DNA of 64,000 nt from Candidatus Poribacteria bacterium. Its GTDB lineage: Bacteria > Poribacteria > WGA-4E > WGA-3G. Both the position numbers and the translations under genes were made by a program. The stretch's first letter is position 1, and every line of letters starts with the position of its first letter. The stretch is from contig OZ242029.1 in NCBI GenBank assembly GCA_965205015.1, positions 1,984,001-2,048,000 of the forward strand, in the 5' to 3' direction. This document shows positions 1-64,000 of the stretch, in pieces. The notes under the pieces are model-generated. The model was not told where the DNA came from and made no database searches. It saw only the letters and a list, made by a program, of their open reading frames with translations.

Positions 1-71
1 AATAGACAAAAAGAGGTGCAGTTTTCAGAGATTTCATCGCGGTATTGTGAACTTCAAGAAGCCGTCCGCTT

Positions 72-1460
72 TTAGTGTAAACTGTGGATCGCTCTATCGT
101 ATGCTGCTTCAGCGGACTCCATCACCATTTCTGAGAGGGTTGGATGTGCGTGCACAGTACCCGCTATCTCCATCGCAGTCGCGCCCGTACGAATCGCGAC
201 GGCGGCTTCATGAATAAGGGTTGAAGCATGGGCACCAACAATATGAACACCGAGGATATCGCCACTATCCGAATCAGAGACGATCTTAACAAACCCGTCC
301 GTCTCGCGTAGTCCCAATGCCTTCCCATTCGCAGCGTATGGAAATCGTCCGATCTTCACTTCGTAACCCTCATCCGTCGCCTCTTTTTCTGTCATACCGA
401 CGTGTCCGATTTCAGGTAAAGTGAAGACACACCACGGAATCACCTGATAATCCATCTCGACAGTGTCACCCAGAGAGTTTTGTGCCGCAACCTTTCCCTC
501 TGCCGATGCAACGTGTGCCAACAGGTACCGACTCGCCACGTCTCCAACGGCATAAATACCCGGAACATTCGTCTGCATTCGGGGGTCCACGACAATTTTT
601 CCGCTTTCTGTGCGAACGCCAACCTTTTCTAAACCTATCCCATCTGTGTTGTAACGCCTCCCAATTGAGACGAGCATCTTTTCCGCTGTCAATTCTTCAC
701 CGGATTCAAGCACTGCTGTGACACCCGCATCCGATTTTTTGACACGGGTCAGTTTCGCACCTGTGTGGAGCGTGATACCTTTCCGTTTCATGAAAAGTTG
801 GATATGCCGGATAACTTGAACATCTTCAGTCGCCAAAATTGTGGGGAGGAGTTCCAACACAGTCACGTTGCAACCGAGGGCATTAAAGATGGAAGCGAAT
901 TCACATCCCGAAACGCCACCGCCAACGATCAGGAGGCTTTCGGGGAGTTCTGTCAGATCGAGAATACCCGTTGTCGTCAAGACTTGGTTCTCGTCAATTT
1001 CAAAGACAGGCGGTTCCGCAGGTTCGGAACCCGTGGCAATGATAATATTTTTCGCGTATAATTGTTCGGTTGTCCCGTCAGGTTTGCTGACGACAATCGT
1101 ATTTCTGTTGATAAGTGTTGCTGTCCCGTTAAAAGTATCAACCCCATTTGCCTTCAGCAGTTGCGCAATACCACCCGTGAGTTGCTGGATGACCGAGGTT
1201 TTATGGGTCAATACTTGGGGATAGTCAATTGTTGCGTCGCCATTGACATTCACACCGAAAGCAGACGCTTCTTGAACCTGTGTCGCCAAGTTGGCAACCG
1301 CAAAAAGGGTTTTCGTTGGAATGCACCCGCGGTTCAGGCAGGTGCCACCCCACGCTCCCTTTTCTATCAGGCAGACCTTACCGCCAAGTTGCGCCGCTTT
1401 AATAGCCGCGACGTAACCCCCGGGGCCCCCACCGATAATTCCGACATCATACGTAGCCAT
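72..1460 (-). CDS. lpdA: Dihydrolipoyl dehydrogenase (E3)
   Basis: GGGPGG FAD motif, redox disulfide GGTCLNRGCIP, C-terminal HAHPTLSE. Start moved to ATG 1460, which has AGGAG upstream. Confidence 0.95.
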   Translation of the reverse strand: MATYDVGIIGGGPGGYVAAIKAAQLGGKVCLIEKGAWGGTCLNRGCIPTKTLFAVANLATQVQEASAFGVNVNGDATIDYPQVLTHKTSVIQQLTGGIAQLLKANGVDTFNGTATLINRNTIVVSKPDGTTEQLYAKNIIIATGSEPAEPPVFEIDENQVLTTTGILDLTELPESLLIVGGGVSGCEFASIFNALGCNVTVLELLPTILATEDVQVIRHIQLFMKRKGITLHTGAKLTRVKKSDAGVTAVLESGEELTAEKMLVSIGRRYNTDGIGLEKVGVRTESGKIVVDPRMQTNVPGIYAVGDVASRYLLAHVASAEGKVAAQNSLGDTVEMDYQVIPWCVFTLPEIGHVGMTEKEATDEGYEVKIGRFPYAANGKALGLRETDGFVKIVSDSDSGDILGVHIVGAHASTLIHEAAVAIRTGATAMEIAGTVHAHPTLSEMVMESAEAAYDRAIHSLH

Positions 1461-1489
1461 AACCGCTCCTGTTTTGTGAGATAAATTGA

Positions 1490-1518
1490 ATTTTAGCACA
1501 AAGCATGAGGGCTGTCAA
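1490..1518 (-). promoter_or_regulatory. sigma70-type promoter for lpdA
   Basis: TTGACA-17 bp-TAAAAT on the minus strand. Confidence 0.7.
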
Positions 1519-1590
1519 ATTCAAATCGAGTTTCAGTCCCTTAGCATTAATGCTCAGTCTGCTTTAGTTCTCCCCAGACAGGTGAAAGTT

Positions 1591-2574
1591 TCACTTTAAA
1601 TCGTCTGCTTTCAACGCGCCCCAGAGTGTTGTGATTCGGTTCATCGATTCAACGGCGTGTGCCGTATCTGTCCAATCGAACTCTTGCACCTCGCCCCCAG
1701 GTAGTTTCTCAAAAACCCGTTCCTGGAGGCCCCCAGAGATGGGCACAGCAGTATTCTGAAATGATTGGAAATTCTTGGTGAAGGTTGTGTAAATGAGATA
1801 TTTTCCATCCGGGGACCAAGACAGTCCCCACCAGCCAACCGCGTCCTCTGGAATGTCTTTCACTTTTATATGTGCCACCGGTTGCAGGGTTGCCAGGGAG
1901 AGAATGCTCAGGTGGTTCTCGCGAGGAGCGGGCCAAAAAGTATGAGCGACCGCGATTTTTTGACCATCAGGTGAGAGTGCGGGAACCGTCCCCTCCCTCG
2001 AGACCCGTAAACTCTTGCCGGTGAACGGATTCAACAGAAAAACCTCGGAGACGGTTGCGTAGGCAATTTCCTTGCCATTCGGTGACCACTCGACGTTAGG
2101 AGCAGACACGTGTTTTAACAGGGTTGCTGCGGGAAGGTTGCGTTGGAGTTCACGATGTGGAATGAAATAGATGCCCCGGGCCTCCGGTGGATCTAAGAAC
2201 GCTGTGGTAAAGGCGACATCCCCGTTTTTTGAGATAGCGACATCGGAAATCCCATCAAACAAGCCCTTTGTAAGGTTACGTGTTTTTCTACGAGGTTGAG
2301 TTCTATCAAGAAGGTGGACATCCGCGACTATCCCTCTGAAAGAAATGAAGACAAGGAGAGGACCTCCTTTTTGCACGGAGAATTTCCCAATTGCTTCTAC
2401 AGGGTCTGAAAAAATCCTGTGGGCGGTGCCGGGGTCCTCTACGTGTGTCATCCAGAGTTCGTCGAAATGCTCAGGATGTCCAAAGATAACTTCCCCAGTA
2501 AGTTCCGCTTGTGTTGTTGCAAACGGAAGCAGCACCGTGAAACAAAGATAAAAACTGATGAAGACGTATTTCAT
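1591..2574 (-). CDS. Secreted PD40/TolB-like beta-propeller protein with conserved C-terminal tail
   Basis: Signal peptide; WSPNGK, LSPDGQ and WSPDGK repeats; ends AVESMNRITTLWGALKADDLK. Confidence 0.8.
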   Translation of the reverse strand: MKYVFISFYLCFTVLLPFATTQAELTGEVIFGHPEHFDELWMTHVEDPGTAHRIFSDPVEAIGKFSVQKGGPLLVFISFRGIVADVHLLDRTQPRRKTRNLTKGLFDGISDVAISKNGDVAFTTAFLDPPEARGIYFIPHRELQRNLPAATLLKHVSAPNVEWSPNGKEIAYATVSEVFLLNPFTGKSLRVSREGTVPALSPDGQKIAVAHTFWPAPRENHLSILSLATLQPVAHIKVKDIPEDAVGWWGLSWSPDGKYLIYTTFTKNFQSFQNTAVPISGGLQERVFEKLPGGEVQEFDWTDTAHAVESMNRITTLWGALKADDLK

Positions 2575-2745
2575 AGTCCCTCCTTTTGTCCTGATAGGAT
2601 TTTAGCGGGGAGGTCCATTTCCATAGGGAATTCACCTAAGTCAATCATTTTTATTTTGCCTTACCGTGAAAAATGGGGTGGTTTGCCAAAATTATAATAG
2701 GTTTTGACATGAGACCGGTCGAATCGTCAAAAAATCTTCTAACGG

Positions 2746-3177
2746 CTATTTTGCTTTCAGCCGTGCCCACTGCGTCGTGAGTTTCTCGCGCACCCTGACA
2801 GGCAAACTATTGTGGGGTGTCCAGTCCATCCCCCAATTATCGCTCGGATGGGGTGTAAGGTTCATTATCTGCCCATCGCTCAACCGATACTTATAGATTT
2901 TGTAAATATTTTCTAAACCTTTGGGCACCCCTGCAAAAAGCACGGCATTGCCATCATCTGCCCAGCAAACTTTATTGATTGTCCAGCCTTTCGGTGTATC
3001 AAGCACCCTCACATGCTGGGTCCTCACATTAACTATAAGAATAGAAGTAGCAAGAAGCCGGTTGGGAACATACTCCGCCTCGCTATAGAGAATATGTTTA
3101 CCGTCCGGAGACCATCTGGCAAAACCACTTATGATAATTGAATTGCCGAATTGCCCCAGGTCGGAAAAGTTAATGCC
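2746..3177 (-). pseudogene. 5'-truncated PD40/TolB-like paralogue
   Basis: Frame stays open upstream of 3027 (…ARWSPDGKHILYSE…) to a TGA at 3178-3180; no signal peptide or N-terminal half; ends REKLTTQWARLKAK. Confidence 0.7.
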
Positions 3178-3203
3178 TCATTTGCGTTTTTTCGCAGAAT
3201 TTT

Positions 3204-4241
3204 TTAGGGGTCAGTCTGCTTTAATTCTCCCCAGAGCGTACTCAACTTTCCATGCGGTGAAACAGATAAAGAGCCTTCAGTCCAGTCGGGCCACTTCTCA
3301 TCACTCGGCTCCCGTGTCAAACGTCTCAGACTTCGTGTCTCGAGCCCATAGCGATAGAGATTATAATTCGGGATGGGTTTATCCATGAGCTTCAGTGAGA
3401 AAAGGATCGCACGGTCCTGCTCCATCCAACTTGCTCCTGTTCCTAACCATTTGTTGCCGAGTCTGTCATTAATATCGGTAATTACCTGTTTCCCGCCACC
3501 GATTCGCTGAACAATGAGTTTCTCGACATCTCCCTTTTCAAGCCATTGGACTTCAAAAAATAAGATACGTTGCCCATCTGCGGACCAGCGGGGGAAATAT
3601 CTCAAAGTGAGCGGACCCTTGAGCGGCGGATCCCGGAGGACAGGTCGCTGGTGCTGCCCATCCGCAGACATCACGTAAATGGTTTTCGGGGATATCCCGT
3701 TTTTGATTGGAACGAACCGCTCAAAAGTGATCTGTGTGCCATCGGGCGACCAGTCGGGGGACGCGGACCCTACCCCATCTTCAATACCCGTCAACTGTGT
3801 GACAGCACGCGTCGCAAGTTCTATGACGAATACCTCCCATGCTCCACTGCGGGTACTCGAAAAGGCGATCCTTTTTCCATCCGGGGCCCAGGACGGAACT
3901 CCGTCAAGGACGTTGTTATGGGTGAGGCGTTGCGGGGCTGTTCCGTCTGCGTTCATGATGAATATCTCTGCTGTGGTTTGACTCTTCGTCTTATCCATAT
4001 ATCGCGTGAAAGCGATCCTTTTTCCATCGGGCGACCAGCGGGGATACCGGTGTGTCGCTTGCGTGCTGTGTGTGAGCCTGCGTCTGCGGGAACCGTCATC
4101 GTTCATGACGTAAATGTCACCATCGCCACAAAACACGATCTTCGCCTCTATGGAAGTTGTAGTCCCGGCGAGACAGAACACACAGCAAACAAAGAAAAAT
4201 CTTATTGTTCGTGAAAGAAAGATTGTTTTTAGCTGGTTCAT
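3204..4241 (-). CDS. Secreted PD40/TolB-like beta-propeller protein with conserved C-terminal tail
   Basis: Start at MNQLKT with GGAGG RBS; several PxWSPDGxRIAF repeats; ends SVSPHGKLSTLWGELKQTDP. Confidence 0.85.
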   Translation of the reverse strand: MNQLKTIFLSRTIRFFFVCCVFCLAGTTTSIEAKIVFCGDGDIYVMNDDGSRRRRLTHSTQATHRYPRWSPDGKRIAFTRYMDKTKSQTTAEIFIMNADGTAPQRLTHNNVLDGVPSWAPDGKRIAFSSTRSGAWEVFVIELATRAVTQLTGIEDGVGSASPDWSPDGTQITFERFVPIKNGISPKTIYVMSADGQHQRPVLRDPPLKGPLTLRYFPRWSADGQRILFFEVQWLEKGDVEKLIVQRIGGGKQVITDINDRLGNKWLGTGASWMEQDRAILFSLKLMDKPIPNYNLYRYGLETRSLRRLTREPSDEKWPDWTEGSLSVSPHGKLSTLWGELKQTDP

Positions 4242-4344
4242 TGTGTTCCTCCTTATGCACAGATGATGCTTGGGGGAACCCGCGGCGATGCGGTTCTTGT
4301 CTTCGCCGCGGGCATTATCAGAGGGATCTGAGAGAAATCGACTC

Positions 4345-4818
4345 CTAAAGTTCAAAACGAGTGGAGCATTGCGCAGTAGGCCACGCAACCTTCTCCTTCG
4401 TCGCAAGGTCTCTTACCTCCAGTTCTGTCCGCGCGGTAATCTGACCGGGTCCTTCTCTTTTGTTTCTCAGAAGGAACGAGAAATTGTCATGGGCAGACCC
4501 AAAACTATTCCCATCTACATTTTTCTCTTTTTCTTTGGCTGGTGGTGTCGTAGACCCACCGTTCCAACGCACTGTCACCCTGAACGTGCCATATAATTTA
4601 ACCTCCCCTGGGCCATAATTGTCAATGGCGACAGAATGACTGCTGTGGGCAGTTTCTGTTAAGGTATCAAACCATGTCGCGACGTAGGTAGATCCATAAA
4701 CGTTTCCAGCAAATTTAGTGGCCGGTCTAAAATCCGAATTGAAAGCGTAGAGATCAGTGAGAAAGAGACCAGTTGTTGCGAAAAGTGCCGCCAGTGTAAA
4801 AACAAAAAAGCGTTTCAT
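4345..4818 (-). CDS. Secreted hypothetical protein (157 aa, beta-rich)
   Basis: AAGGAG RBS before MKRFFVFTLAALFA signal peptide; the extension to 5163 runs through promoter and repeat DNA. Confidence 0.7.
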   Translation of the reverse strand: MKRFFVFTLAALFATTGLFLTDLYAFNSDFRPATKFAGNVYGSTYVATWFDTLTETAHSSHSVAIDNYGPGEVKLYGTFRVTVRWNGGSTTPPAKEKEKNVDGNSFGSAHDNFSFLLRNKREGPGQITARTELEVRDLATKEKVAWPTAQCSTRFEL

Positions 4819-5075
4819 TTTATAATCTCCTTTTGACTCGCTATCAGGAGTCTTCATTTGAATACCGAGAATTCGTTGTTGAATGTCATCAAATTTCGAT
4901 TGGGGAAAGTTTCGCCTCCCCTTATCTATTAATATAGACATGAAACTGCAAAAGTTAAGGCCTAATTTACACTTTTTGGCAGAATTTTCGTAATTTTTTT
5001 TCAATTTTCTCCTCAAAACCGCTAAAAATCTGTGAAATATGGGCGTAATGTTGACTTGATAACCGATTTCCTCAC

Positions 5076-5120
5076 AATCCGCGTCATCCGTGTAATCCGC
5101 GATAATCTGTGATTCAGACA
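5076..5120. repeat. Short ~9-bp-period intergenic repeat
   Basis: aatccgcgt-catccgtgt-aatccgcgat-aatctgtgat-tcagaca. Confidence 0.6.
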
Positions 5121-5163
5121 AACAATTGCCAAAATTTTTACACATCTGCGGAATTCTCCACAT

Positions 5164-5192
5164 TTGACAAAAAACACAGAGACTGCTATAGT
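5164..5192 (+). promoter_or_regulatory. sigma70-type promoter for ggt
   Basis: TTGACA-17 bp-TATAGT. Confidence 0.7.
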
Positions 5193-5224
5193 AAATAGAA
5201 CGGTCTTAATCAAGGAGTCAAAAG

Positions 5225-6835
5225 ATGTTCGATGGGTACTCCCCAAACCAATTCGGGCCCGGACGCTCGGCAGTCATCTGCCAACATGGAGCGGTTGCGA
5301 CGAGTCAGCCGCTTGCGGCACAGGGCGGGTTGCAGATTCTACGTGAAGGTGGAAACGCCGTTGATGCGGCGGTCGCAACGGCTGCAATACTGAACGTTGT
5401 TGAGCCAATGTCAACCGGCATCGGGGGCGATGCCTTTATGCTCGTTTATCAACCCAAAGAGGGTGTAATCCGCGGCTTAAATGCCAGTGGTAGAGCACCT
5501 TACGCTGCAGAGCCAGAATTCTTTACCAAGCAGGGGTTGATGCGTATTCCCTCTTTTGGGAGTATGTATCCCGTCACCGTCCCTGGGACAATTGACGGAT
5601 GGGCAACACTCCTCGACGAGTGCGGAACAATGTCGCTATCAGAGGTCCTTCAGCCTGCTATTGATTACGCCGAAAAAGGATTTCCTGTCAGCCCACAAAT
5701 TAGTCTCGCATGGCAAGAAAGCGCGCCGATGTTGGCGGAGCACCCCGACACAGCACGGACATACCTCAAGAACGGGAAGGCCCCGGCACCTGGGGAAATC
5801 TTTTTTCAACCGAATCTGGCACGGACGTTTCGGTTGATCGCAGAAGGCGAACGCGATGCCTTCTATCAAGGGGAAATTGCTGACAAAATCGTGAAATTCT
5901 CCGATGAAAACGGAGGCTTGTTTACGCAACGCGATTTTGCTGAACACACGTCGGAGTGGGTAGAACCGATTTCTGCCAATTATCGAGGCTACGATGTTTA
6001 TGAGATACCCCCAAATGGACAGGGGATCGCCGCTCTTCTTGCACTTAACATCGTTGAAGGATTTGAATTCGGAACGATGGGGCATAACAGTCCTGAACAT
6101 CTACACCATGCAATTGAGGCAATGAAATTAGGATTCTCGGATCTCTACGAATACGTAACGGATCCGACGTTTGTGGAGGTGCCAGTAGATGGGCTGCTTT
6201 CCAAAGATTATACAGAAAACCAGCGAGCGCGCATCTCATCGGAACGGGCAAACGATCAGCCGAATCCTGGTGTTCCTACAATGGGAAGTGACACGGTGTA
6301 CCTCTGTGCGGTTGACAGCGAGCGAAATGTCGTCTCCTTTATCAACAGTCTCTTCGCTGGTTTCGGTTCAGGCTTGGTGGCTGGCGATACGGGGATTATG
6401 TTACAAAATCGGGGTGCGGGGTTCTCGCTGAATCCCGACCATGCGAATTGTATTGCACCTCATAAGCGGACACTGCATACCATAATCCCTGGCATGATTG
6501 CACAAAACGGAGTGCCTTTAGTCACCTTCGGGGTCATGGGTGGACAGATGCAAGCCCAAGGACATTTACAATTTGTATGCAACCTCGTCGATTTCAATAT
6601 GGACGTGCAAAACGCATTAGACGCGCCTCGGTTTCGAGTGATGGATGACTCGCGGATTATGTTAGAGACGGGCATTCCAATGAACGCACAAGCCGCATTG
6701 GCACAAAAAGGACATCATATCATACCGGGGCACACTTTTTTTGGGGGTGGACAAGCAATTTTCATCGATCCAGCCTTTAACACGCTGGTCGCAGGTTCAG
6801 ATCCAAGACGGGATGGATGTGCAGTCGGCTATTGA
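5225..6835 (+). CDS. ggt: Gamma-glutamyltransferase (no signal peptide)
   Basis: GGNAVDAAVA, VVEPMSTGIGGD, nucleophile DTVY, GVMGGQMQAQG, SDPRRDG. Confidence 0.93.
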   Translation: MFDGYSPNQFGPGRSAVICQHGAVATSQPLAAQGGLQILREGGNAVDAAVATAAILNVVEPMSTGIGGDAFMLVYQPKEGVIRGLNASGRAPYAAEPEFFTKQGLMRIPSFGSMYPVTVPGTIDGWATLLDECGTMSLSEVLQPAIDYAEKGFPVSPQISLAWQESAPMLAEHPDTARTYLKNGKAPAPGEIFFQPNLARTFRLIAEGERDAFYQGEIADKIVKFSDENGGLFTQRDFAEHTSEWVEPISANYRGYDVYEIPPNGQGIAALLALNIVEGFEFGTMGHNSPEHLHHAIEAMKLGFSDLYEYVTDPTFVEVPVDGLLSKDYTENQRARISSERANDQPNPGVPTMGSDTVYLCAVDSERNVVSFINSLFAGFGSGLVAGDTGIMLQNRGAGFSLNPDHANCIAPHKRTLHTIIPGMIAQNGVPLVTFGVMGGQMQAQGHLQFVCNLVDFNMDVQNALDAPRFRVMDDSRIMLETGIPMNAQAALAQKGHHIIPGHTFFGGGQAIFIDPAFNTLVAGSDPRRDGCAVGY

Positions 6836-6852
6836 GACAGCAGGTAATTTTT

Positions 6853-6881
6853 TTGACTTTTGGCTTAGATTAGGGTATAAT
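6853..6881 (+). promoter_or_regulatory. Near-consensus sigma70 promoter about 370 nt upstream of gltB
   Basis: TTGACT-17 bp-TATAAT. Confidence 0.75.
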
Positions 6882-6889
6882 ATTAAAAC

Positions 6890-7107
6890 AAACAGACGGT
6901 TTCGGCTCAAACATTGAGGACCGAACCGAAGCATGTAAACCCGCCAAGCCGGTCGCAAATCACCGTTGATGCGATCGCGGATCGCTGTTGATTCCGAGGG
7001 GTCTCTTGCCTTGGAGCGCGCTATCTCTGGTAGGATATGAGTAGCCAGCGTCCGACTTAAGCCGTACAAAACATCCTATCCAGCCTGGAAAACGAAATCT
7101 GTTTTCT
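6890..7107 (+). ncRNA. Candidate structured leader RNA or sRNA, family not recognised
   Basis: Several consecutive hairpins directly after a strong promoter; no credible ORF. Confidence 0.35.
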
Positions 7108-7258
7108 GATTGTTTGTATCCTTGATAAAAAGGAGTAGGGCTAAAACGCGTGAACCTCGCCCCGCAGATTAAATACAAAATGGCGAGAGATGGGAAGCCC
7201 ACTCTACAATGCCAATACAAAAGAAATATAGAAGAATGTATGGAGAGTCAGTTTAGAA

Positions 7259-10200
7259 ATGTATAATGATTTAAAAGAAAAAGATGCCTGCGGCGTCGGT
7301 TTTGTCGCGAACCGTTTTGGGAATCGAAGTCACGATATTATCAAAATGGCGACGCAAGCAGTCACGAACTTGACGCACCGAGGCGCAGTGGCGGCTGATG
7401 CAAAAACAGGTGACGGGGCAGGTATTTTAACGCAAATCCCAGAAAAATTATTTCAAAAAGAACTGCAGAAACTCGGAGTCCACCTTGATTCAATAAAGGA
7501 CTTGGGTATCGGGGTGATTTTCCTACCGAGACATGATCGGGATGCACAGGCACAAGGACGCGCAATCGTTGAAGAGATATTACAACACTACGATGTTCCT
7601 CTCCTTGGATGGCGTTCGGTCCCTCAGGATTTTTCCGCACTCGGTGCCACGGCACTCGAAACACTGCCGGAAATCCAACAGGTATTGGTCGGGCGTCCAG
7701 AGCAACTCACCGATGATGCTTTTGAACAACGTTTGTATCTGATATGTAAAGCGTTAGAGCATCGTGTTACAGCCGCATCACTTGATGAGTTCCATATCGC
7801 CTCTTTTTCACATCGGACGATCGTCTATAAGGGGTTGCTGGTAGCACCTCAGCTGACGCAGTTTTACTCGGATTTAAAAGACCCTGATTTTCAGGCAGCA
7901 CTTGCCGTTTTCCATCAACGCTACAGTACAAATACCTCGTCCACATGGATGCTCGCCCAACCTTTTCATACACTGGCGCACAATGGTGAAATCAACACCT
8001 TAATGGGCAATCGGAACTGGATGCGGGCGCGCGAAGCCGACTTGCAATCGCCCCTCTGGAAGGAAGACATCCAAAAACTCATTCCAATTATCAATCCACA
8101 GGGCAGCGATTCCATGAGTTTGGATAACGTGTTAGAACTTCTAACACACTCCGGTCGCGATATCCTACATGCCATGATGTGTCTGATTCCCGAAGCCTAT
8201 GAACAAATCCCCGATATGCCGGACGCCTTGAAAGCCTGTTACGAGTACCTCTCATGTGTCAGTGAACCTTGGGACGGTCCAGCCGCCGTCGCCTTTACTG
8301 ATGGCGTTAGTGTCGGCGCGAGTTTGGATAGAAACGGACTCCGCCCCGCACGCTACAAGGTTACCGAAGACGGTACGGTCGTTATGGGGTCTGAAGTCGG
8401 TATTATTGAACTTGATGACAGTTGCGTCGTGGAAAAGGGACGTTTGGGACCTGGGCAAATGATTGCTGTGGATACAGTCCAAGGAAGGTTGCTGAAAGAT
8501 TCCGACATTAAACATAATGTTGCCAAGCGGAAGCCTTATGCTGAGTGGGTGAAGAAAGGTATCGTAACGCTCCCAGCGGAAAAAAAAGGAACGTGTGTCA
8601 CGACAGATGCTGTCCCTGAAAAATTGTCAACATATCAGAAAGCTTTCGGCTATATGACTGAAGACGTAGAGCGTTTTATTAAACCTATGGTGTCGGAAGC
8701 GAAGGAAGCAATCGGTTCAATGGGGGATGACACACCGCCGTCTGTGATTTCTCGACATCCGCGGTTGCTCTATAGCTATTTCAAGCAACGTTTTGCACAA
8801 GTTACCAATCCACCTATTGATTCGATCCGAGAACGTTTGGTGATGTCTCTGACGACACACCTCGGAAAACAGTATAGCTTGCTCACGGAAACGCCAGCAC
8901 ACGCTCGACTTATTCGGTTACAGTCCCCGATTTTGACAAATACAGATTTACAAGCATTGCGTGAACTGGATATATCCGATTTTCAGATAGAGACACTGCC
9001 TGTTTGTTTCCCCGTAGCCTCTGGCACACAAGGTTTGGAAGAGGCATTGGAAATGCTCTGTCAACGCGCCTCCAAGGCTATTGATGAGGGGGTAACACTC
9101 CTGGTGCTCAGTGACAAAGAGGTGAGCCCTGACCTTGCCCCGATTCCGATGGCACTTGCTATTGGTGCTGTCCACCACCATTTGATTCGGGAAAGAAAGC
9201 GAATGCAGGCCAGTCTCATCGCTGAAACTGGAGATGCGAGAGAAGAACACCACTTCGCTGTGCTTCTCGGTTACGGCGCGACCGCAATCAACCCTTATCT
9301 TGCTTTCTCAACGATTGTTCAACTTGCTGAAGACGGTGAATTCGCAGAACTTACCGCTTTAGAAGCCGTTGAAACCTATAAAGCAACCGTCGAAAAAGGT
9401 ATTTTGAAAATTATGGCAAAGATGGGAATTTCGACGGTGTCAAGTTATCATGGAGCCCAGATTTTTGAAGCACTTGGTATCAATTCAACAGTTATTGACA
9501 AATGCTTTACAGGCACTACCTCACGCTTAAGTGGCATTGGCTTTGCTGAAATCGCAGCGGAGACGCTTCACTTCCACACAAAAGCATTCTCTGGAAGTGA
9601 AGACGATACGTCCTTAGAGGAAGCAGGCTATTTCCGATTCCGTAGAAACGGCGAGTTCCATGCCTTTAATCCGATGGTATTTAAGGCACTTCACCGGTTT
9701 GTGAAGGGGGGGAAGCCGGAGGACTATGAGAAATATGCTGCTGCTATTGAAAGTGGAGAACCTTCCAGCTTACGAGATCTTCTTGCTTTCAAACCTAGTA
9801 CCCCTATTCCGATTGAAGACGTCGAGCCAGCAGAAGATATCGTTCGGCGTTTCACAACCGGGAGTATGTCTTTTGGTGCCTTAAGTCGCGAGACACACGA
9901 AACCTTGGCAGTCGCGATGAATCGCCTCGGTGCGAAATCAGGGAGTGGAGAAGGTGGAGAAAGCAGTACCCGCTTCAAACCCCAACCCAATGGGGACCTT
10001 GCTTCCAGTGCCATCAAACAGGTGGCATCCGGGCGGTTCGGTGTAACCCCCACCTACCTCATATCGGCAAAGGAACTGGAAATTAAAATGGCACAAGGTT
10101 CAAAACCCGGAGAAGGTGGACAAATCCCAGGACATAAAGTAACAGCCGAAATCGCTTCTCTTCGACACTCTGTGCCAGGAGTGCCATTGATCTCACCACC

Positions 10201-11752
10201 CCCGCATCATGATATCTACTCCATTGAGGATTTGGCGCAGCTCATCTACGATCTAAAACAAGCGAACCCGCAGGCAAAGGTCGCTGTAAAACTGGTATCC
10301 GAATTTCTCGTTGGAACGATTGCGTCAGGGGTGGCAAAGGGCTACGCTGATGTCATACAAATAAGTGGGCATGAAGGGGGTACTGGGGCATCCCCGCTCA
10401 GTTCTATTAAGAACGCAGGGACCCCTTGGGAACTTGGACTTGCTGAAACACAGCGAGCACTCGTGACCAATGAATTACGGGATCGTGTCGTGCTACGAGC
10501 TGACGGTGGGATGCGTTCCGGACGCGACATTGTTATTGCGGCAATGTTGGGGGCAGAAGAATATGGATTTGGAACGATAGCGATGGTCGCCACGGGGTGT
10601 GTCATGGCACGCCAATGCCACTTAAATACGTGTCCGGTGGGTGTCGCTACCCAAGATCCAGCACTCCGGGCAAAATATCCCGGAACCCCCGAAATGGTCG
10701 TCAATTTCATGCTCGGTGTGGCGAATGAAGTGCGAGCCATCCTTGCCAACCTCGGACATCGGAGTCTCAACGATATTATCGGGCGTCCAGAATTGCTGCA
10801 ACCTGTCGATTTGGCAGATTACCCGAAAACCGAAACGCTGGATTTGAGCGAAATCTTGACCCCTGCCGATCCAACTGGGACACAGCCGCGTTATCATCTG
10901 CAAAAGCGAAATGATCGAGATGACATCTCTCTTGATGACCAGATCCTTGAGGATGCTAAGGAAGCAATCTTGCAGAAAACATCCATCCAACTCTCTTATT
11001 CCATCCGGAATACACACCGAACAGTCGGAGCAAAGTTGTCCGGGGAAATTGCAACACGCTATGGCGACACTGGCTTGCCCGATAGAACGATCCAGTGCGA
11101 CTTTAGGGGGAGTGCGGGACAAAGTTTCGGGGCTTTCTGTATCAGCGGTGTACAATTCGCTTTGACAGGTGAAGCGAATGACTATGTAGGTAAGGGCATG
11201 GCAGGCGGAGAAATTATTATTAAACCTGCACCGACTGCACAGTTCTCAACTTATGAAAATGCAATCATCGGAAATACAGTGTTGTACGGTGCCACAGGCG
11301 GGACACTTTATGCAGCAGGAAGAGCTGGCGAACGGTTCTGTGTCCGAAATAGCGGAGCAACTGCTGTCATTGAAGGCGTGGGGGATCACGGTTGTGAGTA
11401 CATGACCGCCGGAACAGCCGTAATTCTCGGCGAAACGGGTAGAAACTTTGGAGCCGGAATGACCGGTGGCACAGCCTATATTCTCGACGAAAAACAACAG
11501 TTCGAGAGGAAGTACAACTCGGATTGGGTGCAGATAGAAAAAGTAAACAGTGAGACAGATATTAAGAACCTGATGGCACTTATACAAAATCACGCGGCTT
11601 ATACCGGCAGTAAACACGCTGAGAAAATCCTCACCCATTGGGAAGATATCCTTTCGCATTTTTGGAAGGTGGTAACACCGCCGCCGCCACCGCCGCCAGC
11701 ACCTGTCCAACTAAAAAGAAGAGCCGCTGGACGCAGAGGACGAAAACGCTAA
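7259..11752 (+). CDS. gltB: Glutamate synthase large subunit
   Basis: DACGVGF Ntn Cys, HQRYSTNT, AHNGEINT, 3Fe-4S motif GCVMARQCHLNTCPVG, GXGXG C-terminal domain. Confidence 0.97.
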   Translation: MYNDLKEKDACGVGFVANRFGNRSHDIIKMATQAVTNLTHRGAVAADAKTGDGAGILTQIPEKLFQKELQKLGVHLDSIKDLGIGVIFLPRHDRDAQAQGRAIVEEILQHYDVPLLGWRSVPQDFSALGATALETLPEIQQVLVGRPEQLTDDAFEQRLYLICKALEHRVTAASLDEFHIASFSHRTIVYKGLLVAPQLTQFYSDLKDPDFQAALAVFHQRYSTNTSSTWMLAQPFHTLAHNGEINTLMGNRNWMRAREADLQSPLWKEDIQKLIPIINPQGSDSMSLDNVLELLTHSGRDILHAMMCLIPEAYEQIPDMPDALKACYEYLSCVSEPWDGPAAVAFTDGVSVGASLDRNGLRPARYKVTEDGTVVMGSEVGIIELDDSCVVEKGRLGPGQMIAVDTVQGRLLKDSDIKHNVAKRKPYAEWVKKGIVTLPAEKKGTCVTTDAVPEKLSTYQKAFGYMTEDVERFIKPMVSEAKEAIGSMGDDTPPSVISRHPRLLYSYFKQRFAQVTNPPIDSIRERLVMSLTTHLGKQYSLLTETPAHARLIRLQSPILTNTDLQALRELDISDFQIETLPVCFPVASGTQGLEEALEMLCQRASKAIDEGVTLLVLSDKEVSPDLAPIPMALAIGAVHHHLIRERKRMQASLIAETGDAREEHHFAVLLGYGATAINPYLAFSTIVQLAEDGEFAELTALEAVETYKATVEKGILKIMAKMGISTVSSYHGAQIFEALGINSTVIDKCFTGTTSRLSGIGFAEIAAETLHFHTKAFSGSEDDTSLEEAGYFRFRRNGEFHAFNPMVFKALHRFVKGGKPEDYEKYAAAIESGEPSSLRDLLAFKPSTPIPIEDVEPAEDIVRRFTTGSMSFGALSRETHETLAVAMNRLGAKSGSGEGGESSTRFKPQPNGDLASSAIKQVASGRFGVTPTYLISAKELEIKMAQGSKPGEGGQIPGHKVTAEIASLRHSVPGVPLISPPPHHDIYSIEDLAQLIYDLKQANPQAKVAVKLVSEFLVGTIASGVAKGYADVIQISGHEGGTGASPLSSIKNAGTPWELGLAETQRALVTNELRDRVVLRADGGMRSGRDIVIAAMLGAEEYGFGTIAMVATGCVMARQCHLNTCPVGVATQDPALRAKYPGTPEMVVNFMLGVANEVRAILANLGHRSLNDIIGRPELLQPVDLADYPKTETLDLSEILTPADPTGTQPRYHLQKRNDRDDISLDDQILEDAKEAILQKTSIQLSYSIRNTHRTVGAKLSGEIATRYGDTGLPDRTIQCDFRGSAGQSFGAFCISGVQFALTGEANDYVGKGMAGGEIIIKPAPTAQFSTYENAIIGNTVLYGATGGTLYAAGRAGERFCVRNSGATAVIEGVGDHGCEYMTAGTAVILGETGRNFGAGMTGGTAYILDEKQQFERKYNSDWVQIEKVNSETDIKNLMALIQNHAAYTGSKHAEKILTHWEDILSHFWKVVTPPPPPPPAPVQLKRRAAGRRGRKR

Positions 11753-11819
11753 AAAACGACTGCGAGGTAGGCATCAAGGATCTACCTCATAGCTGAATTA
11801 TCACCGACTCTATTAGCGC

Positions 11820-11849
11820 AAAAAAAAGGCAGCCGAAGCTGCCTTTTTT
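11820..11849. terminator. Bidirectional intrinsic terminator
   Basis: A-tract-GGCAGC-cgaa-GCTGCC-T-tract between convergent gltB and exbD. Confidence 0.9.
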
Positions 11850-11868
11850 CTTAACTGCATTGCAGTCT

Positions 11869-12291
11869 TCAGTCTTCTTCCGAGACCGCGAAAGCGATTT
11901 CAAGCCCCTCCGTTTTACTGGAGCGTTGTTTCGCTCGTTCTACCACATCGATGACGACACCGTGCTTCGCGCGTTTGTCTGCCTTGATAATCAGCGTGCT
12001 AATCTGGTTTTCATGCGCTGCAATGAACAGTTCCATGTCTTCCAGGGTCAGCATCTCTTGGTCATCGATCGAAATCCGTCCGTCACCGCTAATGAAGAGA
12101 TTATATTTCTTCCGTGTGAACTCATGTTTAGTTGCGGAATCGGGTAAGGTGACAGTGAAAGGCGGGGGAACCCGCATAACAGCAGACACCATGAAGAAGA
12201 TAAGCAACAAAAAGACACAATCGATCATTGGCGCCATCGGAATGTCATCATCGTCGCCTGTTTTCTTCCGCCGAGACATGTTCAAAGCCAT
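11869..12291 (-). CDS. exbD: ExbD/TolR family protein
   Basis: APMIDCVFLLLIFFMV transmembrane motif; IKADKRAKHG. Confidence 0.92.
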   Translation of the reverse strand: MALNMSRRKKTGDDDDIPMAPMIDCVFLLLIFFMVSAVMRVPPPFTVTLPDSATKHEFTRKKYNLFISGDGRISIDDQEMLTLEDMELFIAAHENQISTLIIKADKRAKHGVVIDVVERAKQRSSKTEGLEIAFAVSEED

Positions 12292-12341
12292 CTGAATTCT
12301 CCTATAGAGAGTAGTGTGCTATTGTCATCGCGGGGGACACG

Positions 12342-12794
12342 TCAGTCTCTCGCGACAATAGCGAACCCGATTTTATCTATACCTGCCTGTTTCGCGATAT
12401 CCATCACTTGCACGATCTGCTCATGTAGTACTTCTCGTTCGGATTGGATAATCAGCATGCTTGTTGCTTCATCAGGGGCGTTGATGAAGCGGTTGAACAT
12501 TTCATCAATCTGGACGACCTCATCATTCAGCACCATCGTGCCTCTGTCATCGCCGGGTTCCGGGTTTGCGATTCGAACGGTTAACCCTTTCGGTTTATCA
12601 GGTGACGGTTTTCCCGGTGGGGGTAATTGCACCCGAAGGCCTGGAATCGGCGAGAAGGTTGTCGAAACCATGAAGAAAATCAGGAGCAGGAACACACAAT
12701 CAATCATAGGTGCCATACTGAGCGTTGGGGGCTTGCGTTCCCGGATCTTGGTCGCAAGCAGACTCAATTTGACGTCACCGCCGGCTTGTTGCAT
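12342..12794 (-). CDS. exbD: ExbD/TolR family protein (second copy)
   Basis: APMIDCVFLLLIFFMV; VMDIAKQAG. Confidence 0.92.
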   Translation of the reverse strand: MQQAGGDVKLSLLATKIRERKPPTLSMAPMIDCVFLLLIFFMVSTTFSPIPGLRVQLPPPGKPSPDKPKGLTVRIANPEPGDDRGTMVLNDEVVQIDEMFNRFINAPDEATSMLIIQSEREVLHEQIVQVMDIAKQAGIDKIGFAIVARD

Positions 12795-12898
12795 TTCAGA
12801 GTCTCCTTTCTCGTAATGAGACGTGGGCTTAGGTATAAATACCCTATAAAGCCTATTAGGAGAGGGCGAGCGAAGTACCCGCCCGTTCCGTTACAAGA

Positions 12899-13891
12899 TT
12901 AGGCATCTCCGCCTTCACCAACAATCAACTGGTTCACGATCTCGGTAGAAACCTGAGAGATTTCAACCAGGTGCCTGTTGACCCAACTATCAAAGAGCTG
13001 GAAGAAAATCAAGCAGGGAATAGCAACTGTCAAGCCAGCAGCAGTTGTCAGAAGTGCCTGTGAGATACCACCGGCGAGCTGCTGCGGGTCACCAGTACCC
13101 TCAAGTGCGATTGTAGTAAACGCACTAATCATACCTGTAACTGTTCCGAGCAAGCCAAACAATGGAGACACGACTGCAACAGTACCGAGGACCGGAAGAT
13201 TTCTTTCGAGTTCAGGGATCTCAAGCAGACTTGCTTCCTCGATGGCTTCCTGAATTTCCTCTTTGCTAATATCGCGTTCCTCAATTTGGGCTTGGCTATA
13301 TCGCAACAATCCTGCTTTAAGAACGTTAGCAAGCGGTCCACCAGCTTCTTCACAAGTCGAAACGGCTTCCATAATGTTCTCTTTCCGCAATGAATCAGCA
13401 ATACTGGCGATAAATTGTTCGGTCCCAATTCGAGAACGACTCCGAACGAAGGTGAAGAGCCTTTCAATAATGAAAGTCAACGCCGTGATGGAACAGAGGG
13501 CGAGGGGCCAGAAGACGAATCCAAACTTCTGGAAGAAAGTGACGATATTATCTTTTTTCGTCATTTTGAGTGGAACAAAGTGGTCACCACCATTAACGAC
13601 TGTAACGGGTTTACCAAGCCGATCGCCGTATCCTTCTCTATAGATACTGATGAGGTAACGACCTGCGGGAACACCGGAGCGCTCATAATCACCGTTGGCA
13701 TCCGTTGTTGCTGCAAATTCTTCGCCACTTTGGGCAACAATCTTGACTTCAACGCCTTCAATTGGGGCCTGTGCTGTGGTCGTATCAACAATTTGGCCAC
13801 GGACGGTTCCGCCACTGTCCTGTGCAAACGCAACACCGGCAGACATACCGATACAGGCGACCAACATTAACACTAAACTTAAACGAGTCAT
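12899..13891 (-). CDS. exbB: MotA/TolQ/ExbB protein with N-terminal carboxypeptidase-regulatory-like beta-sandwich
   Basis: Signal peptide; GTVRGQIVD…PIEGVEV…TDANGDY…PAGRY; PLFGLLGTVTGMI; GISQALLTTAAGL. Confidence 0.88.
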   Translation of the reverse strand: MTRLSLVLMLVACIGMSAGVAFAQDSGGTVRGQIVDTTTAQAPIEGVEVKIVAQSGEEFAATTDANGDYERSGVPAGRYLISIYREGYGDRLGKPVTVVNGGDHFVPLKMTKKDNIVTFFQKFGFVFWPLALCSITALTFIIERLFTFVRSRSRIGTEQFIASIADSLRKENIMEAVSTCEEAGGPLANVLKAGLLRYSQAQIEERDISKEEIQEAIEEASLLEIPELERNLPVLGTVAVVSPLFGLLGTVTGMISAFTTIALEGTGDPQQLAGGISQALLTTAAGLTVAIPCLIFFQLFDSWVNRHLVEISQVSTEIVNQLIVGEGGDA

Positions 13892-14212
13892 TCGTTCTGA
13901 TCCTCCTTAGGATAACCTGCCAAATATACTGGCAAGTTTTACAAATCATCTCATAAGCCGTTGTCGGAACTCGCCCAACAACTCAATTTTGCTAACACTT
14001 GAGCATTTCAAAAATTACAGAGGTTTTTAGGTCGGGTCGGAGCGATCAAAAACCGCACCCACCATTTAAACACCATTCTCGTTAATAACACCTGAGTGTT
14101 TAAGAAGTTACGCGTTATATTCAAACCCTACGGAAAATAGAAGCACAGGTGATATCGCGAGACGCGAAATCGCTGGACACGAAGAGATCGTGTCCAGCAA
14201 TCCAAACATCAT

Positions 14213-17200
14213 TTAGAAACCCATCATTGCTCGCACAAACGTCGTGTTACTCGTTGTGTGGTCAAGCAGGATGGTGGTTCGCCGGTAACCAGCGAGGATA
14301 ACAATGTTAAACCCAAGCCATTCACCACGGTTGATTGCTTGGACTTCAAATATCCGTGTTCGCAGGTCCGGTCGGAAAAGGACTGGTACATCCTCATCCT
14401 CCGGGAAATTCGTCAAATATTGTTTGAAGTTATTATCCCGGTTGGTAAATTTCCTGTACTGGAAACCCCCAAGAATGTTCATTCTTTGCGTGAACTGATA
14501 ATCAAGCCTTACGCCGAGAACATCTTCACGACTTCTACGGTTGAAGCGCAAGTATTCGATGGGTTCATCATCAGTTGGAACAAACAGACGTGGATTAAGG
14601 GCGTCCCCGATTTCCTCTGCACCGCGGTCGAAAGCGCGGTCCCAAATGTACTTCACCATCGGTGTAAGCGTCAAATCTTCACCAATTCTGTCGATGAAGG
14701 GAAGATCACCAAGAGGGATCTCGTATCTGGCTTTGAGAATTGTCTGCTGGTTACGAATATCCCGTTCGGGATAACGGCGCTTCTTCCAGTTTTCAGCATC
14801 ATAGATTAAGCCCGGATCCTCAGGGTTCAGCGCGTTAATTCCGTGATCTGGATAGAATGGGAATTCCCGTCTGTCACCAGCAGCTCGGACCTGCTCAACT
14901 GGAACCATGAAGTCAACGCGTTGATCGGCGTTGAGGGGATCGCCTTCTTCCCCTGATCCCTCAACATCCAAGAAAATCGCGCCCTCCTGATCCTGCTCAA
15001 ACTGTTTTTGCAGGACAACGAGGAACTTCGCTTCGAGCGTGAGGTTCGGAACAGCAGTGTAGAGGAACTGCAGCGTCGTTGTATTCACACGAGCGTTGTA
15101 GAAATCAAGCTCATCGGAAATTTGGACAGGCTCCAATTCACCGACACGCAGTGTAATGGTGTAATCTGGAATATCGTCTCGGACTCGGACGAAACGGTTT
15201 TGGAAAAGGACAGTTCCAAAATCTGGAATGTCACGTTGATAGGTGACATGTAAGTATTTGGAATCATTCCGACGGCGGCTTGAAACTTCGTTTTCGTTAA
15301 GCCACCCAACTTTGAGTGAAAGGTTGTCAAGGAGGTCATATTCAGCGAAGACATGGTATCCTTGCCTGTCTACCCCGTACTCATATTGCGGTTCAAAATC
15401 GTCCTCAAGTGAATCGATAGTACCGTTGTTGTTCAGATCAACAAGGTCGGTGAATACTGGCGGATCAGCATCAAAGATGAGAAAGTCTTCTTGGAAATCC
15501 AAAACGCCGTTCTGGTCTCTATCATCAGCACGCGGTAGGACTCCGTCAAAGTCGATATCATCGGGCCAGTCATCATCATCATCATCATCTTCAATGAGGG
15601 CGTAATTAACTTCATCCCAGGGGTCTCTTTCAGCCTGAGATTCGGGGGTTCGCTCCAGCGAATACGGCTGGTCTCTGTCGGTATTGGCACCGAAGTTGAG
15701 ATAGGTTGTGGTGTACCCGGGATCGATGTGATAATAGACACCTTCAAGATACAACTTCCCAAATCGGGATTTGAGTTGGACGAACCAAGCGGTTTCTCTA
15801 CCCATTTCTCCGTCGCCGCTTTCGTCGGTTCCGTCACCACCCAACCTGGCTTCAAATCGTTCACCTTCGGTCTCTGAATAGGTCGGTACACCGTTCCGGT
15901 CTAATGGCAAACCCGTAGCTGGATCGACAGAGATACCGGTTTCTTCCTCGCCATCCTCGCCTATAATCGTAGGCGTGATTCTACTAAATCCAACCTGATC
16001 CTTCGGGATCGTCGGATATTGCTTATATTTGCCGTTGATAGAGTAGTGCGCACGAACGAAAACGTTGCCGACAGTACCCTCTAAGTCAAGCCCGTAGAGG
16101 AGTGCAGCACGTGCGGCACCGTAACGATAACGGATTTTACGCGGTCTGCCTTCACCCGTCCAGCTATCCGGATTATCAAAGCGGGCATCGCGGTTCTGGA
16201 TGTAATCCGAGGATTGCCCATAGTTACCGGGCGCCTGAATAACATCGCGGTATGGCATCTCAATGTGTCCATCTTCGGTTTTAATCCATTCTTCAACAAA
16301 TGGATCTGCCCCTTCAGCAGCCTTGTTGGCATCACTGAATCCGATAACGGCAATGTTATAATCACCCGCGACGACCATGTCAAAAACGACCGATTGAACA
16401 GTTCGCGGATCAACATCATGTTCCTCAAAAACGAGATCATACTTCATTTTATTGAAGCCGTCTACAAGTGCCCAATCCCCGGACGTACGGATATCAGAGG
16501 GAAGTCCGCCTACATCAATCGGAGTGACATCGCTGGAGAAGATATCAATCTTTTGTGTTTGTGCGGGTTGCGCTTTCGGTTCAACACCGTCTTCAATCTC
16601 TTCGGGTGTTAAATCTTCCAACTCTTGCGTGATGATTGTAGCCGTCATTTGCTTAAAAGCCGCACCGACACCACCTTGAATATTGCCGCCATGCTTGGCT
16701 TCATCATAGCCGGAGAATAGCGTAACGGAACCGTGATTGTCTTCAGGCGAATCATCGCGGAAAACAACAGTGATGACCTCTGGCGGTGTATTCGCGACAG
16801 TACCCATAATCGGGTTTTCAACGCGTTCGGGGTGCTCTTTATGAAGGTTGACGTAAGTAAACCCAACGCGGAAAATGTCGCCCAAAAGCCCTTGAGCTCG
16901 AAAACCCATGAGTCGCGCGTTTTCAATATGCCGAACGCCAGCGTCTTCATTTAAACCATTTCGACGTCCAAGGGTCGGCGCAAGGTTCGCCGCTGCGTCT
17001 GTCAACTGAACGGGGTTTGAGATACGTGAGTTAATGAGCGTGAAAAGGTGTCGTTCCTGTGCAAAAGAGATATCCCAACGAAGCCCATCAAACTCTGTCT
17101 TGTAGAGGATATAGCGGTTCGGGAACAGTGTAGAGGGCTTGAAACGCATGCTATCCCCAATAGCAAACTCAGTATATCTACCACGGAAACTGTCTTCTGT

Positions 17201-17533
17201 TAAAACGGTTCTATCCAGCTGCGCTGAGAATCTTTCGCTATCCAGCTGACCGGTCCGACCAACAATCAAGGTGCCAGCCTGGTCAAACTCTTTCTCCTCA
17301 ATATAGTTATAGACCTCGTTACCCTCAAGCAGCTCTTTTCCAAACAAGTCATAGAAGAACTGTGGTTCCTCTTCCAACTGGAATCGTGCTGAAAATTTAG
17401 AACTCCCCTCAATTGTTGGCAATAGGGGCTCTTGTGGACCAAGGCTCTGTGCACCACAACCGTAAAGCACAAAAGCACTCAGGATACAGGTCGCTACAAG
17501 TAAAACATCAAATGATTGTTTTAGCCTGTTCAT
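14213..17533 (-). CDS. Large acidic outer-membrane/surface protein, probable lipoprotein, with Ca-binding-like motifs
   Basis: Start MNRLKQ with AAGGAGG RBS; LYGC lipobox-like; DDDDDDDWPDD, DRDQNGVLD, DLNNNGTID; amphipathic strands and terminal Phe. Confidence 0.75.
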   Translation of the reverse strand: MNRLKQSFDVLLVATCILSAFVLYGCGAQSLGPQEPLLPTIEGSSKFSARFQLEEEPQFFYDLFGKELLEGNEVYNYIEEKEFDQAGTLIVGRTGQLDSERFSAQLDRTVLTEDSFRGRYTEFAIGDSMRFKPSTLFPNRYILYKTEFDGLRWDISFAQERHLFTLINSRISNPVQLTDAAANLAPTLGRRNGLNEDAGVRHIENARLMGFRAQGLLGDIFRVGFTYVNLHKEHPERVENPIMGTVANTPPEVITVVFRDDSPEDNHGSVTLFSGYDEAKHGGNIQGGVGAAFKQMTATIITQELEDLTPEEIEDGVEPKAQPAQTQKIDIFSSDVTPIDVGGLPSDIRTSGDWALVDGFNKMKYDLVFEEHDVDPRTVQSVVFDMVVAGDYNIAVIGFSDANKAAEGADPFVEEWIKTEDGHIEMPYRDVIQAPGNYGQSSDYIQNRDARFDNPDSWTGEGRPRKIRYRYGAARAALLYGLDLEGTVGNVFVRAHYSINGKYKQYPTIPKDQVGFSRITPTIIGEDGEEETGISVDPATGLPLDRNGVPTYSETEGERFEARLGGDGTDESGDGEMGRETAWFVQLKSRFGKLYLEGVYYHIDPGYTTTYLNFGANTDRDQPYSLERTPESQAERDPWDEVNYALIEDDDDDDDWPDDIDFDGVLPRADDRDQNGVLDFQEDFLIFDADPPVFTDLVDLNNNGTIDSLEDDFEPQYEYGVDRQGYHVFAEYDLLDNLSLKVGWLNENEVSSRRRNDSKYLHVTYQRDIPDFGTVLFQNRFVRVRDDIPDYTITLRVGELEPVQISDELDFYNARVNTTTLQFLYTAVPNLTLEAKFLVVLQKQFEQDQEGAIFLDVEGSGEEGDPLNADQRVDFMVPVEQVRAAGDRREFPFYPDHGINALNPEDPGLIYDAENWKKRRYPERDIRNQQTILKARYEIPLGDLPFIDRIGEDLTLTPMVKYIWDRAFDRGAEEIGDALNPRLFVPTDDEPIEYLRFNRRSREDVLGVRLDYQFTQRMNILGGFQYRKFTNRDNNFKQYLTNFPEDEDVPVLFRPDLRTRIFEVQAINRGEWLGFNIVILAGYRRTTILLDHTTSNTTFVRAMMGF

Positions 17534-17881
17534 TACTTTGTTTTTCCTCCTTGGAAATAATGAATCGGATGTTTGGGCGACGGAACTGCGATATGATTTT
17601 TCACATCTCGCTGTCCCTACCTCGGTTTCCGACAAAAAACCTTAAAAATGGATGGAAACTGCTTTAAATGTAAACGAAAAGTCTCAAAATCTCGTTAATG
17701 AAACCAACATCACTTCAATTTCGTCCTTTTCCGTTATGACTGGGCAAGTGTCCAATCAGTTGTGAACACTCAGCGAAGCATGTAAAAAGCAAATCTCCTT
17801 CCAACAGATTAAGGGTTTGTTTTGCGGGAATTCCCAATAAACAGGTAATGAAAATACCCGCAAAACTGTTCTTAGCATTTT

Positions 17882-17910
17882 AAAATAGCACTGATTCAAA
17901 TTTCTGTCAA
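17882..17910 (-). promoter_or_regulatory. sigma70-type promoter for the outer-membrane protein/exbBD operon
   Basis: TTGACA-17 bp-TATTTT with TG extension. Confidence 0.5.
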
Positions 17911-18040
17911 GTTTTTAACAGAAAAAACGCATGCATTGGGATGGTAATTTCACATAATCATACCACAAATGTCATATTTTTCAAGTTTAATTATATCAGC
18001 ACCATTTTATTTTCGGTTTTTCACTCATTTTTAAGGACGA

Positions 18041-18066
18041 GTCGCGATCTACAAATCGCGCCTACA
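18041..18066 (-). repeat. REP-like palindrome (GTAG family)
   Basis: Minus strand TGTAGGCGCGATTTGTAGATCGCGAC. Confidence 0.55.
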
Positions 18067-18395
18067 TGCCCCAAGTAATTGTCCGACAGAATACTGTGCC
18101 GGATAGGAGCATCCTTAATATGAGAATCATTTTAACAACTACTGTCTCCTAAAGATTCCCGAAGACAATAGCAAATAGATAATAAGTTGTGTCGCCTAGG
18201 ATGCCGGGTAAAAATATTGGTAAGTCCTGGTATCAATTTGTAAGTATCCTCACAATGGCAGCGAACAAATCATGCCCCACTGCCCATTGGGCGTACTATA
18301 ATTATACTACATTTTAAGAAAAATTGACATTTTTTTTTCAAACGACTGTCAATACAAGCCCCTGAACCCGAAAATTGGGCAGTAAAACTTTGAAA

Positions 18396-19820
18396 TTAAG
18401 ACGTTGCGTCCTTTAGACTTTCAGCACTTCTATTGAAATATTCCATGAACAAGGCAATCGTAACACCCACGGACAGACCCGCGATTCCCGCGATGACTAA
18501 GATAAGCCTCAGTTGAGGACTCACCGGAATTTTTCTGGGTACCGCGCGGTCGATGATTTCAATACCACCTATCTGGTTGCGAGCCGTATTTAACTTGGAT
18601 TCGGCATATAATATTTCAGCTTCAAGAGACCGTTTCGCAATCTCTTCAGCCAGTTGATTCGTTTTCTGAATCTTCGCTCCCATCTGTGTGAGAATTATCT
18701 GGTTTTCTGGGATCTGTTCCAACATTTGTGTCAATTCAGTTTCCAACGTGTGAAGTTCCTGCTTCAGATGTTCAGCAGCGTTTTCATAACGCGAGACACT
18801 TGGAATAAGGGTCAACAACTGATTCTTTATATAGGTATGATGGGCAGAGGTGCCGGAAGTAACGGTAGTCGCTGTAGGGGAGGTTTGAGCGTTTTTTTCG
18901 CGGATTGCCGCAATTTGTGCGTCGAGACCCTTCAATTCTGATGCAGTCTGACCTACCTTTTCCACATCCGCAGCACGCTGTGATTCAAGGTTGAAGAGTT
19001 TCTCTTGCTGAAACAACCAAACCGGATCGTAGGATGTCGTCTCTGATGTCTTCGTCTGCTCTGGTAAGCGTTGTAGTTGTTCCTGTAGGTATGAAATGTG
19101 AACGCCCGTCGCATGGAGCTGCTGCTGGTTCGTTTCAAGTCTTTCTCGGATATTGGCGTGACGTTCAAGCAAATTGGTAAGCGTTGGAATCCATGTTTCT
19201 GGACTGCCATTCTGGCGAGCAAATCGGAGGAGAGCCTCTAAGTCTTTCTGTATTTCAATTTGAATTTCTCGTCGTTTATTTTCGAGAAATTCCATCCGTC
19301 TTTTGAGCTTTGTTTCTTCATCCCCACGCCGCAATGTTTTCATGTCCTCTACGAGTTGGTTAACAAGAAGAGCCGCATTGCGTTCCCCTCCCTCCGTCTC
19401 CGTCAAAACAATCGAAAGATTGATATAGTCGGAATCTGGGTTCAGCTGCGCCTTCAGCATTCGTTTGAGTTTACCTACAGATGGAAGGAGAGAAACCGCC
19501 TCAACGTTGCCACTCTCTTCAAGGTTTTCGATTGCCGTTTTTAGCATTGATTCTGTGGAAAATCGAGCACTGATTGTCTCCATTTCCCGCCGATCGACAC
19601 CACCAGAGAGGACGCTTTGAAACAGGTTCGTTGAAGGCAAGGCAGACGTTGTATTAGGTTGGACGAGTAACATTAAAGTAGAAGCAGCATACGTTTTAGG
19701 CAAGCGGACGGAAACAACCAGGGCGGTTCCTAATACCAACAAGACACTCAGACAGAGTGTGAAATCATGCCTTCGGATGAGTTGAAGATAATCTCGGAGA
19801 TGTTCCTCCTGTTGCGGCAT
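18396..19820 (-). CDS. Wzz/GumC-type polysaccharide co-polymerase-like membrane protein, no kinase domain
   Basis: LRDYLQLIRR, PKTYAAST, long coiled coil, IIDRAVPRKIPVSPQ plus C-terminal TM helix. Confidence 0.8.
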   Translation of the reverse strand: MPQQEEHLRDYLQLIRRHDFTLCLSVLLVLGTALVVSVRLPKTYAASTLMLLVQPNTTSALPSTNLFQSVLSGGVDRREMETISARFSTESMLKTAIENLEESGNVEAVSLLPSVGKLKRMLKAQLNPDSDYINLSIVLTETEGGERNAALLVNQLVEDMKTLRRGDEETKLKRRMEFLENKRREIQIEIQKDLEALLRFARQNGSPETWIPTLTNLLERHANIRERLETNQQQLHATGVHISYLQEQLQRLPEQTKTSETTSYDPVWLFQQEKLFNLESQRAADVEKVGQTASELKGLDAQIAAIREKNAQTSPTATTVTSGTSAHHTYIKNQLLTLIPSVSRYENAAEHLKQELHTLETELTQMLEQIPENQIILTQMGAKIQKTNQLAEEIAKRSLEAEILYAESKLNTARNQIGGIEIIDRAVPRKIPVSPQLRLILVIAGIAGLSVGVTIALFMEYFNRSAESLKDATS

Positions 19821-19879
19821 GAATGTATGGAATTCTCGCCCAGTTCTTGGGCAAGAAATTGCCCCTCCTTTTTTCAAGC

Positions 19880-20440
19880 CTATAGGTTGTTGGCGATACG
19901 AATTTCTTCTTCGTTAAAAGCTTCGTCGTGCCATTCAACTATACGCCATTCATTGTTTCTTTTTTCAAAGATAAAAAGGTTGTCACCTTCGGCGTACACA
20001 CCACTAAATCCGCCCTCAAGCGAATGTCCATCGGATATGAAGAGTTGGATTCTATAGTGATTCCTGACTTCCGCCTGATTACCATCCTCATTCATCGTAA
20101 TTTCTGGTGGGACAGAGAGTTCTATCTCAATATCCTGAAACTTCTCAAAAACACGAGTGGCAGCGTCTCGTTCCTGTCGAATGTCATCGAACTCCAAATC
20201 GTCTGTTTTATCTCCATCTGTCCCCATATCAGAGACATAGAGGAAACCGTCTTCCCAGAAAGTCCCGATATAGGAGTTAACGTCTTCTGTTTCATAACCT
20301 TGACGCCATCGATCTAAGATTTTATTAATTTGAAGCATTTCTTCCGGCGGCACCTGACCGACCTTGTCAGCGTCCCCACACCCCATAAAACCTATGAGTA
20401 AGATGAGTACGCCGGTAACTTTTGCAAATGCCCTAAACAT
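19880..20440 (-). CDS. Lipoprotein, NTF2/SnoaL-like fold
   Basis: FMGC lipobox; WRQGYETED…; C-terminal EWRIVEW. Confidence 0.7.
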   Translation of the reverse strand: MFRAFAKVTGVLILLIGFMGCGDADKVGQVPPEEMLQINKILDRWRQGYETEDVNSYIGTFWEDGFLYVSDMGTDGDKTDDLEFDDIRQERDAATRVFEKFQDIEIELSVPPEITMNEDGNQAEVRNHYRIQLFISDGHSLEGGFSGVYAEGDNLFIFEKRNNEWRIVEWHDEAFNEEEIRIANNL

Positions 20441-20459
20441 AGTAAGTACCCTCCTTATT

Positions 20460-21023
20460 TTAAAAGGTTTTAACAATACCGAAATAAAGACGTGATGGGG
20501 TTGCCCCGACCTCAATCCCCAATTTTTCAATATCTTTTGCATCCTGCTCAATAGATTTCATTAATGTAGTCGCATTGTAAAAATTGGCACCAACATAGGA
20601 ATCGATAAGACTGTAAACCCAGATACCGATACCGGTATACATAAAGAACGTCCTGAGTTTGTAACGTTGATTCGCAAATTCGTACTGTGCTAACACACCT
20701 TGATCGTCATTAGGATACAAACTGGCGTACGTTGCGTAGGCATCGTAACGATCCATAAAAGATTGCTGTGCCAACAAGGCACCGACAACAGAACCGCCTA
20801 TTCCCAAAATAGTGAGACTACCGCGAATATAACCGCGGCTATAAAATTGTCCCCATCCGGGGAGAATGGCAGAGCGCACCATCGCCCCAATCGGTGAAAC
20901 GAGGTTATCGGCTTCCACCGCTTCAGGGGATGGCTCTTCGGCTGCTGTACCGTTTTCAGCCTCCTGCGCAAAACTGGCGTGGAGGCTCAACAACAGTAAT
21001 GATGTAATGAGCAAAAATCGCAT
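20460..21023 (-). CDS. DUF5683-like membrane protein
   Basis: AMVRSAILPGWGQFY motif; WVYSLIDSY. Confidence 0.75.
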   Translation of the reverse strand: MRFLLITSLLLLSLHASFAQEAENGTAAEEPSPEAVEADNLVSPIGAMVRSAILPGWGQFYSRGYIRGSLTILGIGGSVVGALLAQQSFMDRYDAYATYASLYPNDDQGVLAQYEFANQRYKLRTFFMYTGIGIWVYSLIDSYVGANFYNATTLMKSIEQDAKDIEKLGIEVGATPSRLYFGIVKTF

Positions 21024-21088
21024 CTGAATATGAAGGCTTTACGCACCTAAAAAGCTGCGCAAAGCCTGTACTACTCCTAATAAACGTC

Positions 21089-22708
21089 TTAACGTCTCCG
21101 TTTCGTCCGCTCTGTCGTCCGGCTTCGACTGTCATCGTCATCATTGCTACTGCTTGAGCTGCTACGCGAGCGCGATGAACTCGAACTTGATGTGGTCGGG
21201 CGCGTCCGAGTCTTTGTAGAAGAAGAGGAACGACTTATGCTTGAACGTGAACGCGTCGAACTCGAACTTGATGTCGAACTCGAACGACTTATACGAGACC
21301 TCTCCGCTGAACGGCTTATGTTTGAACGTGAACGCGTCGAACTCGAACTTGATGTCGAACTCCTATACTTTGAACGCGAATCATTGCTGGTACCTGACGA
21401 GAAGGACCGGTTTGAAGAGGAGGTCGAACGTCTATAAAGTGGAGTCGTCCGTTGTCTCTCTACGGTACTTCTATAACTGCTCACGCGCTGGGCTGTTCCA
21501 TTCGAGGAACGCCGCTGCTTGCTAAGTGTGCCGCCAGCGTATGTACTCCGTCTTACACTACTCCGCTGAAGTGCTGAGGCAGAAGCACGCGAGCGCTGTT
21601 TCTCCAAAATAATTGACTGACGTGCAATCCGTTCCGTTGTCGCCGGGGTCTGCCTTCGGTGGTTTTCAAGCGTGGTGCGGATGTTTCTCCTAACCGTTGT
21701 CCGTTCACCTTGATGCCTGTTCGCAGTCAAACGGCTGCGACTGTACTGCCGACGCGTTGTTTCATGCGCTGCACTCCACCGATTCAAACGGGTTCGCCGC
21801 TGATAAACCTTCGGGGTGCCGCGATGCGAACGATGGTAAGAACCATAATACGGCGAATAACCGCGGTAGTAGGCACCTGAATAATGCCTACGGTAACGTC
21901 CAAGATACCCACCATAATACGAACGAATCGAAAGATAGTGGTGATCGTAGATCGGATAGCTCCATCGGAGATAGTAGTCGTAGTCCGTCGCGTAATAGAT
22001 CGGACCATCGTAAAAATAGAGGTAGGTGTAACGGTGCCACGGACGCCAACGGTAAGTCGGTGTGTACCGCTGAATCACTTTAACCTTCGGTTGTCTCCGA
22101 TACGTAGATACCTCAAGATGTTCTACGTCAATTTGTTCGCCACCCTCTGCGACGACGTGAAGTTCCATCCATCCGTTTTTGACATGACCCGCTGCAGGGA
22201 TCTTAATGAGTTCAGAACGATTTTTTGCGCGCAGGACAAAGGTGTCCCCGTAACGTGTCTCCTTAGCATTCTCGTCATGGTAACCGCGCCGAGTCGCCTC
22301 ACGTTGGGTATTACGGATCCAAACACGGCCCGCAATGGGTTCTTCGTAGTCTTCGATCTCCAGGCGATGCGGTTCCCCGCGATACCTTACCAAAATTTCA
22401 ATGGACTGTGTCCCTGTTGGAATTTCAAAGAGATAGACTGCACTGGCAATCGCGAATTCGTAGTTATTTGCGTCCTCGGCAGCGTTTGCCCAAGCGGTGA
22501 GCCGAACACCATCTTCAAAACGCGGACTGGCGGTAATCGTCGCATTCCCACGTTCTATCCATTCATCGACATCATTTGCAACGCGGTGTTCTCGACTCAA
22601 TCGGTCCGCGTAATAATCATAATCCGCAGCAGCAGGGGTTAACAACCCGGCAATTGCAAAGCAACTGATGAGGCATACTGCACTTAAAATGGAAATACGG
22701 GTCTTCAT
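21089..22708 (-). CDS. Secreted protein with Tyr-rich middle and Arg/Ser-rich low-complexity tail
   Basis: Signal peptide, AGGAGG RBS, compositional bias. Confidence 0.75.
   Translation of the reverse strand: MKTRISILSAVCLISCFAIAGLLTPAAADYDYYADRLSREHRVANDVDEWIERGNATITASPRFEDGVRLTAWANAAEDANNYEFAIASAVYLFEIPTGTQSIEILVRYRGEPHRLEIEDYEEPIAGRVWIRNTQREATRRGYHDENAKETRYGDTFVLRAKNRSELIKIPAAGHVKNGWMELHVVAEGGEQIDVEHLEVSTYRRQPKVKVIQRYTPTYRWRPWHRYTYLYFYDGPIYYATDYDYYLRWSYPIYDHHYLSIRSYYGGYLGRYRRHYSGAYYRGYSPYYGSYHRSHRGTPKVYQRRTRLNRWSAAHETTRRQYSRSRLTANRHQGERTTVRRNIRTTLENHRRQTPATTERIARQSIILEKQRSRASASALQRSSVRRSTYAGGTLSKQRRSSNGTAQRVSSYRSTVERQRTTPLYRRSTSSSNRSFSSGTSNDSRSKYRSSTSSSSSTRSRSNISRSAERSRISRSSSTSSSSSTRSRSSISRSSSSTKTRTRPTTSSSSSSRSRSSSSSSNDDDDSRSRTTERTKRRR
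21234..21362. repeat. Intragenic 48-bp direct repeat, 81-bp period
   Basis: CTTATG(C/T)TTGAACGTGAACGCGTCGAACTCGAACTTGATGTCGAACTC occurs twice. Confidence 0.85.
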
Positions 22709-22954
22709 GAGAATCCTCCTCCTATGTTCGTGTCTTCATTTGGCATTGCCAATAGGCTTCTATCCACCGAGCCCGGTGACGCGTGCGTATCTAAACTTAG
22801 ACTGTCTTAATCAAATTGCCATAGAAATGATACAATTTTCTTTAAGAATTGTCAAGAGTTAATCGACGCCATTCGATAGTTCAGGCACCCTAATCGGATT
22901 CACCCTTTAGGAACGAATGAGCATATTGGAAAAACGAAAGGGTTTTACCAATTC

Positions 22955-23701
22955 TCAGTTTTTAGGTATCAGTTCGATACCTCTCTTTTTCGCGTGCTCA
23001 CGGGCGAGTGGCGTAATAATCGCTGGACTTGCGTAAACTAATTCTCGCACATTCGCATCCAAATTTGAAATAGTCGTTGCACTAATTAAAGTTTTTTCCA
23101 CAACGGCACGCGAACCGCTCCCTCTTTCTACAACCGACTCGGCGATTTGGGGCATTCGTACCAATTGAACGCCAAGTTCAGACAAAGCGTTTACATAATC
23201 GTTTTCAAGTTTCCTGAAAACAGTACCCATTTTTACCGAAACTTCATTCTGATGAAGGGCATCGGAGGCTGCTATAACCTGCTTCCCTTTAGAGAGTGCT
23301 TCAAAGACCAAATACGTACACGGTGTGTCCACTAACCTTAACGCCAGCTTCGCAGCCATCGGATATGAGAGGACGGGGAGCACAATTTGCTGATACGGCT
23401 CCACAAAAGTTGTTATATCGCTGAGAGCACTCTCCTGAAAAACATTATCTTCCCCAAATGCGGCATGAATCGGGTCGAGGTTTATAACTTTAATTGCGAG
23501 ATCGGACAGAATTACTGTAATTTCCCATCCATTTTGTCTGCAAGTCTGAAGCTGCTGGATCGGTTCATCCAACGCAAGCTGGGTCGCACCCAAAATAGCG
23601 AGAAGTCGTTTTTCGTGTGTGGTTTGCGTGGAGACTGATGTTTGCTCGCGCAGCACCCGCTCCACAATTCTCCGAATCTGGTCAATCAGCTCCTGATTCA
23701 T
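22955..23701 (-). CDS. Microcompartment-associated flavoprotein-family protein
   Basis: N-terminal amphipathic helix, LPVLSYPMAAKLAL…DT, ALSKGKQVI, C-terminal IITPLAREHAKKRGI; next to pduL and a shell gene. Confidence 0.7.
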   Translation of the reverse strand: MNQELIDQIRRIVERVLREQTSVSTQTTHEKRLLAILGATQLALDEPIQQLQTCRQNGWEITVILSDLAIKVINLDPIHAAFGEDNVFQESALSDITTFVEPYQQIVLPVLSYPMAAKLALRLVDTPCTYLVFEALSKGKQVIAASDALHQNEVSVKMGTVFRKLENDYVNALSELGVQLVRMPQIAESVVERGSGSRAVVEKTLISATTISNLDANVRELVYASPAIITPLAREHAKKRGIELIPKN

Positions 23702-23733
23702 ACTGCCTCAACATATTAGGAAACCTATACGTT

Positions 23734-24447
23734 TCAACCGGAATCGCGTACGATTTCAACGGGTTCACCGCCTTTTAACCCTGCTGCATTGGCATCGTCG
23801 GTATCTAAGTGCATCTGAAGTACATAATCTTCATGAATTTTGGGACGGACATTTTCAAAGGTTAGCGCACGCTCGCCGCGAAAATGCACTTTTAAAAGGT
23901 CATTCTCGTGAATACCGAGCGCGTTCGCATCTCCGGGAGTCATGTGGATGTGTCGCGTCGCACAAATCGCCCCTTCCTCCAAATAGATACTTCCGGCGGG
24001 ACCCACGAGCGTAATAGGATCAGCACCCACCAGGTCACCTGAGTCGCGAATGGGCGGCTTTAATCCGAGCCGGATTGCTTCCGTTTGAGCGACTTCAACT
24101 TGCGAGTAATCTCGCACGGGACCCAGGATACGAACCGCTTCAATAGCACGCATCCGTTTCCCAACGATCGTTAACGTTTCATTGGCGGCGAATGCTCCGG
24201 GTTGATAGAGGGGCGCGTAGACAGTAAGTTGGTGTCCAGCCCCGTATAAAATTTCAAGGTGCTCCTGCGTTACATGGGCATGTCGTGCTGAGACACCAAC
24301 CGGAATCTGCTGCTGCTGTGCGATAGCATCACACGCGCGTTTTCCCGCATCACAGGTCCGCAAAGCACAACCACTACAGGCTTGGTCTGTCGTCAGTCTA
24401 TTAACAACACGCTGGGTAATCAACTCAACAAGGGCACGGTCTGGCAT
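23734..24447 (-). CDS. pduL: Phosphate propanoyltransferase (phosphotransacylase)
   Basis: IPVGVSARHAHV, RDSGDL, RHIHM, MHLDTDDANA. Confidence 0.93.
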   Translation of the reverse strand: MPDRALVELITQRVVNRLTTDQACSGCALRTCDAGKRACDAIAQQQQIPVGVSARHAHVTQEHLEILYGAGHQLTVYAPLYQPGAFAANETLTIVGKRMRAIEAVRILGPVRDYSQVEVAQTEAIRLGLKPPIRDSGDLVGADPITLVGPAGSIYLEEGAICATRHIHMTPGDANALGIHENDLLKVHFRGERALTFENVRPKIHEDYVLQMHLDTDDANAAGLKGGEPVEIVRDSG

Positions 24448-24525
24448 CTATGTTCTGCCTTTTGGATTAGGATGTACTGAACGTCTCGGAACAAGAACGT
24501 TCAACGGATCCAAGGACTCCCTAAT

Positions 24526-24801
24526 TTAAGGTTTTGGCAACAAAGTTTCGACTTCAGCGTGCGGTCGTGGAATTACGTGAACCGAAACCACTTCGCCGAC
24601 GCGCGCTGCAGCCTCAGCACCAACATCCGTTGCAGCCTTCACGGCACCAACATCACCACGAACCATGACAGTCACGTAGCCAGCACCAATTTGCTGATAA
24701 CCAATGAGATGGACATTTGCCGCTTTCACCATAGCATCGGCAGCTTCAATGCTCCCAACTAAGCCTCTCGTTTCAACTAAACCCAATGCCTCTCCGGTCA
24801 T
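24526..24801 (-). CDS. BMC hexameric shell protein (EutM/PduA-like)
   Basis: ALGLVETRG…[11 protein letters not shown]…RGDVGAV…HVIPRPH. Confidence 0.96.
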
Positions 24802-24959
24802 ATTGATTCCAATAGCCTCCTATTGAGAATGAATTCAAGAATAAAGTCAAGTTTTTAACTTATGAGTCGTACGGTCGAAGCAATTTTTTCATTGCGAATC
24901 CACGCGCAAAAAAAGGGGAAAATCAGGCAAAATGCTGAAATCTCACCCTGACCTCACCC

Positions 24960-25856
24960 TTATAGTATATCACAATTTCTTACTTTTTTCAAGAAAAAAC
25001 TAAAAACGCGTTTATACGCTTCATCGACATCTGTTTCTGCCTTATCAACTTCGCCTAATTTTTGGTGAGCGAAGGCACGCCAGAGATAAACCTGTGTAAG
25101 CGCGTTCGGTTCACCTCGCCATGTGCGAATCGTTTCGCTAAAAAGACCTACAGCACTTCTGTAATCAGCATTTGCCAATACCTGTTCTCCCAAGCCTGCA
25201 TGAACCTGCGCGCGATTGATATAAGCACCGGCGAAACGCTGTTCTAAACCAATAGCCTGATTCAGGTCTGCCAAAGCCAGTCTTAAACGATCTTCCGCAC
25301 TTTCGATAGAAAGCCGTAGGTAGGCATTGCCACGCGCATAGTAAGCTACGGCACTCGGTTGCCGTTTAATTACGGTACTGTAATCAGCGAACGCGTTCTG
25401 AAGAGTGCCCTGTTCAAAATAGGTTTGTGCCCGCCTTCGCATAACACGTGCGTTCCACCTCTTTTCCAACGAGGCTGAGTAATCCGCAATAGCCTGTGGT
25501 ATGTTCCCTAACGCTCGATAAGCATCGCCACGACTTGCGTAGGCATCGGCGTGATACCGATTCAAATCTAAGGTTCGGGTGTAATCCGCGATAGCTGCTT
25601 TATACTGCCCCGCGCGATAATGTGCCAATCCGCGTTTCACATAAGCTTCAGCATATTGGGGTTCGGTCTCAATGGCACGTGTAAACGCCGCTATTGCGTC
25701 TGAAATCTTCCATGTCCGCAACGATACTGTCCCCTCCCGTACGTCTGCTTGCGCTTGTGGCTTTGCACCCTTTATCGCATCCCACGTTACAAAGCGAGAA
25801 GCGAGAATAATAGTAAGAATCAACACCGGGGTCATGATGTAAATGAGGGGTCGCAT
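24960..25856 (-). CDS. Tetratricopeptide repeat protein with N-terminal anchor
   Basis: Repeated AYxxRGxAYxxxGxxxxAIADY. Confidence 0.9.
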   Translation of the reverse strand: MRPLIYIMTPVLILTIILASRFVTWDAIKGAKPQAQADVREGTVSLRTWKISDAIAAFTRAIETEPQYAEAYVKRGLAHYRAGQYKAAIADYTRTLDLNRYHADAYASRGDAYRALGNIPQAIADYSASLEKRWNARVMRRRAQTYFEQGTLQNAFADYSTVIKRQPSAVAYYARGNAYLRLSIESAEDRLRLALADLNQAIGLEQRFAGAYINRAQVHAGLGEQVLANADYRSAVGLFSETIRTWRGEPNALTQVYLWRAFAHQKLGEVDKAETDVDEAYKRVFSFFLKKVRNCDIL

Positions 25857-25886
25857 GATGAGGGTCTTTCTGACGAAAATATGCCC

Positions 25887-26888
25887 TTAGTCAGATGTTG
25901 GCTTTTGGGTTTCGCTATAGAGGTGATGGATGTTTGTACCTAATTTCAGTACATCCACAGACGGATACGTCTCTGCCAAGTCAATTTCAATATACGCAGG
26001 GATGCCAGGTCGACCGCTGTAGCCTGTCGAAAAAATGAGTTGGCTTTCACCGAACGTCGCTATACCATCTCTGACATTTCGCCTTGGGAAATAGTGAATC
26101 GGGGTATGTCCAACCACAAGGATATTCCCTTGGATAGCTTCAAGGAATTTTTTAATATGCGTTAAGGTATATCCACCACTATAAGTGATCTCTGGACGAT
26201 GCCACAGGAGTTCCTCAAGGGTTTTGGGGTTCGGATTCACCAGATCAGCAAGGCTGGTGACAACACGCGCGGGACCCGCATGAATACCAACGAAGCCGTT
26301 CTTTCCAACGACCACCGTCGGGAGGTTCATCAGAAAGTCATAATGTGTGTCCGTCATTCTTTCAATAAAATTGAACTGCTCATAATAGGTACCGAGAGGA
26401 CTTTCGTATAAATCGCGGATAAAACGTCTCCGGTTCTGTGCCGTCATCCCTTGCCTTTTCAGCATTGCGTATGCATCTGCAGCAGCGAATTCGTGATTTC
26501 CTCGGAGATAGATAATCCTGTCCCCCCTATCGCCAAGTTGCCTTTGGAGTTCCATAACCCGGTCAACGATAAGCGTATCTCCATAAGGCGGATGTCTCGG
26601 TTCATCGGGCTTATAATCAACCGCATCACCGAGTATCAATCCGTAAACATCTTCGTCCGCTTGAATGCGTTCCACCAGTCTCGTGAGTTGGAGCCATTGG
26701 TTGAAATCGTCCCAATGCGCATGTAGGTCGGAAACAATATAGAGAGTGCCGTGATCCGGAAGAACAACGATGTGCCCATCGCGCGTCAGTTGGTTAGGGT
26801 ACTGCGCGAGTCGCTTGGGTTGGGCGATCGCAGTGGAAGCCAGACAGATCAAACAGAGGATAATGCCAATTAAAGGGACGTTCATCAT
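25887..26888 (-). CDS. Secreted calcineurin-like metallophosphoesterase
   Basis: SDLH, GDAVD, RGNHE, HAG, GHT motifs. Confidence 0.9.
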   Translation of the reverse strand: MMNVPLIGIILCLICLASTAIAQPKRLAQYPNQLTRDGHIVVLPDHGTLYIVSDLHAHWDDFNQWLQLTRLVERIQADEDVYGLILGDAVDYKPDEPRHPPYGDTLIVDRVMELQRQLGDRGDRIIYLRGNHEFAAADAYAMLKRQGMTAQNRRRFIRDLYESPLGTYYEQFNFIERMTDTHYDFLMNLPTVVVGKNGFVGIHAGPARVVTSLADLVNPNPKTLEELLWHRPEITYSGGYTLTHIKKFLEAIQGNILVVGHTPIHYFPRRNVRDGIATFGESQLIFSTGYSGRPGIPAYIEIDLAETYPSVDVLKLGTNIHHLYSETQKPTSD

Positions 26889-26889
26889 T

Positions 26890-27798
26890 TTAAATTTTGA
26901 AGAATGGATCTATAGTGTTTTCTTGCTCCGCGAGTTTATTCAGGTGCCGGCGTCTCCGATTCCAGCAGACGAGATAACCGATAAGGGCAAGTCCACCGAA
27001 GCCTCCCCACAAAACATAGGAATTAGAAAAGAGCGATGCCCATTGATAACGTTCTGTCAGCGATTCGCGCCAAAGGATATCATAGGTGACAAGGTCCCAT
27101 CCAACGACACTTTCAAAAGCAGTATTGAAATTGCTACCGGCGTGGAGTTCCGCGATGAGCGAAAACAGCACATCTCTACCTTTGACTTCGACCAACCAAC
27201 GGACGGTATCCTGACTTTCAGCATACGCCAAATCCGCACCAGCTTGCGTCCGTGGAAAACGCCGCTCCAGTTCCTGAAGTGGTATAATAGATTTTGAAAA
27301 AATATGCTTCAACAGTGTTTCGTGACGGCTCGGCACCCACTCCTCAGCGAAATAAATTGCGATGCCCTCTATGAACCATAGTGGGATTTCCTTTACGGCT
27401 TTGCGGGTGCACTGTCCGAAAAGGACATGTGCAATCTCATGACGCAAAACTTGCACCAACTGCAACTTCGCAAGCGCAATATGCTTCGGATTTTGGATAA
27501 CGATACGCCGACTCAACGGAAAGGCGCACCCAACCGCCCAATCCTGAATCGGCGCGTGAACCGAATTTTGAAACTCCTTTTGTGTGTCACACACCCAGAT
27601 ATCAATCATTCCCGCTGGCATACGGCTCGTCAACTGCGGCAATTCAGCGTAAAAATCCTCCGCAACCTGAAGGATTGACCCTGGATCCGTTGTCCCCTTT
27701 TGGTAGTAGACTCGGAAGTGTGGACTCTCCACGGATTGCCAGTCTGCCGATGCGAAAAGTATAGGCAATAGGAATAGGAGAAAAATAAGACTCTTCAT
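26890..27798 (-). CDS. Peptidase MA-like zinc metallopeptidase with C-terminal TM helix
   Basis: LRHEIAH…PLWFIEGIA. Confidence 0.88.
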   Translation of the reverse strand: MKSLIFLLFLLPILFASADWQSVESPHFRVYYQKGTTDPGSILQVAEDFYAELPQLTSRMPAGMIDIWVCDTQKEFQNSVHAPIQDWAVGCAFPLSRRIVIQNPKHIALAKLQLVQVLRHEIAHVLFGQCTRKAVKEIPLWFIEGIAIYFAEEWVPSRHETLLKHIFSKSIIPLQELERRFPRTQAGADLAYAESQDTVRWLVEVKGRDVLFSLIAELHAGSNFNTAFESVVGWDLVTYDILWRESLTERYQWASLFSNSYVLWGGFGGLALIGYLVCWNRRRRHLNKLAEQENTIDPFFKI

Positions 27799-27825
27799 AT
27801 ATTTGCACCCCCATACATGTCTTAC

Positions 27826-29064
27826 CTATGGCTCCATGAGAACGCCCATAAACAATACCGTCTTTGTCTGATTATCACGAATGGCAAAGAAGAAGGGGCG
27901 GTCTACAATAAACATAGGGGGAGCACTCTCTATCTTTACCTCAACCTTAGTTGCAGCGGTGGCTTCAGTGCCTTCTTCGTTGACTTCTACGACGGCTTTC
28001 TGGAGGACTTCGCCGATATACAAATTGCCATCTAATATCTCTAAGGGTGCCATCCGTCCGAAATCCGCTCTACTCGGACTGAACGCGACCTCCATGCCGA
28101 GTGCCTTCAGCGGATCGTTCAGCCGCTTTTCGTATTCCAACTTGAATTTAGGGAGAGCCAGGTACACCTCTTCTTGATAAAATTCCGATATCCACTGTTC
28201 CCAACGCTCAGCGTTCAAGTGCGCTAAAAAGGCATCCAGATCGGATTCGCGACTTGGGAGGAAGATATACATACTCGTCCGTCCACTCCCGTAAGGGAGA
28301 CTCAACGCTTGAAAATTCGCGTCATAATTTGCGTAATACGGGTAGTCCCCTGTCCTGGACATCATCGGGGTTCGCTTTTCGGCACCGGTTGCGAGATGGA
28401 AGGTGCCATCGCGGGTCTCCGACGGGTCAAATTTTGTTTGCCACGTTCCTTTGAAGTAGATGGCGTTAATCAGGAACAACACTGTGTCTGCGTCAATTAC
28501 ATCCGGAACGATTTTCTTAAGCTTGCCACGAGTCTGGGTATCTACCCACTGATTGATTGTTTTTGAGGCACTCGGATCGCTAAAATCCAAGGTCGAAATC
28601 TCTGCGCCGAAAAATTCCGTGTTACGCTGTAGGAAATCCTGCTTGAAGGGGACATCTTGACGCGCCCACAGTGAGTTTGCAATTGTGAGTGTCACTTTCG
28701 GATCTGATGTCAAAAGGGTTTGATGCAATCCTGCATAACCGGCGTTGATAGATTCGGAATTTAATCCTTGTAGCTGCAACATGTCAGTCATCGCCTGTTC
28801 GGTTTCCCCAGCTGCGCCGTTCAGCGTCATTGCCAAGGCAACAGAAATACTGAAAGGTGAGATAAAAATATTCTTATTTTGCTCAGTCTTACGAATTTCA
28901 TCGAACAGATTAAAACTAAATCTGGTATTCGCCGAGACGACCCGCTCATCAACGGTGTCAGGTTCAACTGTGTCTGAACGAAACTCATCACATCCAGCGA
29001 ATAATGGTAAAACCAAGAAGCAGCATCCAAGAAAAGTTTTTGTGATTGTCTGTTTTTTATTCAT
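27826..29064 (-). CDS. Serpin, lipoprotein
   Basis: FAGC lipobox, NIFISPFS, NAIYFKGTW, hinge EEGTEATAAT, DRPFFFAI. Confidence 0.95.
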   Translation of the reverse strand: MNKKQTITKTFLGCCFLVLPLFAGCDEFRSDTVEPDTVDERVVSANTRFSFNLFDEIRKTEQNKNIFISPFSISVALAMTLNGAAGETEQAMTDMLQLQGLNSESINAGYAGLHQTLLTSDPKVTLTIANSLWARQDVPFKQDFLQRNTEFFGAEISTLDFSDPSASKTINQWVDTQTRGKLKKIVPDVIDADTVLFLINAIYFKGTWQTKFDPSETRDGTFHLATGAEKRTPMMSRTGDYPYYANYDANFQALSLPYGSGRTSMYIFLPSRESDLDAFLAHLNAERWEQWISEFYQEEVYLALPKFKLEYEKRLNDPLKALGMEVAFSPSRADFGRMAPLEILDGNLYIGEVLQKAVVEVNEEGTEATAATKVEVKIESAPPMFIVDRPFFFAIRDNQTKTVLFMGVLMEP

Positions 29065-29065
29065 T

Positions 29066-30025
29066 TTAGTAGAGGTGTGCGACATAACTGCCATAACCGT
29101 TGTAAATCACCGTTGGGTGTCTCTCATTTGTCCCAATCATCCGTTCCCTGGCTTGCGACCAGCGTGGATGTGGCACGTTAGGGTTGACGTTTGCCTCAAA
29201 ACCATATTCCCTCGGCGCGAGCGTATTCCAAAACGTCCGCGGCTTCTGATCGGTCAACTCAATACTCACAATGGATTTGATACTTTTAAATCCATATTTC
29301 CAAGGCACGATCAGCCGGATAGGTGCCCCGTGCTGCGGGGGCAAGATATGCCCATAGATGCCGACAGTGAGGAGGGTCAAGTCGTTCATTGCCTCAGCGA
29401 GCGTTAACCCTTCAAAGTAGGGCCACGGCATACGGAGATCGTTTTGTTCGGGTGCCATATCGGCATCCAAAAATGTGAGCATCCGAACGTATTTAGCTTC
29501 AGCCTTCGGTTGAACCTTTTCAAGCAACGCTTTCATCGGAAAGCCGATCCAAGGCACCACCATCGCCCACGCTTCAACGCACCGGAATCGGTAGATACGC
29601 TCTTCAAGCGGCATCTGCTTGATGAAATCGTCCACATCCAGTGTCATCGGTTTTTCGACTAATCCCGATATTTCGACTTCCCATGGACGCGTTCTGAATT
29701 TATCCACCTTTTTCCAAACAACATCTTTCCTGGTCGTAAATTCATAGTAATTGTTGTAAGTAGCGGCAATCACTTCATCAGTCATCTGTCTATTTACAGT
29801 AAAGTTTGCATTATTTTCAGCAGCGAGTTTTTGTGCACGGAAAGGCTCCAACTGCTTTTCAACCCCTTTATTCTGCGCGCACGCATTTGAACTTGAAAAG
29901 AGCAACGTCCCCGCGCCTGCTATCCCCAAATCTTTGATGAATTTTCGGCGATTGATATAATCTGACTCAGATGTTGCCTGATTTTCAGGGATTTCCCATC
30001 CCTTCGGAATTTTAATATACGCCAT
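29066..30025 (-). CDS. msrP: Protein-methionine-sulfoxide reductase catalytic subunit
   Basis: Tat RRKFIK, YNNYYEF, YRFRCVEAW, VPWKYGFKSIK, HPRWSQA. Confidence 0.95.
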   Translation of the reverse strand: MAYIKIPKGWEIPENQATSESDYINRRKFIKDLGIAGAGTLLFSSSNACAQNKGVEKQLEPFRAQKLAAENNANFTVNRQMTDEVIAATYNNYYEFTTRKDVVWKKVDKFRTRPWEVEISGLVEKPMTLDVDDFIKQMPLEERIYRFRCVEAWAMVVPWIGFPMKALLEKVQPKAEAKYVRMLTFLDADMAPEQNDLRMPWPYFEGLTLAEAMNDLTLLTVGIYGHILPPQHGAPIRLIVPWKYGFKSIKSIVSIELTDQKPRTFWNTLAPREYGFEANVNPNVPHPRWSQARERMIGTNERHPTVIYNGYGSYVAHLY

Positions 30026-30066
30026 GATATTTTCCTCCGTGTTTTGAGAGTCTGTTGCGAGTTTTT

Positions 30067-30774
30067 TCAAGATGGTGGATCTAAAAGTTCTGATCGGTTC
30101 ACAAGAAATTCAAAGCCGCACCGCTCAACTATCAATCTGACCGTTTTTGTAACCCATTCGTCAGCGTGTGGTGATACAATTACTTCGCTATTTTTACCCA
30201 TTAGCGTTTTAACGTTGATTTCAAGAGGTATGCCGAATTCATAAGGATCGTTATGTAGAAAGGGTTCAACACTAATGACCGCACGTACTTCGTGCTCATA
30301 CTCAAAAGGTGTTCTCTTATAGAAATAAGGGGAATACACCAAACTTACTATTGATGGATTTTCAGGCATCTCAATTTGATTGTGATTCTCAATGTACTCT
30401 ATTTGACCGATAAATACATCAGGTTCATCCGACAAACTATTTTTCAAATTCCCCATAGTTGTTTTGATTGCTATACCGCCATTGCGGAGGTGATATTTGT
30501 CCCACATCCCCATTGATTCCTCGTCCCCGTAATGCCAACAATTACACATAATGTAGGGCCGAAAACTGTTTGGATCAATACGGATGCCCGCGGATTCATA
30601 AAACACTATTATTGATTCCGGGATATAGCCTTCAAACTTGTCATCATACTCATCAGCTCTTGAAAAAAACAAAGATTCTGTTGCTAAAATATCGGTAAAC
30701 TTCTCAAAACTCATATATCGCCACAAAGTGGTGTCATCTTTAGGTTGTATGATGCCTTTCAGCTCTTTAGACAT
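30067..30774 (-). CDS. DUF2971-like hypothetical protein
   Basis: LWRYMSFEKF, CWH…ESMGMWDKY, KRTPFEYEHEVR. Confidence 0.65.
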   Translation of the reverse strand: MSKELKGIIQPKDDTTLWRYMSFEKFTDILATESLFFSRADEYDDKFEGYIPESIIVFYESAGIRIDPNSFRPYIMCNCWHYGDEESMGMWDKYHLRNGGIAIKTTMGNLKNSLSDEPDVFIGQIEYIENHNQIEMPENPSIVSLVYSPYFYKRTPFEYEHEVRAVISVEPFLHNDPYEFGIPLEINVKTLMGKNSEVIVSPHADEWVTKTVRLIVERCGFEFLVNRSELLDPPS

Positions 30775-30998
30775 AAAATTCTTCTTTCAAAGTGAATGTG
30801 CCAGTTCCTTATCCGTAGCGATGCCCAAGGTATGGAGTTCTTCGCAAAGAATGCTATTGGCTTTCAACATCCGGGTCAATTTAGTTTTTCTTACACCGGG
30901 TTATCCGTGGTTGAGTTTCATACAGCTTGCAAAACCGTGTCAGCTCTGATCGAGATTTTAATCATTAGTGAATGATTTGCTCTCTGATGATTTACGCT

Positions 30999-31355
30999 TC
31001 ACTTTCCTTGGAAATCTTTGAATGCCTCACGAGTTTTCAGGGCGATAGCCTCAATGGTTCCAAGATCAAGAGTCATCATATCCTGCTGTTCATAGTCACT
31101 CCTAACACTTTTGGACATCATGGCATATATGAACTTATGAGATCTGAACCAGTCATCTATATTATCTGTATCAGGAATTTCGGTTTCTACCACTCTCATT
31201 CTAACAGTGTATTTGTCAAGCGTCATAGGTAGGTCAGTCAGCAGTGTAGACTGATAACATATGGATTTGATGTCTACTAACGGCCATTTTATACCAAAAC
31301 CTTTTGATTCTTCTTTCAAAATTTTTTCAAATTTCTTCGCAAAATTAACTTTCAT
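30999..31355 (-). CDS. Hypothetical protein, low GC
   Basis: 118-aa ORF with GGAGG RBS; no recognised motif. Confidence 0.5.
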   Translation of the reverse strand: MKVNFAKKFEKILKEESKGFGIKWPLVDIKSICYQSTLLTDLPMTLDKYTVRMRVVETEIPDTDNIDDWFRSHKFIYAMMSKSVRSDYEQQDMMTLDLGTIEAIALKTREAFKDFQGK

Positions 31356-31573
31356 GATGCCCTCCGTTTTCTTGAGAGTATCCTTGATATGCTGAAACAG
31401 GATGTTGATTCCTTTATTTTTCCGCAGCGCGTTCTCTCTTGTTTTTCTATATTCCCGTCGCCTCTATATAAAAGGATAACATGCACCGGAAAGAAAATCA
31501 ATTGAGAAAAAGGGAGAGGCTCTCCAAAGTATACGACTATGAGTCTGTCCAGTCTAAAATTCAGAGTATCCCC

Positions 31574-31642
31574 GTTTGTAGTAGGGCAATTCATTGCCCG
31601 TTCTTGACCCGCGAACGTGCGATAAATCGCACGACTACGAAC
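31574..31642. repeat. REP doublet (REPIN-like)
   Basis: GTTTGTAGTAGGGCAATTCATTGCCCGTTC…GAACGTGCGATAAATCGCACGACTACGAAC: two inverted GTAG-flanked palindromes. Confidence 0.7.
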
Positions 31643-31660
31643 TAATTTATCTACAATTAT

Positions 31661-31753
31661 CCGAGTTGCTACCTAATAGGTTTGAACGTTTAAACACAGA
31701 TTTTTCGAGGAAAGGTGCCTCTTTACACCTCGTAGCGGTGATATGTCTATAGA
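31661..31753 (+). repeat. Dispersed non-coding element, copy 1
   Basis: Begins CCGAGTTGCTACCTA, ends CACCTCGTAGCGGTGATATGTCTATAGA; both ends recur at 62203-62350. Confidence 0.55.
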
Positions 31754-31912
31754 AAATGCCGTATTTTCAAGGAATTGGTACTTCCGCTTTGAGAGTTGTT
31801 CTTCGCTGAGGTTATGTCGCCGACACAGTTCTGCTTGGGAACTTTCACCACGGAGTGCCTCAATGACAACTTCAGCTTTAAACTCGAGAATGAATCTTCT
31901 TCGTTTCGCCAT
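31754..31912 (-). mobile_element. IS3-family OrfA (HTH_Tnp_1) transposase remnant
   Basis: MAKRRRFILEFKAEVVIEALRGESSQAELCRRHNLS…; truncated, no integrase domain. Confidence 0.8.
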
Positions 31913-32016
31913 CAGAGACTCCTTTAGATAACTGTTACCTACCAAATGTTACACGGGTGTAACATTTTAACGGGATAATTTGCTAATATGTTATATTTAT
32001 TTCAACAAAACAATCT

Positions 32017-32227
32017 TTTCACAGTAAACCCAAAAATCAGAAAATTCCCAAAGTGGCTCTAAACCCACACTGTGACTGGGTTTTCAAGGGATCGGAATCG
32101 AGTCCCAATTTTAAAATTTCACAGTAAACGCCAAAAAATGCAAGACGCGCCAAATGCCTCTCATCCTACACCACACCTATGTTTTGAAAGGGTTACAAAG
32201 ACCATTTTGCAAACGCTTACTGTGAAA
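32017..32227. repeat. Element with three TTTCACAGTAARC boxes about 100 bp apart (direct, direct, inverted)
   Basis: Boxes at 32017-32029, 32117-32130 and inverted at 32214-32227. Confidence 0.7.
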
Positions 32228-32291
32228 CTTTCATATCTTTGAAGTAATTTCCAATACCCAACCTACTTAAATTGGCTGTCTGCTTTTTTTT

Positions 32292-32321
32292 TTGCAACTT
32301 TTTTTGATTTTGGTGTATAAT
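32292..32321 (+). promoter_or_regulatory. sigma70-type promoter of the metal locus
   Basis: TTGCAA-18 bp-TATAAT. Confidence 0.6.
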
Positions 32322-32381
32322 ATCCTAAAGTATTTCATTCGGTTTCCACTTTCTGACGAAAACAGCGGAGTTTATTGAACC

Positions 32382-32822
32382 GTGTTACAAAAACATCGGT
32401 ACATTCTCATTCTACTCATGGGACTCTTGTACGTGTATTCGGTATGTCCGTTTCTATGTGCAACTTTAGATCAAAAGTCCTGCCACGACGCACCTCAAAG
32501 AATCCTGAGTGGGGATACCGATCCCCAATCAACCTGCTGCCAAAGCACCAAACCAAGCACAGCGGGTGAAGCCGAAACTCCATCAGGGAGTGATAATTCG
32601 TGCTGCTCAAAAGGTTTAGAACTTGTTCTTCCAGACGATAGATACAACACGCACGAATCCCGTGAATCGATTGAACAGTCTCTCGTCTCAATCCTCCCAA
32701 TCTCAGCAACTTTACCTGTTACACCTTGGGAATCCCTCAAGAATTCCCCCGCACCGCTAACCTCCACATTTTTCCCCGACCACGCTCTATCCCATAGAGG
32801 TCCTCCGTTTATCCAGTGCTAA
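32382..32822 (+). CDS. Cys-rich exported leader protein with C-terminal RGPP motif (DUF2946/CruR-like)
   Basis: Hydrophobic N-terminus; CPFLC, SCH, TCC, SCC; ends HRGPPFIQC. Confidence 0.7.
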   Translation: MLQKHRYILILLMGLLYVYSVCPFLCATLDQKSCHDAPQRILSGDTDPQSTCCQSTKPSTAGEAETPSGSDNSCCSKGLELVLPDDRYNTHESRESIEQSLVSILPISATLPVTPWESLKNSPAPLTSTFFPDHALSHRGPPFIQC

Positions 32823-32940
32823 GTGAGTTCCACAAGATATCTTAAGCACTATCGTATTCCTTGATCCCATTACTTTTTTCAGAGTGTTTTCCCGAGCCTT
32901 CTTTTTATGAAGGTTGGCAAGGAGAATTCTTAATAAACCT

Positions 32941-32976
32941 GTCGCGCGGGGTTTCGTGTCTCGCCGCGCGACTTTC
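32941..32976 (+). terminator. GC-rich hairpin just upstream of the barrel gene, possible attenuator
   Basis: GTCGCGCGG…CCGCGCGAC followed by TTTC (short U tract). Confidence 0.45.
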
Positions 32977-32996
32977 AAATAAGAGAAATTAAAATT

Positions 32997-34046
32997 ATGA
33001 AAATCCGTCTGTTTTTATGCACACTGTTGTTCACTTCGGTATTTATCTCTTTCGGGTTCGCACAAGAAAGTTGTCCCGCTTGAAGTAACCCCGTCTTACC
33101 GCCCAGCGGTCTGATGAATGAAGTCAGTTTGGCTTCACAAGAGATAGATCAGTTTCGAGTGAATATCAATATGTTAGTGTCCCCCGACGCACAAGGTGGA
33201 CATCTTGAATCAAGGGGACTTTCACCAACAGGAAAAGTTATCGACACTCCTTTACATAGACACCGTGTAGGGTTGAGCACTTACCGGATTGATGTTGGGG
33301 TCCAATACTTGCTGAGCGATCGGTGGACGTTGCGAGCAAACATTCCGTATGCCGTCAAAGACCAGGACGCAAGTATTGAGTGGATTGATTCAGTAACTCC
33401 TGAAGATAGGCAAGCGATCTTGCGGAGTCGGGATATCCATCATCGAGATGAAACCTACGCCGGACTTACGGATTCAGATCTGTTTTTGGGTTATAAAATG
33501 CGTGGACTCTTTAAAACCGATGACCTACTGTTTGCGCGGTTGGGCACCACAATTCCGATTGGCAAAACCGAGGAAAATCCTTGGAAACTCGGAGATGCGG
33601 GCATTGAGCATCTCCATATCCAGTTCGGGACCGGCACCTTTAACCCAATTGCCAACTTGCAATACAGTTTACCGCTCTACCGAGGTCTGACGATTATGGC
33701 TTCTACACGTGGAACGTTTCCGTTCTATGAGAACAGCAAGACGTATCGAGGTTCAGTAGAGTTAACTTACACAGCTGGCTTTATGTATCGCCTTTCGGAT
33801 TGGTTTTCATTTAACGGGAACTATCTCGGATTTTATCAATCCCCTGCCGCTTGGGCTGGGGAGCGGGACATCAACACAGGGATGCGTTATAGCATGGCAG
33901 CACTCGGTATGTCCATAGTAACGCTAAACGACATTTCCGTGTCTGCCAATGTCATGTTTCCGCTGACGCAAGAAACCCTTTACGATGGCGGCGACGCAAT
34001 TGAATTTGGAACTTTGGTCTCTTTGGCAACAACCTATTCATTTTAA
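32997..34046 (+). CDS. Outer-membrane beta-barrel with N-terminal C-P-A-U motif; candidate selenoprotein (TGA at 33081-33083)
   Basis: ATG 32997 is in frame with the 33114 ORF: MKIRLFLCTLLFTSVFISFGFA-QESCPA*SNPVLPPSGLMNEV…; barrel features IPIGK, QFGTGT and terminal YSF. Confidence 0.75.
33092..33116 (+). promoter_or_regulatory. Candidate bacterial SECIS hairpin
   Basis: CGTC-tt-ACCGC-cca-GCGGT-ct-GATG starting 8 nt after the TGA; the apical loop lacks the usual G. Confidence 0.4.
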
Positions 34047-34058
34047 AAGGAGAAAAAA

Positions 34059-34688
34059 ATGAAAATGAAATTGACACGGCGAATCCTCGCCTCTTTCATA
34101 GCAATTACAACCGTGCTACTGTTCTCAATCCTTTCACTTAAGGCAGAGAACGCACACAAACACGATAAAACCCATCAGCACGGTGATCACGCAGCTGCTG
34201 GTGAAAAAGTGCGTTGCACATTTAGTGGCATGATGATGAAACCTTCAGCGATGGTCAAAGTCGAACAGGACGGAAAAGCCTACTATTTCTGCAACGACAT
34301 GCAGGCAGAGATGTTCAAGGCGAATCCTGATAAGTACCTCCAGACAATTTCAGTGGGAAATTTGACATTCGATCTCAACGTGCTAACGACAGATGCATAC
34401 AAGATGATGATGTCTCACATGGGAATGGGAGGCATGATAAAAACTGACGAGATTCAGGGAAAAACGCACTATTTCAGTGTGTACCCGACGCAAGATCATG
34501 GGGAGATTGCGTTAGGTGATGTTAAACTCGCCATTCAGGTTACCAATGCCGAAGGGGAAACGAGGATGGCATTACTCAAATATAGCAAAATGACGCGGAC
34601 CTATGAGGGGTTCATTGTTATACCAAAGGGTGAGAAACACGAGGTGCGCATTCGGGTAACCAGCCCAGCTGTCAAAATTTTGCTTTAA
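34059..34688 (+). CDS. Periplasmic His/Met-rich YHS-domain protein
   Basis: Signal peptide, HKHDKTHQHGDH, CTFSGM…DGKAYYFC…FKANPDKY, MMMSHMGMGGM. Confidence 0.8.
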   Translation: MKMKLTRRILASFIAITTVLLFSILSLKAENAHKHDKTHQHGDHAAAGEKVRCTFSGMMMKPSAMVKVEQDGKAYYFCNDMQAEMFKANPDKYLQTISVGNLTFDLNVLTTDAYKMMMSHMGMGGMIKTDEIQGKTHYFSVYPTQDHGEIALGDVKLAIQVTNAEGETRMALLKYSKMTRTYEGFIVIPKGEKHEVRIRVTSPAVKILL

Positions 34689-34690
34689 GG

Positions 34691-34830
34691 GTTGTCAATT
34701 GTCGGTTATCAGTTATCGGTCAAAGAGGGCTCTGATAGCAATCTTCCCCACCTTGGAATACGCCAGCGCGCGGTAAATTGTTACAGAGCAGCTTCTTAAC
34801 TGACGACTGACAACTGATAACTGACGACTA
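34691..34830. repeat. Element with inverted arrays of 7-bp repeats
   Basis: GTTGTCA-ATTGTCG-GTTATCA-GTTATCG…CTGACGA-CTGACAA-CTGATAA-CTGACGA. Confidence 0.75.
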
Positions 34831-34847
34831 TTAACAAGGAGACCATA

Positions 34848-36200
34848 ATGCGTACAGTCAGGCTACGCCATCAAGTGACGGCAATTGTTATCGGCAGCAT
34901 GCTGGTGTTGGGTGTTCTGATGCAAACGGAAGCACATGGAATCACTCAGACAACACCAACGCCAGAACAAACCGATACGACAACCCTATTTGCTGAAACC
35001 CTTGAACTGCCGAATCTAATTCAGGTCGCTGTCGATCGGAATCCTAAAGTTAAAGCCGCAAAGGCACGGTGGCAGGCGACGATTGAGCAGTACCCACAAG
35101 TGACAGCATTGCCCGATCCGATGTTCATGTATGGCTATTTCTTACGGAGCGTGGAGACGCGAGTGGGACCGCAACGGCATCGGGTTAGCTTTTCACAAGC
35201 GTTTCCATACCCGGGCACCCTTGATGCAGCCGGACAGGTCGTCAAAAAAGCGATCGAAATTGAACGCGTGAAGCACGAGCAGGTAATACGGAATCTCATT
35301 GTTGAACTGAAACTGAGTTACCACGAGTTAGCGTATCTCCAGCGGGCAGTCGAACTGACACGACAAAACCATCAACTGATAGCCTCTATTCTCGCGATTG
35401 CCACAACTCGTTATGCCGAAGGGGAAGCGATACTCAATGATGTATTGAAGGCACAAAGTCAACTCGCTCAGTTAGAATACGATCTCGTCCTGCTGGAGGA
35501 ATTGCAGCGCGTTGAACATGCGAACATCAATGGAATCCTGTCTGTTCCTTCAACAACGCCGCTTGGCGCAACGGCACCTGTTGCCTATGAACCGCTTGAT
35601 GTGACGTTAGCCGATATTGAAAAACAGGCACTATCAAAGCGACAGGAGTTGCGAATTGCAGCGCTAACCATCGAAAAAGCCACCAAAGGGATTGTCCTTG
35701 CTGAACTCCAAACGAAACCCATGCTTAAGTTTGACTTAATGACAGTCGAAACGGGTAAAGCCTTGATGTTCGACACACCCGGCAGTGGTAAAAACCCATT
35801 TAGCATCGGGTTTGGTGTGACAATTCCGTGGTCAAGTTTGAAGAACAGCAGCAAAGTTCGCGAGGCGCAGCAAAACCGTGAGACTGTCACAGCGAACAAG
35901 CGCGCCTTGGAGGACGAAACGAAGGTTACCCTCCAAAAGATTTATTTTCGCCTTGAAAACGCGCGGCGGCTGATCGATCTCTATGAGACGACACTCATTC
36001 CGCAGGCGGGTGCTGCTATTGAGGTGGCGGAGACATGGCATCAAGAGGGACCCAAAAGCATAGCCGGATTCCTTGAGACGCAGAGTGTTTGGTTGAATTT
36101 TAATCTTGCTCGCCTACGTGCGATGGCAGACTATCAACAGAATGTAGCTCGATTGGAACGTCTGGTTGGGGGAAGGATCGATGATTCACAGAACCCTTAA
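34848..36200 (+). CDS. TolC/CusC family outer-membrane efflux protein
   Basis: AVDRNPKV, LPDP, SQAFPYPG, LIPQA, ARLERLVG. Confidence 0.9.
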   Translation: MRTVRLRHQVTAIVIGSMLVLGVLMQTEAHGITQTTPTPEQTDTTTLFAETLELPNLIQVAVDRNPKVKAAKARWQATIEQYPQVTALPDPMFMYGYFLRSVETRVGPQRHRVSFSQAFPYPGTLDAAGQVVKKAIEIERVKHEQVIRNLIVELKLSYHELAYLQRAVELTRQNHQLIASILAIATTRYAEGEAILNDVLKAQSQLAQLEYDLVLLEELQRVEHANINGILSVPSTTPLGATAPVAYEPLDVTLADIEKQALSKRQELRIAALTIEKATKGIVLAELQTKPMLKFDLMTVETGKALMFDTPGSGKNPFSIGFGVTIPWSSLKNSSKVREAQQNRETVTANKRALEDETKVTLQKIYFRLENARRLIDLYETTLIPQAGAAIEVAETWHQEGPKSIAGFLETQSVWLNFNLARLRAMADYQQNVARLERLVGGRIDDSQNP

Positions 36201-37758
36201 AATCGGTCTCATAGTGCTCACTGTTTTGGTAGGCGGGTGTGCCAGTCAGCGACTGGAAACCTACCAAGAGTTACGTAGCACTGAGATACAACGACCGGCA
36301 TATTACTATACCGAAGTCGAAACAGAGGTTTCCGATACGGAAAGCGAATCGACCGTGGAAACAGACCCATTTCTCAGCGAGATTGAAGCGAAGGTGTTGA
36401 AATACCAGAAACAGTGGCAAGCGCAATTGGAGAGTGAAACACCAGTACCCAATCTGTTTTACGATTTTTCAACGGACACCATGAAGGCACATCGACGATT
36501 GGCAGCATCACCGGAAGCAGCGAGAACCCAGCTTGCCCAACCTATTGTGCTGGAACTCCTCATAGCACTTGGATATGAATGGAACCCAGGTTTGAAAGCT
36601 GCCCATGAAAAAATTCGAGCGGTGCTGGAGCAGTATCCGCAAGCTGTTTACTTAGAAAATGTGTTACGTCAGTATAACGCTTTCACAAAACAACTGGATA
36701 CAAAAGTGGGACCGTTGACCCATAAAGAGATGACGGCAATGAAATTTCCGTTTCCAGGGACCTTGGCGTTGAAAGGGCAAGTTATTACTGAAGATGTGCG
36801 AATCGCCAAAAAAGAGTTCGAGATCGCATTACGGGATTTGGTGACCGAGATTAAGCTAGCTTACTACGATTATCTTTTTCTTACTGAGACAACCCATATT
36901 AACGAAGAAAATCAGGAACTACTAAAGCAGATGATTGCTATTGCGCAGGCGAAGTTTCGTGTTGGACAGGGCAAATATTCAAACCTCATTATGGCGCAGG
37001 TGGAATTAGCGAAATTGGCAGATGCAATTATTACACTTGAACAACAACGAGAAACTGTTATGGCACGCATTAATACATTGTTAAATAGTGCTGTGGATTT
37101 GCCATTAGGGGACCCTATGCCCGTTGAAGAAGATCGCGTGACACCTACTTTAACTGAGTTGTATGCGTTAGCAATTAAGAATCGTCAGGAGATTCAAAAA
37201 CAGAAATTGGCAATCAGTAAGATGGCTTTGGTTGTGGAGATGGCAAAGCAAATGACATATCCTGACCCGACGCTCGGGGCAAGTTACTTTGAAAATCGGA
37301 GCATGCCTGACTTGAAACACACACAAAAAATGCCGAGCACTTTTATGGCGCAACGTACATTAAATGCAAAGAATACAGCAGGGTTCGGACACCGAAATTC
37401 GTATATCCATGAAATGGGTGTAAAGATTGAGGCGATGGAGCACCAAATTGAGAAACTCGAAAGCGATCTCCGCTTTGTTGTGAAAAAACATCATTTTGGA
37501 ATGGAGACAGCAAATCGGAGTATTCGCCTTTATCGTCAGACACTACTTCCGCAAGCACAGCAGGCGTTGAGTGCCGCGAATACAGCGTATCAAGCGGCGC
37601 AAATTGACTTTTTGAGTTTCCTGGATGCCCAACGCACTTTATTAAATTTGAGGATTGAAGAGCAGCGGGCGCTGCGTGATTACCGCCAACACCTTGCACA
37701 GTTAGAACAGGCAGTTGGTATGATATTGCCCAAACAACCATTGATCCGAGGTTTTTAA
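36181..37758 (+). CDS. Second TolC/CusC family protein, lipoprotein
   Basis: VGGC lipobox, KFPFPG, LLPQAQQAL…YQAAQIDFLSFLDAQ; overlaps the previous gene by 20 nt. Confidence 0.9.
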   Translation: MIHRTLKIGLIVLTVLVGGCASQRLETYQELRSTEIQRPAYYYTEVETEVSDTESESTVETDPFLSEIEAKVLKYQKQWQAQLESETPVPNLFYDFSTDTMKAHRRLAASPEAARTQLAQPIVLELLIALGYEWNPGLKAAHEKIRAVLEQYPQAVYLENVLRQYNAFTKQLDTKVGPLTHKEMTAMKFPFPGTLALKGQVITEDVRIAKKEFEIALRDLVTEIKLAYYDYLFLTETTHINEENQELLKQMIAIAQAKFRVGQGKYSNLIMAQVELAKLADAIITLEQQRETVMARINTLLNSAVDLPLGDPMPVEEDRVTPTLTELYALAIKNRQEIQKQKLAISKMALVVEMAKQMTYPDPTLGASYFENRSMPDLKHTQKMPSTFMAQRTLNAKNTAGFGHRNSYIHEMGVKIEAMEHQIEKLESDLRFVVKKHHFGMETANRSIRLYRQTLLPQAQQALSAANTAYQAAQIDFLSFLDAQRTLLNLRIEEQRALRDYRQHLAQLEQAVGMILPKQPLIRGF

Positions 37759-37781
37759 TCCATTGAAAAGGAGTTCACAAA

Positions 37782-39578
37782 ATGCCTAAAAATTTCTGCT
37801 TTGCAACTGCACTCATAATGACTGTGCTTTTCGGATTCAGCTGTAATCAGCCAGAGAACACTAAAATGGAACATCATGTTAGTAGCAAACTTGAAACAGT
37901 ATCAGAGGATACTTCGAGCATAGATGAACACGCCAACCATACCGCAAGAGGGACATCCTCAGACGAAGCCAAAACGATCCGTTACTGGACATGTGTTATG
38001 CATCCGACGGTCAAAATGTCAGAACCTAACAATTGTCCAGTTTGTAAGATGGATCTGATTCCCATTTACGAAGGATCAGGACTGGAACTCACTGAGCAAC
38101 AAAAGGCGCTGATTCCAGTGCGTACTGAACCTGTTGCGTTCCGTGAGGTTTCCCGCGAAATTCGAACCGTCGGTGTTCTGGATTATAATGAGACCCGTAT
38201 GGCGTACGCTTCAACACGAATCTCCGGATGGATTGAGGACTTGCACATTGATTTCACAGGTATCAACGTGCGTGAAGGCGATGAGCTTTTATCTATCTAC
38301 AGCCCGGAATTGGTCACAGCGCAAGAAGAATACTTGACGGCACTTAAAAGCATTGAGGAACTGCAAAATACAGAATACGCTACACTTCGAAAATCAGTTG
38401 AACAGACCCTTACCGCTGCAAAATCCAAACTTGAATTATACGGATTGACCTTAGACCAGATTGAGGGGATACGCAACCGCGGAGAGGTCAGTACAACCTT
38501 ACCCCTGTTTGCACCGATAGCTGGTACTGTGGTTCACATGAACGTCACGGAAGGTCAACACGTGAACAAGGGGATGAATCTTTATCACATTGCCGACCTC
38601 AGTAGCTTATGGATTATGGCAGACGTTTACGAATATGAACTGCCTTGGATCTACATGGCGCAAGCGGTTGAAATTACGACGCAGTCGATGCCCGGACTAA
38701 CGTTTTCTGGTAAAGTCTCCTACATTTATCCATTCTTTGATGCCCAAACGCGGACCCAAAAAGTCCAGATAGAAGTCGCCAATCCCACTGGACGACTCCG
38801 CCCCGGGATGTATGTAACGCTTCAAATGAAGCCTACACTCGCAGAGATCTATACGCAAGGAGCTGTCTCGAATATTGCATCCGAGCCAATATCTGAAACA
38901 GAAGGGAAGTGGTCGTGTCCTATGCATCCAGAGGTGCAGTCTGATGAATTCGGAGAGTGTTCTATCTGTGGTATGGACCTCGTCGAAAAACAGGAGACCG
39001 AAACGGGAGGAAAATGGTCGTGTCCTATGCATCCAGAGGTGCAGTCTGACGAATTCGGAGAGTGTTCTATCTGTGGCATGGACCTCGTCGAAAAACAGTC
39101 AACTGATGCGCATTCTCACGGACATCAGTCTTTCACCTCGCCGACTGTTCCAGCAGATCAACCGCCACTAATTTTCAAATATGTGTGTCCTGATGATCCG
39201 GATGAATATGCGACCGTACCCGGCCTATGTCCACGGGACGGAAAACCCCTCCTTATGACAGGTGAAGTTTTAACTGTACCCAAAAGTGCAATCATTGACA
39301 CCGGTTTACGGAAGATTGTCTTTGTGGATCGGGGCGAATCAGGTTATGAACAAGTGGAAGTTGAAGTGGGTCCTGAGGCTTGGGGTACATCGAGCGGCTC
39401 AGAAACCAAACGCCGATACTATCCTATTGTGAGTGGGCTTACCCCTGGCGATATGGTTGTCACCCATGGCAACTTCCTGATAGATTCGCAGACGCAATTA
39501 ACAGGCTCCGCATCAGGGGCTTATGGCGGGGCACTCGGCGATGATGAATCAAAAGTATCGCCTGTCCATCAACATTAA
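37782..39578 (+). CDS. cusB: CusB-like RND periplasmic adaptor with multiple heavy-metal-binding domains
   Basis: WTCVMHP…CPVCKMDL, IYSPELVTAQEEY, LRPGMY, two WSCPMHP…CSICGMDL, GNFLIDS. Confidence 0.9.
   Translation: MPKNFCFATALIMTVLFGFSCNQPENTKMEHHVSSKLETVSEDTSSIDEHANHTARGTSSDEAKTIRYWTCVMHPTVKMSEPNNCPVCKMDLIPIYEGSGLELTEQQKALIPVRTEPVAFREVSREIRTVGVLDYNETRMAYASTRISGWIEDLHIDFTGINVREGDELLSIYSPELVTAQEEYLTALKSIEELQNTEYATLRKSVEQTLTAAKSKLELYGLTLDQIEGIRNRGEVSTTLPLFAPIAGTVVHMNVTEGQHVNKGMNLYHIADLSSLWIMADVYEYELPWIYMAQAVEITTQSMPGLTFSGKVSYIYPFFDAQTRTQKVQIEVANPTGRLRPGMYVTLQMKPTLAEIYTQGAVSNIASEPISETEGKWSCPMHPEVQSDEFGECSICGMDLVEKQETETGGKWSCPMHPEVQSDEFGECSICGMDLVEKQSTDAHSHGHQSFTSPTVPADQPPLIFKYVCPDDPDEYATVPGLCPRDGKPLLMTGEVLTVPKSAIIDTGLRKIVFVDRGESGYEQVEVEVGPEAWGTSSGSETKRRYYPIVSGLTPGDMVVTHGNFLIDSQTQLTGSASGAYGGALGDDESKVSPVHQH
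38910..39098 (+). repeat. Recent intragenic tandem duplication of a metal-binding domain, 105-bp period
   Basis: 84-bp units at 38910 and 39015 differ only by two synonymous changes. Confidence 0.9.
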
Positions 39579-39614
39579 GGCTCAGATAAGAGGCGTTGTT
39601 AAACGAAAATCTCT

Positions 39615-39647
39615 TAACCGATAACTGATAACCGACAACCGATAACC
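39615..39647. repeat. 7-bp repeat array, right arm of the 34691 element family
   Basis: TAACCGA-TAACTGA-TAACCGA-CAACCGA-TAACC. Confidence 0.7.
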
Positions 39648-39650
39648 ATT

Positions 39651-42600
39651 ATGATTAACCGAATTATCGAAATCTGCATGAAGAACCGCCTGTTGGTGTT
39701 AGTCATCTTTGTCTTTGTCACAATGACGGGTTGGTGGGCATTGAACCAGACCCCAATTGATGCTATGCCCGACATCGGTGAAAACCAGGTCATTGTCTTC
39801 GCCGATTGGCCCGGACGAAGTCCACGGGATATTGAAGATCAGGTTATCTATCCCTTGAGTATTACCCTGCTTGGAATCCCCGATGTCAAAGATGTTCGCT
39901 CGACTTCCATGTTTAGTTTTGGCTACATTAACATTATCTTTAAAGATGATGTTGATTTCTATTGGGCTCGTACACGGGTACTGGAGCGAATGAATCTGGC
40001 ACAAAGGGACATGCCGGACGGTGTTGTGCCGATCCTCGGTCCCGATGCAACGGGCGTTGGACAAGTGTTTTGGTACACCGTTGAGAACGGGTACTATTGT
40101 CCGAATCATCCGACGAGACGCTATGCGAAGCCTGGTAAATGCCCGGAAGATGGTGAAACGCTTATTGCCTCCAATCTGGAGCTTCATGAACTTCGGACAC
40201 TCCAAGACTGGACGGTTCGTTACTATCTCGCCTCTGCTGATGGCGTTTCCGAGGTCGCCTCGGTCGGTGGATACGTCAAACAGTATCAGATCGACATCGA
40301 TCCGAACACTTTATTGGCGTATGATGTGCCGTTATCAATGGTTTACAACGCCGTCCGAGGGAGCAACCTTGATGTTGGTGCCAAGGTTATTGAGGAAGGC
40401 GGAATGGAGTTCCTAATTCGCGGCTTAGGTTTCATCAAAAGCATCGCGGATATAGAAAACATCGTTGTCAAGGAGCATAACGGCGTACCCATCTACGTCA
40501 AAAACCTTGGAACAGTCAGCGAAGGTCCCGACTTTCGGCGTGGTGCTTTGGACAAGGCTGGAATCCCCGCAACCGGTGGGGTCGTTCTCATGCGCTACGG
40601 TGATAACCCACTGCGCGTCATTGAGAACGTCAAGGCGAAAATAGCGGAACTCACACCTGGACTTCCACCCGGCGTCCAAATTGTACCATTCTATGACAGG
40701 AGCCATCTCATTCACCGCGCAACGGACACGCTGAAAGAAACATTGACGGAGGAAATCATCGTCGCGGCGGTTGTTATCCTGCTTTTCTTAGGACAAGTTT
40801 CAAGTAGTCTCATAATAGCACTTGTCTTACCGATGGGAGTTCTCCTGTCGTTTGTAGGTATGCGGATTATCGGTTTACCTTCAAACATCATGTCAATGGG
40901 TGGCATCGCCATCGCAATTGGCGTTATGGTGGATGCAGGTATTGTAATGACAGAGAATATCGCGCGACATTTACGGGAACCCCATGCAGGCGAAAGCAAG
41001 CTGCAAGTTGCAACGCGTGCCGCTAAAGAGGTGGGTCCACCTATCTTCTTTGCAATGCTCATTGTTATTGTTGCATTCATACCTGTTTTTTCTCTTACCG
41101 GTCAAGCGGGTAAACTTTTCAAACCGCTTGCCTATACAAAAACGTTCGCTATGATTGGGGCAGCACTTTTGGCGATTAGCCTTGTGCCGGTTTTAGCCTC
41201 ATTTCTACTCACGGACCCAACCCGTACCCCGACGGGTATGATTTCCAAGTGGGTGGCACGGTTCTTTTCACTACTCAGCTGGCCCCTAAGAAAGTTAGCG
41301 GATGGGATTACATGGATACTCAGAACTCTCTATCGTCCGATTATTCGATTGGCTGTAAGAAATATTTGGACCAAACTCGCTGTTGTTGTTTTAGCGGGAT
41401 TGGCTTTTGTCGCAAGTATACCCTTGACGCCTTTCTATAAAAATATTGGACAAGAATTCATGCCGCCACTTAACGAAGGCGCATTGTTGTTTATGCCGGT
41501 GCTGCTCCCGGGTGCCTCGATTACGCAAGCGAAAGATGTAATGGCGAAACAGGACTTGATTATGAATCGATTCCCTGAGGTTTCACTTGTCGTTGGAAAG
41601 TTGGGGCGAGCGGCAACAGCAACCGACCCTGCCCCAATTGGCATGTTTGAAACCATTGTCAATATAGTTGACCCAGCAGAGTGGCCCCGACGGGCTATTA
41701 AACATAATTCGACAAGGGAACTCGTACACCACCTCGTCCAACGCTTAAAACGCCAGGAACTGATGAGTGAGGAGCATGTAAACCATATTAACACCGAGTT
41801 TCTGGATGACATTGTTAAAGCTGCCATAAAACGGTTTGATACCTTGGCGACGACATACCATAATTCTTATCTGTCAGTTGATGCGCGCGAGAAACTCTAT
41901 CGAATCTGGTTATTACGAATCCTTTTGGAGGAGCTCCTCTCCGAAGAGCGAACAGGCGCAATGGGATTGGAACAGGTCAGAATTGGAGAATCTGAGACAG
42001 AAACGAAACTTCATCGGATTGCCGAGGAAATTGAGCCGACCCTCAAGCATAAAACTTATTTTCGGACCAAAAACCGCAACGAACTTATCACCGAACTGAC
42101 GGAGGCGACCCGGATGCCGGGGGTTTCCCCTATTATGACGCAGCCCATACGCAATCGTGTTGATATGCTCGCGACAGGTATACAGACGCCAATTGGAATC
42201 AAAGTGTTTGGGAAAGACCTCGCCAAGATTGAAGAGATCGCAGTGCGGATTGAGCAGGAACTCCTTAAACTTCAGGGAGCACAAGGTCCCTATGCCGAGC
42301 GCATTGGGAATAAGCCGTACCTTGAATTTCACATCGATCGAGAGGAAGCCGCCCGCTACGGCATCCAAATCAAAACAGTTCAACAAATCATCATGACAGC
42401 GATCGGCGGCATGAATTTAACCCATACCGTTGAAGGGCGGGAGCGATTTCCAATTCGTATCCGGTACATGCGAGAATTACGGGATAATATTGAAGCACTC
42501 AAGCGTGTACTTGTGCCAACACCAAAAGGGCTACACATTCCACTTGAGCAACTCGTAAAAATCGAAAGACGACCGGGGCCCGCGAAGATCGCAAGCGAGA

Positions 42601-43319
42601 ATACGCTCCTCTTTTCCCGCGTTTTTTGTGATGTAGATGTTGACACGATTGGGCTGGTTGATTTTGTCACATTAGCCCAAAAAACACTTGATGAGAAAAT
42701 TAAGCCAACCTTGCCCCAAGGCTATTTCTACGCCTTTAGCGGACAGTATGAAGCGGAACTTGAAGCCCGCGATCGATTAACAATTGTTGTGCCGGTATGT
42801 ATTGCCGTCATCTTTATGTTGCTGTACCTCCAGTTCAAGTCACCGTCTGCGATGTTTTCAATCTTCCTTGCGATTCCCTTTGCATTCATCGGGGGTATGT
42901 GGATGCAGTGGTTGATGGCATACGTGCCAGAAGCACTCGGCGGCGGTTACGCTATTAAATACAGTACGGCAGTATGGGTCGGATATATAGCCTTGTTTGG
43001 CATAGCCGTCGAAGATGGAATCGTCTTAATTGAATATCTACTGCAGCGAGTCCGGAGTGGTGAACCTATTGATGAAGCGGTAATCAATGCCGGCTTATTG
43101 CGTGTCCGCCCTATCATCATGACCACAGCAACTACAGTCTTGGCGTTATTGCCGATCATGTTAGCAGAAATTAGCACGACTACCGGCGCAGAATTAATGA
43201 AGCCCATCGCGGTCCCTACCTTCGGTGGTATGGTCTCGGCGACGGTGGCTAACCTTATCTTGGCACCCGTGTTATTTTCTCTCTTCTATCCGATTGAGCA
43301 TTGGATTCGCCAACGGTAG
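39651..43319 (+). CDS. cusA: CusA-like heavy-metal (Cu/Ag-type) RND permease
   Basis: DFYWARTRVLE, NIMSMGGIAIAIGVMVD, EFMPPLNEG…FMP, DPAPIGMFET, RVRPIIMT. Confidence 0.93.
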   Translation: MINRIIEICMKNRLLVLVIFVFVTMTGWWALNQTPIDAMPDIGENQVIVFADWPGRSPRDIEDQVIYPLSITLLGIPDVKDVRSTSMFSFGYINIIFKDDVDFYWARTRVLERMNLAQRDMPDGVVPILGPDATGVGQVFWYTVENGYYCPNHPTRRYAKPGKCPEDGETLIASNLELHELRTLQDWTVRYYLASADGVSEVASVGGYVKQYQIDIDPNTLLAYDVPLSMVYNAVRGSNLDVGAKVIEEGGMEFLIRGLGFIKSIADIENIVVKEHNGVPIYVKNLGTVSEGPDFRRGALDKAGIPATGGVVLMRYGDNPLRVIENVKAKIAELTPGLPPGVQIVPFYDRSHLIHRATDTLKETLTEEIIVAAVVILLFLGQVSSSLIIALVLPMGVLLSFVGMRIIGLPSNIMSMGGIAIAIGVMVDAGIVMTENIARHLREPHAGESKLQVATRAAKEVGPPIFFAMLIVIVAFIPVFSLTGQAGKLFKPLAYTKTFAMIGAALLAISLVPVLASFLLTDPTRTPTGMISKWVARFFSLLSWPLRKLADGITWILRTLYRPIIRLAVRNIWTKLAVVVLAGLAFVASIPLTPFYKNIGQEFMPPLNEGALLFMPVLLPGASITQAKDVMAKQDLIMNRFPEVSLVVGKLGRAATATDPAPIGMFETIVNIVDPAEWPRRAIKHNSTRELVHHLVQRLKRQELMSEEHVNHINTEFLDDIVKAAIKRFDTLATTYHNSYLSVDAREKLYRIWLLRILLEELLSEERTGAMGLEQVRIGESETETKLHRIAEEIEPTLKHKTYFRTKNRNELITELTEATRMPGVSPIMTQPIRNRVDMLATGIQTPIGIKVFGKDLAKIEEIAVRIEQELLKLQGAQGPYAERIGNKPYLEFHIDREEAARYGIQIKTVQQIIMTAIGGMNLTHTVEGRERFPIRIRYMRELRDNIEALKRVLVPTPKGLHIPLEQLVKIERRPGPAKIASENTLLFSRVFCDVDVDTIGLVDFVTLAQKTLDEKIKPTLPQGYFYAFSGQYEAELEARDRLTIVVPVCIAVIFMLLYLQFKSPSAMFSIFLAIPFAFIGGMWMQWLMAYVPEALGGGYAIKYSTAVWVGYIALFGIAVEDGIVLIEYLLQRVRSGEPIDEAVINAGLLRVRPIIMTTATTVLALLPIMLAEISTTTGAELMKPIAVPTFGGMVSATVANLILAPVLFSLFYPIEHWIRQR

Positions 43320-43345
43320 AAGATATATATCAAATGGGAGGAGTC

Positions 43346-43960
43346 ATGAAACTTCTAACGACATTCAGCACCTGCATACTCATCACTCTTATCGGGTTTC
43401 CATCTGTTGGCACTGCGCTTGAATTTGAAAAATACTTACATGTTGCAAAAGGTAGTGTAATAAGCAACGGTCGCGGATTAGCGATCACCGATGACGAACT
43501 GGAAACCGCACGCACTGAAGAGTTTTCAGTGGGGTTTCAATTGATGCCTGCCCTTCGGTTCTCAGTTCCATTCGGCAGTTACACCGTGGATACCCGCGCT
43601 GGCAACGCCGATGTCCTGCCCTTTGGAACGTTGAATGTTGAGACCGTTGGTATGATGTTGACTTTGAGTGGACGTGGGAAGTGGGCACCATTTATTGGAC
43701 TCGGAACAAATTTCTATGCCTTTTCTGAACAATTTGCTGCGCCTGCAAATATCGAGAACACTTTTGGCGCCGAAGCGTCTACTGGACTCAACATAAGACT
43801 TATCGACAGCATTTTCGAGGTGGCACAGTTATACGGATCGTTCGGCTATCAGTTCAGTTTTTTAAGACCGGGGATTAGCGTTCCTACCAGACCTGACGTT
43901 GAAGCGTTATCGTTAAACCGACATAGCATCACCTTCCGATTAGAAATCTTAGGATTATAG
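43346..43960 (+). CDS. Small outer-membrane beta-barrel (OmpW/OmpA-barrel-like)
   Basis: GGAGG RBS, signal peptide, APFIGLGTNFY, alternating strands. Confidence 0.6.
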   Translation: MKLLTTFSTCILITLIGFPSVGTALEFEKYLHVAKGSVISNGRGLAITDDELETARTEEFSVGFQLMPALRFSVPFGSYTVDTRAGNADVLPFGTLNVETVGMMLTLSGRGKWAPFIGLGTNFYAFSEQFAAPANIENTFGAEASTGLNIRLIDSIFEVAQLYGSFGYQFSFLRPGISVPTRPDVEALSLNRHSITFRLEILGL

Positions 43961-44093
43961 CGAAGGTATTAAGGTGTCCAAGGGCTGTGGCTGGCTTAAA
44001 CGGTGATCTACAGTAAAAGTCTTGCAAAAATAAAGATTTCTGGTAAACTTACGCATACTGATGAAGACATATAACGCTATAAGGAGATTATAG

Positions 44094-45071
44094 ATGTTTT
44101 TCCAAATCTGTCGGGGTCCTCGAACAAGTATTCTGTTAGCACTTATTTTTTTCATACTGAGCATGCCACTACTCAGCAACGCTCGTGAAACAAACGGGGA
44201 CGATCAAAAACTGGCGGCTATTTTCCCAAAAGCCAAGAAATTTGTTCAACGGAACCCCGTTTTGACGCCAGACCAGACAGTTTCTATTGAAAAGCAACTC
44301 GGAATTAAACTTCAATCGGAAGACCTGAAACCGATTTTCTACATTCCAATCAGCGAAAAAAAGAAACCTATGGGCTTGGTGTTGTTTACTGATGTAAAGG
44401 GACCCAGGGGCGTTATTGAAGGGTCCGTTGGATTGGATATGCGAGGGAAAGTCGTAAAAGTAAAAATTTATGAACACAAAGAATCAAACGCTATTACGGA
44501 AGAGGAATTTCTTCAGCAGTTCATCGGTATGGGTATAGACAATGCTTTTAAGGTGGGAGTGGACGTTGAAGCTATTGACGGGTATGAAGACGCTTCAAGC
44601 GGGGTCGCTCTAATTCCGAAAAAAACGTTGGTAATGAGTTATGCCCTCTTCCTAAAACAGGAACCGAGGTCTGATGCCGAAGAAGCACCAATGCCTGAGG
44701 CACCAGAGGAAGAATTGCCTGAGGCTGAAGACTTAAAAACTCTTATGGCGTTGATGATAGATGACTATTTTGTGGTCGTCGATTATTTTGATGAAAAGGA
44801 GAGCAAAACCAAAGCCATTCGAGCCGCAAAACGACTCGCTAAATATGCAAAAGGCATTTCAAACTTCGAGCCACCCAAGAATGCAGATCAAACCGAAGAG
44901 TATACCTACTTACAAGACACATTTAGCGAAAACCTCCTCAAATTCGCTGAAGCACTTCAGACAGAAGGTATTTCTGACGAAACGCGCAAACAGTGGGACG
45001 CTATCGTTACTTTAGTCAATCAGGCACACCTCCGATTTAGTGAGGAAGAGATTGATTTGGACACGTATTAG
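44094..45071 (+). CDS. Secreted FMN_bind-like domain protein with helical C-terminal domain
   Basis: IFPKAKKF, VKGPRGVIE…GKVVKVKIYEHKES…FLQQFIG. Confidence 0.65.
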   Translation: MFFQICRGPRTSILLALIFFILSMPLLSNARETNGDDQKLAAIFPKAKKFVQRNPVLTPDQTVSIEKQLGIKLQSEDLKPIFYIPISEKKKPMGLVLFTDVKGPRGVIEGSVGLDMRGKVVKVKIYEHKESNAITEEEFLQQFIGMGIDNAFKVGVDVEAIDGYEDASSGVALIPKKTLVMSYALFLKQEPRSDAEEAPMPEAPEEELPEAEDLKTLMALMIDDYFVVVDYFDEKESKTKAIRAAKRLAKYAKGISNFEPPKNADQTEEYTYLQDTFSENLLKFAEALQTEGISDETRKQWDAIVTLVNQAHLRFSEEEIDLDTY

Positions 45072-45115
45072 CTGCGAGTGCTGCAGCTGTTGGTTGAATT
45101 TTGATTGGAGACAGT

Positions 45116-46504
45116 ATGAGAAAGTGGATATATTATTTGTGTATCGTCAGTCTATTGGTGTGCACATTGCCAACATCGGCACAGGTGCGTCCGCCTCGAC
45201 GGAAACACAGGATCATCGTGGATCCGGGGGCGAAGAAGGAAAAGCCCCTCGAGGCGGATATAGGGGCAAACCTTAAGGACATCGCAAAACGCGCAACGCA
45301 GCACGCTCAGAATCCAAAGGTGGATGTCGTCTTCGTTGTTGACGGTGGAAAACAGATGTTGGGACATCTCGCCGCCCTTGAAAAAAGATTTGTCGATATG
45401 CTCACCGTTATAGAGGCGAAAACGATGGACTACAGATTCGCCTTGGTGGGTTTCCATTCAGTATACGGAGAGCCACGCGTCAATTTCCATCAATGGACAT
45501 TTGACTATCTCAATATTGAAAAAGCTTTTCGGGAGATGCGAGTCGAATCCGGAAACAACATTGAATCTGGGTATGGACTCGATGCTATCATTAAAGGCTT
45601 GAACGAGTTGGAATTCCGAGAAGACGCAAGAACGCAATTCGTTGTGGTGGCCGACGCTCGGCTGCGCACCTCATGGACAGAAGCAAAGGCGAAAAATAAA
45701 ATTAGCCAACAGATTATCGACCTTTGTCGCAGAAACAGTGTACAACTCAACTGCATCGGTATTAGCGAAAAGGTACAAGCGGAACTGACTGATGAAACGA
45801 ACGGTGTTTGGTATCCGATTGATTCAAACCAGCGGAAGATGGATGGACAGCGTATTCGGAGCGGTGCGACAATTGCCGACAAGGCACTACTTAGGATTGA
45901 TGGCTTGTTTAAACGTATTGCCGAGAATCTGGTTGCGAGTAACCCTGGTAAAGTGGACGTTGTGTTCGTCTTTGATTACAGTCTGAGTATGCAAACCAAG
46001 ACGGATCCCGCATGCGACGGTTTGGATCTCATGGTCTCTGTGTTCAACACGGCCGGATTAGATTACCGATTTGGGATTATCCGGTTTTGGGCGGCAGTTG
46101 GGGGCGGCGAAAGTACGATTGTTGTAACCAAACCGCCCTTGGAAGCAGAGCAGGTAAAGTCGCTATTTCGCCTCCCAAAAAACGGCGATGAGCATCTATT
46201 GGATGCCATCATGGAAGGCGTGCCAAAACTCCGCACCGAAGAAGGGCGTAACCTCGTCCTTATCATCGTCACAGATGAACCAACAAGCAAACGATCAGAA
46301 AAAGGGTATACCGCGGGCAAAGCAATTTCAGTATGTCGAGGGGCGTTTGCTCGGGTTTACGTCATCGGCGGGGTTACCTCCATGCGAAGCAACTCCATCG
46401 GAGATAATTTCCAACGGCAGGTCGCTCAGGTAACCAAAGGTGAACACTATATTATGCCGGGGGCATTGGCAAGGCAGGGCGTTGGGGCTGATGAGCGGCG
46501 GTAA
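45116..46504 (+). CDS. Secreted tandem vWA-domain protein
   Basis: VDVVFVVDGGKQM and VDVVFVFDYSLSM; DYRF; IIVTDE. Confidence 0.8.
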   Translation: MRKWIYYLCIVSLLVCTLPTSAQVRPPRRKHRIIVDPGAKKEKPLEADIGANLKDIAKRATQHAQNPKVDVVFVVDGGKQMLGHLAALEKRFVDMLTVIEAKTMDYRFALVGFHSVYGEPRVNFHQWTFDYLNIEKAFREMRVESGNNIESGYGLDAIIKGLNELEFREDARTQFVVVADARLRTSWTEAKAKNKISQQIIDLCRRNSVQLNCIGISEKVQAELTDETNGVWYPIDSNQRKMDGQRIRSGATIADKALLRIDGLFKRIAENLVASNPGKVDVVFVFDYSLSMQTKTDPACDGLDLMVSVFNTAGLDYRFGIIRFWAAVGGGESTIVVTKPPLEAEQVKSLFRLPKNGDEHLLDAIMEGVPKLRTEEGRNLVLIIVTDEPTSKRSEKGYTAGKAISVCRGAFARVYVIGGVTSMRSNSIGDNFQRQVAQVTKGEHYIMPGALARQGVGADERR

Positions 46505-46531
46505 GCGCACTGTCTCTCCACCCATAGTGAT

Positions 46532-47506
46532 TTATTGTAAGTTGAGTTCATCTGCCGTCTTGGCATGGATAGCGATAAGCGCAAAACAGGTTGACTGTAA
46601 ATTGGCAGTCGGTTCTGACAGTTCAATCGGTGTACTGCTGACGAAGCTGCCATCCTCCTGCCGCACATCTGTTAGATAATTGATAGCAATCCGGCGGGTG
46701 TTGAGGGGATCGTTTCCAGCGGCGAGTGCCATAATTGCAATCGCTGTGATTTCTGGATCGCTTGGACTGCCCTTATACCTTCCAAAGCCACCATCCTCAT
46801 TCTGGAATTGTTTGAGCCAGGCAATCTGGGCATCAATATCGTAAACAGTCTCCAAACCTTGGACCACCCAGGCTGTTATAAAAACGTCAGATCTGCTCCC
46901 GCGTTCTAATGCCCAGCCGTCATCGAAATTAATGCCTTTAGCCAGCCAATCCGCCCCTTTGGAGATCGGTTCAAAGTTTTGTTTGAAGCCGAGCCTCCTA
47001 AATCCAGTTAATACAGCGGCAGTGTAAAGAACGTTATCAGGACTCCGTTCCTTTTTTCCCCACGCACCACTACGATTCTGTGCTTTTTTTAGCCAGCGGA
47101 GCCCACTAAAACGGACTTCAGGATCGGTCTCTGCCGCTGCTAAGGCAATAAGCGCGAAGGTCGTATGTGCGGTGTTGTTATTCCAACTCCCGTTATCCGA
47201 CTGCGTATTTCTGAGGTACTGAACCCCGGTTCGGATGACCTGTGATCCGGTGCCCCAACCCGCATCGATCAACGCCCACACAGCAAAAGCGGTGACTTCC
47301 ACATCGCTTTCGTTACTCGCTAAAAGGGGCCAGCCCCCGTCTGGGTTTTGATGTTCCACAATATAGGTTTTCGCGCCTTCAATCGTTTGATAAAGCTGCG
47401 GTGTTTCCTGTTCTTCCGTAAGCAAAGTTTGCGCTGTATTCAGATCGGAACAACTCAACAAAATAAACCAACAGAATAGCGTCAGTATGCATTTGCAATT
47501 TTTCAT
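46532..47506 (-). CDS. Prenyltransferase/squalene-oxidase-repeat lipoprotein
   Basis: LLSC lipobox; QNPDGGW, QSDNGSW, QNEDGGF repeats. Confidence 0.85.
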   Translation of the reverse strand: MKNCKCILTLFCWFILLSCSDLNTAQTLLTEEQETPQLYQTIEGAKTYIVEHQNPDGGWPLLASNESDVEVTAFAVWALIDAGWGTGSQVIRTGVQYLRNTQSDNGSWNNNTAHTTFALIALAAAETDPEVRFSGLRWLKKAQNRSGAWGKKERSPDNVLYTAAVLTGFRRLGFKQNFEPISKGADWLAKGINFDDGWALERGSRSDVFITAWVVQGLETVYDIDAQIAWLKQFQNEDGGFGRYKGSPSDPEITAIAIMALAAGNDPLNTRRIAINYLTDVRQEDGSFVSSTPIELSEPTANLQSTCFALIAIHAKTADELNLQ

Positions 47507-47543
47507 CTTCCCACTCCTTAGGGCTTATCACTGTGAGAATCCC

Positions 47544-48668
47544 CTACAACTGTGGTTCAATCACAACCTTATAAACCCCTTCTTGCCCAAGCATCTCAAT
47601 GCCTTTTTCCAGTTGATGCAACGGTAGGTGGTGCGTTATCAATTCATGCAGGGGGGCACGCGTTATCTGAAGGAAATCCAACGCCGTTTGAAACTGAATC
47701 TGTGGATATGCCCATACACCGCAAACATCTAAATCTTTGTTGCAAATCTGGTGGGGGCGGACACGGATATCTCCAGAATCGGTGTAATGTCCAACTTCAA
47801 TAACTTTTCCGCCGCGTCTCACGACATCCAAGGCTTCGGAGAAAACAGCAGGGATCCCCGCACACTCAATCGCGATGTCCGCGCCGACACCGTTTGTGAG
47901 TTCCTGAATCTGCTCCACCCGTTCTTCAGGTGTTGTGTCTCCGACGTTAATGACCACATCCGCTCCCATCTGCTTCGCCATCTCTAACCGGCTATCAACA
48001 AGGTCAGTGGCGATGATAGTACCTGCACCGCTATCCCGTAGCACAGCAATGACAAGGAGACCAATCGGTCCACATCCAAGAACTGCAACCCGATTCCCGA
48101 TGCTGTATCCATCTCCGACTTGTGGTAAACCCGGGGCACACGCCCGTTCAACGGCACGCGTCGCAACCGCTACCGGCTCCGTCAGCACGCGGATTTCTTC
48201 AGGAACGCTTTCTGGCATTTTATAGACCCAAGAGTTCCCGTGAATATAGGTATACTCGGCGAATTCGCCGTTCAGATACGGGGGCGTTTCACTGTTGCTA
48301 AACCCATAAATAGTGCGTCCAGAACATAGCGTTGGACGGCCTGGGACGTGCAAGCAATAGTAGCATCTCCCACAGTTCTTTGAACCGGGCACCACAGTCA
48401 CGCGATCGCCTGCTTTGATGGGACCCCCCATCACATTCATGGCCTGATTCGCATCTTTACCGATCTCAGCAACCGTGCCGACGACTTCATGTCCGGGGAT
48501 GACCGGAAATTTTAGGGCGGTATGCCCAAGATACATATGTTTATCACTTCCACAAATGCCTACTCTGTCCACTTGTAAAAGGAGTGCGTCATCTGCAGGG
48601 GACGGTTTCTCAAATTCGCGGATCTCTATCTGTCCCGGTTGGAGCATCATTGCCGCCTGAACTTGCAT
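47544..48668 (-). CDS. Zinc-binding medium-chain alcohol dehydrogenase
   Basis: GICGSD, GHE, CGRCYYC…C, GCGPIG. Confidence 0.92.
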   Translation of the reverse strand: MQVQAAMMLQPGQIEIREFEKPSPADDALLLQVDRVGICGSDKHMYLGHTALKFPVIPGHEVVGTVAEIGKDANQAMNVMGGPIKAGDRVTVVPGSKNCGRCYYCLHVPGRPTLCSGRTIYGFSNSETPPYLNGEFAEYTYIHGNSWVYKMPESVPEEIRVLTEPVAVATRAVERACAPGLPQVGDGYSIGNRVAVLGCGPIGLLVIAVLRDSGAGTIIATDLVDSRLEMAKQMGADVVINVGDTTPEERVEQIQELTNGVGADIAIECAGIPAVFSEALDVVRRGGKVIEVGHYTDSGDIRVRPHQICNKDLDVCGVWAYPQIQFQTALDFLQITRAPLHELITHHLPLHQLEKGIEMLGQEGVYKVVIEPQL

Positions 48669-48712
48669 AGTTAAGGTTCCTTATTGTATTTTTTCTAATT
48701 TATAGGCGCTAT

Positions 48713-49870
48713 TTATCGTGCCCAGAGCGGAATCAATATCCTGGTCAACTGCGCTAAACTCTCCAAATTGTGTGCTGGGAGAAAATAATCCACGTATGGC
48801 AAAGCCGTACGAATGCCTCGGCAAATCGGCTGATAGCCGTCACTGCCGAGCAGCGGATTGAGCCAAATTAACCGATAAGCATGCCGATGGATCATCTCCA
48901 TAGAACGGCGCAACACATCTACATCGCCGCGATCCCAGCCATCACTGATGAGGATAACGACTGAACGATATGCCGAGAAAGACGGCGCAAATTGCCGATA
49001 GAATTCCAGCAGACTTTCGCCAATCTTCGTCCCACCTGACCAGTCCGGCACGACGTTCGCGACCTCATTCAAACCCTCCGCCAACCCTTTTCGCCGCAGG
49101 AGTCCCGTGATGTCCGTCAGGTGTGTGCTAAAGACTGCCACATCCACTTCTCTCAGCTCCTGCTGCATGCCGTAGATGAATTGGATGAGAAACTTGGCGT
49201 AACAATCCATCGAGCCGCTCACATCACAGAGAAGTAGAATCTTGGTTTTTTTGATTTTCCGCTGTTTCCGTATTAATTCAAGCGGTTCGCCGCCATGTAC
49301 AAGACTTTGCCGCCAACTCCGTCGAAAATCAATTGTTTTCCCCTTTTTACCGACAACCTTTCGCCGACTGAGTTTTGTCGCCAACATCGCCGCCAGTTTC
49401 GCGACGATCTCTCGGGCTTGCTCCATATCTTCTTTTGTGAACTCGCTGAAATCTTTCCGACTCAGGAGATCTTCAGCACTATAAGCGATCGGATCGTCTT
49501 CCTCTCCTTCCTCATGCTCCTCTGCCTCGGTATCCAACCACTGTTCCACGATGTCCTGTTCATCGCCTGCATCCGAGAGATCTTGGAGTGCAGAGGGTTC
49601 ATGGGTCTGCTCCTCCGTATCCACAGTTTGGAATTCAGGACGCGGGTATCGCCAAAACAGATCGAAGGCGGCGTCAAACGTCTCCCGTTCAGCTTCTCCA
49701 GCGATGAGGTTCGTTCGTGCTGTATGATAAAACGCCTCCCGCTCACCGATGTCAATCAGTTGGACGCTCTCGCACCAACTCAGCTGATTGGTCGTCGTCA
49801 CATTGACACCCATCTGTCGGAGCAAGCGACAGAAATCTGTAATTTGTTGGAGGAGGGTCTGTTCAGTCAT
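48713..49870 (-). CDS. CoxE-like vWA protein
   Basis: CDVSGSM, DWSGGTKIG, ISDGWD, WLNPL. Confidence 0.9.
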   Translation of the reverse strand: MTEQTLLQQITDFCRLLRQMGVNVTTTNQLSWCESVQLIDIGEREAFYHTARTNLIAGEAERETFDAAFDLFWRYPRPEFQTVDTEEQTHEPSALQDLSDAGDEQDIVEQWLDTEAEEHEEGEEDDPIAYSAEDLLSRKDFSEFTKEDMEQAREIVAKLAAMLATKLSRRKVVGKKGKTIDFRRSWRQSLVHGGEPLELIRKQRKIKKTKILLLCDVSGSMDCYAKFLIQFIYGMQQELREVDVAVFSTHLTDITGLLRRKGLAEGLNEVANVVPDWSGGTKIGESLLEFYRQFAPSFSAYRSVVILISDGWDRGDVDVLRRSMEMIHRHAYRLIWLNPLLGSDGYQPICRGIRTALPYVDYFLPAHNLESLAQLTRILIPLWAR

Positions 49871-49929
49871 TGTTTATATGAGAATGTCAAGTTAATAAGT
49901 ACCGGAATCGGTATAGCACCGTGGTTTTC

Positions 49930-50298
49930 TTACGGCAGGCCCTCAATTGTTACCTCGCCATCAGTTATGACATCTGCTGTCAGACGATTTCCATAGAGAA
50001 GAGACATACCGATTAACGGTTTACCACTTGTTCGTAGCACCTGTACGATACGGTTTTCTCCCTGCCACAATACCATTCCAAGATATAGACCTATATCTAT
50101 CTCATTTCCATCACCCAGAGTTATGGGGAGTTCACCAATTCGTGGAAGCCCAAGGCGGTCAATTAAATCACCCGGTAGCGTTAGTTCCCCGGTGAAACCT
50201 GTATCAATGATTGCTTCAACTTTCTCCGTATCATTTGCGTCAACAATTTCCAGTTCAATGATTGCTTCTTGATTATTGACGATTTTTCCTGTTATCAT
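49930..50298 (-). CDS. Clan AA aspartic protease (AF_0612-like)
   Basis: IDTGFTG…PLIGMSLL. Confidence 0.85.
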   Translation of the reverse strand: MITGKIVNNQEAIIELEIVDANDTEKVEAIIDTGFTGELTLPGDLIDRLGLPRIGELPITLGDGNEIDIGLYLGMVLWQGENRIVQVLRTSGKPLIGMSLLYGNRLTADVITDGEVTIEGLP

Positions 50299-50600
50299 TG
50301 TGATTGTTTAGTGTTGGTCTTGACTGTGTTTGTTAGAATGCCATAAGTGCCTCTAAAACCCAGTTGATACGCGGCCCGGTGTCCGATTTTCAGTAGGTAA
50401 ATCACAGCATCAGGATGCTTCGCGAGGAGGCGAGTAATAGCTACCGTCCCATTGGCGTCAATTTCATAATCTTCCGTTTCAATGTCAATCGCCAAGAATT
50501 TTCCATTGTGGTGTGGTTCGACCTTGTCTCGGAGTTGCTGATATATCGTTTTCCCGCGAGTCGCGGTGGTTTCAGTTGTGTTGTTTGAATATCGCATCAT
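50295..50600 (-). CDS. Small hypothetical protein (DUF5678-like), overlaps the protease start
   Basis: GKFLAIDIETEDYEI…HPDA…LLKIG; ATGA overlap. Confidence 0.7.
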   Translation of the reverse strand: MMRYSNNTTETTATRGKTIYQQLRDKVEPHHNGKFLAIDIETEDYEIDANGTVAITRLLAKHPDAVIYLLKIGHRAAYQLGFRGTYGILTNTVKTNTKQSQ

Positions 50601-50643
50601 AATTCTCTCAAAGTTTCAGAGTTTGTTTTAAAGCCGGATCTGG

Positions 50644-51540
50644 TCAATCATCTTCCAATTTCTCTAAGTAGGAGATGAAGGCATCGAGTTCTCTGAAGAT
50701 GCTGTCAAATACTGAGTTAACCTGCTTTGCCTTCTGTTCTATTTTTTGATAATCCAGTTCATCCGTAGAGAAACGAATGAAAAGGTAGCGAAACTCTAAA
50801 AACTCCTGAAGATGTCCCAAAGTTGTTTTGGAAATCACGGGTGACCGTTCACCATACGGCTCTGCCATCTGTGCCAGTAGTTCCTTATGCTCTCTATTTC
50901 CATCGGGCAAGCATAGATCAACCTCAAGGGCAATTTTCCTAAAGATGTTCTCCATGCCCATATAGCAATCCGAGAGATATTTGGCAATTGTAACTTCTAT
51001 GGCTGTTCTGTATTTTATCGGAGCGGTCTTGATTTTCCGTAACGCTTTTTGAATTCCTTTAATGGACCTTTCTATTTTCGGGCGTTCATCGGAGATGTCT
51101 TGTATCAACTGGTTCCGGTCCACCGGATAGGTTTCACCTTTTGCGATTCTAACTGCTTGACTTTCAATTCTTTCACGATATAACGCTGGACAACTCTTGA
51201 AATCGACCAGAGCCACCTTGAATAGTCGGCTGATGTCTTCGGCTTCCCAAACTGCACGGAAATACTGATCATTTGGGATATCCCAGACAGCAATGTCGAG
51301 ATCTGACCATTTTGAAAAAGCGTCTGGTTCAGCAAGCGATCCGAAAACAACAACCTGTGTTGCACCAAAATCTTCATAGAGCATAGCCGCTATCCGATGG
51401 GCAGTCTGCCAGGCGCGCTGCAGTAACGCCTCGTCCACCTTTCGGTTTTGAAACTGCTGATTGAGCCGTCGGCTGTATTCCGCTAATTCTTCAGGCGATA
51501 AATCTTTCGCTGTGCGATGAGTATCTGTGGGGTGATGCAT
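50644..51540 (-). CDS. Fused minimal nucleotidyltransferase and HEPN-like protein
   Basis: FGSLAEPDAFSKWSDLD; YMGMENIFRKIA…HKELLAQM…VIS…LEFRY. Confidence 0.8.
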   Translation of the reverse strand: MHHPTDTHRTAKDLSPEELAEYSRRLNQQFQNRKVDEALLQRAWQTAHRIAAMLYEDFGATQVVVFGSLAEPDAFSKWSDLDIAVWDIPNDQYFRAVWEAEDISRLFKVALVDFKSCPALYRERIESQAVRIAKGETYPVDRNQLIQDISDERPKIERSIKGIQKALRKIKTAPIKYRTAIEVTIAKYLSDCYMGMENIFRKIALEVDLCLPDGNREHKELLAQMAEPYGERSPVISKTTLGHLQEFLEFRYLFIRFSTDELDYQKIEQKAKQVNSVFDSIFRELDAFISYLEKLEDD

Positions 51541-51590
51541 ACCACTATCTCCTTAGAGAATAGGATAGCACAAAGTGGCTTGGCATGCAA

Positions 51591-51629
51591 GAAAAAAGAG
51601 ACGGATAACCTTTTCGGCTTTCCCGTCTC
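51591..51629 (-). terminator. Intrinsic terminator after the Uma2 gene
   Basis: GAGACGG…CCGTCTC stem followed by a T tract on the minus strand. Confidence 0.6.
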
Positions 51630-51677
51630 AATTGTCCGGAAATCTGTTGTGTTTTGACGTATGCTACTTCCTTTAGT

Positions 51678-52424
51678 TTACAAGCCTGATTTCAGGCGTT
51701 CCAGTTCTTCTCGGAGTTGTGCGACTTCCGCTTCCGCCTTCTGTCGGGCAGTGGCTTCCTGATTGGCGCGTTCTTCTGCGTCCTCGGCACGATCTTCTGC
51801 GTCTTCAGCACGCATCTGGGCAGCTTCAGCAGCAGTATTGAGCCATTCTTCTGCCTCCGGATCGTAGATATCAAAACTGTCATCAAGCAGGTGGAATTCT
51901 AAACCGAGTCTCTCAGAAGGAATTCCACCATTGGTGAGTGCCGGTATTTCGACATACGCGTGTCCGATGAGCCGAAACCCCATCAAAGGGGTTGGTAAAT
52001 AACGCCTATCAACATCGTAGAGGAAGTATTCAGGAATACCGATCTCTGCGTAGAGCTGCACCTTTCCAGTCAGATCATTACGGTAAGTGCCTTTGCTTGA
52101 GAACTCTAAGACGAAGTCAGGCGGTTTTCCCTCTTCCCATATCTTATAAATACGGCGTTCCTTCTTGCCGATACCGAAGGCAACGAAAATGTCAGGCGAG
52201 ATAGATTTACGCGGATCGCCTTCTTCGTAATACATCATCATATCCCCAAGGACATAGACATCAGGTATATGCGCGAAATGGGATTCAAGAGACTGCAAAA
52301 GCCAGAGGAGAATTTCTCTATGTAGAGCGCTAGCTGCCATAGGTTGACCGTCTGTTTCAGGATAAAGGTCGCTTGTGTCTGGTGGGGCGTAAGGAATTTT
52401 AAGACCGTTTCGGTGGGTTTCCAT
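51678..52424 (-). CDS. Uma2 family endonuclease-like protein
   Basis: YPETDGQPM, SPDIFV, PDFVLEFSS, GIPEYFLYD, coiled-coil tail. Confidence 0.92.
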   Translation of the reverse strand: METHRNGLKIPYAPPDTSDLYPETDGQPMAASALHREILLWLLQSLESHFAHIPDVYVLGDMMMYYEEGDPRKSISPDIFVAFGIGKKERRIYKIWEEGKPPDFVLEFSSKGTYRNDLTGKVQLYAEIGIPEYFLYDVDRRYLPTPLMGFRLIGHAYVEIPALTNGGIPSERLGLEFHLLDDSFDIYDPEAEEWLNTAAEAAQMRAEDAEDRAEDAEERANQEATARQKAEAEVAQLREELERLKSGL

Positions 52425-52476
52425 CGGTATTTCTCCTTTGCCTTGAGATGTGTGAAAGTAAATTTAAAGTTTTGGG

Positions 52477-52710
52477 CTATGATCTGGATAGTGCCTTTTC
52501 GACAGCACTGGGTAGTTGGATGAGGTGAAAACGGTTAATTGCGTAGGCATAGTCTTCGCCGCTTTCGTCTATGACACGGATATAACCGTGAGATGCTGCT
52601 TCGTTATCCTGAATCACACGATAAACTTTCCCGACTTCAAGTGAGGCAGCATATCCTTCGTTATTAAGGCACAGACCAAATTGCGGAAATTGATTTTCTT
52701 TTTTGTTCAT
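52477..52710 (-). CDS. Small hypothetical protein, putative antitoxin-like partner
   Basis: CLNNEGYAASLEVGKVY…RVIDESGEDY; starts 2 nt after the upstream gene's stop. Confidence 0.75.
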   Translation of the reverse strand: MNKKENQFPQFGLCLNNEGYAASLEVGKVYRVIQDNEAASHGYIRVIDESGEDYAYAINRFHLIQLPSAVEKALSRS

Positions 52711-52712
52711 TT

Positions 52713-52949
52713 TTAGTTAAGAAATGGGAGTTTAATCTTAAGTTCTCTCTTGCCGATGTTGTCAGCTTGATACCAATGAACTTCAGCAAGACGGACTGAA
52801 CCGTCAATCAGTTGGACGTATGCTACTCCCTTTAGCTTACGCTATCTACCTTGACCATACTGACGTTGTAACCGAGCGCGGTTTCGGATACCACCGCCGC
52901 GACTAATTGTTTCAATTTGCGTGATTTCTCCAATAATTTCAAAATCCAT
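52713..52949 (-). pseudogene. Small basic protein gene interrupted by TAG at codon 36; missing from the ORF track
   Basis: MDFEIIGEITQIETISRGGGIRNRARLQRQYGQGR*RKLKGVAYVQLIDGSVRLAEVHWYQADNIGKRELKIKLPFLN. Confidence 0.75.
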
Positions 52950-53053
52950 TCCAGTATATCTTCCCAATTGATACTGAATTGTAGCACATCTCTAACGATC
53001 TCTCAAATTAAAATCCCTAAATCAGAAGTGTATACAAAGGCGTTGTTTTGATC

Positions 53054-54985
53054 TTAAGGCCAGAAATTATACATCGGCTGTTGCGTCACAACACTCACAA
53101 GACTCCAGATACCACCGACAGTGAAATCACCCAACATCAACCCAATCGCGAACATCACCAGCTGCTGCGATGCCCGCGGACCGCCAATCTTCAAGACACT
53201 CCACTTGATAATCGAACTCACCAGCATACAACTCCACAGATACCGCATGCCCCAATCGCTGGAGACAACAAACCCGATCGGATGGAAGGGCCACCAGAAG
53301 AAACGCGCCCGCATGAACATCAAGAGCGTCGAAAAGAGTAAACCAAACACAATGCCGCCAGTCGCGTAGAGATTCGGTTCAGTCGGATAATAGATCCAAC
53401 GCTGGAGTCCGTTAAAGACGCGTCCACCGAAACCGGTTGCCCAACCGCTCCCACCCCCCATATTCAAAGCCCCATGGGTATAGAAGATATAGAGGATAAC
53501 GCCGAACACCATTACGGCAGCGAATCCCGAAACCCCTAACAGCGCGAAGAACAACCGCCTGGGTGCAATTCCAGAGCGTTCCGAGAGTTTGAAACCCTCT
53601 AACTGGTGGGGCATCGGGTGGCTCGTGTAACTCCGATTAAACCAACGGTAGAGCGTTAGCGCAACGAGGTTGTTTGTGCCAAGTAGCCGTGTGCCAAATC
53701 CGTCAACGAGGATATGATGGTTCGGCATGTTCTCCATCGCATGCACGGGAAACCCCTGTTCCGCGCGCATCCGTGTGAGCACCAAAGCGATGATAAAATA
53801 GATCGCGAAAAACAACGGAATCAGCCAGAGGGACATACCGATACGTTTGGAAAAAATAAAAAGTGTTACGAGTCCGACAACGATACCCCAGAGCGCAAGC
53901 CTGTAGGAAATCGGTTCGTCAGCATCCTCATCCGTGCGGTGACGTGCGATACGAAGGACGCCGCGAAAGTGGCGTAGGTTCAGTACTACAACAGAAATAA
54001 AAATGCCGATGGCAGCACCGAAGCATTGCCTATCAATATAGGGAAACCCCGGTAGACTGGACAAGCCAGCGGCACTCGCTAAAACCAATTGTGCTTTGTA
54101 GAAAATGAAGAAGAACCAACTGGAGAAGGATAAGTCGAGCGGCATCAATAATCCAAGTCCGATAACGAACGGATAATAAGACATACTGATCCCACCGATG
54201 GCGTTCCACGGCTTTTCTGTGAACAGGTGTCCAAATCCCCGCCAACCACCGATCCGCTTGATCGGTAAGGTAGGAAGCGTCGGATACAGGAAACTCAAGC
54301 CGTTGAGAATCGCGATAGATGCCGCAATCCCGAATCCGAGCCACGTGATACGGTGCGAAAACAGTGATTTCGTGTTGTGGGTAACGTGAAACGCAATCTG
54401 TGTGATCGGATAGGCGAGACGTTCGCGTTCCACCCACTGTTTTCGTAAAATGACGTTGATGCACAACATCACGAGGATTAGGACCGTCATGAACGCTGCC
54501 CAAGATAAGATTGGCACGATCCATACACCGATTATGTCTACGATAGAGAGACTCGATTCTCCTGTATAGTACCCCGCCAGTGCCTTTGGATTGTCGACAA
54601 GAAGCCATCTCGGAAGGTAATCATAGAAGAGCTGTTTCCATTCATTTTCGGGGGTTGCGAAATAAAAGGCGTGTCCGACGGTCGTGACAAGAATCGTCAT
54701 CAGCGTAATGGAGGGAAAAGCGCATGCCGTGCTGAGCAGGATGTATATCGTGAGGAGTTCTGCATCGGTGAAGAGGCGGCGGCGAACCGAGAGATTGAGA
54801 AGCGTGAACGCAAACACCACGAAGACGACGTTGTAAAACGGCACGGCGTAGGTATTCAGCGCATAACCGACAAGCCCGACTTCACCCGCAATGATCCAGT
54901 AGAAATTAAACGGAATCAGCACGAGCGTAATAGCAATAGACTTCCACGTGACACCGTGCGATCTGCGACGTTGATCTTCCTTCAT
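53054..54985 (-). CDS. Polytopic membrane protein (DUF6785/DUF6784-like, putative transporter)
   Basis: ELLTIY, RKQWVERERLAYP, RMRAEQG, WWPFHPIG; many TM helices. Confidence 0.75.
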   Translation of the reverse strand: MKEDQRRRSHGVTWKSIAITLVLIPFNFYWIIAGEVGLVGYALNTYAVPFYNVVFVVFAFTLLNLSVRRRLFTDAELLTIYILLSTACAFPSITLMTILVTTVGHAFYFATPENEWKQLFYDYLPRWLLVDNPKALAGYYTGESSLSIVDIIGVWIVPILSWAAFMTVLILVMLCINVILRKQWVERERLAYPITQIAFHVTHNTKSLFSHRITWLGFGIAASIAILNGLSFLYPTLPTLPIKRIGGWRGFGHLFTEKPWNAIGGISMSYYPFVIGLGLLMPLDLSFSSWFFFIFYKAQLVLASAAGLSSLPGFPYIDRQCFGAAIGIFISVVVLNLRHFRGVLRIARHRTDEDADEPISYRLALWGIVVGLVTLFIFSKRIGMSLWLIPLFFAIYFIIALVLTRMRAEQGFPVHAMENMPNHHILVDGFGTRLLGTNNLVALTLYRWFNRSYTSHPMPHQLEGFKLSERSGIAPRRLFFALLGVSGFAAVMVFGVILYIFYTHGALNMGGGSGWATGFGGRVFNGLQRWIYYPTEPNLYATGGIVFGLLFSTLLMFMRARFFWWPFHPIGFVVSSDWGMRYLWSCMLVSSIIKWSVLKIGGPRASQQLVMFAIGLMLGDFTVGGIWSLVSVVTQQPMYNFWP

Positions 54986-54992
54986 GGGCGGC

Positions 54993-55916
54993 TTAGGTCC
55001 CGTTCAAAAAAGCATTGAATGCATCTAGCTCTTCGGTGACACTCTCAAACAGTTCACCTACCCGCTTCGCGTGTTTCTCCGCCTTTTTGTAGATCAATTC
55101 ATCGCCATAGATATTGTTAACCTTATGACGAGACCTTAAAAGTTGTCTTAATCGCTGCAGGGTGCCTTCGGAAATGACAGGCGGACGTTCTGGACGACGT
55201 TCTGCCATCTGTGTGAGCAAATCGGTATGCCATCGCTCACCCTTAGGCAAGTGTTTGTCAATTTCATTAGCAATTCGCTCAAAGATTCTCTCTATGCCAC
55301 TGTAAACTTCAGCGAGTTTTTTGGCAGTTAACTCTTCAAAAAATTTTCTGTGATAAGGAGTGGCTACCTCAATTTCTTGCAAGAGTTCCGTGATGCTTCC
55401 AATAGTCTGGTCTATTTTTGTACGTTCATCAGAGATACGTCGAATCAGTTCGTCGCGATTCACTATATAAGTTTCTCCATTTTCTGGGCTTGATGCGTTC
55501 ACCAATGTGAGAATGTCCATCCCCGCTTTATCAATAGGGATAGCTTGGCTTAGAACCCGCTCTCGGAATGAACTGTTAATGGATTTAAAATTGATAATAT
55601 CTATCCTAAACTCAGGACTCAAACCTTTTGTCTCCCAGAGCGCGTCCAGGCATTTGTTATATGATACCCCCCAAACAACGATATCAATGTCCGAGTTTTG
55701 GGTGAACCGTTCCGGTTCAGTGAGGGATCCGAAGGCGGCAACTTTCGTCGCACCAAAGTCTTGATAAAGGACAGCGGCGAGACGACGCGCCGTCTCCCAT
55801 GCGCGTTGAAGCAACGCTTTGTCAACCCGACGGTTTTCCCATTGGTGCTTGAGGTTTTCTCTGCACTCCGCAAGTTCTGATGGAGACATCTCTCTTGCTG
55901 TAGGTGCGCTATGCAT
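54993..55916 (-). CDS. Second fused nucleotidyltransferase and HEPN-like protein
   Basis: FGSLTEPERFTQNSDID; YSGIERIFERIA…WHTDLL…RSRHKVNNIYG. Confidence 0.82.
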   Translation of the reverse strand: MHSAPTAREMSPSELAECRENLKHQWENRRVDKALLQRAWETARRLAAVLYQDFGATKVAAFGSLTEPERFTQNSDIDIVVWGVSYNKCLDALWETKGLSPEFRIDIINFKSINSSFRERVLSQAIPIDKAGMDILTLVNASSPENGETYIVNRDELIRRISDERTKIDQTIGSITELLQEIEVATPYHRKFFEELTAKKLAEVYSGIERIFERIANEIDKHLPKGERWHTDLLTQMAERRPERPPVISEGTLQRLRQLLRSRHKVNNIYGDELIYKKAEKHAKRVGELFESVTEELDAFNAFLNGT

Positions 55917-55995
55917 GTTCAGAATCTCCTACCATCTGTCCGTTTTGAGACTGGGCGAAGTTGCGAATGTAAACCTGATTAGAGTCTCTGTTATA

Positions 55996-56982
55996 TCACG
56001 GTTGAATAGAACCAGCATAAAGATCGTTCAAAGCGTCTTCTGGAAGAGGTTCTGGGCTACTCTTGGCGAATTCAAGTGCCGCTTCAAGTTCGTTTGCGAG
56101 TTCAGTCTCAAGTGCCGAGAGTTCATCTTGCGTCATCCCCTCTTCTTCGATGAGAACCGCGGCGAGTCTCCGAATCGGATCGCGCTGGCGTTCTTGCTCC
56201 TGGACTTCCTCGCGGTCGCGGTAAGATGTCCCCGGATCACCGATGTGATGTCCTCGGAATCTGTAAGTATCGCAGTTGAGGAGCGTCGGTCCACCCCCTT
56301 CACGGGCGCGTGTGACGGCTTCGTCCGCTGCAGCGTAAACCTTAAGAACATCGTTCCCATCAACAGTGATGCCCGGCATATCATAGGCAGGCGCACGGAC
56401 AGCCGCAATATCTTCTACCCGCTGATGCTCGCGTTGTGGCGTTCCCATACCGAATCGGTTGTTTTCACACACAAAGATGACAGGTAATTCCCATACCGCA
56501 GCGAGGTTCAGCGTCTCATGGAACACCCCTTGGTTGGTCGCGCCATCACCAAAGAAGGACACTGCGACTTGCTGTGTCCCGCGAAGTTTAGCAGAGAGCC
56601 CCGCACCCGCCGCAAGCGGGATTCCAGCACCAACAACGCCGTTGGCACCCAGAATACCCGTCTCTTTATCGGCAATATGCATCGAACCGCCCTTGCCTTT
56701 ACAATAACCGGTGGTACGTGCGAACAACTCCGCCATCATCCGGTCGCGTTTACCGCCCTTTGCAATAAGATGTCCGTGGCCGCGGTGGGTACTCGTGATA
56801 TAATCAGCATCTTGCAAGTGCGCACAAACCCCTACGGCTGTGGCTTCTTCGCCGATGTAAAGATGCAAAAAACCCGGAAGTTGACCACTCTGATAAAGCG
56901 TGCCAGCGGCTTCTTCAAATTGACGAATCTCTAACATCTTACGATACATATACAGCATCTGATCTTTACTCGGTTTTGACAT
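55996..56982 (-). CDS. TPP-dependent dehydrogenase E1 alpha subunit (acetoin/pyruvate type)
   Basis: HLYIGEEA, STHRGHGH, GGSMH, FGDGA…ENN, TYRFRGH. Confidence 0.93.
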   Translation of the reverse strand: MSKPSKDQMLYMYRKMLEIRQFEEAAGTLYQSGQLPGFLHLYIGEEATAVGVCAHLQDADYITSTHRGHGHLIAKGGKRDRMMAELFARTTGYCKGKGGSMHIADKETGILGANGVVGAGIPLAAGAGLSAKLRGTQQVAVSFFGDGATNQGVFHETLNLAAVWELPVIFVCENNRFGMGTPQREHQRVEDIAAVRAPAYDMPGITVDGNDVLKVYAAADEAVTRAREGGGPTLLNCDTYRFRGHHIGDPGTSYRDREEVQEQERQRDPIRRLAAVLIEEEGMTQDELSALETELANELEAALEFAKSSPEPLPEDALNDLYAGSIQP

Positions 56983-57045
56983 AATTCCTTCCTATTTTCT
57001 GTCTTGTTACAAGCGTTAAAGACGTTTTGCCAGTTTCATGGGCAT

Positions 57046-57762
57046 TCAGTTCAAGAATTGTGAAACTTCAAAGGGCGCGATACATTCCGGCGAATCGTTC
57101 GTAGGACGGTTGACGAACCTTGACACCGGGTACGCCTCCATTTCCGCATCGGTATACGGCACAAGAAGGGGTTGAAGCACATCCGATGATCGTTCATCTG
57201 GTACGAGCCATTCCGCATAAGCGTTTTGCGGCAGAATTACCGGCATTCTATGATGAATTTCCTCCAAAAACGCGTTCGGTGGACATGTAATGATCGTGCA
57301 AGAGCGGAGCGGTTCATCCATCCCATCCGCCTGCCATACCTCCCATAATCCCGCGAGTGCGAACGGTTGCTGCGATTTAAGACGGATGTAGACCGGTTGT
57401 TTGTTTCTGTCACCAGGGATCTGTTTCCATTCATAGTAGCCATCCGCTAAGATGAGACAGCGCCTGCGTTTGTATGCGTTCCGGAAGGAGGGTTTTTCTG
57501 AAAGCGTTTCCGAACGGGCATTGATCATCCGATTGCCGATTTTCGGGTCTTTCGCCCAAGACGGAATAAGTCCCCAATGAAAGAATTCCACCTGTCCTGT
57601 TTCTGGATGCTCCCCTGTATCCGGCAATGTATTTGCAATAACAGCGACATCTTGTGTCGGTGCGATATTATAGCGCGGGGACAAGTCCAGCGGCATCCCA
57701 AAGTCGAAGAAAGTTTGATGCAAGGCTTCAGCATCACTTGCGAGGGTAAATCGTCCGCACAT
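57046..57762 (-). CDS. SOS-response-associated peptidase (SRAP/YedK, abasic-site processing)
   Basis: MCGRF, YNIAPTQ, INARSET, GYYEW, HHRMPVIL. Confidence 0.95.
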   Translation of the reverse strand: MCGRFTLASDAEALHQTFFDFGMPLDLSPRYNIAPTQDVAVIANTLPDTGEHPETGQVEFFHWGLIPSWAKDPKIGNRMINARSETLSEKPSFRNAYKRRRCLILADGYYEWKQIPGDRNKQPVYIRLKSQQPFALAGLWEVWQADGMDEPLRSCTIITCPPNAFLEEIHHRMPVILPQNAYAEWLVPDERSSDVLQPLLVPYTDAEMEAYPVSRFVNRPTNDSPECIAPFEVSQFLN

Positions 57763-57780
57763 TTTTAATCTCCTAAAATG

Positions 57781-57807
57781 GAGCAGACACGGAGGTCTGT
57801 TCTTACA
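57781..57807 (-). repeat. REP-like palindrome
   Basis: Minus strand TGTAAGAACAGACCTCCGTGTCTGCTC. Confidence 0.5.
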
Positions 57808-57821
57808 AAACGAGGATTGCC

Positions 57822-58661
57822 CTACACATCCTTTTTAGATTGTGGAACGAGAATATCATCTCTCCAGCGAAGACGGAAGGATGGGCGCACAAGTGCTTCT
57901 GGAGACTGAAGCGTCAAACCCCCATCGGCAGTCAAGACGATTCCAGTAACAAAATCCGCCTCATCAGATGCCAAGAAAAGCGCAGCATTGGCAATATCTT
58001 CAGGTTTCCCGTAGCGACCAATCGGATAGCAATCGCGAGAGGCTTGTTCTTCGAGTGAATCTTCAGCAAGAGAGACTTCACCTCTTTCGCCGACGATCTG
58101 TCCGGGGGCGATAGCGTTCGCACGGATACCATCCCTACCGTAATCAAGCGCAATACTTCGCGTCAGAGCGTTCAGACCCCCCTTTCCAGCACCGTAAAGC
58201 CCAAACCCTGGATTTGTAATTGTAGCGTTGACCGTGGAGATGAACACCAAGGCACCGCCGCCATTACGGATCATTTCAGGAATGCAATACTTCGCACCGA
58301 GCCACGGTCCACCGAGCGTCACGCCAAGGCTTTCGTTCCATTCTTCCGTCGTGAATTCAATCGCTTTTTTGGTGTAAGAATGCGCGGCGTTATGGACAAG
58401 GGTGGTTATTTTCCCATAGTTCGACAAGGCGGTTTCGATAAGGGTCTGCCACGTCGTTTCATCGGCGACATCACCCATGACGGCAATTGCGTGTCCACCC
58501 GCATCTTGAATACGATGGACAGTTTCATCAAGTTTTTCCTTGCGGCGGCGCGTATTAACAACCACTTTCGCACCTTCGCAAGCAAACCTATAAGCAGTCG
58601 CCGCCCCAATACCCCCCCAGGCGGCACCCGCGACAATCGCAACTTTTCCTTCCAGTCTCAT
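57822..58661 (-). CDS. Short-chain dehydrogenase/reductase
   Basis: AGAAWGGIG, HNA, YGAGK, IRANAIAPG, DGG. Confidence 0.9.
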   Translation of the reverse strand: MRLEGKVAIVAGAAWGGIGAATAYRFACEGAKVVVNTRRRKEKLDETVHRIQDAGGHAIAVMGDVADETTWQTLIETALSNYGKITTLVHNAAHSYTKKAIEFTTEEWNESLGVTLGGPWLGAKYCIPEMIRNGGGALVFISTVNATITNPGFGLYGAGKGGLNALTRSIALDYGRDGIRANAIAPGQIVGERGEVSLAEDSLEEQASRDCYPIGRYGKPEDIANAALFLASDEADFVTGIVLTADGGLTLQSPEALVRPSFRLRWRDDILVPQSKKDV

Positions 58662-58763
58662 AATGAATCCTTTCGTTGTGATTCTACAACTTGCCAACTA
58701 TTATAACATATTTTTCACTTTTATGCTACAATGTTAATAACCGTAATGAAGGGAGAAACGCGT

Positions 58764-59123
58764 GTGAAACCAGCGATACAAGAATGGCTCAATAATTGTA
58801 TTGAAAAACTTCAGGCAGGCGAGTTGACCGAAACTGACTTGCGCGATGTAACTGCCGCTTTGAATTCTGAGAAACAACTGATTCTCTATCTCTATTCTAA
58901 ATCAACGAACTTACGCTCACCGCTTGGTGGATGGGCATTATACGATCCAACCGCGCCGGATGAACCAGTACTCCCCTCACAAGATGTTCCGTACGCATCC
59001 GTGCTTGAAGCGGTTAACGATGGGTGGAGAATTGTTCAATTCCCGCGCCCAGAACTTTACAACTTTTCGGATGTCGACAACGCCTATCTTACGTATGAGT
59101 TTGTTTTAGAGAAATTTGTATAA
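58764..59123 (+). CDS. Hypothetical protein
   Basis: GGAG RBS with GTG start; PYASVLEAVNDGWRIVQFP…YEFVLEK. Confidence 0.7.
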   Translation: MKPAIQEWLNNCIEKLQAGELTETDLRDVTAALNSEKQLILYLYSKSTNLRSPLGGWALYDPTAPDEPVLPSQDVPYASVLEAVNDGWRIVQFPRPELYNFSDVDNAYLTYEFVLEKFV

Positions 59124-59135
59124 AGGAAGCGCGCA

Positions 59136-59933
59136 ATGATTAACGTTGAACCCACACTCAATGACCAGCAGGTCATGCAGTTTATCCATAACGGCTATAT
59201 CACCTTAGAGAGCATTATTGATCCAGATTTCAATAAGGCGTGTGAATCTGTACACGGGGGGCATCTCAGCGATTTCGTCCTTACCGATGAATTTCGCCGG
59301 AACGTCTTATTGCACCCGGAAGTCGCCGGGGTCGTCCGTTCACTGTTAGGTGAGGATTTTCTCGTACCGACGAGCGCACATCATCATCTCTTTGAAGCAC
59401 CACACCGCGGGCAAACATGGCATTCCGACGGACTCACCGAATACGGATACGGTATCACACATCTCCAGTGCTACTATTACCCGAAAGAGGTGAAAATTGA
59501 GGATGGTCCGACAATGATATTACCCGGCTCGCACCATCGGCTTGTCGATAGGGAAGCGATCGCACATTACGGGGACATCCTCGGACAACTTTCCCTCACC
59601 GTTCCAGCAGGCACCGTCGCTATGACACGCTACGGTATCTGGCATAAGGCGGGTCCAAAACTCAATCCCGATAGACGCGGGATGATTAAGTTCTCCTATT
59701 TCCGGACAGCAATGCCCACGCGCGATTGGGCGCGGGATTCCGATGAGATTCCGCCTTACCAACATCAAGGACGGCATCCGTACGTAACTGAAGTAGAATC
59801 CTATCGCAACCGACGCAGGGGTGAATTGACATGGAACTGGCTATGCGGATTGGCAGAAGTGCCGGAGGAAATTCCGCCGGTACAGATGTTTAACAGCGGA
59901 ATTCCCTTATCAGAAATCCAACTTCATTTTTAA
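59136..59933 (+). CDS. Phytanoyl-CoA dioxygenase (PhyH) family protein
   Basis: QTWHSD, GPTMILPGSH, IWH. Confidence 0.88.
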   Translation: MINVEPTLNDQQVMQFIHNGYITLESIIDPDFNKACESVHGGHLSDFVLTDEFRRNVLLHPEVAGVVRSLLGEDFLVPTSAHHHLFEAPHRGQTWHSDGLTEYGYGITHLQCYYYPKEVKIEDGPTMILPGSHHRLVDREAIAHYGDILGQLSLTVPAGTVAMTRYGIWHKAGPKLNPDRRGMIKFSYFRTAMPTRDWARDSDEIPPYQHQGRHPYVTEVESYRNRRRGELTWNWLCGLAEVPEEIPPVQMFNSGIPLSEIQLHF

Positions 59934-60073
59934 TTTATGAAGTCTCTGTTCCGTATCGCACCAAGAACCAAGACCGCAACAATACGCAGAAACACCCTAT
60001 CAAAAACACGCGGGCGACTCGAACACGGAAACCATCAAAGTTTTAACCTACATCACTTATCCGCAAGGTAAAA

Positions 60074-60874
60074 TTAAAAACGCGCACCGCACGCTTGCAA
60101 ACATGCCTGCATGTGCCCACGCGATTCTGCCGCAATCGTGCAGCACTGTTCTAAACTGTACTCTTTCGCACCGATCACCTCAAGGTTCAACGGACCCGTA
60201 TAACCGTTTTCATGTAAAACCCGAATATAACCGACGAGGTCAATGTCGCCACGTCCATTCGCCTGCAACTCAGGGTCGCCAGGACCGCGTTGTGTGCCTT
60301 TGCAGTCTCGAATGTGCACGTGTCTGACGCGCGAGATCACCGCAGCAATCGCCTCCACAGGGTTCTCATCCGCACGATGAATATGAGACGGATCCATATC
60401 AATTCCAAACGCCGGTGACGAAATCGCTTCCATGATGCGGAGCGTCGTCGGTGTGTTATAGATGCTCGCGCCCACGTGTGCCTTGACGCAAAGCGTTACA
60501 CCGTAGTGTTCCGCACGTTCGGAGAGACTGCCCAATGAATCGACAACTTCGGGCCATGCGGATTCATCGTCTGACGTACCACCGGGACCGCAGTTAATAA
60601 TCGGGACACCGATCTCAGCCGCAGCTTGAAATGCCTGCTCCATGCGTTCTGGATCGCGTGAGGGTTGTTCCATTGCCAACAGATCGAGTTCGTATTCTTT
60701 CGCGAGCCGTTTGATGTCGGCAGCGAGTTCTTTCCAATTCGCGAGCACGAGATGTTGGCTCATCCCGTCAATCGCTGAGAGTTCAATCCCATCGTAACCC
60801 GCCATCGCGATGTGCTTGAAGGCGATTTCCATATCGTAACCGCCGAATAGTACCGAATTTGCTCCTAATTTCAA
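60074..60874 (-). CDS. Sugar phosphate isomerase/epimerase (xylose-isomerase-like TIM barrel)
   Basis: TTG start with AAGGAG RBS; GYDGIEL, DPSH, HVHIRD, GYTGPLNLE. Confidence 0.85.
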   Translation of the reverse strand: MKLGANSVLFGGYDMEIAFKHIAMAGYDGIELSAIDGMSQHLVLANWKELAADIKRLAKEYELDLLAMEQPSRDPERMEQAFQAAAEIGVPIINCGPGGTSDDESAWPEVVDSLGSLSERAEHYGVTLCVKAHVGASIYNTPTTLRIMEAISSPAFGIDMDPSHIHRADENPVEAIAAVISRVRHVHIRDCKGTQRGPGDPELQANGRGDIDLVGYIRVLHENGYTGPLNLEVIGAKEYSLEQCCTIAAESRGHMQACLQACGARF

Positions 60875-60927
60875 ATGTAAGTTCTCCTTCCGTAGCAGCG
60901 GATGTTGCACCACCTGCGCTACAACAA

Positions 60928-62007
60928 TTATCCTTTCAAAGACGGAAGTGGATGTGGACGTACCACGATACCGCCCTGTTCGTAAGACTCCATCGCCGCC
61001 CAAGTATACTCAAGTGCCGCGAGCGCATCTCTGCCAGAGGCACGTAACTGCTCTTTCGGTACGCCGTTCGTGATGTCCTCTAAAAAGGCATGAATCCTTA
61101 ACGGGAAAGTCTGACCGAAGTCGCTGATGCCAGATTCTGTGACAATAGGTGCGTCAGAGAAGTCGGGAGCACCAGGGGAGGGCCAATAGGTCACCTTCTC
61201 GATGCAGTTCTCGATGCAGAAGGTACCACGTGTGCCTGCGAGTTCGACACTCCACCATCCGCCGAGACCGAATGTGGCATCGCCACGTTGACTCAATAGG
61301 TAGCCGATACACCCGTTTTCAAAACGGAGGTGGATACTGTTAATGGAGACCATTACATCTCCTGCACCCCGTCTAAAATGCGGACGATCCATGAAGGCTT
61401 GAACGTGCGTCACATCACCGCAGAAATGACGCATCACACTGAACGGATGCGACAGGAAGGCCTTCACGTGAAAATAGGGGAATCCATCTGACCGCGGGGC
61501 TTTCGAGTAGCTATAACCGAACTCTCCGCCAGCAAATCCCATTTTGTGAAGGCAGTAAACCATCTCCCCGATGTGTCCATCGTCAATATATTTCTTCGCT
61601 TGCTCTGCAGGCGGTGTAAAATAGTGATTCAGATTACAACCGAGATAGAGGTCCGCTTCCGTGGCTTTGGCTACCATTTCTCGTGCCTGTCCGATATCGT
61701 TAGAGATCGGTTTCTCAACGAGCACATGTTTTCCTTTATCAAGAGCCTCCATTGTGGGTTCGTAATGCCAACTCCCGTTCTCATTCCCACCGGTACCGAC
61801 ATCGACGATGTCCAAATCGGGTTCGCCATCAATCATATCGGCTAAGTTATAGTATGCCTTGACACCGAGACGTTCCGCTGCGGTGTCCGCACGCTCTTTC
61901 ACAATATCACACACCGCAACGAGTTCCGCTAAGTCGTCATTCGTGTGGCAATTCGCATGATTATTACCAATCCCACTCATGCCGACAACGCCAACTTTTA
62001 ATGCCAT
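60928..62007 (-). CDS. Gfo/Idh/MocA oxidoreductase
   Basis: VGVVGMSGIG, GKHVLVEKP. Confidence 0.9.
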   Translation of the reverse strand: MALKVGVVGMSGIGNNHANCHTNDDLAELVAVCDIVKERADTAAERLGVKAYYNLADMIDGEPDLDIVDVGTGGNENGSWHYEPTMEALDKGKHVLVEKPISNDIGQAREMVAKATEADLYLGCNLNHYFTPPAEQAKKYIDDGHIGEMVYCLHKMGFAGGEFGYSYSKAPRSDGFPYFHVKAFLSHPFSVMRHFCGDVTHVQAFMDRPHFRRGAGDVMVSINSIHLRFENGCIGYLLSQRGDATFGLGGWWSVELAGTRGTFCIENCIEKVTYWPSPGAPDFSDAPIVTESGISDFGQTFPLRIHAFLEDITNGVPKEQLRASGRDALAALEYTWAAMESYEQGGIVVRPHPLPSLKG

Positions 62008-62112
62008 TTATCAAAAGTTCCTTCCAGTAATGAAATTTAATTTCGCCTATGGGGAAGACGTGCAGTTTAAATTTATGCTTGCTCGTAACACCCCACAGCG
62101 GCTTTGCACCTA

Positions 62113-62190
62113 ATTATAAGGCTGTTCTCGGTTTTGTCAACAAGTATCTTCGAAAATATCCTTGACAGTATTCCCAATCTATGCTATTTT
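62113..62190. promoter_or_regulatory. Divergent sigma70-type promoters
   Basis: Minus: TTGACA-16 bp-TATAAT (62140-62113). Plus: TTGACA-17 bp-TATTTT (62162-62190). Confidence 0.55.
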
Positions 62191-62202
62191 CTCGTATATA
62201 AC

Positions 62203-62350
62203 CCAAGTTGCTACTTACGAATGGTAAGGGTTTGCAATGTAATACAAGGAACGGATTTATTCTATTCCCAGACGAAATTCGGTATTTCTGCGGATTTCAA
62301 TAACGGTTTTCGAGCACTTCTGCACCCCGCAGGGGTGCTATGTCTATAGA
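62203..62350 (+). repeat. Dispersed non-coding element, copy 2
   Basis: Begins CCAAGTTGCTACTTA, ends CACCCCGCAGGGGTGCTATGTCTATAGA. Confidence 0.55.
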
Positions 62351-62369
62351 GTGGAGGAGGAAACGACAG

Positions 62370-63464
62370 ATGAGTATCAGCGTCGGGATGGTAGGCTTAG
62401 GGATGTTCGGGCCCTCATTTATCCAATCGTATCAGTCACATCCAGATGTGCATCGTCTTGCGCTCTGTGATTTACGTGAAGACCGACTCACAAAATGGGC
62501 AAAGCAATTTGAGATTTCCGAGACCTATACAAGCTTGGACGACATCTGCAAATCGGATTTAGATGCCCTCGTAATTATCACACAACATTGGATGCACGCA
62601 CCGCAGGCGATTCAAGCGATGGAAGCTGGAAAACACGTCTATACCGCTGTCCCTGCCGCTGCATCGTTGGATGAATGCGAAGCCCTTATCAGAACCGTTG
62701 AGCGAACCGGAATGATTTACATGAACGGTGAAACGAGTTATTTCCGTCCCGAAACCGCCTTCTGTCGTCAGAAAGCAGCGGAAGGTGCGTTTGGAGAGTT
62801 CATTCATTGCCGTGCCGAATATTTTCATGACATGGACCACGGACTCTACGACGTCGCGAGAAATCGGTGGGGTGCGCTCTGGGGACGCGACAAGAGTGGT
62901 AATATCCCGATGTACTATCCCACGCATTCAACCTGCTTTCCTATCTCTGTAATGAAGGCACACGCAACATCGGTCTCCGCACAAGGGTACATCTATCCAA
63001 ACGACGATTGGTTTCGGAAGGATACCATTCACAAGAACCCATTTTCCAATGAGGTTGGGCTTTTCACAATGAGCAATGGGGCAACAATGCAAATCTGTGA
63101 GTTCCGACGGATCGGGCATCCCGGATCTGAACGCGTCAGCGGCATCTATGGAACAGAGGGGAGTTATGAACAGAGTCTGGCAGGGTGCGTTTGGGCGAGT
63201 AAACGCGAAAGGGAGATCGTCCAGCCTTCGCAAACACACGAAGAGCTGCCCGAGGTACTCGCAGCGGATCTCGGTGGACATGGCGGTTCACACGCCTATC
63301 TCGTACACGAATTCGTGGATGCTGTCAATCGCCAACGCTTGCCGCGCGTCAACGTTTGGGAAGCAGTTCGGTACTGCGCACCCGGGTTTGTCGCACACGA
63401 ATCTGCACTACGAGACGGAGAATTACTCCCGATTCCAGATTGGGGAGACGCACCCGAAACTTAA
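62370..63464 (+). CDS. Gfo/Idh/MocA oxidoreductase
   Basis: GGAGG RBS; VGMVGLGMFG, AGKHVYTAVP, GGHGGS. Confidence 0.9.
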   Translation: MSISVGMVGLGMFGPSFIQSYQSHPDVHRLALCDLREDRLTKWAKQFEISETYTSLDDICKSDLDALVIITQHWMHAPQAIQAMEAGKHVYTAVPAAASLDECEALIRTVERTGMIYMNGETSYFRPETAFCRQKAAEGAFGEFIHCRAEYFHDMDHGLYDVARNRWGALWGRDKSGNIPMYYPTHSTCFPISVMKAHATSVSAQGYIYPNDDWFRKDTIHKNPFSNEVGLFTMSNGATMQICEFRRIGHPGSERVSGIYGTEGSYEQSLAGCVWASKREREIVQPSQTHEELPEVLAADLGGHGGSHAYLVHEFVDAVNRQRLPRVNVWEAVRYCAPGFVAHESALRDGELLPIPDWGDAPET

Positions 63465-63479
63465 AACAGAAGATTATCC

Positions 63480-63508
63480 TTGATTTTTATTCCATTTTAG
63501 AGTATACT
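63480..63508 (+). promoter_or_regulatory. sigma70-type promoter
   Basis: TTGATT-17 bp-TATACT. Confidence 0.6.
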
Positions 63509-63633
63509 ATACTATTTAAAGGGCTTCTAATGGCTGGATATCATGCAAATCGGCACGCAACCTTCGGCTAAATAGCAAGCAATCGGACATTAATCAACGC
63601 ACACTACGAATCTGAGGCAATAAGGAGTACAGA

Positions 63634-64000
63634 ATGGATACTGAACACGCGGGAGCTTATGATGTATCGGCTATCCCTGCTGATGTTGCCCGCGAAATTG
63701 AAATTTATGAGATTCAACTGGGTCGCGTCCAAGCCGGCCAGGTTGAAGAAACGCTCTTCACCGAATTTAGACTTCGGCACGGAGTTTACGGGCAGCGCGA
63801 TGACCGGTCGCAGATGATTCGGGTTAAAATCCCTTTCGGTGGACTCACAGCAGCACAACTCGAAATGTTAGCGGATGTCGCTGAAGAATTCTCGGATAAT
63901 ATCATCCACATTACGACACGTCAAGATGTCCAATACCACTATGTAGACATCAATAACACCCCTGAGTTAATGCGCCGCCTCGCAAGCGTAGACATTACAA
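63634..64000 (+). CDS. Nitrite/sulfite reductase hemoprotein, 5' part; runs off the window and is absent from the ORF track
   Basis: TAAGGAG RBS; FRLRHGVYGQR…MIRVKIPFGGL…HITTRQDVQYH. Confidence 0.9.
   Translation, partial: MDTEHAGAYDVSAIPADVAREIEIYEIQLGRVQAGQVEETLFTEFRLRHGVYGQRDDRSQMIRVKIPFGGLTAAQLEMLADVAEEFSDNIIHITTRQDVQYHYVDINNTPELMRRLASVDIT

Follow-up and report, generated by a model that had tools for sequence, protein, structure and literature searches.

A candidate outer-membrane beta-barrel selenoprotein with a CxxU motif near its predicted mature N terminus, encoded upstream of a Cus-type efflux system in Candidatus Poribacteria

The barrel gene and its surroundings

The window, that is, the whole stretch of 64,000 nucleotides of a Candidatus Poribacteria contig analyzed here, contains an annotated open reading frame at positions 33114-34046 for a protein of 310 residues, ending with TTYSF and TAA. 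A preliminary description of this site had called the product a barrel with a terminal Phe and no signal peptide, which was confirmed. An ATG at 32997 in the same frame provides the missing part: it starts the 22-residue signal peptide MKIRLFLCTLLFTSVFISFGFA (32997-33062), with a predicted signal peptidase I site after Gly-Phe-Ala that was placed by the AxA rule, and is followed by QES-C-P-A-TGA-SNPV. The ATG, the signal peptide, and the TGA as the sole stop in the frame had been noticed before and are all present. The full-length gene, 32997-34046 on the forward strand like all features described here, comprises 349 codons including one UGA for selenocysteine (Sec), followed by TAA, and the tblastn matches in relatives mostly spanned query residues 1-349. 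The Cys26 codon is a TGT (33072-33074), and the in-frame TGA (33081-33083), read as Sec, would be U29, the seventh residue after the predicted cleavage site. The beta-barrel domain with the final Phe extends over residues 48-349 (33138-34043) and contains about 12 strands, as counted by us from DSSP lists. The barrel gene is almost certainly 39 codons longer than annotated.

As stated before, TGA is a normal stop codon in other genes. Among the 35 ORFs with 250 or more residues in the window, 25 end with TAA, 6 with TAG, and 4 with TGA, and TGA also terminates 15 of the 80 aligned barrel genes described below; this stop usage rules out a global reassignment of TGA. A check of the codon in sequence reads had been proposed, and no variant at 33081-33083 was found in contigs from X1, a probable source run, or from X4, an independent study in which a single contig covers 33024-33160 with 0 differences. 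The RNA-library contigs X8 and X9 from a relative about 95% identical, which cover 32986 to past 34100, also keep the TGA; they served only to assess TGA retention and not to infer transcription.

A gene for a 209-residue protein with a His-rich N-terminal region and a YHS domain (34059-34688) begins 12 nt past the barrel gene. Its PF04945 score of 27.7 bits is below the cut-off of 30.3, no NCBIfam family matched, and a relative is encoded downstream in 30 of 46 CxxU loci. Two TolC-like efflux (OEP) genes follow at 34848-36200 and 36166-37758 (PF02321, E values of 2.9e-37 and 5.6e-31), then a gene for a CusB/HlyD-type membrane-fusion protein (37782-39578; PF16576, E = 2.5e-73; PF19335, E = 1.9e-35, with three heavy-metal-binding (HMBD) stretches) and one for an RND efflux pump of the AcrB/CusA superfamily (39651-43319; PF00873, E = 1.6e-209), the HMBD-like stretch of which scores 22.5 bits with PF19335, just under the cut-off of 23.6. 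The OEP domain of a CusC/TolC outer-membrane factor sits in two separate genes (34848-37758) and not in the barrel. The upstream ORF 32382-32822 gave no Pfam match, and no thioredoxin gene adjoins the barrel gene in the window.

Conservation of the two motif columns

The main alignment comprised 80 sequences, 79 Candidatus Poribacteria loci and the window. The second motif column was TGA in all 80 and never TAA or TAG, with synonymous variation of the flanking codons, and this conservation amid synonymous change is far beyond chance. The first column, three codons upstream, was TGT in 37, TGC in 10, and TGA in 33 sequences. The latter 33 loci represent a UxxU paralog, which, together with a better conserved second hairpin at 33119-33137, had been missing from the preliminary description; one copy of this paralog, L076, has an extra in-frame stop at a conserved Trp. 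Around the motif, G20, F21, Q23, A28, S30, N31, P35, and G38 were conserved in 80 of 80 sequences, G20, F21, and Q23 being invariant yet synonymously free, with G20 encoded by four different codons. The residues between the TGA and Met40 (SNPxLPxxG) were conserved in frame; Met40 itself, the annotated start, was present in only 35 of the 80 sequences.

A total of 241 metagenomic relatives were confirmed and 80 of them examined, with the motif visible in 74. These were distributed to UxxU (53), CxxC (14), CxxU (5), and xxxU (2), so that the second column was TGA in 60 and Cys in 14 loci. A TGA for a second Sec at the position of Cys26 therefore occurs in the paralog and in most of the family. 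The 14 CPAC loci were verified at the DNA level, and distant full-length homologs show CPAC-SNP, CAAC-GNP, or CAGC-RNP at the motif; both columns switch only between TGY and TGA. A "W" appeared at the Sec column of two representatives at the protein level, P0183 and P0181. Loci near-identical to P0183 have TGA at this position in the DNA, and the "W" of P0181 is a protein-level entry only. These results bear on several expectations expressed earlier: the TGA was kept in all relatives, Cys occupied the column in other homologs, the signal peptide was retained, and no close relative had TGC or TGT there, which had been named as the sign of an error or a recent nonsense mutation.

Database searches yielded 611 homologs at an E value of 0.001 or lower. 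Coverage of the read-through protein was at most 89% in each of the best 120 of these, which indicates that all 120 are truncated gene calls. Gene callers lose the signal peptide and the most distinctive residues of a large barrel family, and a dedicated family model for re-annotation would repair hundreds of entries.

Selenocysteine decoding and the RNA hairpins downstream of the UGA

A search for sel genes had been recommended, and the machinery was found in five of five genomes of relatives, to which this result refers and of which the closest shares 84 to 92% DNA identity with the window. These genomes encode SelA (511-525 bits), SelB (340-352 bits), the gene of which adjoins that of tRNA-Sec, a tRNA-SeC(tca) identified by ARAGORN, and SelD, which has one in-frame TGA of its own.

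Hairpin 1 (33092-33116) folds as described before, with an upper stem ACCGC/GCGGU and a CCA loop (33103-33105) located 19 nt past the UGA. The entire hairpin has a free energy of -10.2 kcal/mol, and the annotated ATG at 33114 falls within its 3' arm. The previous caveat that this loop contains no G, unlike the usual SECIS element, was correct. When run on a MAFFT alignment, RNAalifold recovered hairpin 2, whereas gap placement reduced hairpin 1 to 2-bp fragments, and the pairs of hairpin 1 were therefore counted in the codon register. Across 61 distinct sequences, this register was fixed, and its positions were occupied by more than one type of canonical pair: +12/+30 was CG in 24, GC in 18, AT in 9, and GT in 2 sequences; +15/+27 was AT in 22, TG in 22, and CG in 7; and +11/+31 was TA in 24, CG in 19, and TG in 7. 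Hairpin 1 covaries.

Hairpin 2 (33119-33137), UGAAGUCA-GUU-UGGCUUCA, has an 8-bp stem, a G-U loop 43 nt past the UGA, and a free energy of -7.2 kcal/mol. RNAalifold found zero two-sided compensations in it, and the synonymous diversity of its codons 42-47 was 0.014 compared to a median of 0.46, the lowest of 344 windows of codons. Its 13-nt core is present in only two to three copies per genome, all at members of the barrel family, which excludes hairpin 2 as a general Poribacterial SECIS motif; the structure downstream of the TGA in selD is different. Hairpin 2, which does not vary in sequence, is the likelier SelB-binding element and the best candidate in the window.

According to PMC13188914, a consensus bSECIS has a loop of 3 to 9 nt with a G among its first two nucleotides, a stem of 4 to 16 bp, a spacing of 16 to 37 nt, and a minimum free energy (MFE) of -7.5 kcal/mol or lower, and some genuine elements fail this model. 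No hairpin of the window agreed with all four published criteria; hairpin 2 deviates because it is 43 nt away from the UGA and reaches only -7.2 kcal/mol. Rfam, searched with 32900-33300 at E values up to 10, returned a chance match to CRISPR-DR33 and no SECIS family. In a strict family-wide count, which accepted perfect stems only, 9 of 43 CxxU, 32 of 78 UxxU, and 0 of 11 CxxC sequences conformed to the bSECIS model, compared to 1 to 5% of shuffled sequences. Of the distinct TGA forms, 48 of 50 had a hairpin with 5 or more bp and an early loop G, compared to 4 of 11 Cys forms; an xGGU loop was present in 25 of 50 versus 0 of 11, and the mean MFE was -23.1 versus -14.5 kcal/mol.

As in the fdhF-type bSECIS of E. 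coli, the hairpins are located within the ORF directly past the UGA, with the loop of hairpin 1 at 19 nt, and related lineages have 6- to 8-bp stems with GGUC loops at fdhF-like spacing, for instance, AAUUCCCC-GGUC-GGGGAAUU in L158. GGUC is the loop of the fdhF SECIS. Hairpins with GGUC or GGUU loops occur at the position of hairpin 2 in other lineages, and related lineages have GGUC loops at both hairpin positions, with none in the Cys forms. Unlike fdhF and the consensus bSECIS, however, the window has a hairpin 1 without a loop G and a G-U-loop hairpin at 43 nt, many members of the barrel family possess two successive hairpins, and in most, two UGAs separated by 9 nt have to be decoded. Such close double UGAs and hairpins outside the 16- to 37-nt rule could serve as a natural test of how SECIS geometry limits SelB.

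There is little doubt that the UGA at 33081-33083 codes for Sec. SelB and Sec-tRNA(Sec) would decode it, aided by the RNA structure just downstream, and all those checks of this earlier proposal that were run came out in its favor; none of the outcomes named beforehand as refuting it was observed. It is also likely, with good confidence, that 32997-34046 represents a single gene, the product of which is an exported outer-membrane selenoprotein of the beta-barrel type, with UGA decoded as Sec with the help of downstream RNA. The reading of the gene callers would be two genes instead, a leader or regulatory uORF of 28 codons ending with the TGA at 33081 and a barrel translated separately from ATG 33114. 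The window indeed contains this ATG, TGA is an ordinary stop elsewhere, and the best 120 of the 611 homologs have at most 310 residues. Two genes are nevertheless highly improbable: Met40 occurs in just 35 of the 80 sequences, a barrel translated from this residue lacks a signal peptide, SNPxLPxxG between the TGA and Met40 is conserved in frame, the Cys-form homologs are continuous and share both the signal peptide and CPAC-SNP, and the paralog would require two stops separated by 9 nt to be conserved across 33 loci.

A pseudogene, a recent nonsense mutation, or a sequencing or assembly error would account for the stop codon itself, and the extra in-frame stop of L076 may be cited in this direction. 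The probability of such an origin is close to negligible in view of a TGA in 80 of 80 sequences from separate assemblies and in 60 of 74 metagenomic loci, a protein conserved on either side of the codon, and the confirmation of the TGA in contigs from two studies. Alternatively, the UGA may be leaky or recoded by something other than Sec, such as near-cognate Trp, Cys, or Arg, or may mostly terminate translation, in which case the amount of barrel would chiefly be switched by the supply of selenium or by pausing at the hairpins. Since the window hairpins do not agree with the consensus bSECIS model, this deserves consideration, but it is improbable: Cys, the residue typically replaced by Sec, is found at exactly both columns, which alternate between TGY and TGA only, the full Sec machinery is present in five of five relatives with a SelD that itself contains a UGA, and GGUC-loop hairpins occur in the TGA forms of the family and never in the Cys forms.

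Fold, gene neighborhoods, and possible function

A FapF/COG4313-like barrel fold was confidently predicted by AlphaFold2 (pLDDT of 87 to 88, pTM of 0.84); the N-terminal tail, with a pLDDT of about 56 to 66, had moderate placement confidence. Conserved barrel residues are H69, H89, H148, H149, H205, H207, and D159, plus an HxHIQFGTGT block, and one homolog bears an HMA-like C-terminal tail. The best structural match was FapF, the amyloid-secretion channel of Pseudomonas (PDB 5O65 and 5O67; E = 1.5e-12, TM of 0.67 to 0.70 on the target), which differs by an identity of 12 to 14%, the absence of a fap operon from the window locus, where metal genes are present instead, and the absence of Sec from FapF. 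The N-terminal barrel segment of FapF controls the pore. The small fold of about 12 strands is also shared with COG4313/Phenol_MetA_deg (PF13557), represented by the Pseudomonas putida F1 channel 4RL8 (Foldseek E = 9.5e-12, TM of 0.54 on the query and 0.69 on the target, identity of 11%). COG4313 channels are described for hydrophobic substrates and, unlike the window barrel, lack Sec, the six-His signature, and the C/U-x-x-C/U-[STA]NP motif at the N terminus.

Pfam gave sub-threshold scores only for the window protein P0001 (Toluene_X, 16.6 bits with a cut-off of 29.7; OMP_b-brl, 17.8 bits with a cut-off of 28.7) and no PF13557 match at an E value of 0.01 or better, although a precomputed PF13557 match is listed for 5 of the best 120 of the 611 homologs. 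NCBIfam returned 0 families for P0001, P0126, and P0208, and the family profile against PDB sequences produced only a chance match to beta-spectrin (E = 0.08). The barrel family was not found in the model libraries searched (Pfam, NCBIfam, and Rfam) or in the portions of the selenoprotein literature covered here. Within these portions, the sole outer-membrane barrel in the selenoprotein tables is GSU2204, an MtrB/PioB barrel (NF041027) (PMC13188914, PMC9312934). This family is different and larger, with a CXXCH motif, an extracellular electron-transfer context, and no UxxU, and the window barrel has no NCBIfam match. An x-x-spaced Cys/Sec pair and a context of soft-metal genes are shared with the MerP/CopZ HMA proteins and with NF041115, a UxxU metal-binding (seleno)protein described as an HMA-like "putative mercuric reductase", for which PMC13188914 lists UxxU with two Sec residues. 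NF041115 is a small soluble HMA domain, unlike the barrel. If the window protein is a selenoprotein, selenocysteine biology would be extended to outer-membrane channels, with Sec at or near the mature N terminus.

The upstream partner in other loci was a thioredoxin in 27 of 60 and carried HMA in 22 of 60; in 22 loci, the thioredoxin was fused to the HMA metal-binding domain. This HMA-thioredoxin partner contains GMSCxxC and WCGPC in addition to a signal peptide, and its HMA domain scored 29.5 to 37.7 bits with NF041115, far under the cut-off of 95. AhpC-TSA-like matches were present in 12 of 60 loci. Among 99 neighbor ORFs were those for HMA proteins, CsoR-type and ArsR-type regulators, a P-type ATPase, a multicopper oxidase, MerT, and HMBD, and further neighbors encoded a CusA-family RND protein and a GlxA-like copper oxidase; the MerR-like ORF of L123 matched no NCBIfam family at 1e-5. 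Synteny among the Poribacterial loci is not independent evidence because these come from one phylum, and the contexts diverge in direction, with an ABC importer beside the UxxU paralog and an efflux pump beside the CxxU copy.

From gene context and conserved residues only, we infer a metal-binding role of the Cys/Sec pair. After cleavage of the signal peptide, the mature protein would start with Q-E-S-C-P-A-U-S-N-P, and the pair would sit at the tip of a flexible tail, about 25 residues long, that is tethered to a channel of about 12 strands with six conserved His residues. The thiol/selenol pair may capture a thiophilic metal on the periplasmic side, most likely Cu(I), otherwise Ag(I) or Hg(II), and the ion could then be handed to or from the His-lined barrel, with the Cus-type RND system and the YHS protein as partners. 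The exported HMA-thioredoxin partner of other lineages may deliver the metal, keep the pair reduced, or both.

On balance, we lean toward a function in the handling of soft metals over one in redox chemistry alone. The C/U-x-x-U pair may instead be a redox centre, a selenenylsulfide or diselenide cycled by the exported thioredoxin partner, which could, for instance, gate or plug the channel or reduce a disulfide, a polysulfide, or an oxidized metal before passage. N-terminal segments occupy the barrel in the COG4313 and FapF folds, which would suit such a gate, and a thioredoxin-fold protein with WCGPC is the commonest neighbor (27 of 60), with AhpC-TSA-like matches in 12 of 60. In the tables of PMC13188914 and PMC9312934, thiol oxidoreductases account for the majority of the bacterial CxxU, UxxC, and UxxU selenoproteins. 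A redox centre instead of a metal ligand would be possible, if rather doubtful, since the thioredoxin partner is fused to HMA in 22 loci, Cu and Hg genes dominate the neighborhoods, the six conserved His residues and the HMA-tailed homolog suit metal chemistry, and the window has no adjacent thioredoxin gene. The redox and metal roles of the pair are compatible with each other. If soft-metal handling applies, Sec would be a probable soft-metal ligand and not a cytoplasmic redox catalyst.

A combination of all parts can be proposed tentatively and is, as a whole, possible rather than probable: an ocean-wide family of channels with a Sec-x-x-Sec or, as in the window, Cys-x-x-Sec tail that would follow directly upon signal peptide cleavage, bind Cu(I) or Hg(II) with the affinity of a selenolate, and pass it through the six-His barrel, with an undescribed two-hairpin SECIS and with copies for efflux and uptake. 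This SECIS would consist of a covarying spacer hairpin at fdhF-like distance and a distal hairpin with a G-U or GGUC loop 34 to 46 nt from the UGA; the two might allow SelB to decode two UGAs 9 nt apart or keep a second SelB ready. In sponge symbionts, the supply of selenium would be coupled to the homeostasis of copper or mercury at the surface of the cell. The putative efflux copy corresponds to the CxxU form, which is found beside the Cus-type efflux pump, and the putative uptake copy to the UxxU paralog, which is located beside an ABC importer.

The in-frame TGA and its conservation

The stretch 32997-34046 (+) is a real, mis-annotated selenoprotein gene, one of a broad family of outer-membrane proteins that is so far uncatalogued. 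It combines a UGA that is conserved in a Cys column with Sec machinery in its relatives, a selected RNA structure 3' of the codon, an exported barrel and soft-metal neighborhoods. The reading frame that starts at 32997, the upstream ATG of the preliminary description, indeed reads MKIRLFLCTLLFTSVFISFGFA-QES-C-P-A-TGA-SNPVLPPSGLM... and continues into the annotated table-11 ORF (33114-34046, +; 310 aa), which terminates in TTYSF-TAA. That TGA also serves as a normal stop here was borne out: it ends 4 of the window's 35 ORFs with a length of 250 aa or more (TAA 25, TAG 6). The TGA at 33081-33083 is no assembly slip. It was without variant in the contigs of the probable source sequencing run (X1) and of the run of an independent study (X4), and also in contigs of a ~95% identical relative (two RNA libraries).

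A G+C-rich inverted repeat at 32938-32971, GTCGCGCGG...CCGCGCGAC, lies ~30 nt 5' of the ATG, and part of it scored as a weak terminator-like site. It could terminate the upstream transcript or act as an operator, and the search for a sigma-70-like promoter between this repeat and the ATG gave none.

With the read-through protein as query, 611 homologues were obtained. Coverage of the query was at most 89% among the best 120, most of which had 310 aa; therefore, every gene caller had cut the gene at one common point. The DNA of 80 loci was fetched from species-representative genomes whose titles read Candidatus Poribacteria, uncultured Poribacteria or uncultured bacterium, and the motif was visible in 79 of them, the exception, L044, being cut by a contig end. 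Together with the window, the second column was TGA in 80/80, the conservation in relatives that the preliminary description had named as support; the first column was TGT in 37, TGC in 10 and TGA in 33. The 33 TGA-TGA loci formed one paralogue group (55-61% identity). This "UxxU" paralogue was present in every Poribacterial genome examined, with the two TGAs 9 nt apart in QES-U-G-A-U-SNP. The codons flanking TGA varied synonymously among the 80 sequences, and G20, F21, Q23, A28, S30, N31, P35 and G38, in frame on both sides of the TGA, were each found in 80/80; Met40, the annotated start, occurred in only 35/80. The terminal stops were TAA in 44, TAG in 21 and TGA in 15, with L076 counted at a premature stop. 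In this UxxU copy, a conserved Trp is replaced by an extra in-frame stop (SFSMMR*FDAQGGH), and the copy may be a pseudogene or an error.

A representative search gave 407 clusters at an E value of 0.001 or better, and the members that kept their N terminus read CPAC-SNP, CAAC-GNP or CAGC-RNP, placing Cys at the Sec column. Two representatives had W at Sec columns. Loci near-identical to one, P0183, have TGA at the W column in their DNA; the W of the other, P0181, is known from the protein alone. A metagenome scan with the Cys-form alignment as query yielded 385 pattern matches, 241 confirmed relatives and 80 loci that were kept. The motif was visible in 74 of these 80, as UxxU in 53, CxxC in 14, CxxU in 5 and xxxU in 2, often with the Sec residues immediately after the predicted signal-peptidase site (e.g., ...ALA|UPAUSNP). 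Since UxxU dominates, the CxxU gene of the window is one branch of a large, mostly two-Sec family.

Sec machinery and RNA structure downstream of the UGA

Five relatives' genomes, reached via L001, L003, L008, L040 and L049 and spanning 69-94% protein identity, all contained SelA (511-525 bits), SelB (340-352 bits, adjoining an RF01852 match of 78 bits), tRNA-SeC with anticodon tca (ARAGORN) and SelD (~360 bits) with one in-frame TGA (VKCAGU). The nearest of these genomes has 84-92% DNA identity to the window over a syntenic 18 kb, so that the evidence for the Sec machinery is by proxy. SelD of these genomes (L090-L094) is itself a selenoprotein, VKCAG-U-ASKLAPGEL, with a weak structure 3' of its TGA, unlike the hairpins of the barrel gene.

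The hairpin claimed at 33092-33116 (hairpin 1) was recovered as a predicted fold in the window, and a second one followed at 33119-33137 (hairpin 2). Hairpin 1 keeps a fixed register: counted from the conserved UGA, its 3-nt loop occupies +20 to +22. Among 61 distinct Poribacterial sequences, its pairs were CG24 GC18 AT9 GT2 at +12/+30, AT22 TG22 CG7 at +15/+27 and TA24 CG19 TG7 at +11/+31, a variety of canonical pairs that arises in part because synonymous third positions covary. The first loop base was G in 29/30 distinct Poribacterial UxxU and C in 31/31 CxxU sequences. In metagenomic sister pairs (L121, UPAU; L122, CPAU), the hairpins were the same with and without the first Sec.

Hairpin 2, UGAAGUCA-GUU-UGRCUUCA, is nearly invariant in both paralogue groups, with G to A, making U-G into U-A, as the sole common change. 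At codons 42-47, the synonymous pairwise diversity was 0.014, lower than in any other of the 344 windows; the median for the gene was 0.46. The core is restricted to copies of the barrel family, and its distance from the UGA shifts by -3, 0 or +6 nt among subgroups. Other lineages possess 6-9-bp stems with GGUC or GGUU loops at +20 or at +34 to +46. A hairpin of at least 5 bp with a G early in the loop was present in 48/50 distinct TGA forms and 4/11 distinct Cys forms, an xGGU loop in 25/50 and 0/11, and the mean MFE was -23.1 and -14.5 kcal/mol, respectively.

No hairpin in the window conforms to the published consensus bSECIS model. Hairpin 1 has no loop G and fails it, in agreement with the caveat of the preliminary description; hairpin 2, 43 nt from the UGA and folding at -7.2 kcal/mol, is outside in both respects. 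A strict perfect-stem version of the model, used for family-wide scoring, was met by 9/43 CxxU, 32/78 UxxU and 0/11 CxxC sequences, with shuffles at 1-5%. The SECIS arrangement of the barrel gene is non-canonical, and a subset of genuine bSECIS elements lies outside the consensus model according to passages of the review PMC13188914. Hairpin 2 would be the SelB site, with the folded hairpin 1 shortening the path from the UGA to it; alternatively, both hairpins may cooperate.

The barrel protein

AlphaFold2 predicted a confident barrel (pLDDT 87.2 and 88.2, pTM 0.84) with ~12 strands by count from the DSSP list. The nearest structures were FapF, at E 1.5e-12, and 4RL8, a COG4313 channel, at E 9.5e-12. 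Normalized to target length, TM was 0.67-0.70 for these matches, and their sequence identity was 11-14%. Pfam had no family above its cut-off, NCBIfam no family and the PDB sequences no relative of the barrel. It would work like COG4313/FapF-type channels and like other CxxU/UxxU selenoproteins but fails the sequence-model tests of both. H89, H148, H149, H205, D159, P117, P187, G211, G213 and W286 were invariant in a 64-sequence alignment, with H69 and H207 at least 90% conserved; in a 63-sequence alignment with N termini, the six His were all invariant, as were A28, N31, P32, the residue at the Sec column and the HxHxQFGxGT block. The pLDDT of the tail rose from 30-40 to 56-66 once real N termini entered the alignment, which hints at a preferred tail position in the model.

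The only outer-membrane barrel selenoprotein catalogued in the passages compared, from a 2026 review (PMC13188914), a 2022 review (PMC9312934), the GOS survey (PMC2398784) and a 2022 preprint (10.1101/2022.07.06.499078), is the MtrB/PioB-type GSU2204 family. Full-text literature searches gave no description of the present family; supplementary tables of the surveys might list it.

Gene neighborhoods and putative function

The barrel gene heads a same-strand row in the window. Next come the gene for a protein with a YHS domain (27.7 bits, which is below cut-off) and two OEP genes, then those for a fusion protein of the CusB type that has three HMBD stretches and for an RND pump. Among 46 CxxU Poribacterial loci, a YHS relative was downstream in 30 and an OEP gene in 28. 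The UxxU paralogues (L047-L080, e.g., L053:3067-4077; G001:C1 ~5900-6900, with a 728-aa family-5 solute-binding protein directly downstream) had an aldo-keto reductase gene upstream in 33/33 loci and a gene for a family-5 solute-binding protein downstream in 31/33; in L053, the gene after it codes for an ABC permease. One of the two Poribacterial copies is thus located by an exporter, the other by an importer.

In the metagenomic loci, the upstream same-strand neighbor had a thioredoxin fold in 27/60 and an HMA domain with it in 22/60; this HMA-thioredoxin carries a signal peptide, GMSCxxC and WCGPC. Further neighbors were searched as 99 of 207 computed ORFs, with HMA, CsoR-type repressor and ArsR-type regulator (3 each) and P-type ATPase, multicopper oxidase, MerT, HMBD and OEP (2 each) recurring. 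The metagenomic neighborhoods also included a pump of the CusA family and a copper oxidase resembling GlxA.

Barrel termini are generally on the periplasmic side, and the tail is therefore taken as periplasmic, with the signal peptide presumably cut after GFA. The Cys/Sec pair would bind Cu(I), Ag(I) or Hg(II) and would exchange the metal with the channel, which is lined by His, and with carriers in the periplasm such as YHS and HMA-thioredoxin proteins. A purely redox role of this pair is the main functional rival; soft-metal handling is probably the function of the barrel.

In L123 (~5400-6001), the upstream HMA-thioredoxin partner has in-frame TGAs inside the HMA motif (GMT-u-PSG-u), so that the partner itself may be a selenoprotein in some lineages. 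The reading frame of a MerR-like regulator further upstream had no NCBIfam match at 1e-5. Upstream of the barrel gene on the other strand, the window encodes a bacterial serpin (27826-29094, -; PF00079, E 3e-125) and a molybdopterin-binding oxidoreductase (29066-30070, -), which have no bearing on the selenoprotein finding. The short stretches 31570-31930, 34685-34835 and 39582-39652 have dozens of 72-100% identical copies across two relatives' genomes and look like MITE- or REP-like dispersed intergenic repeats; two of the three lie between genes of the efflux cluster.
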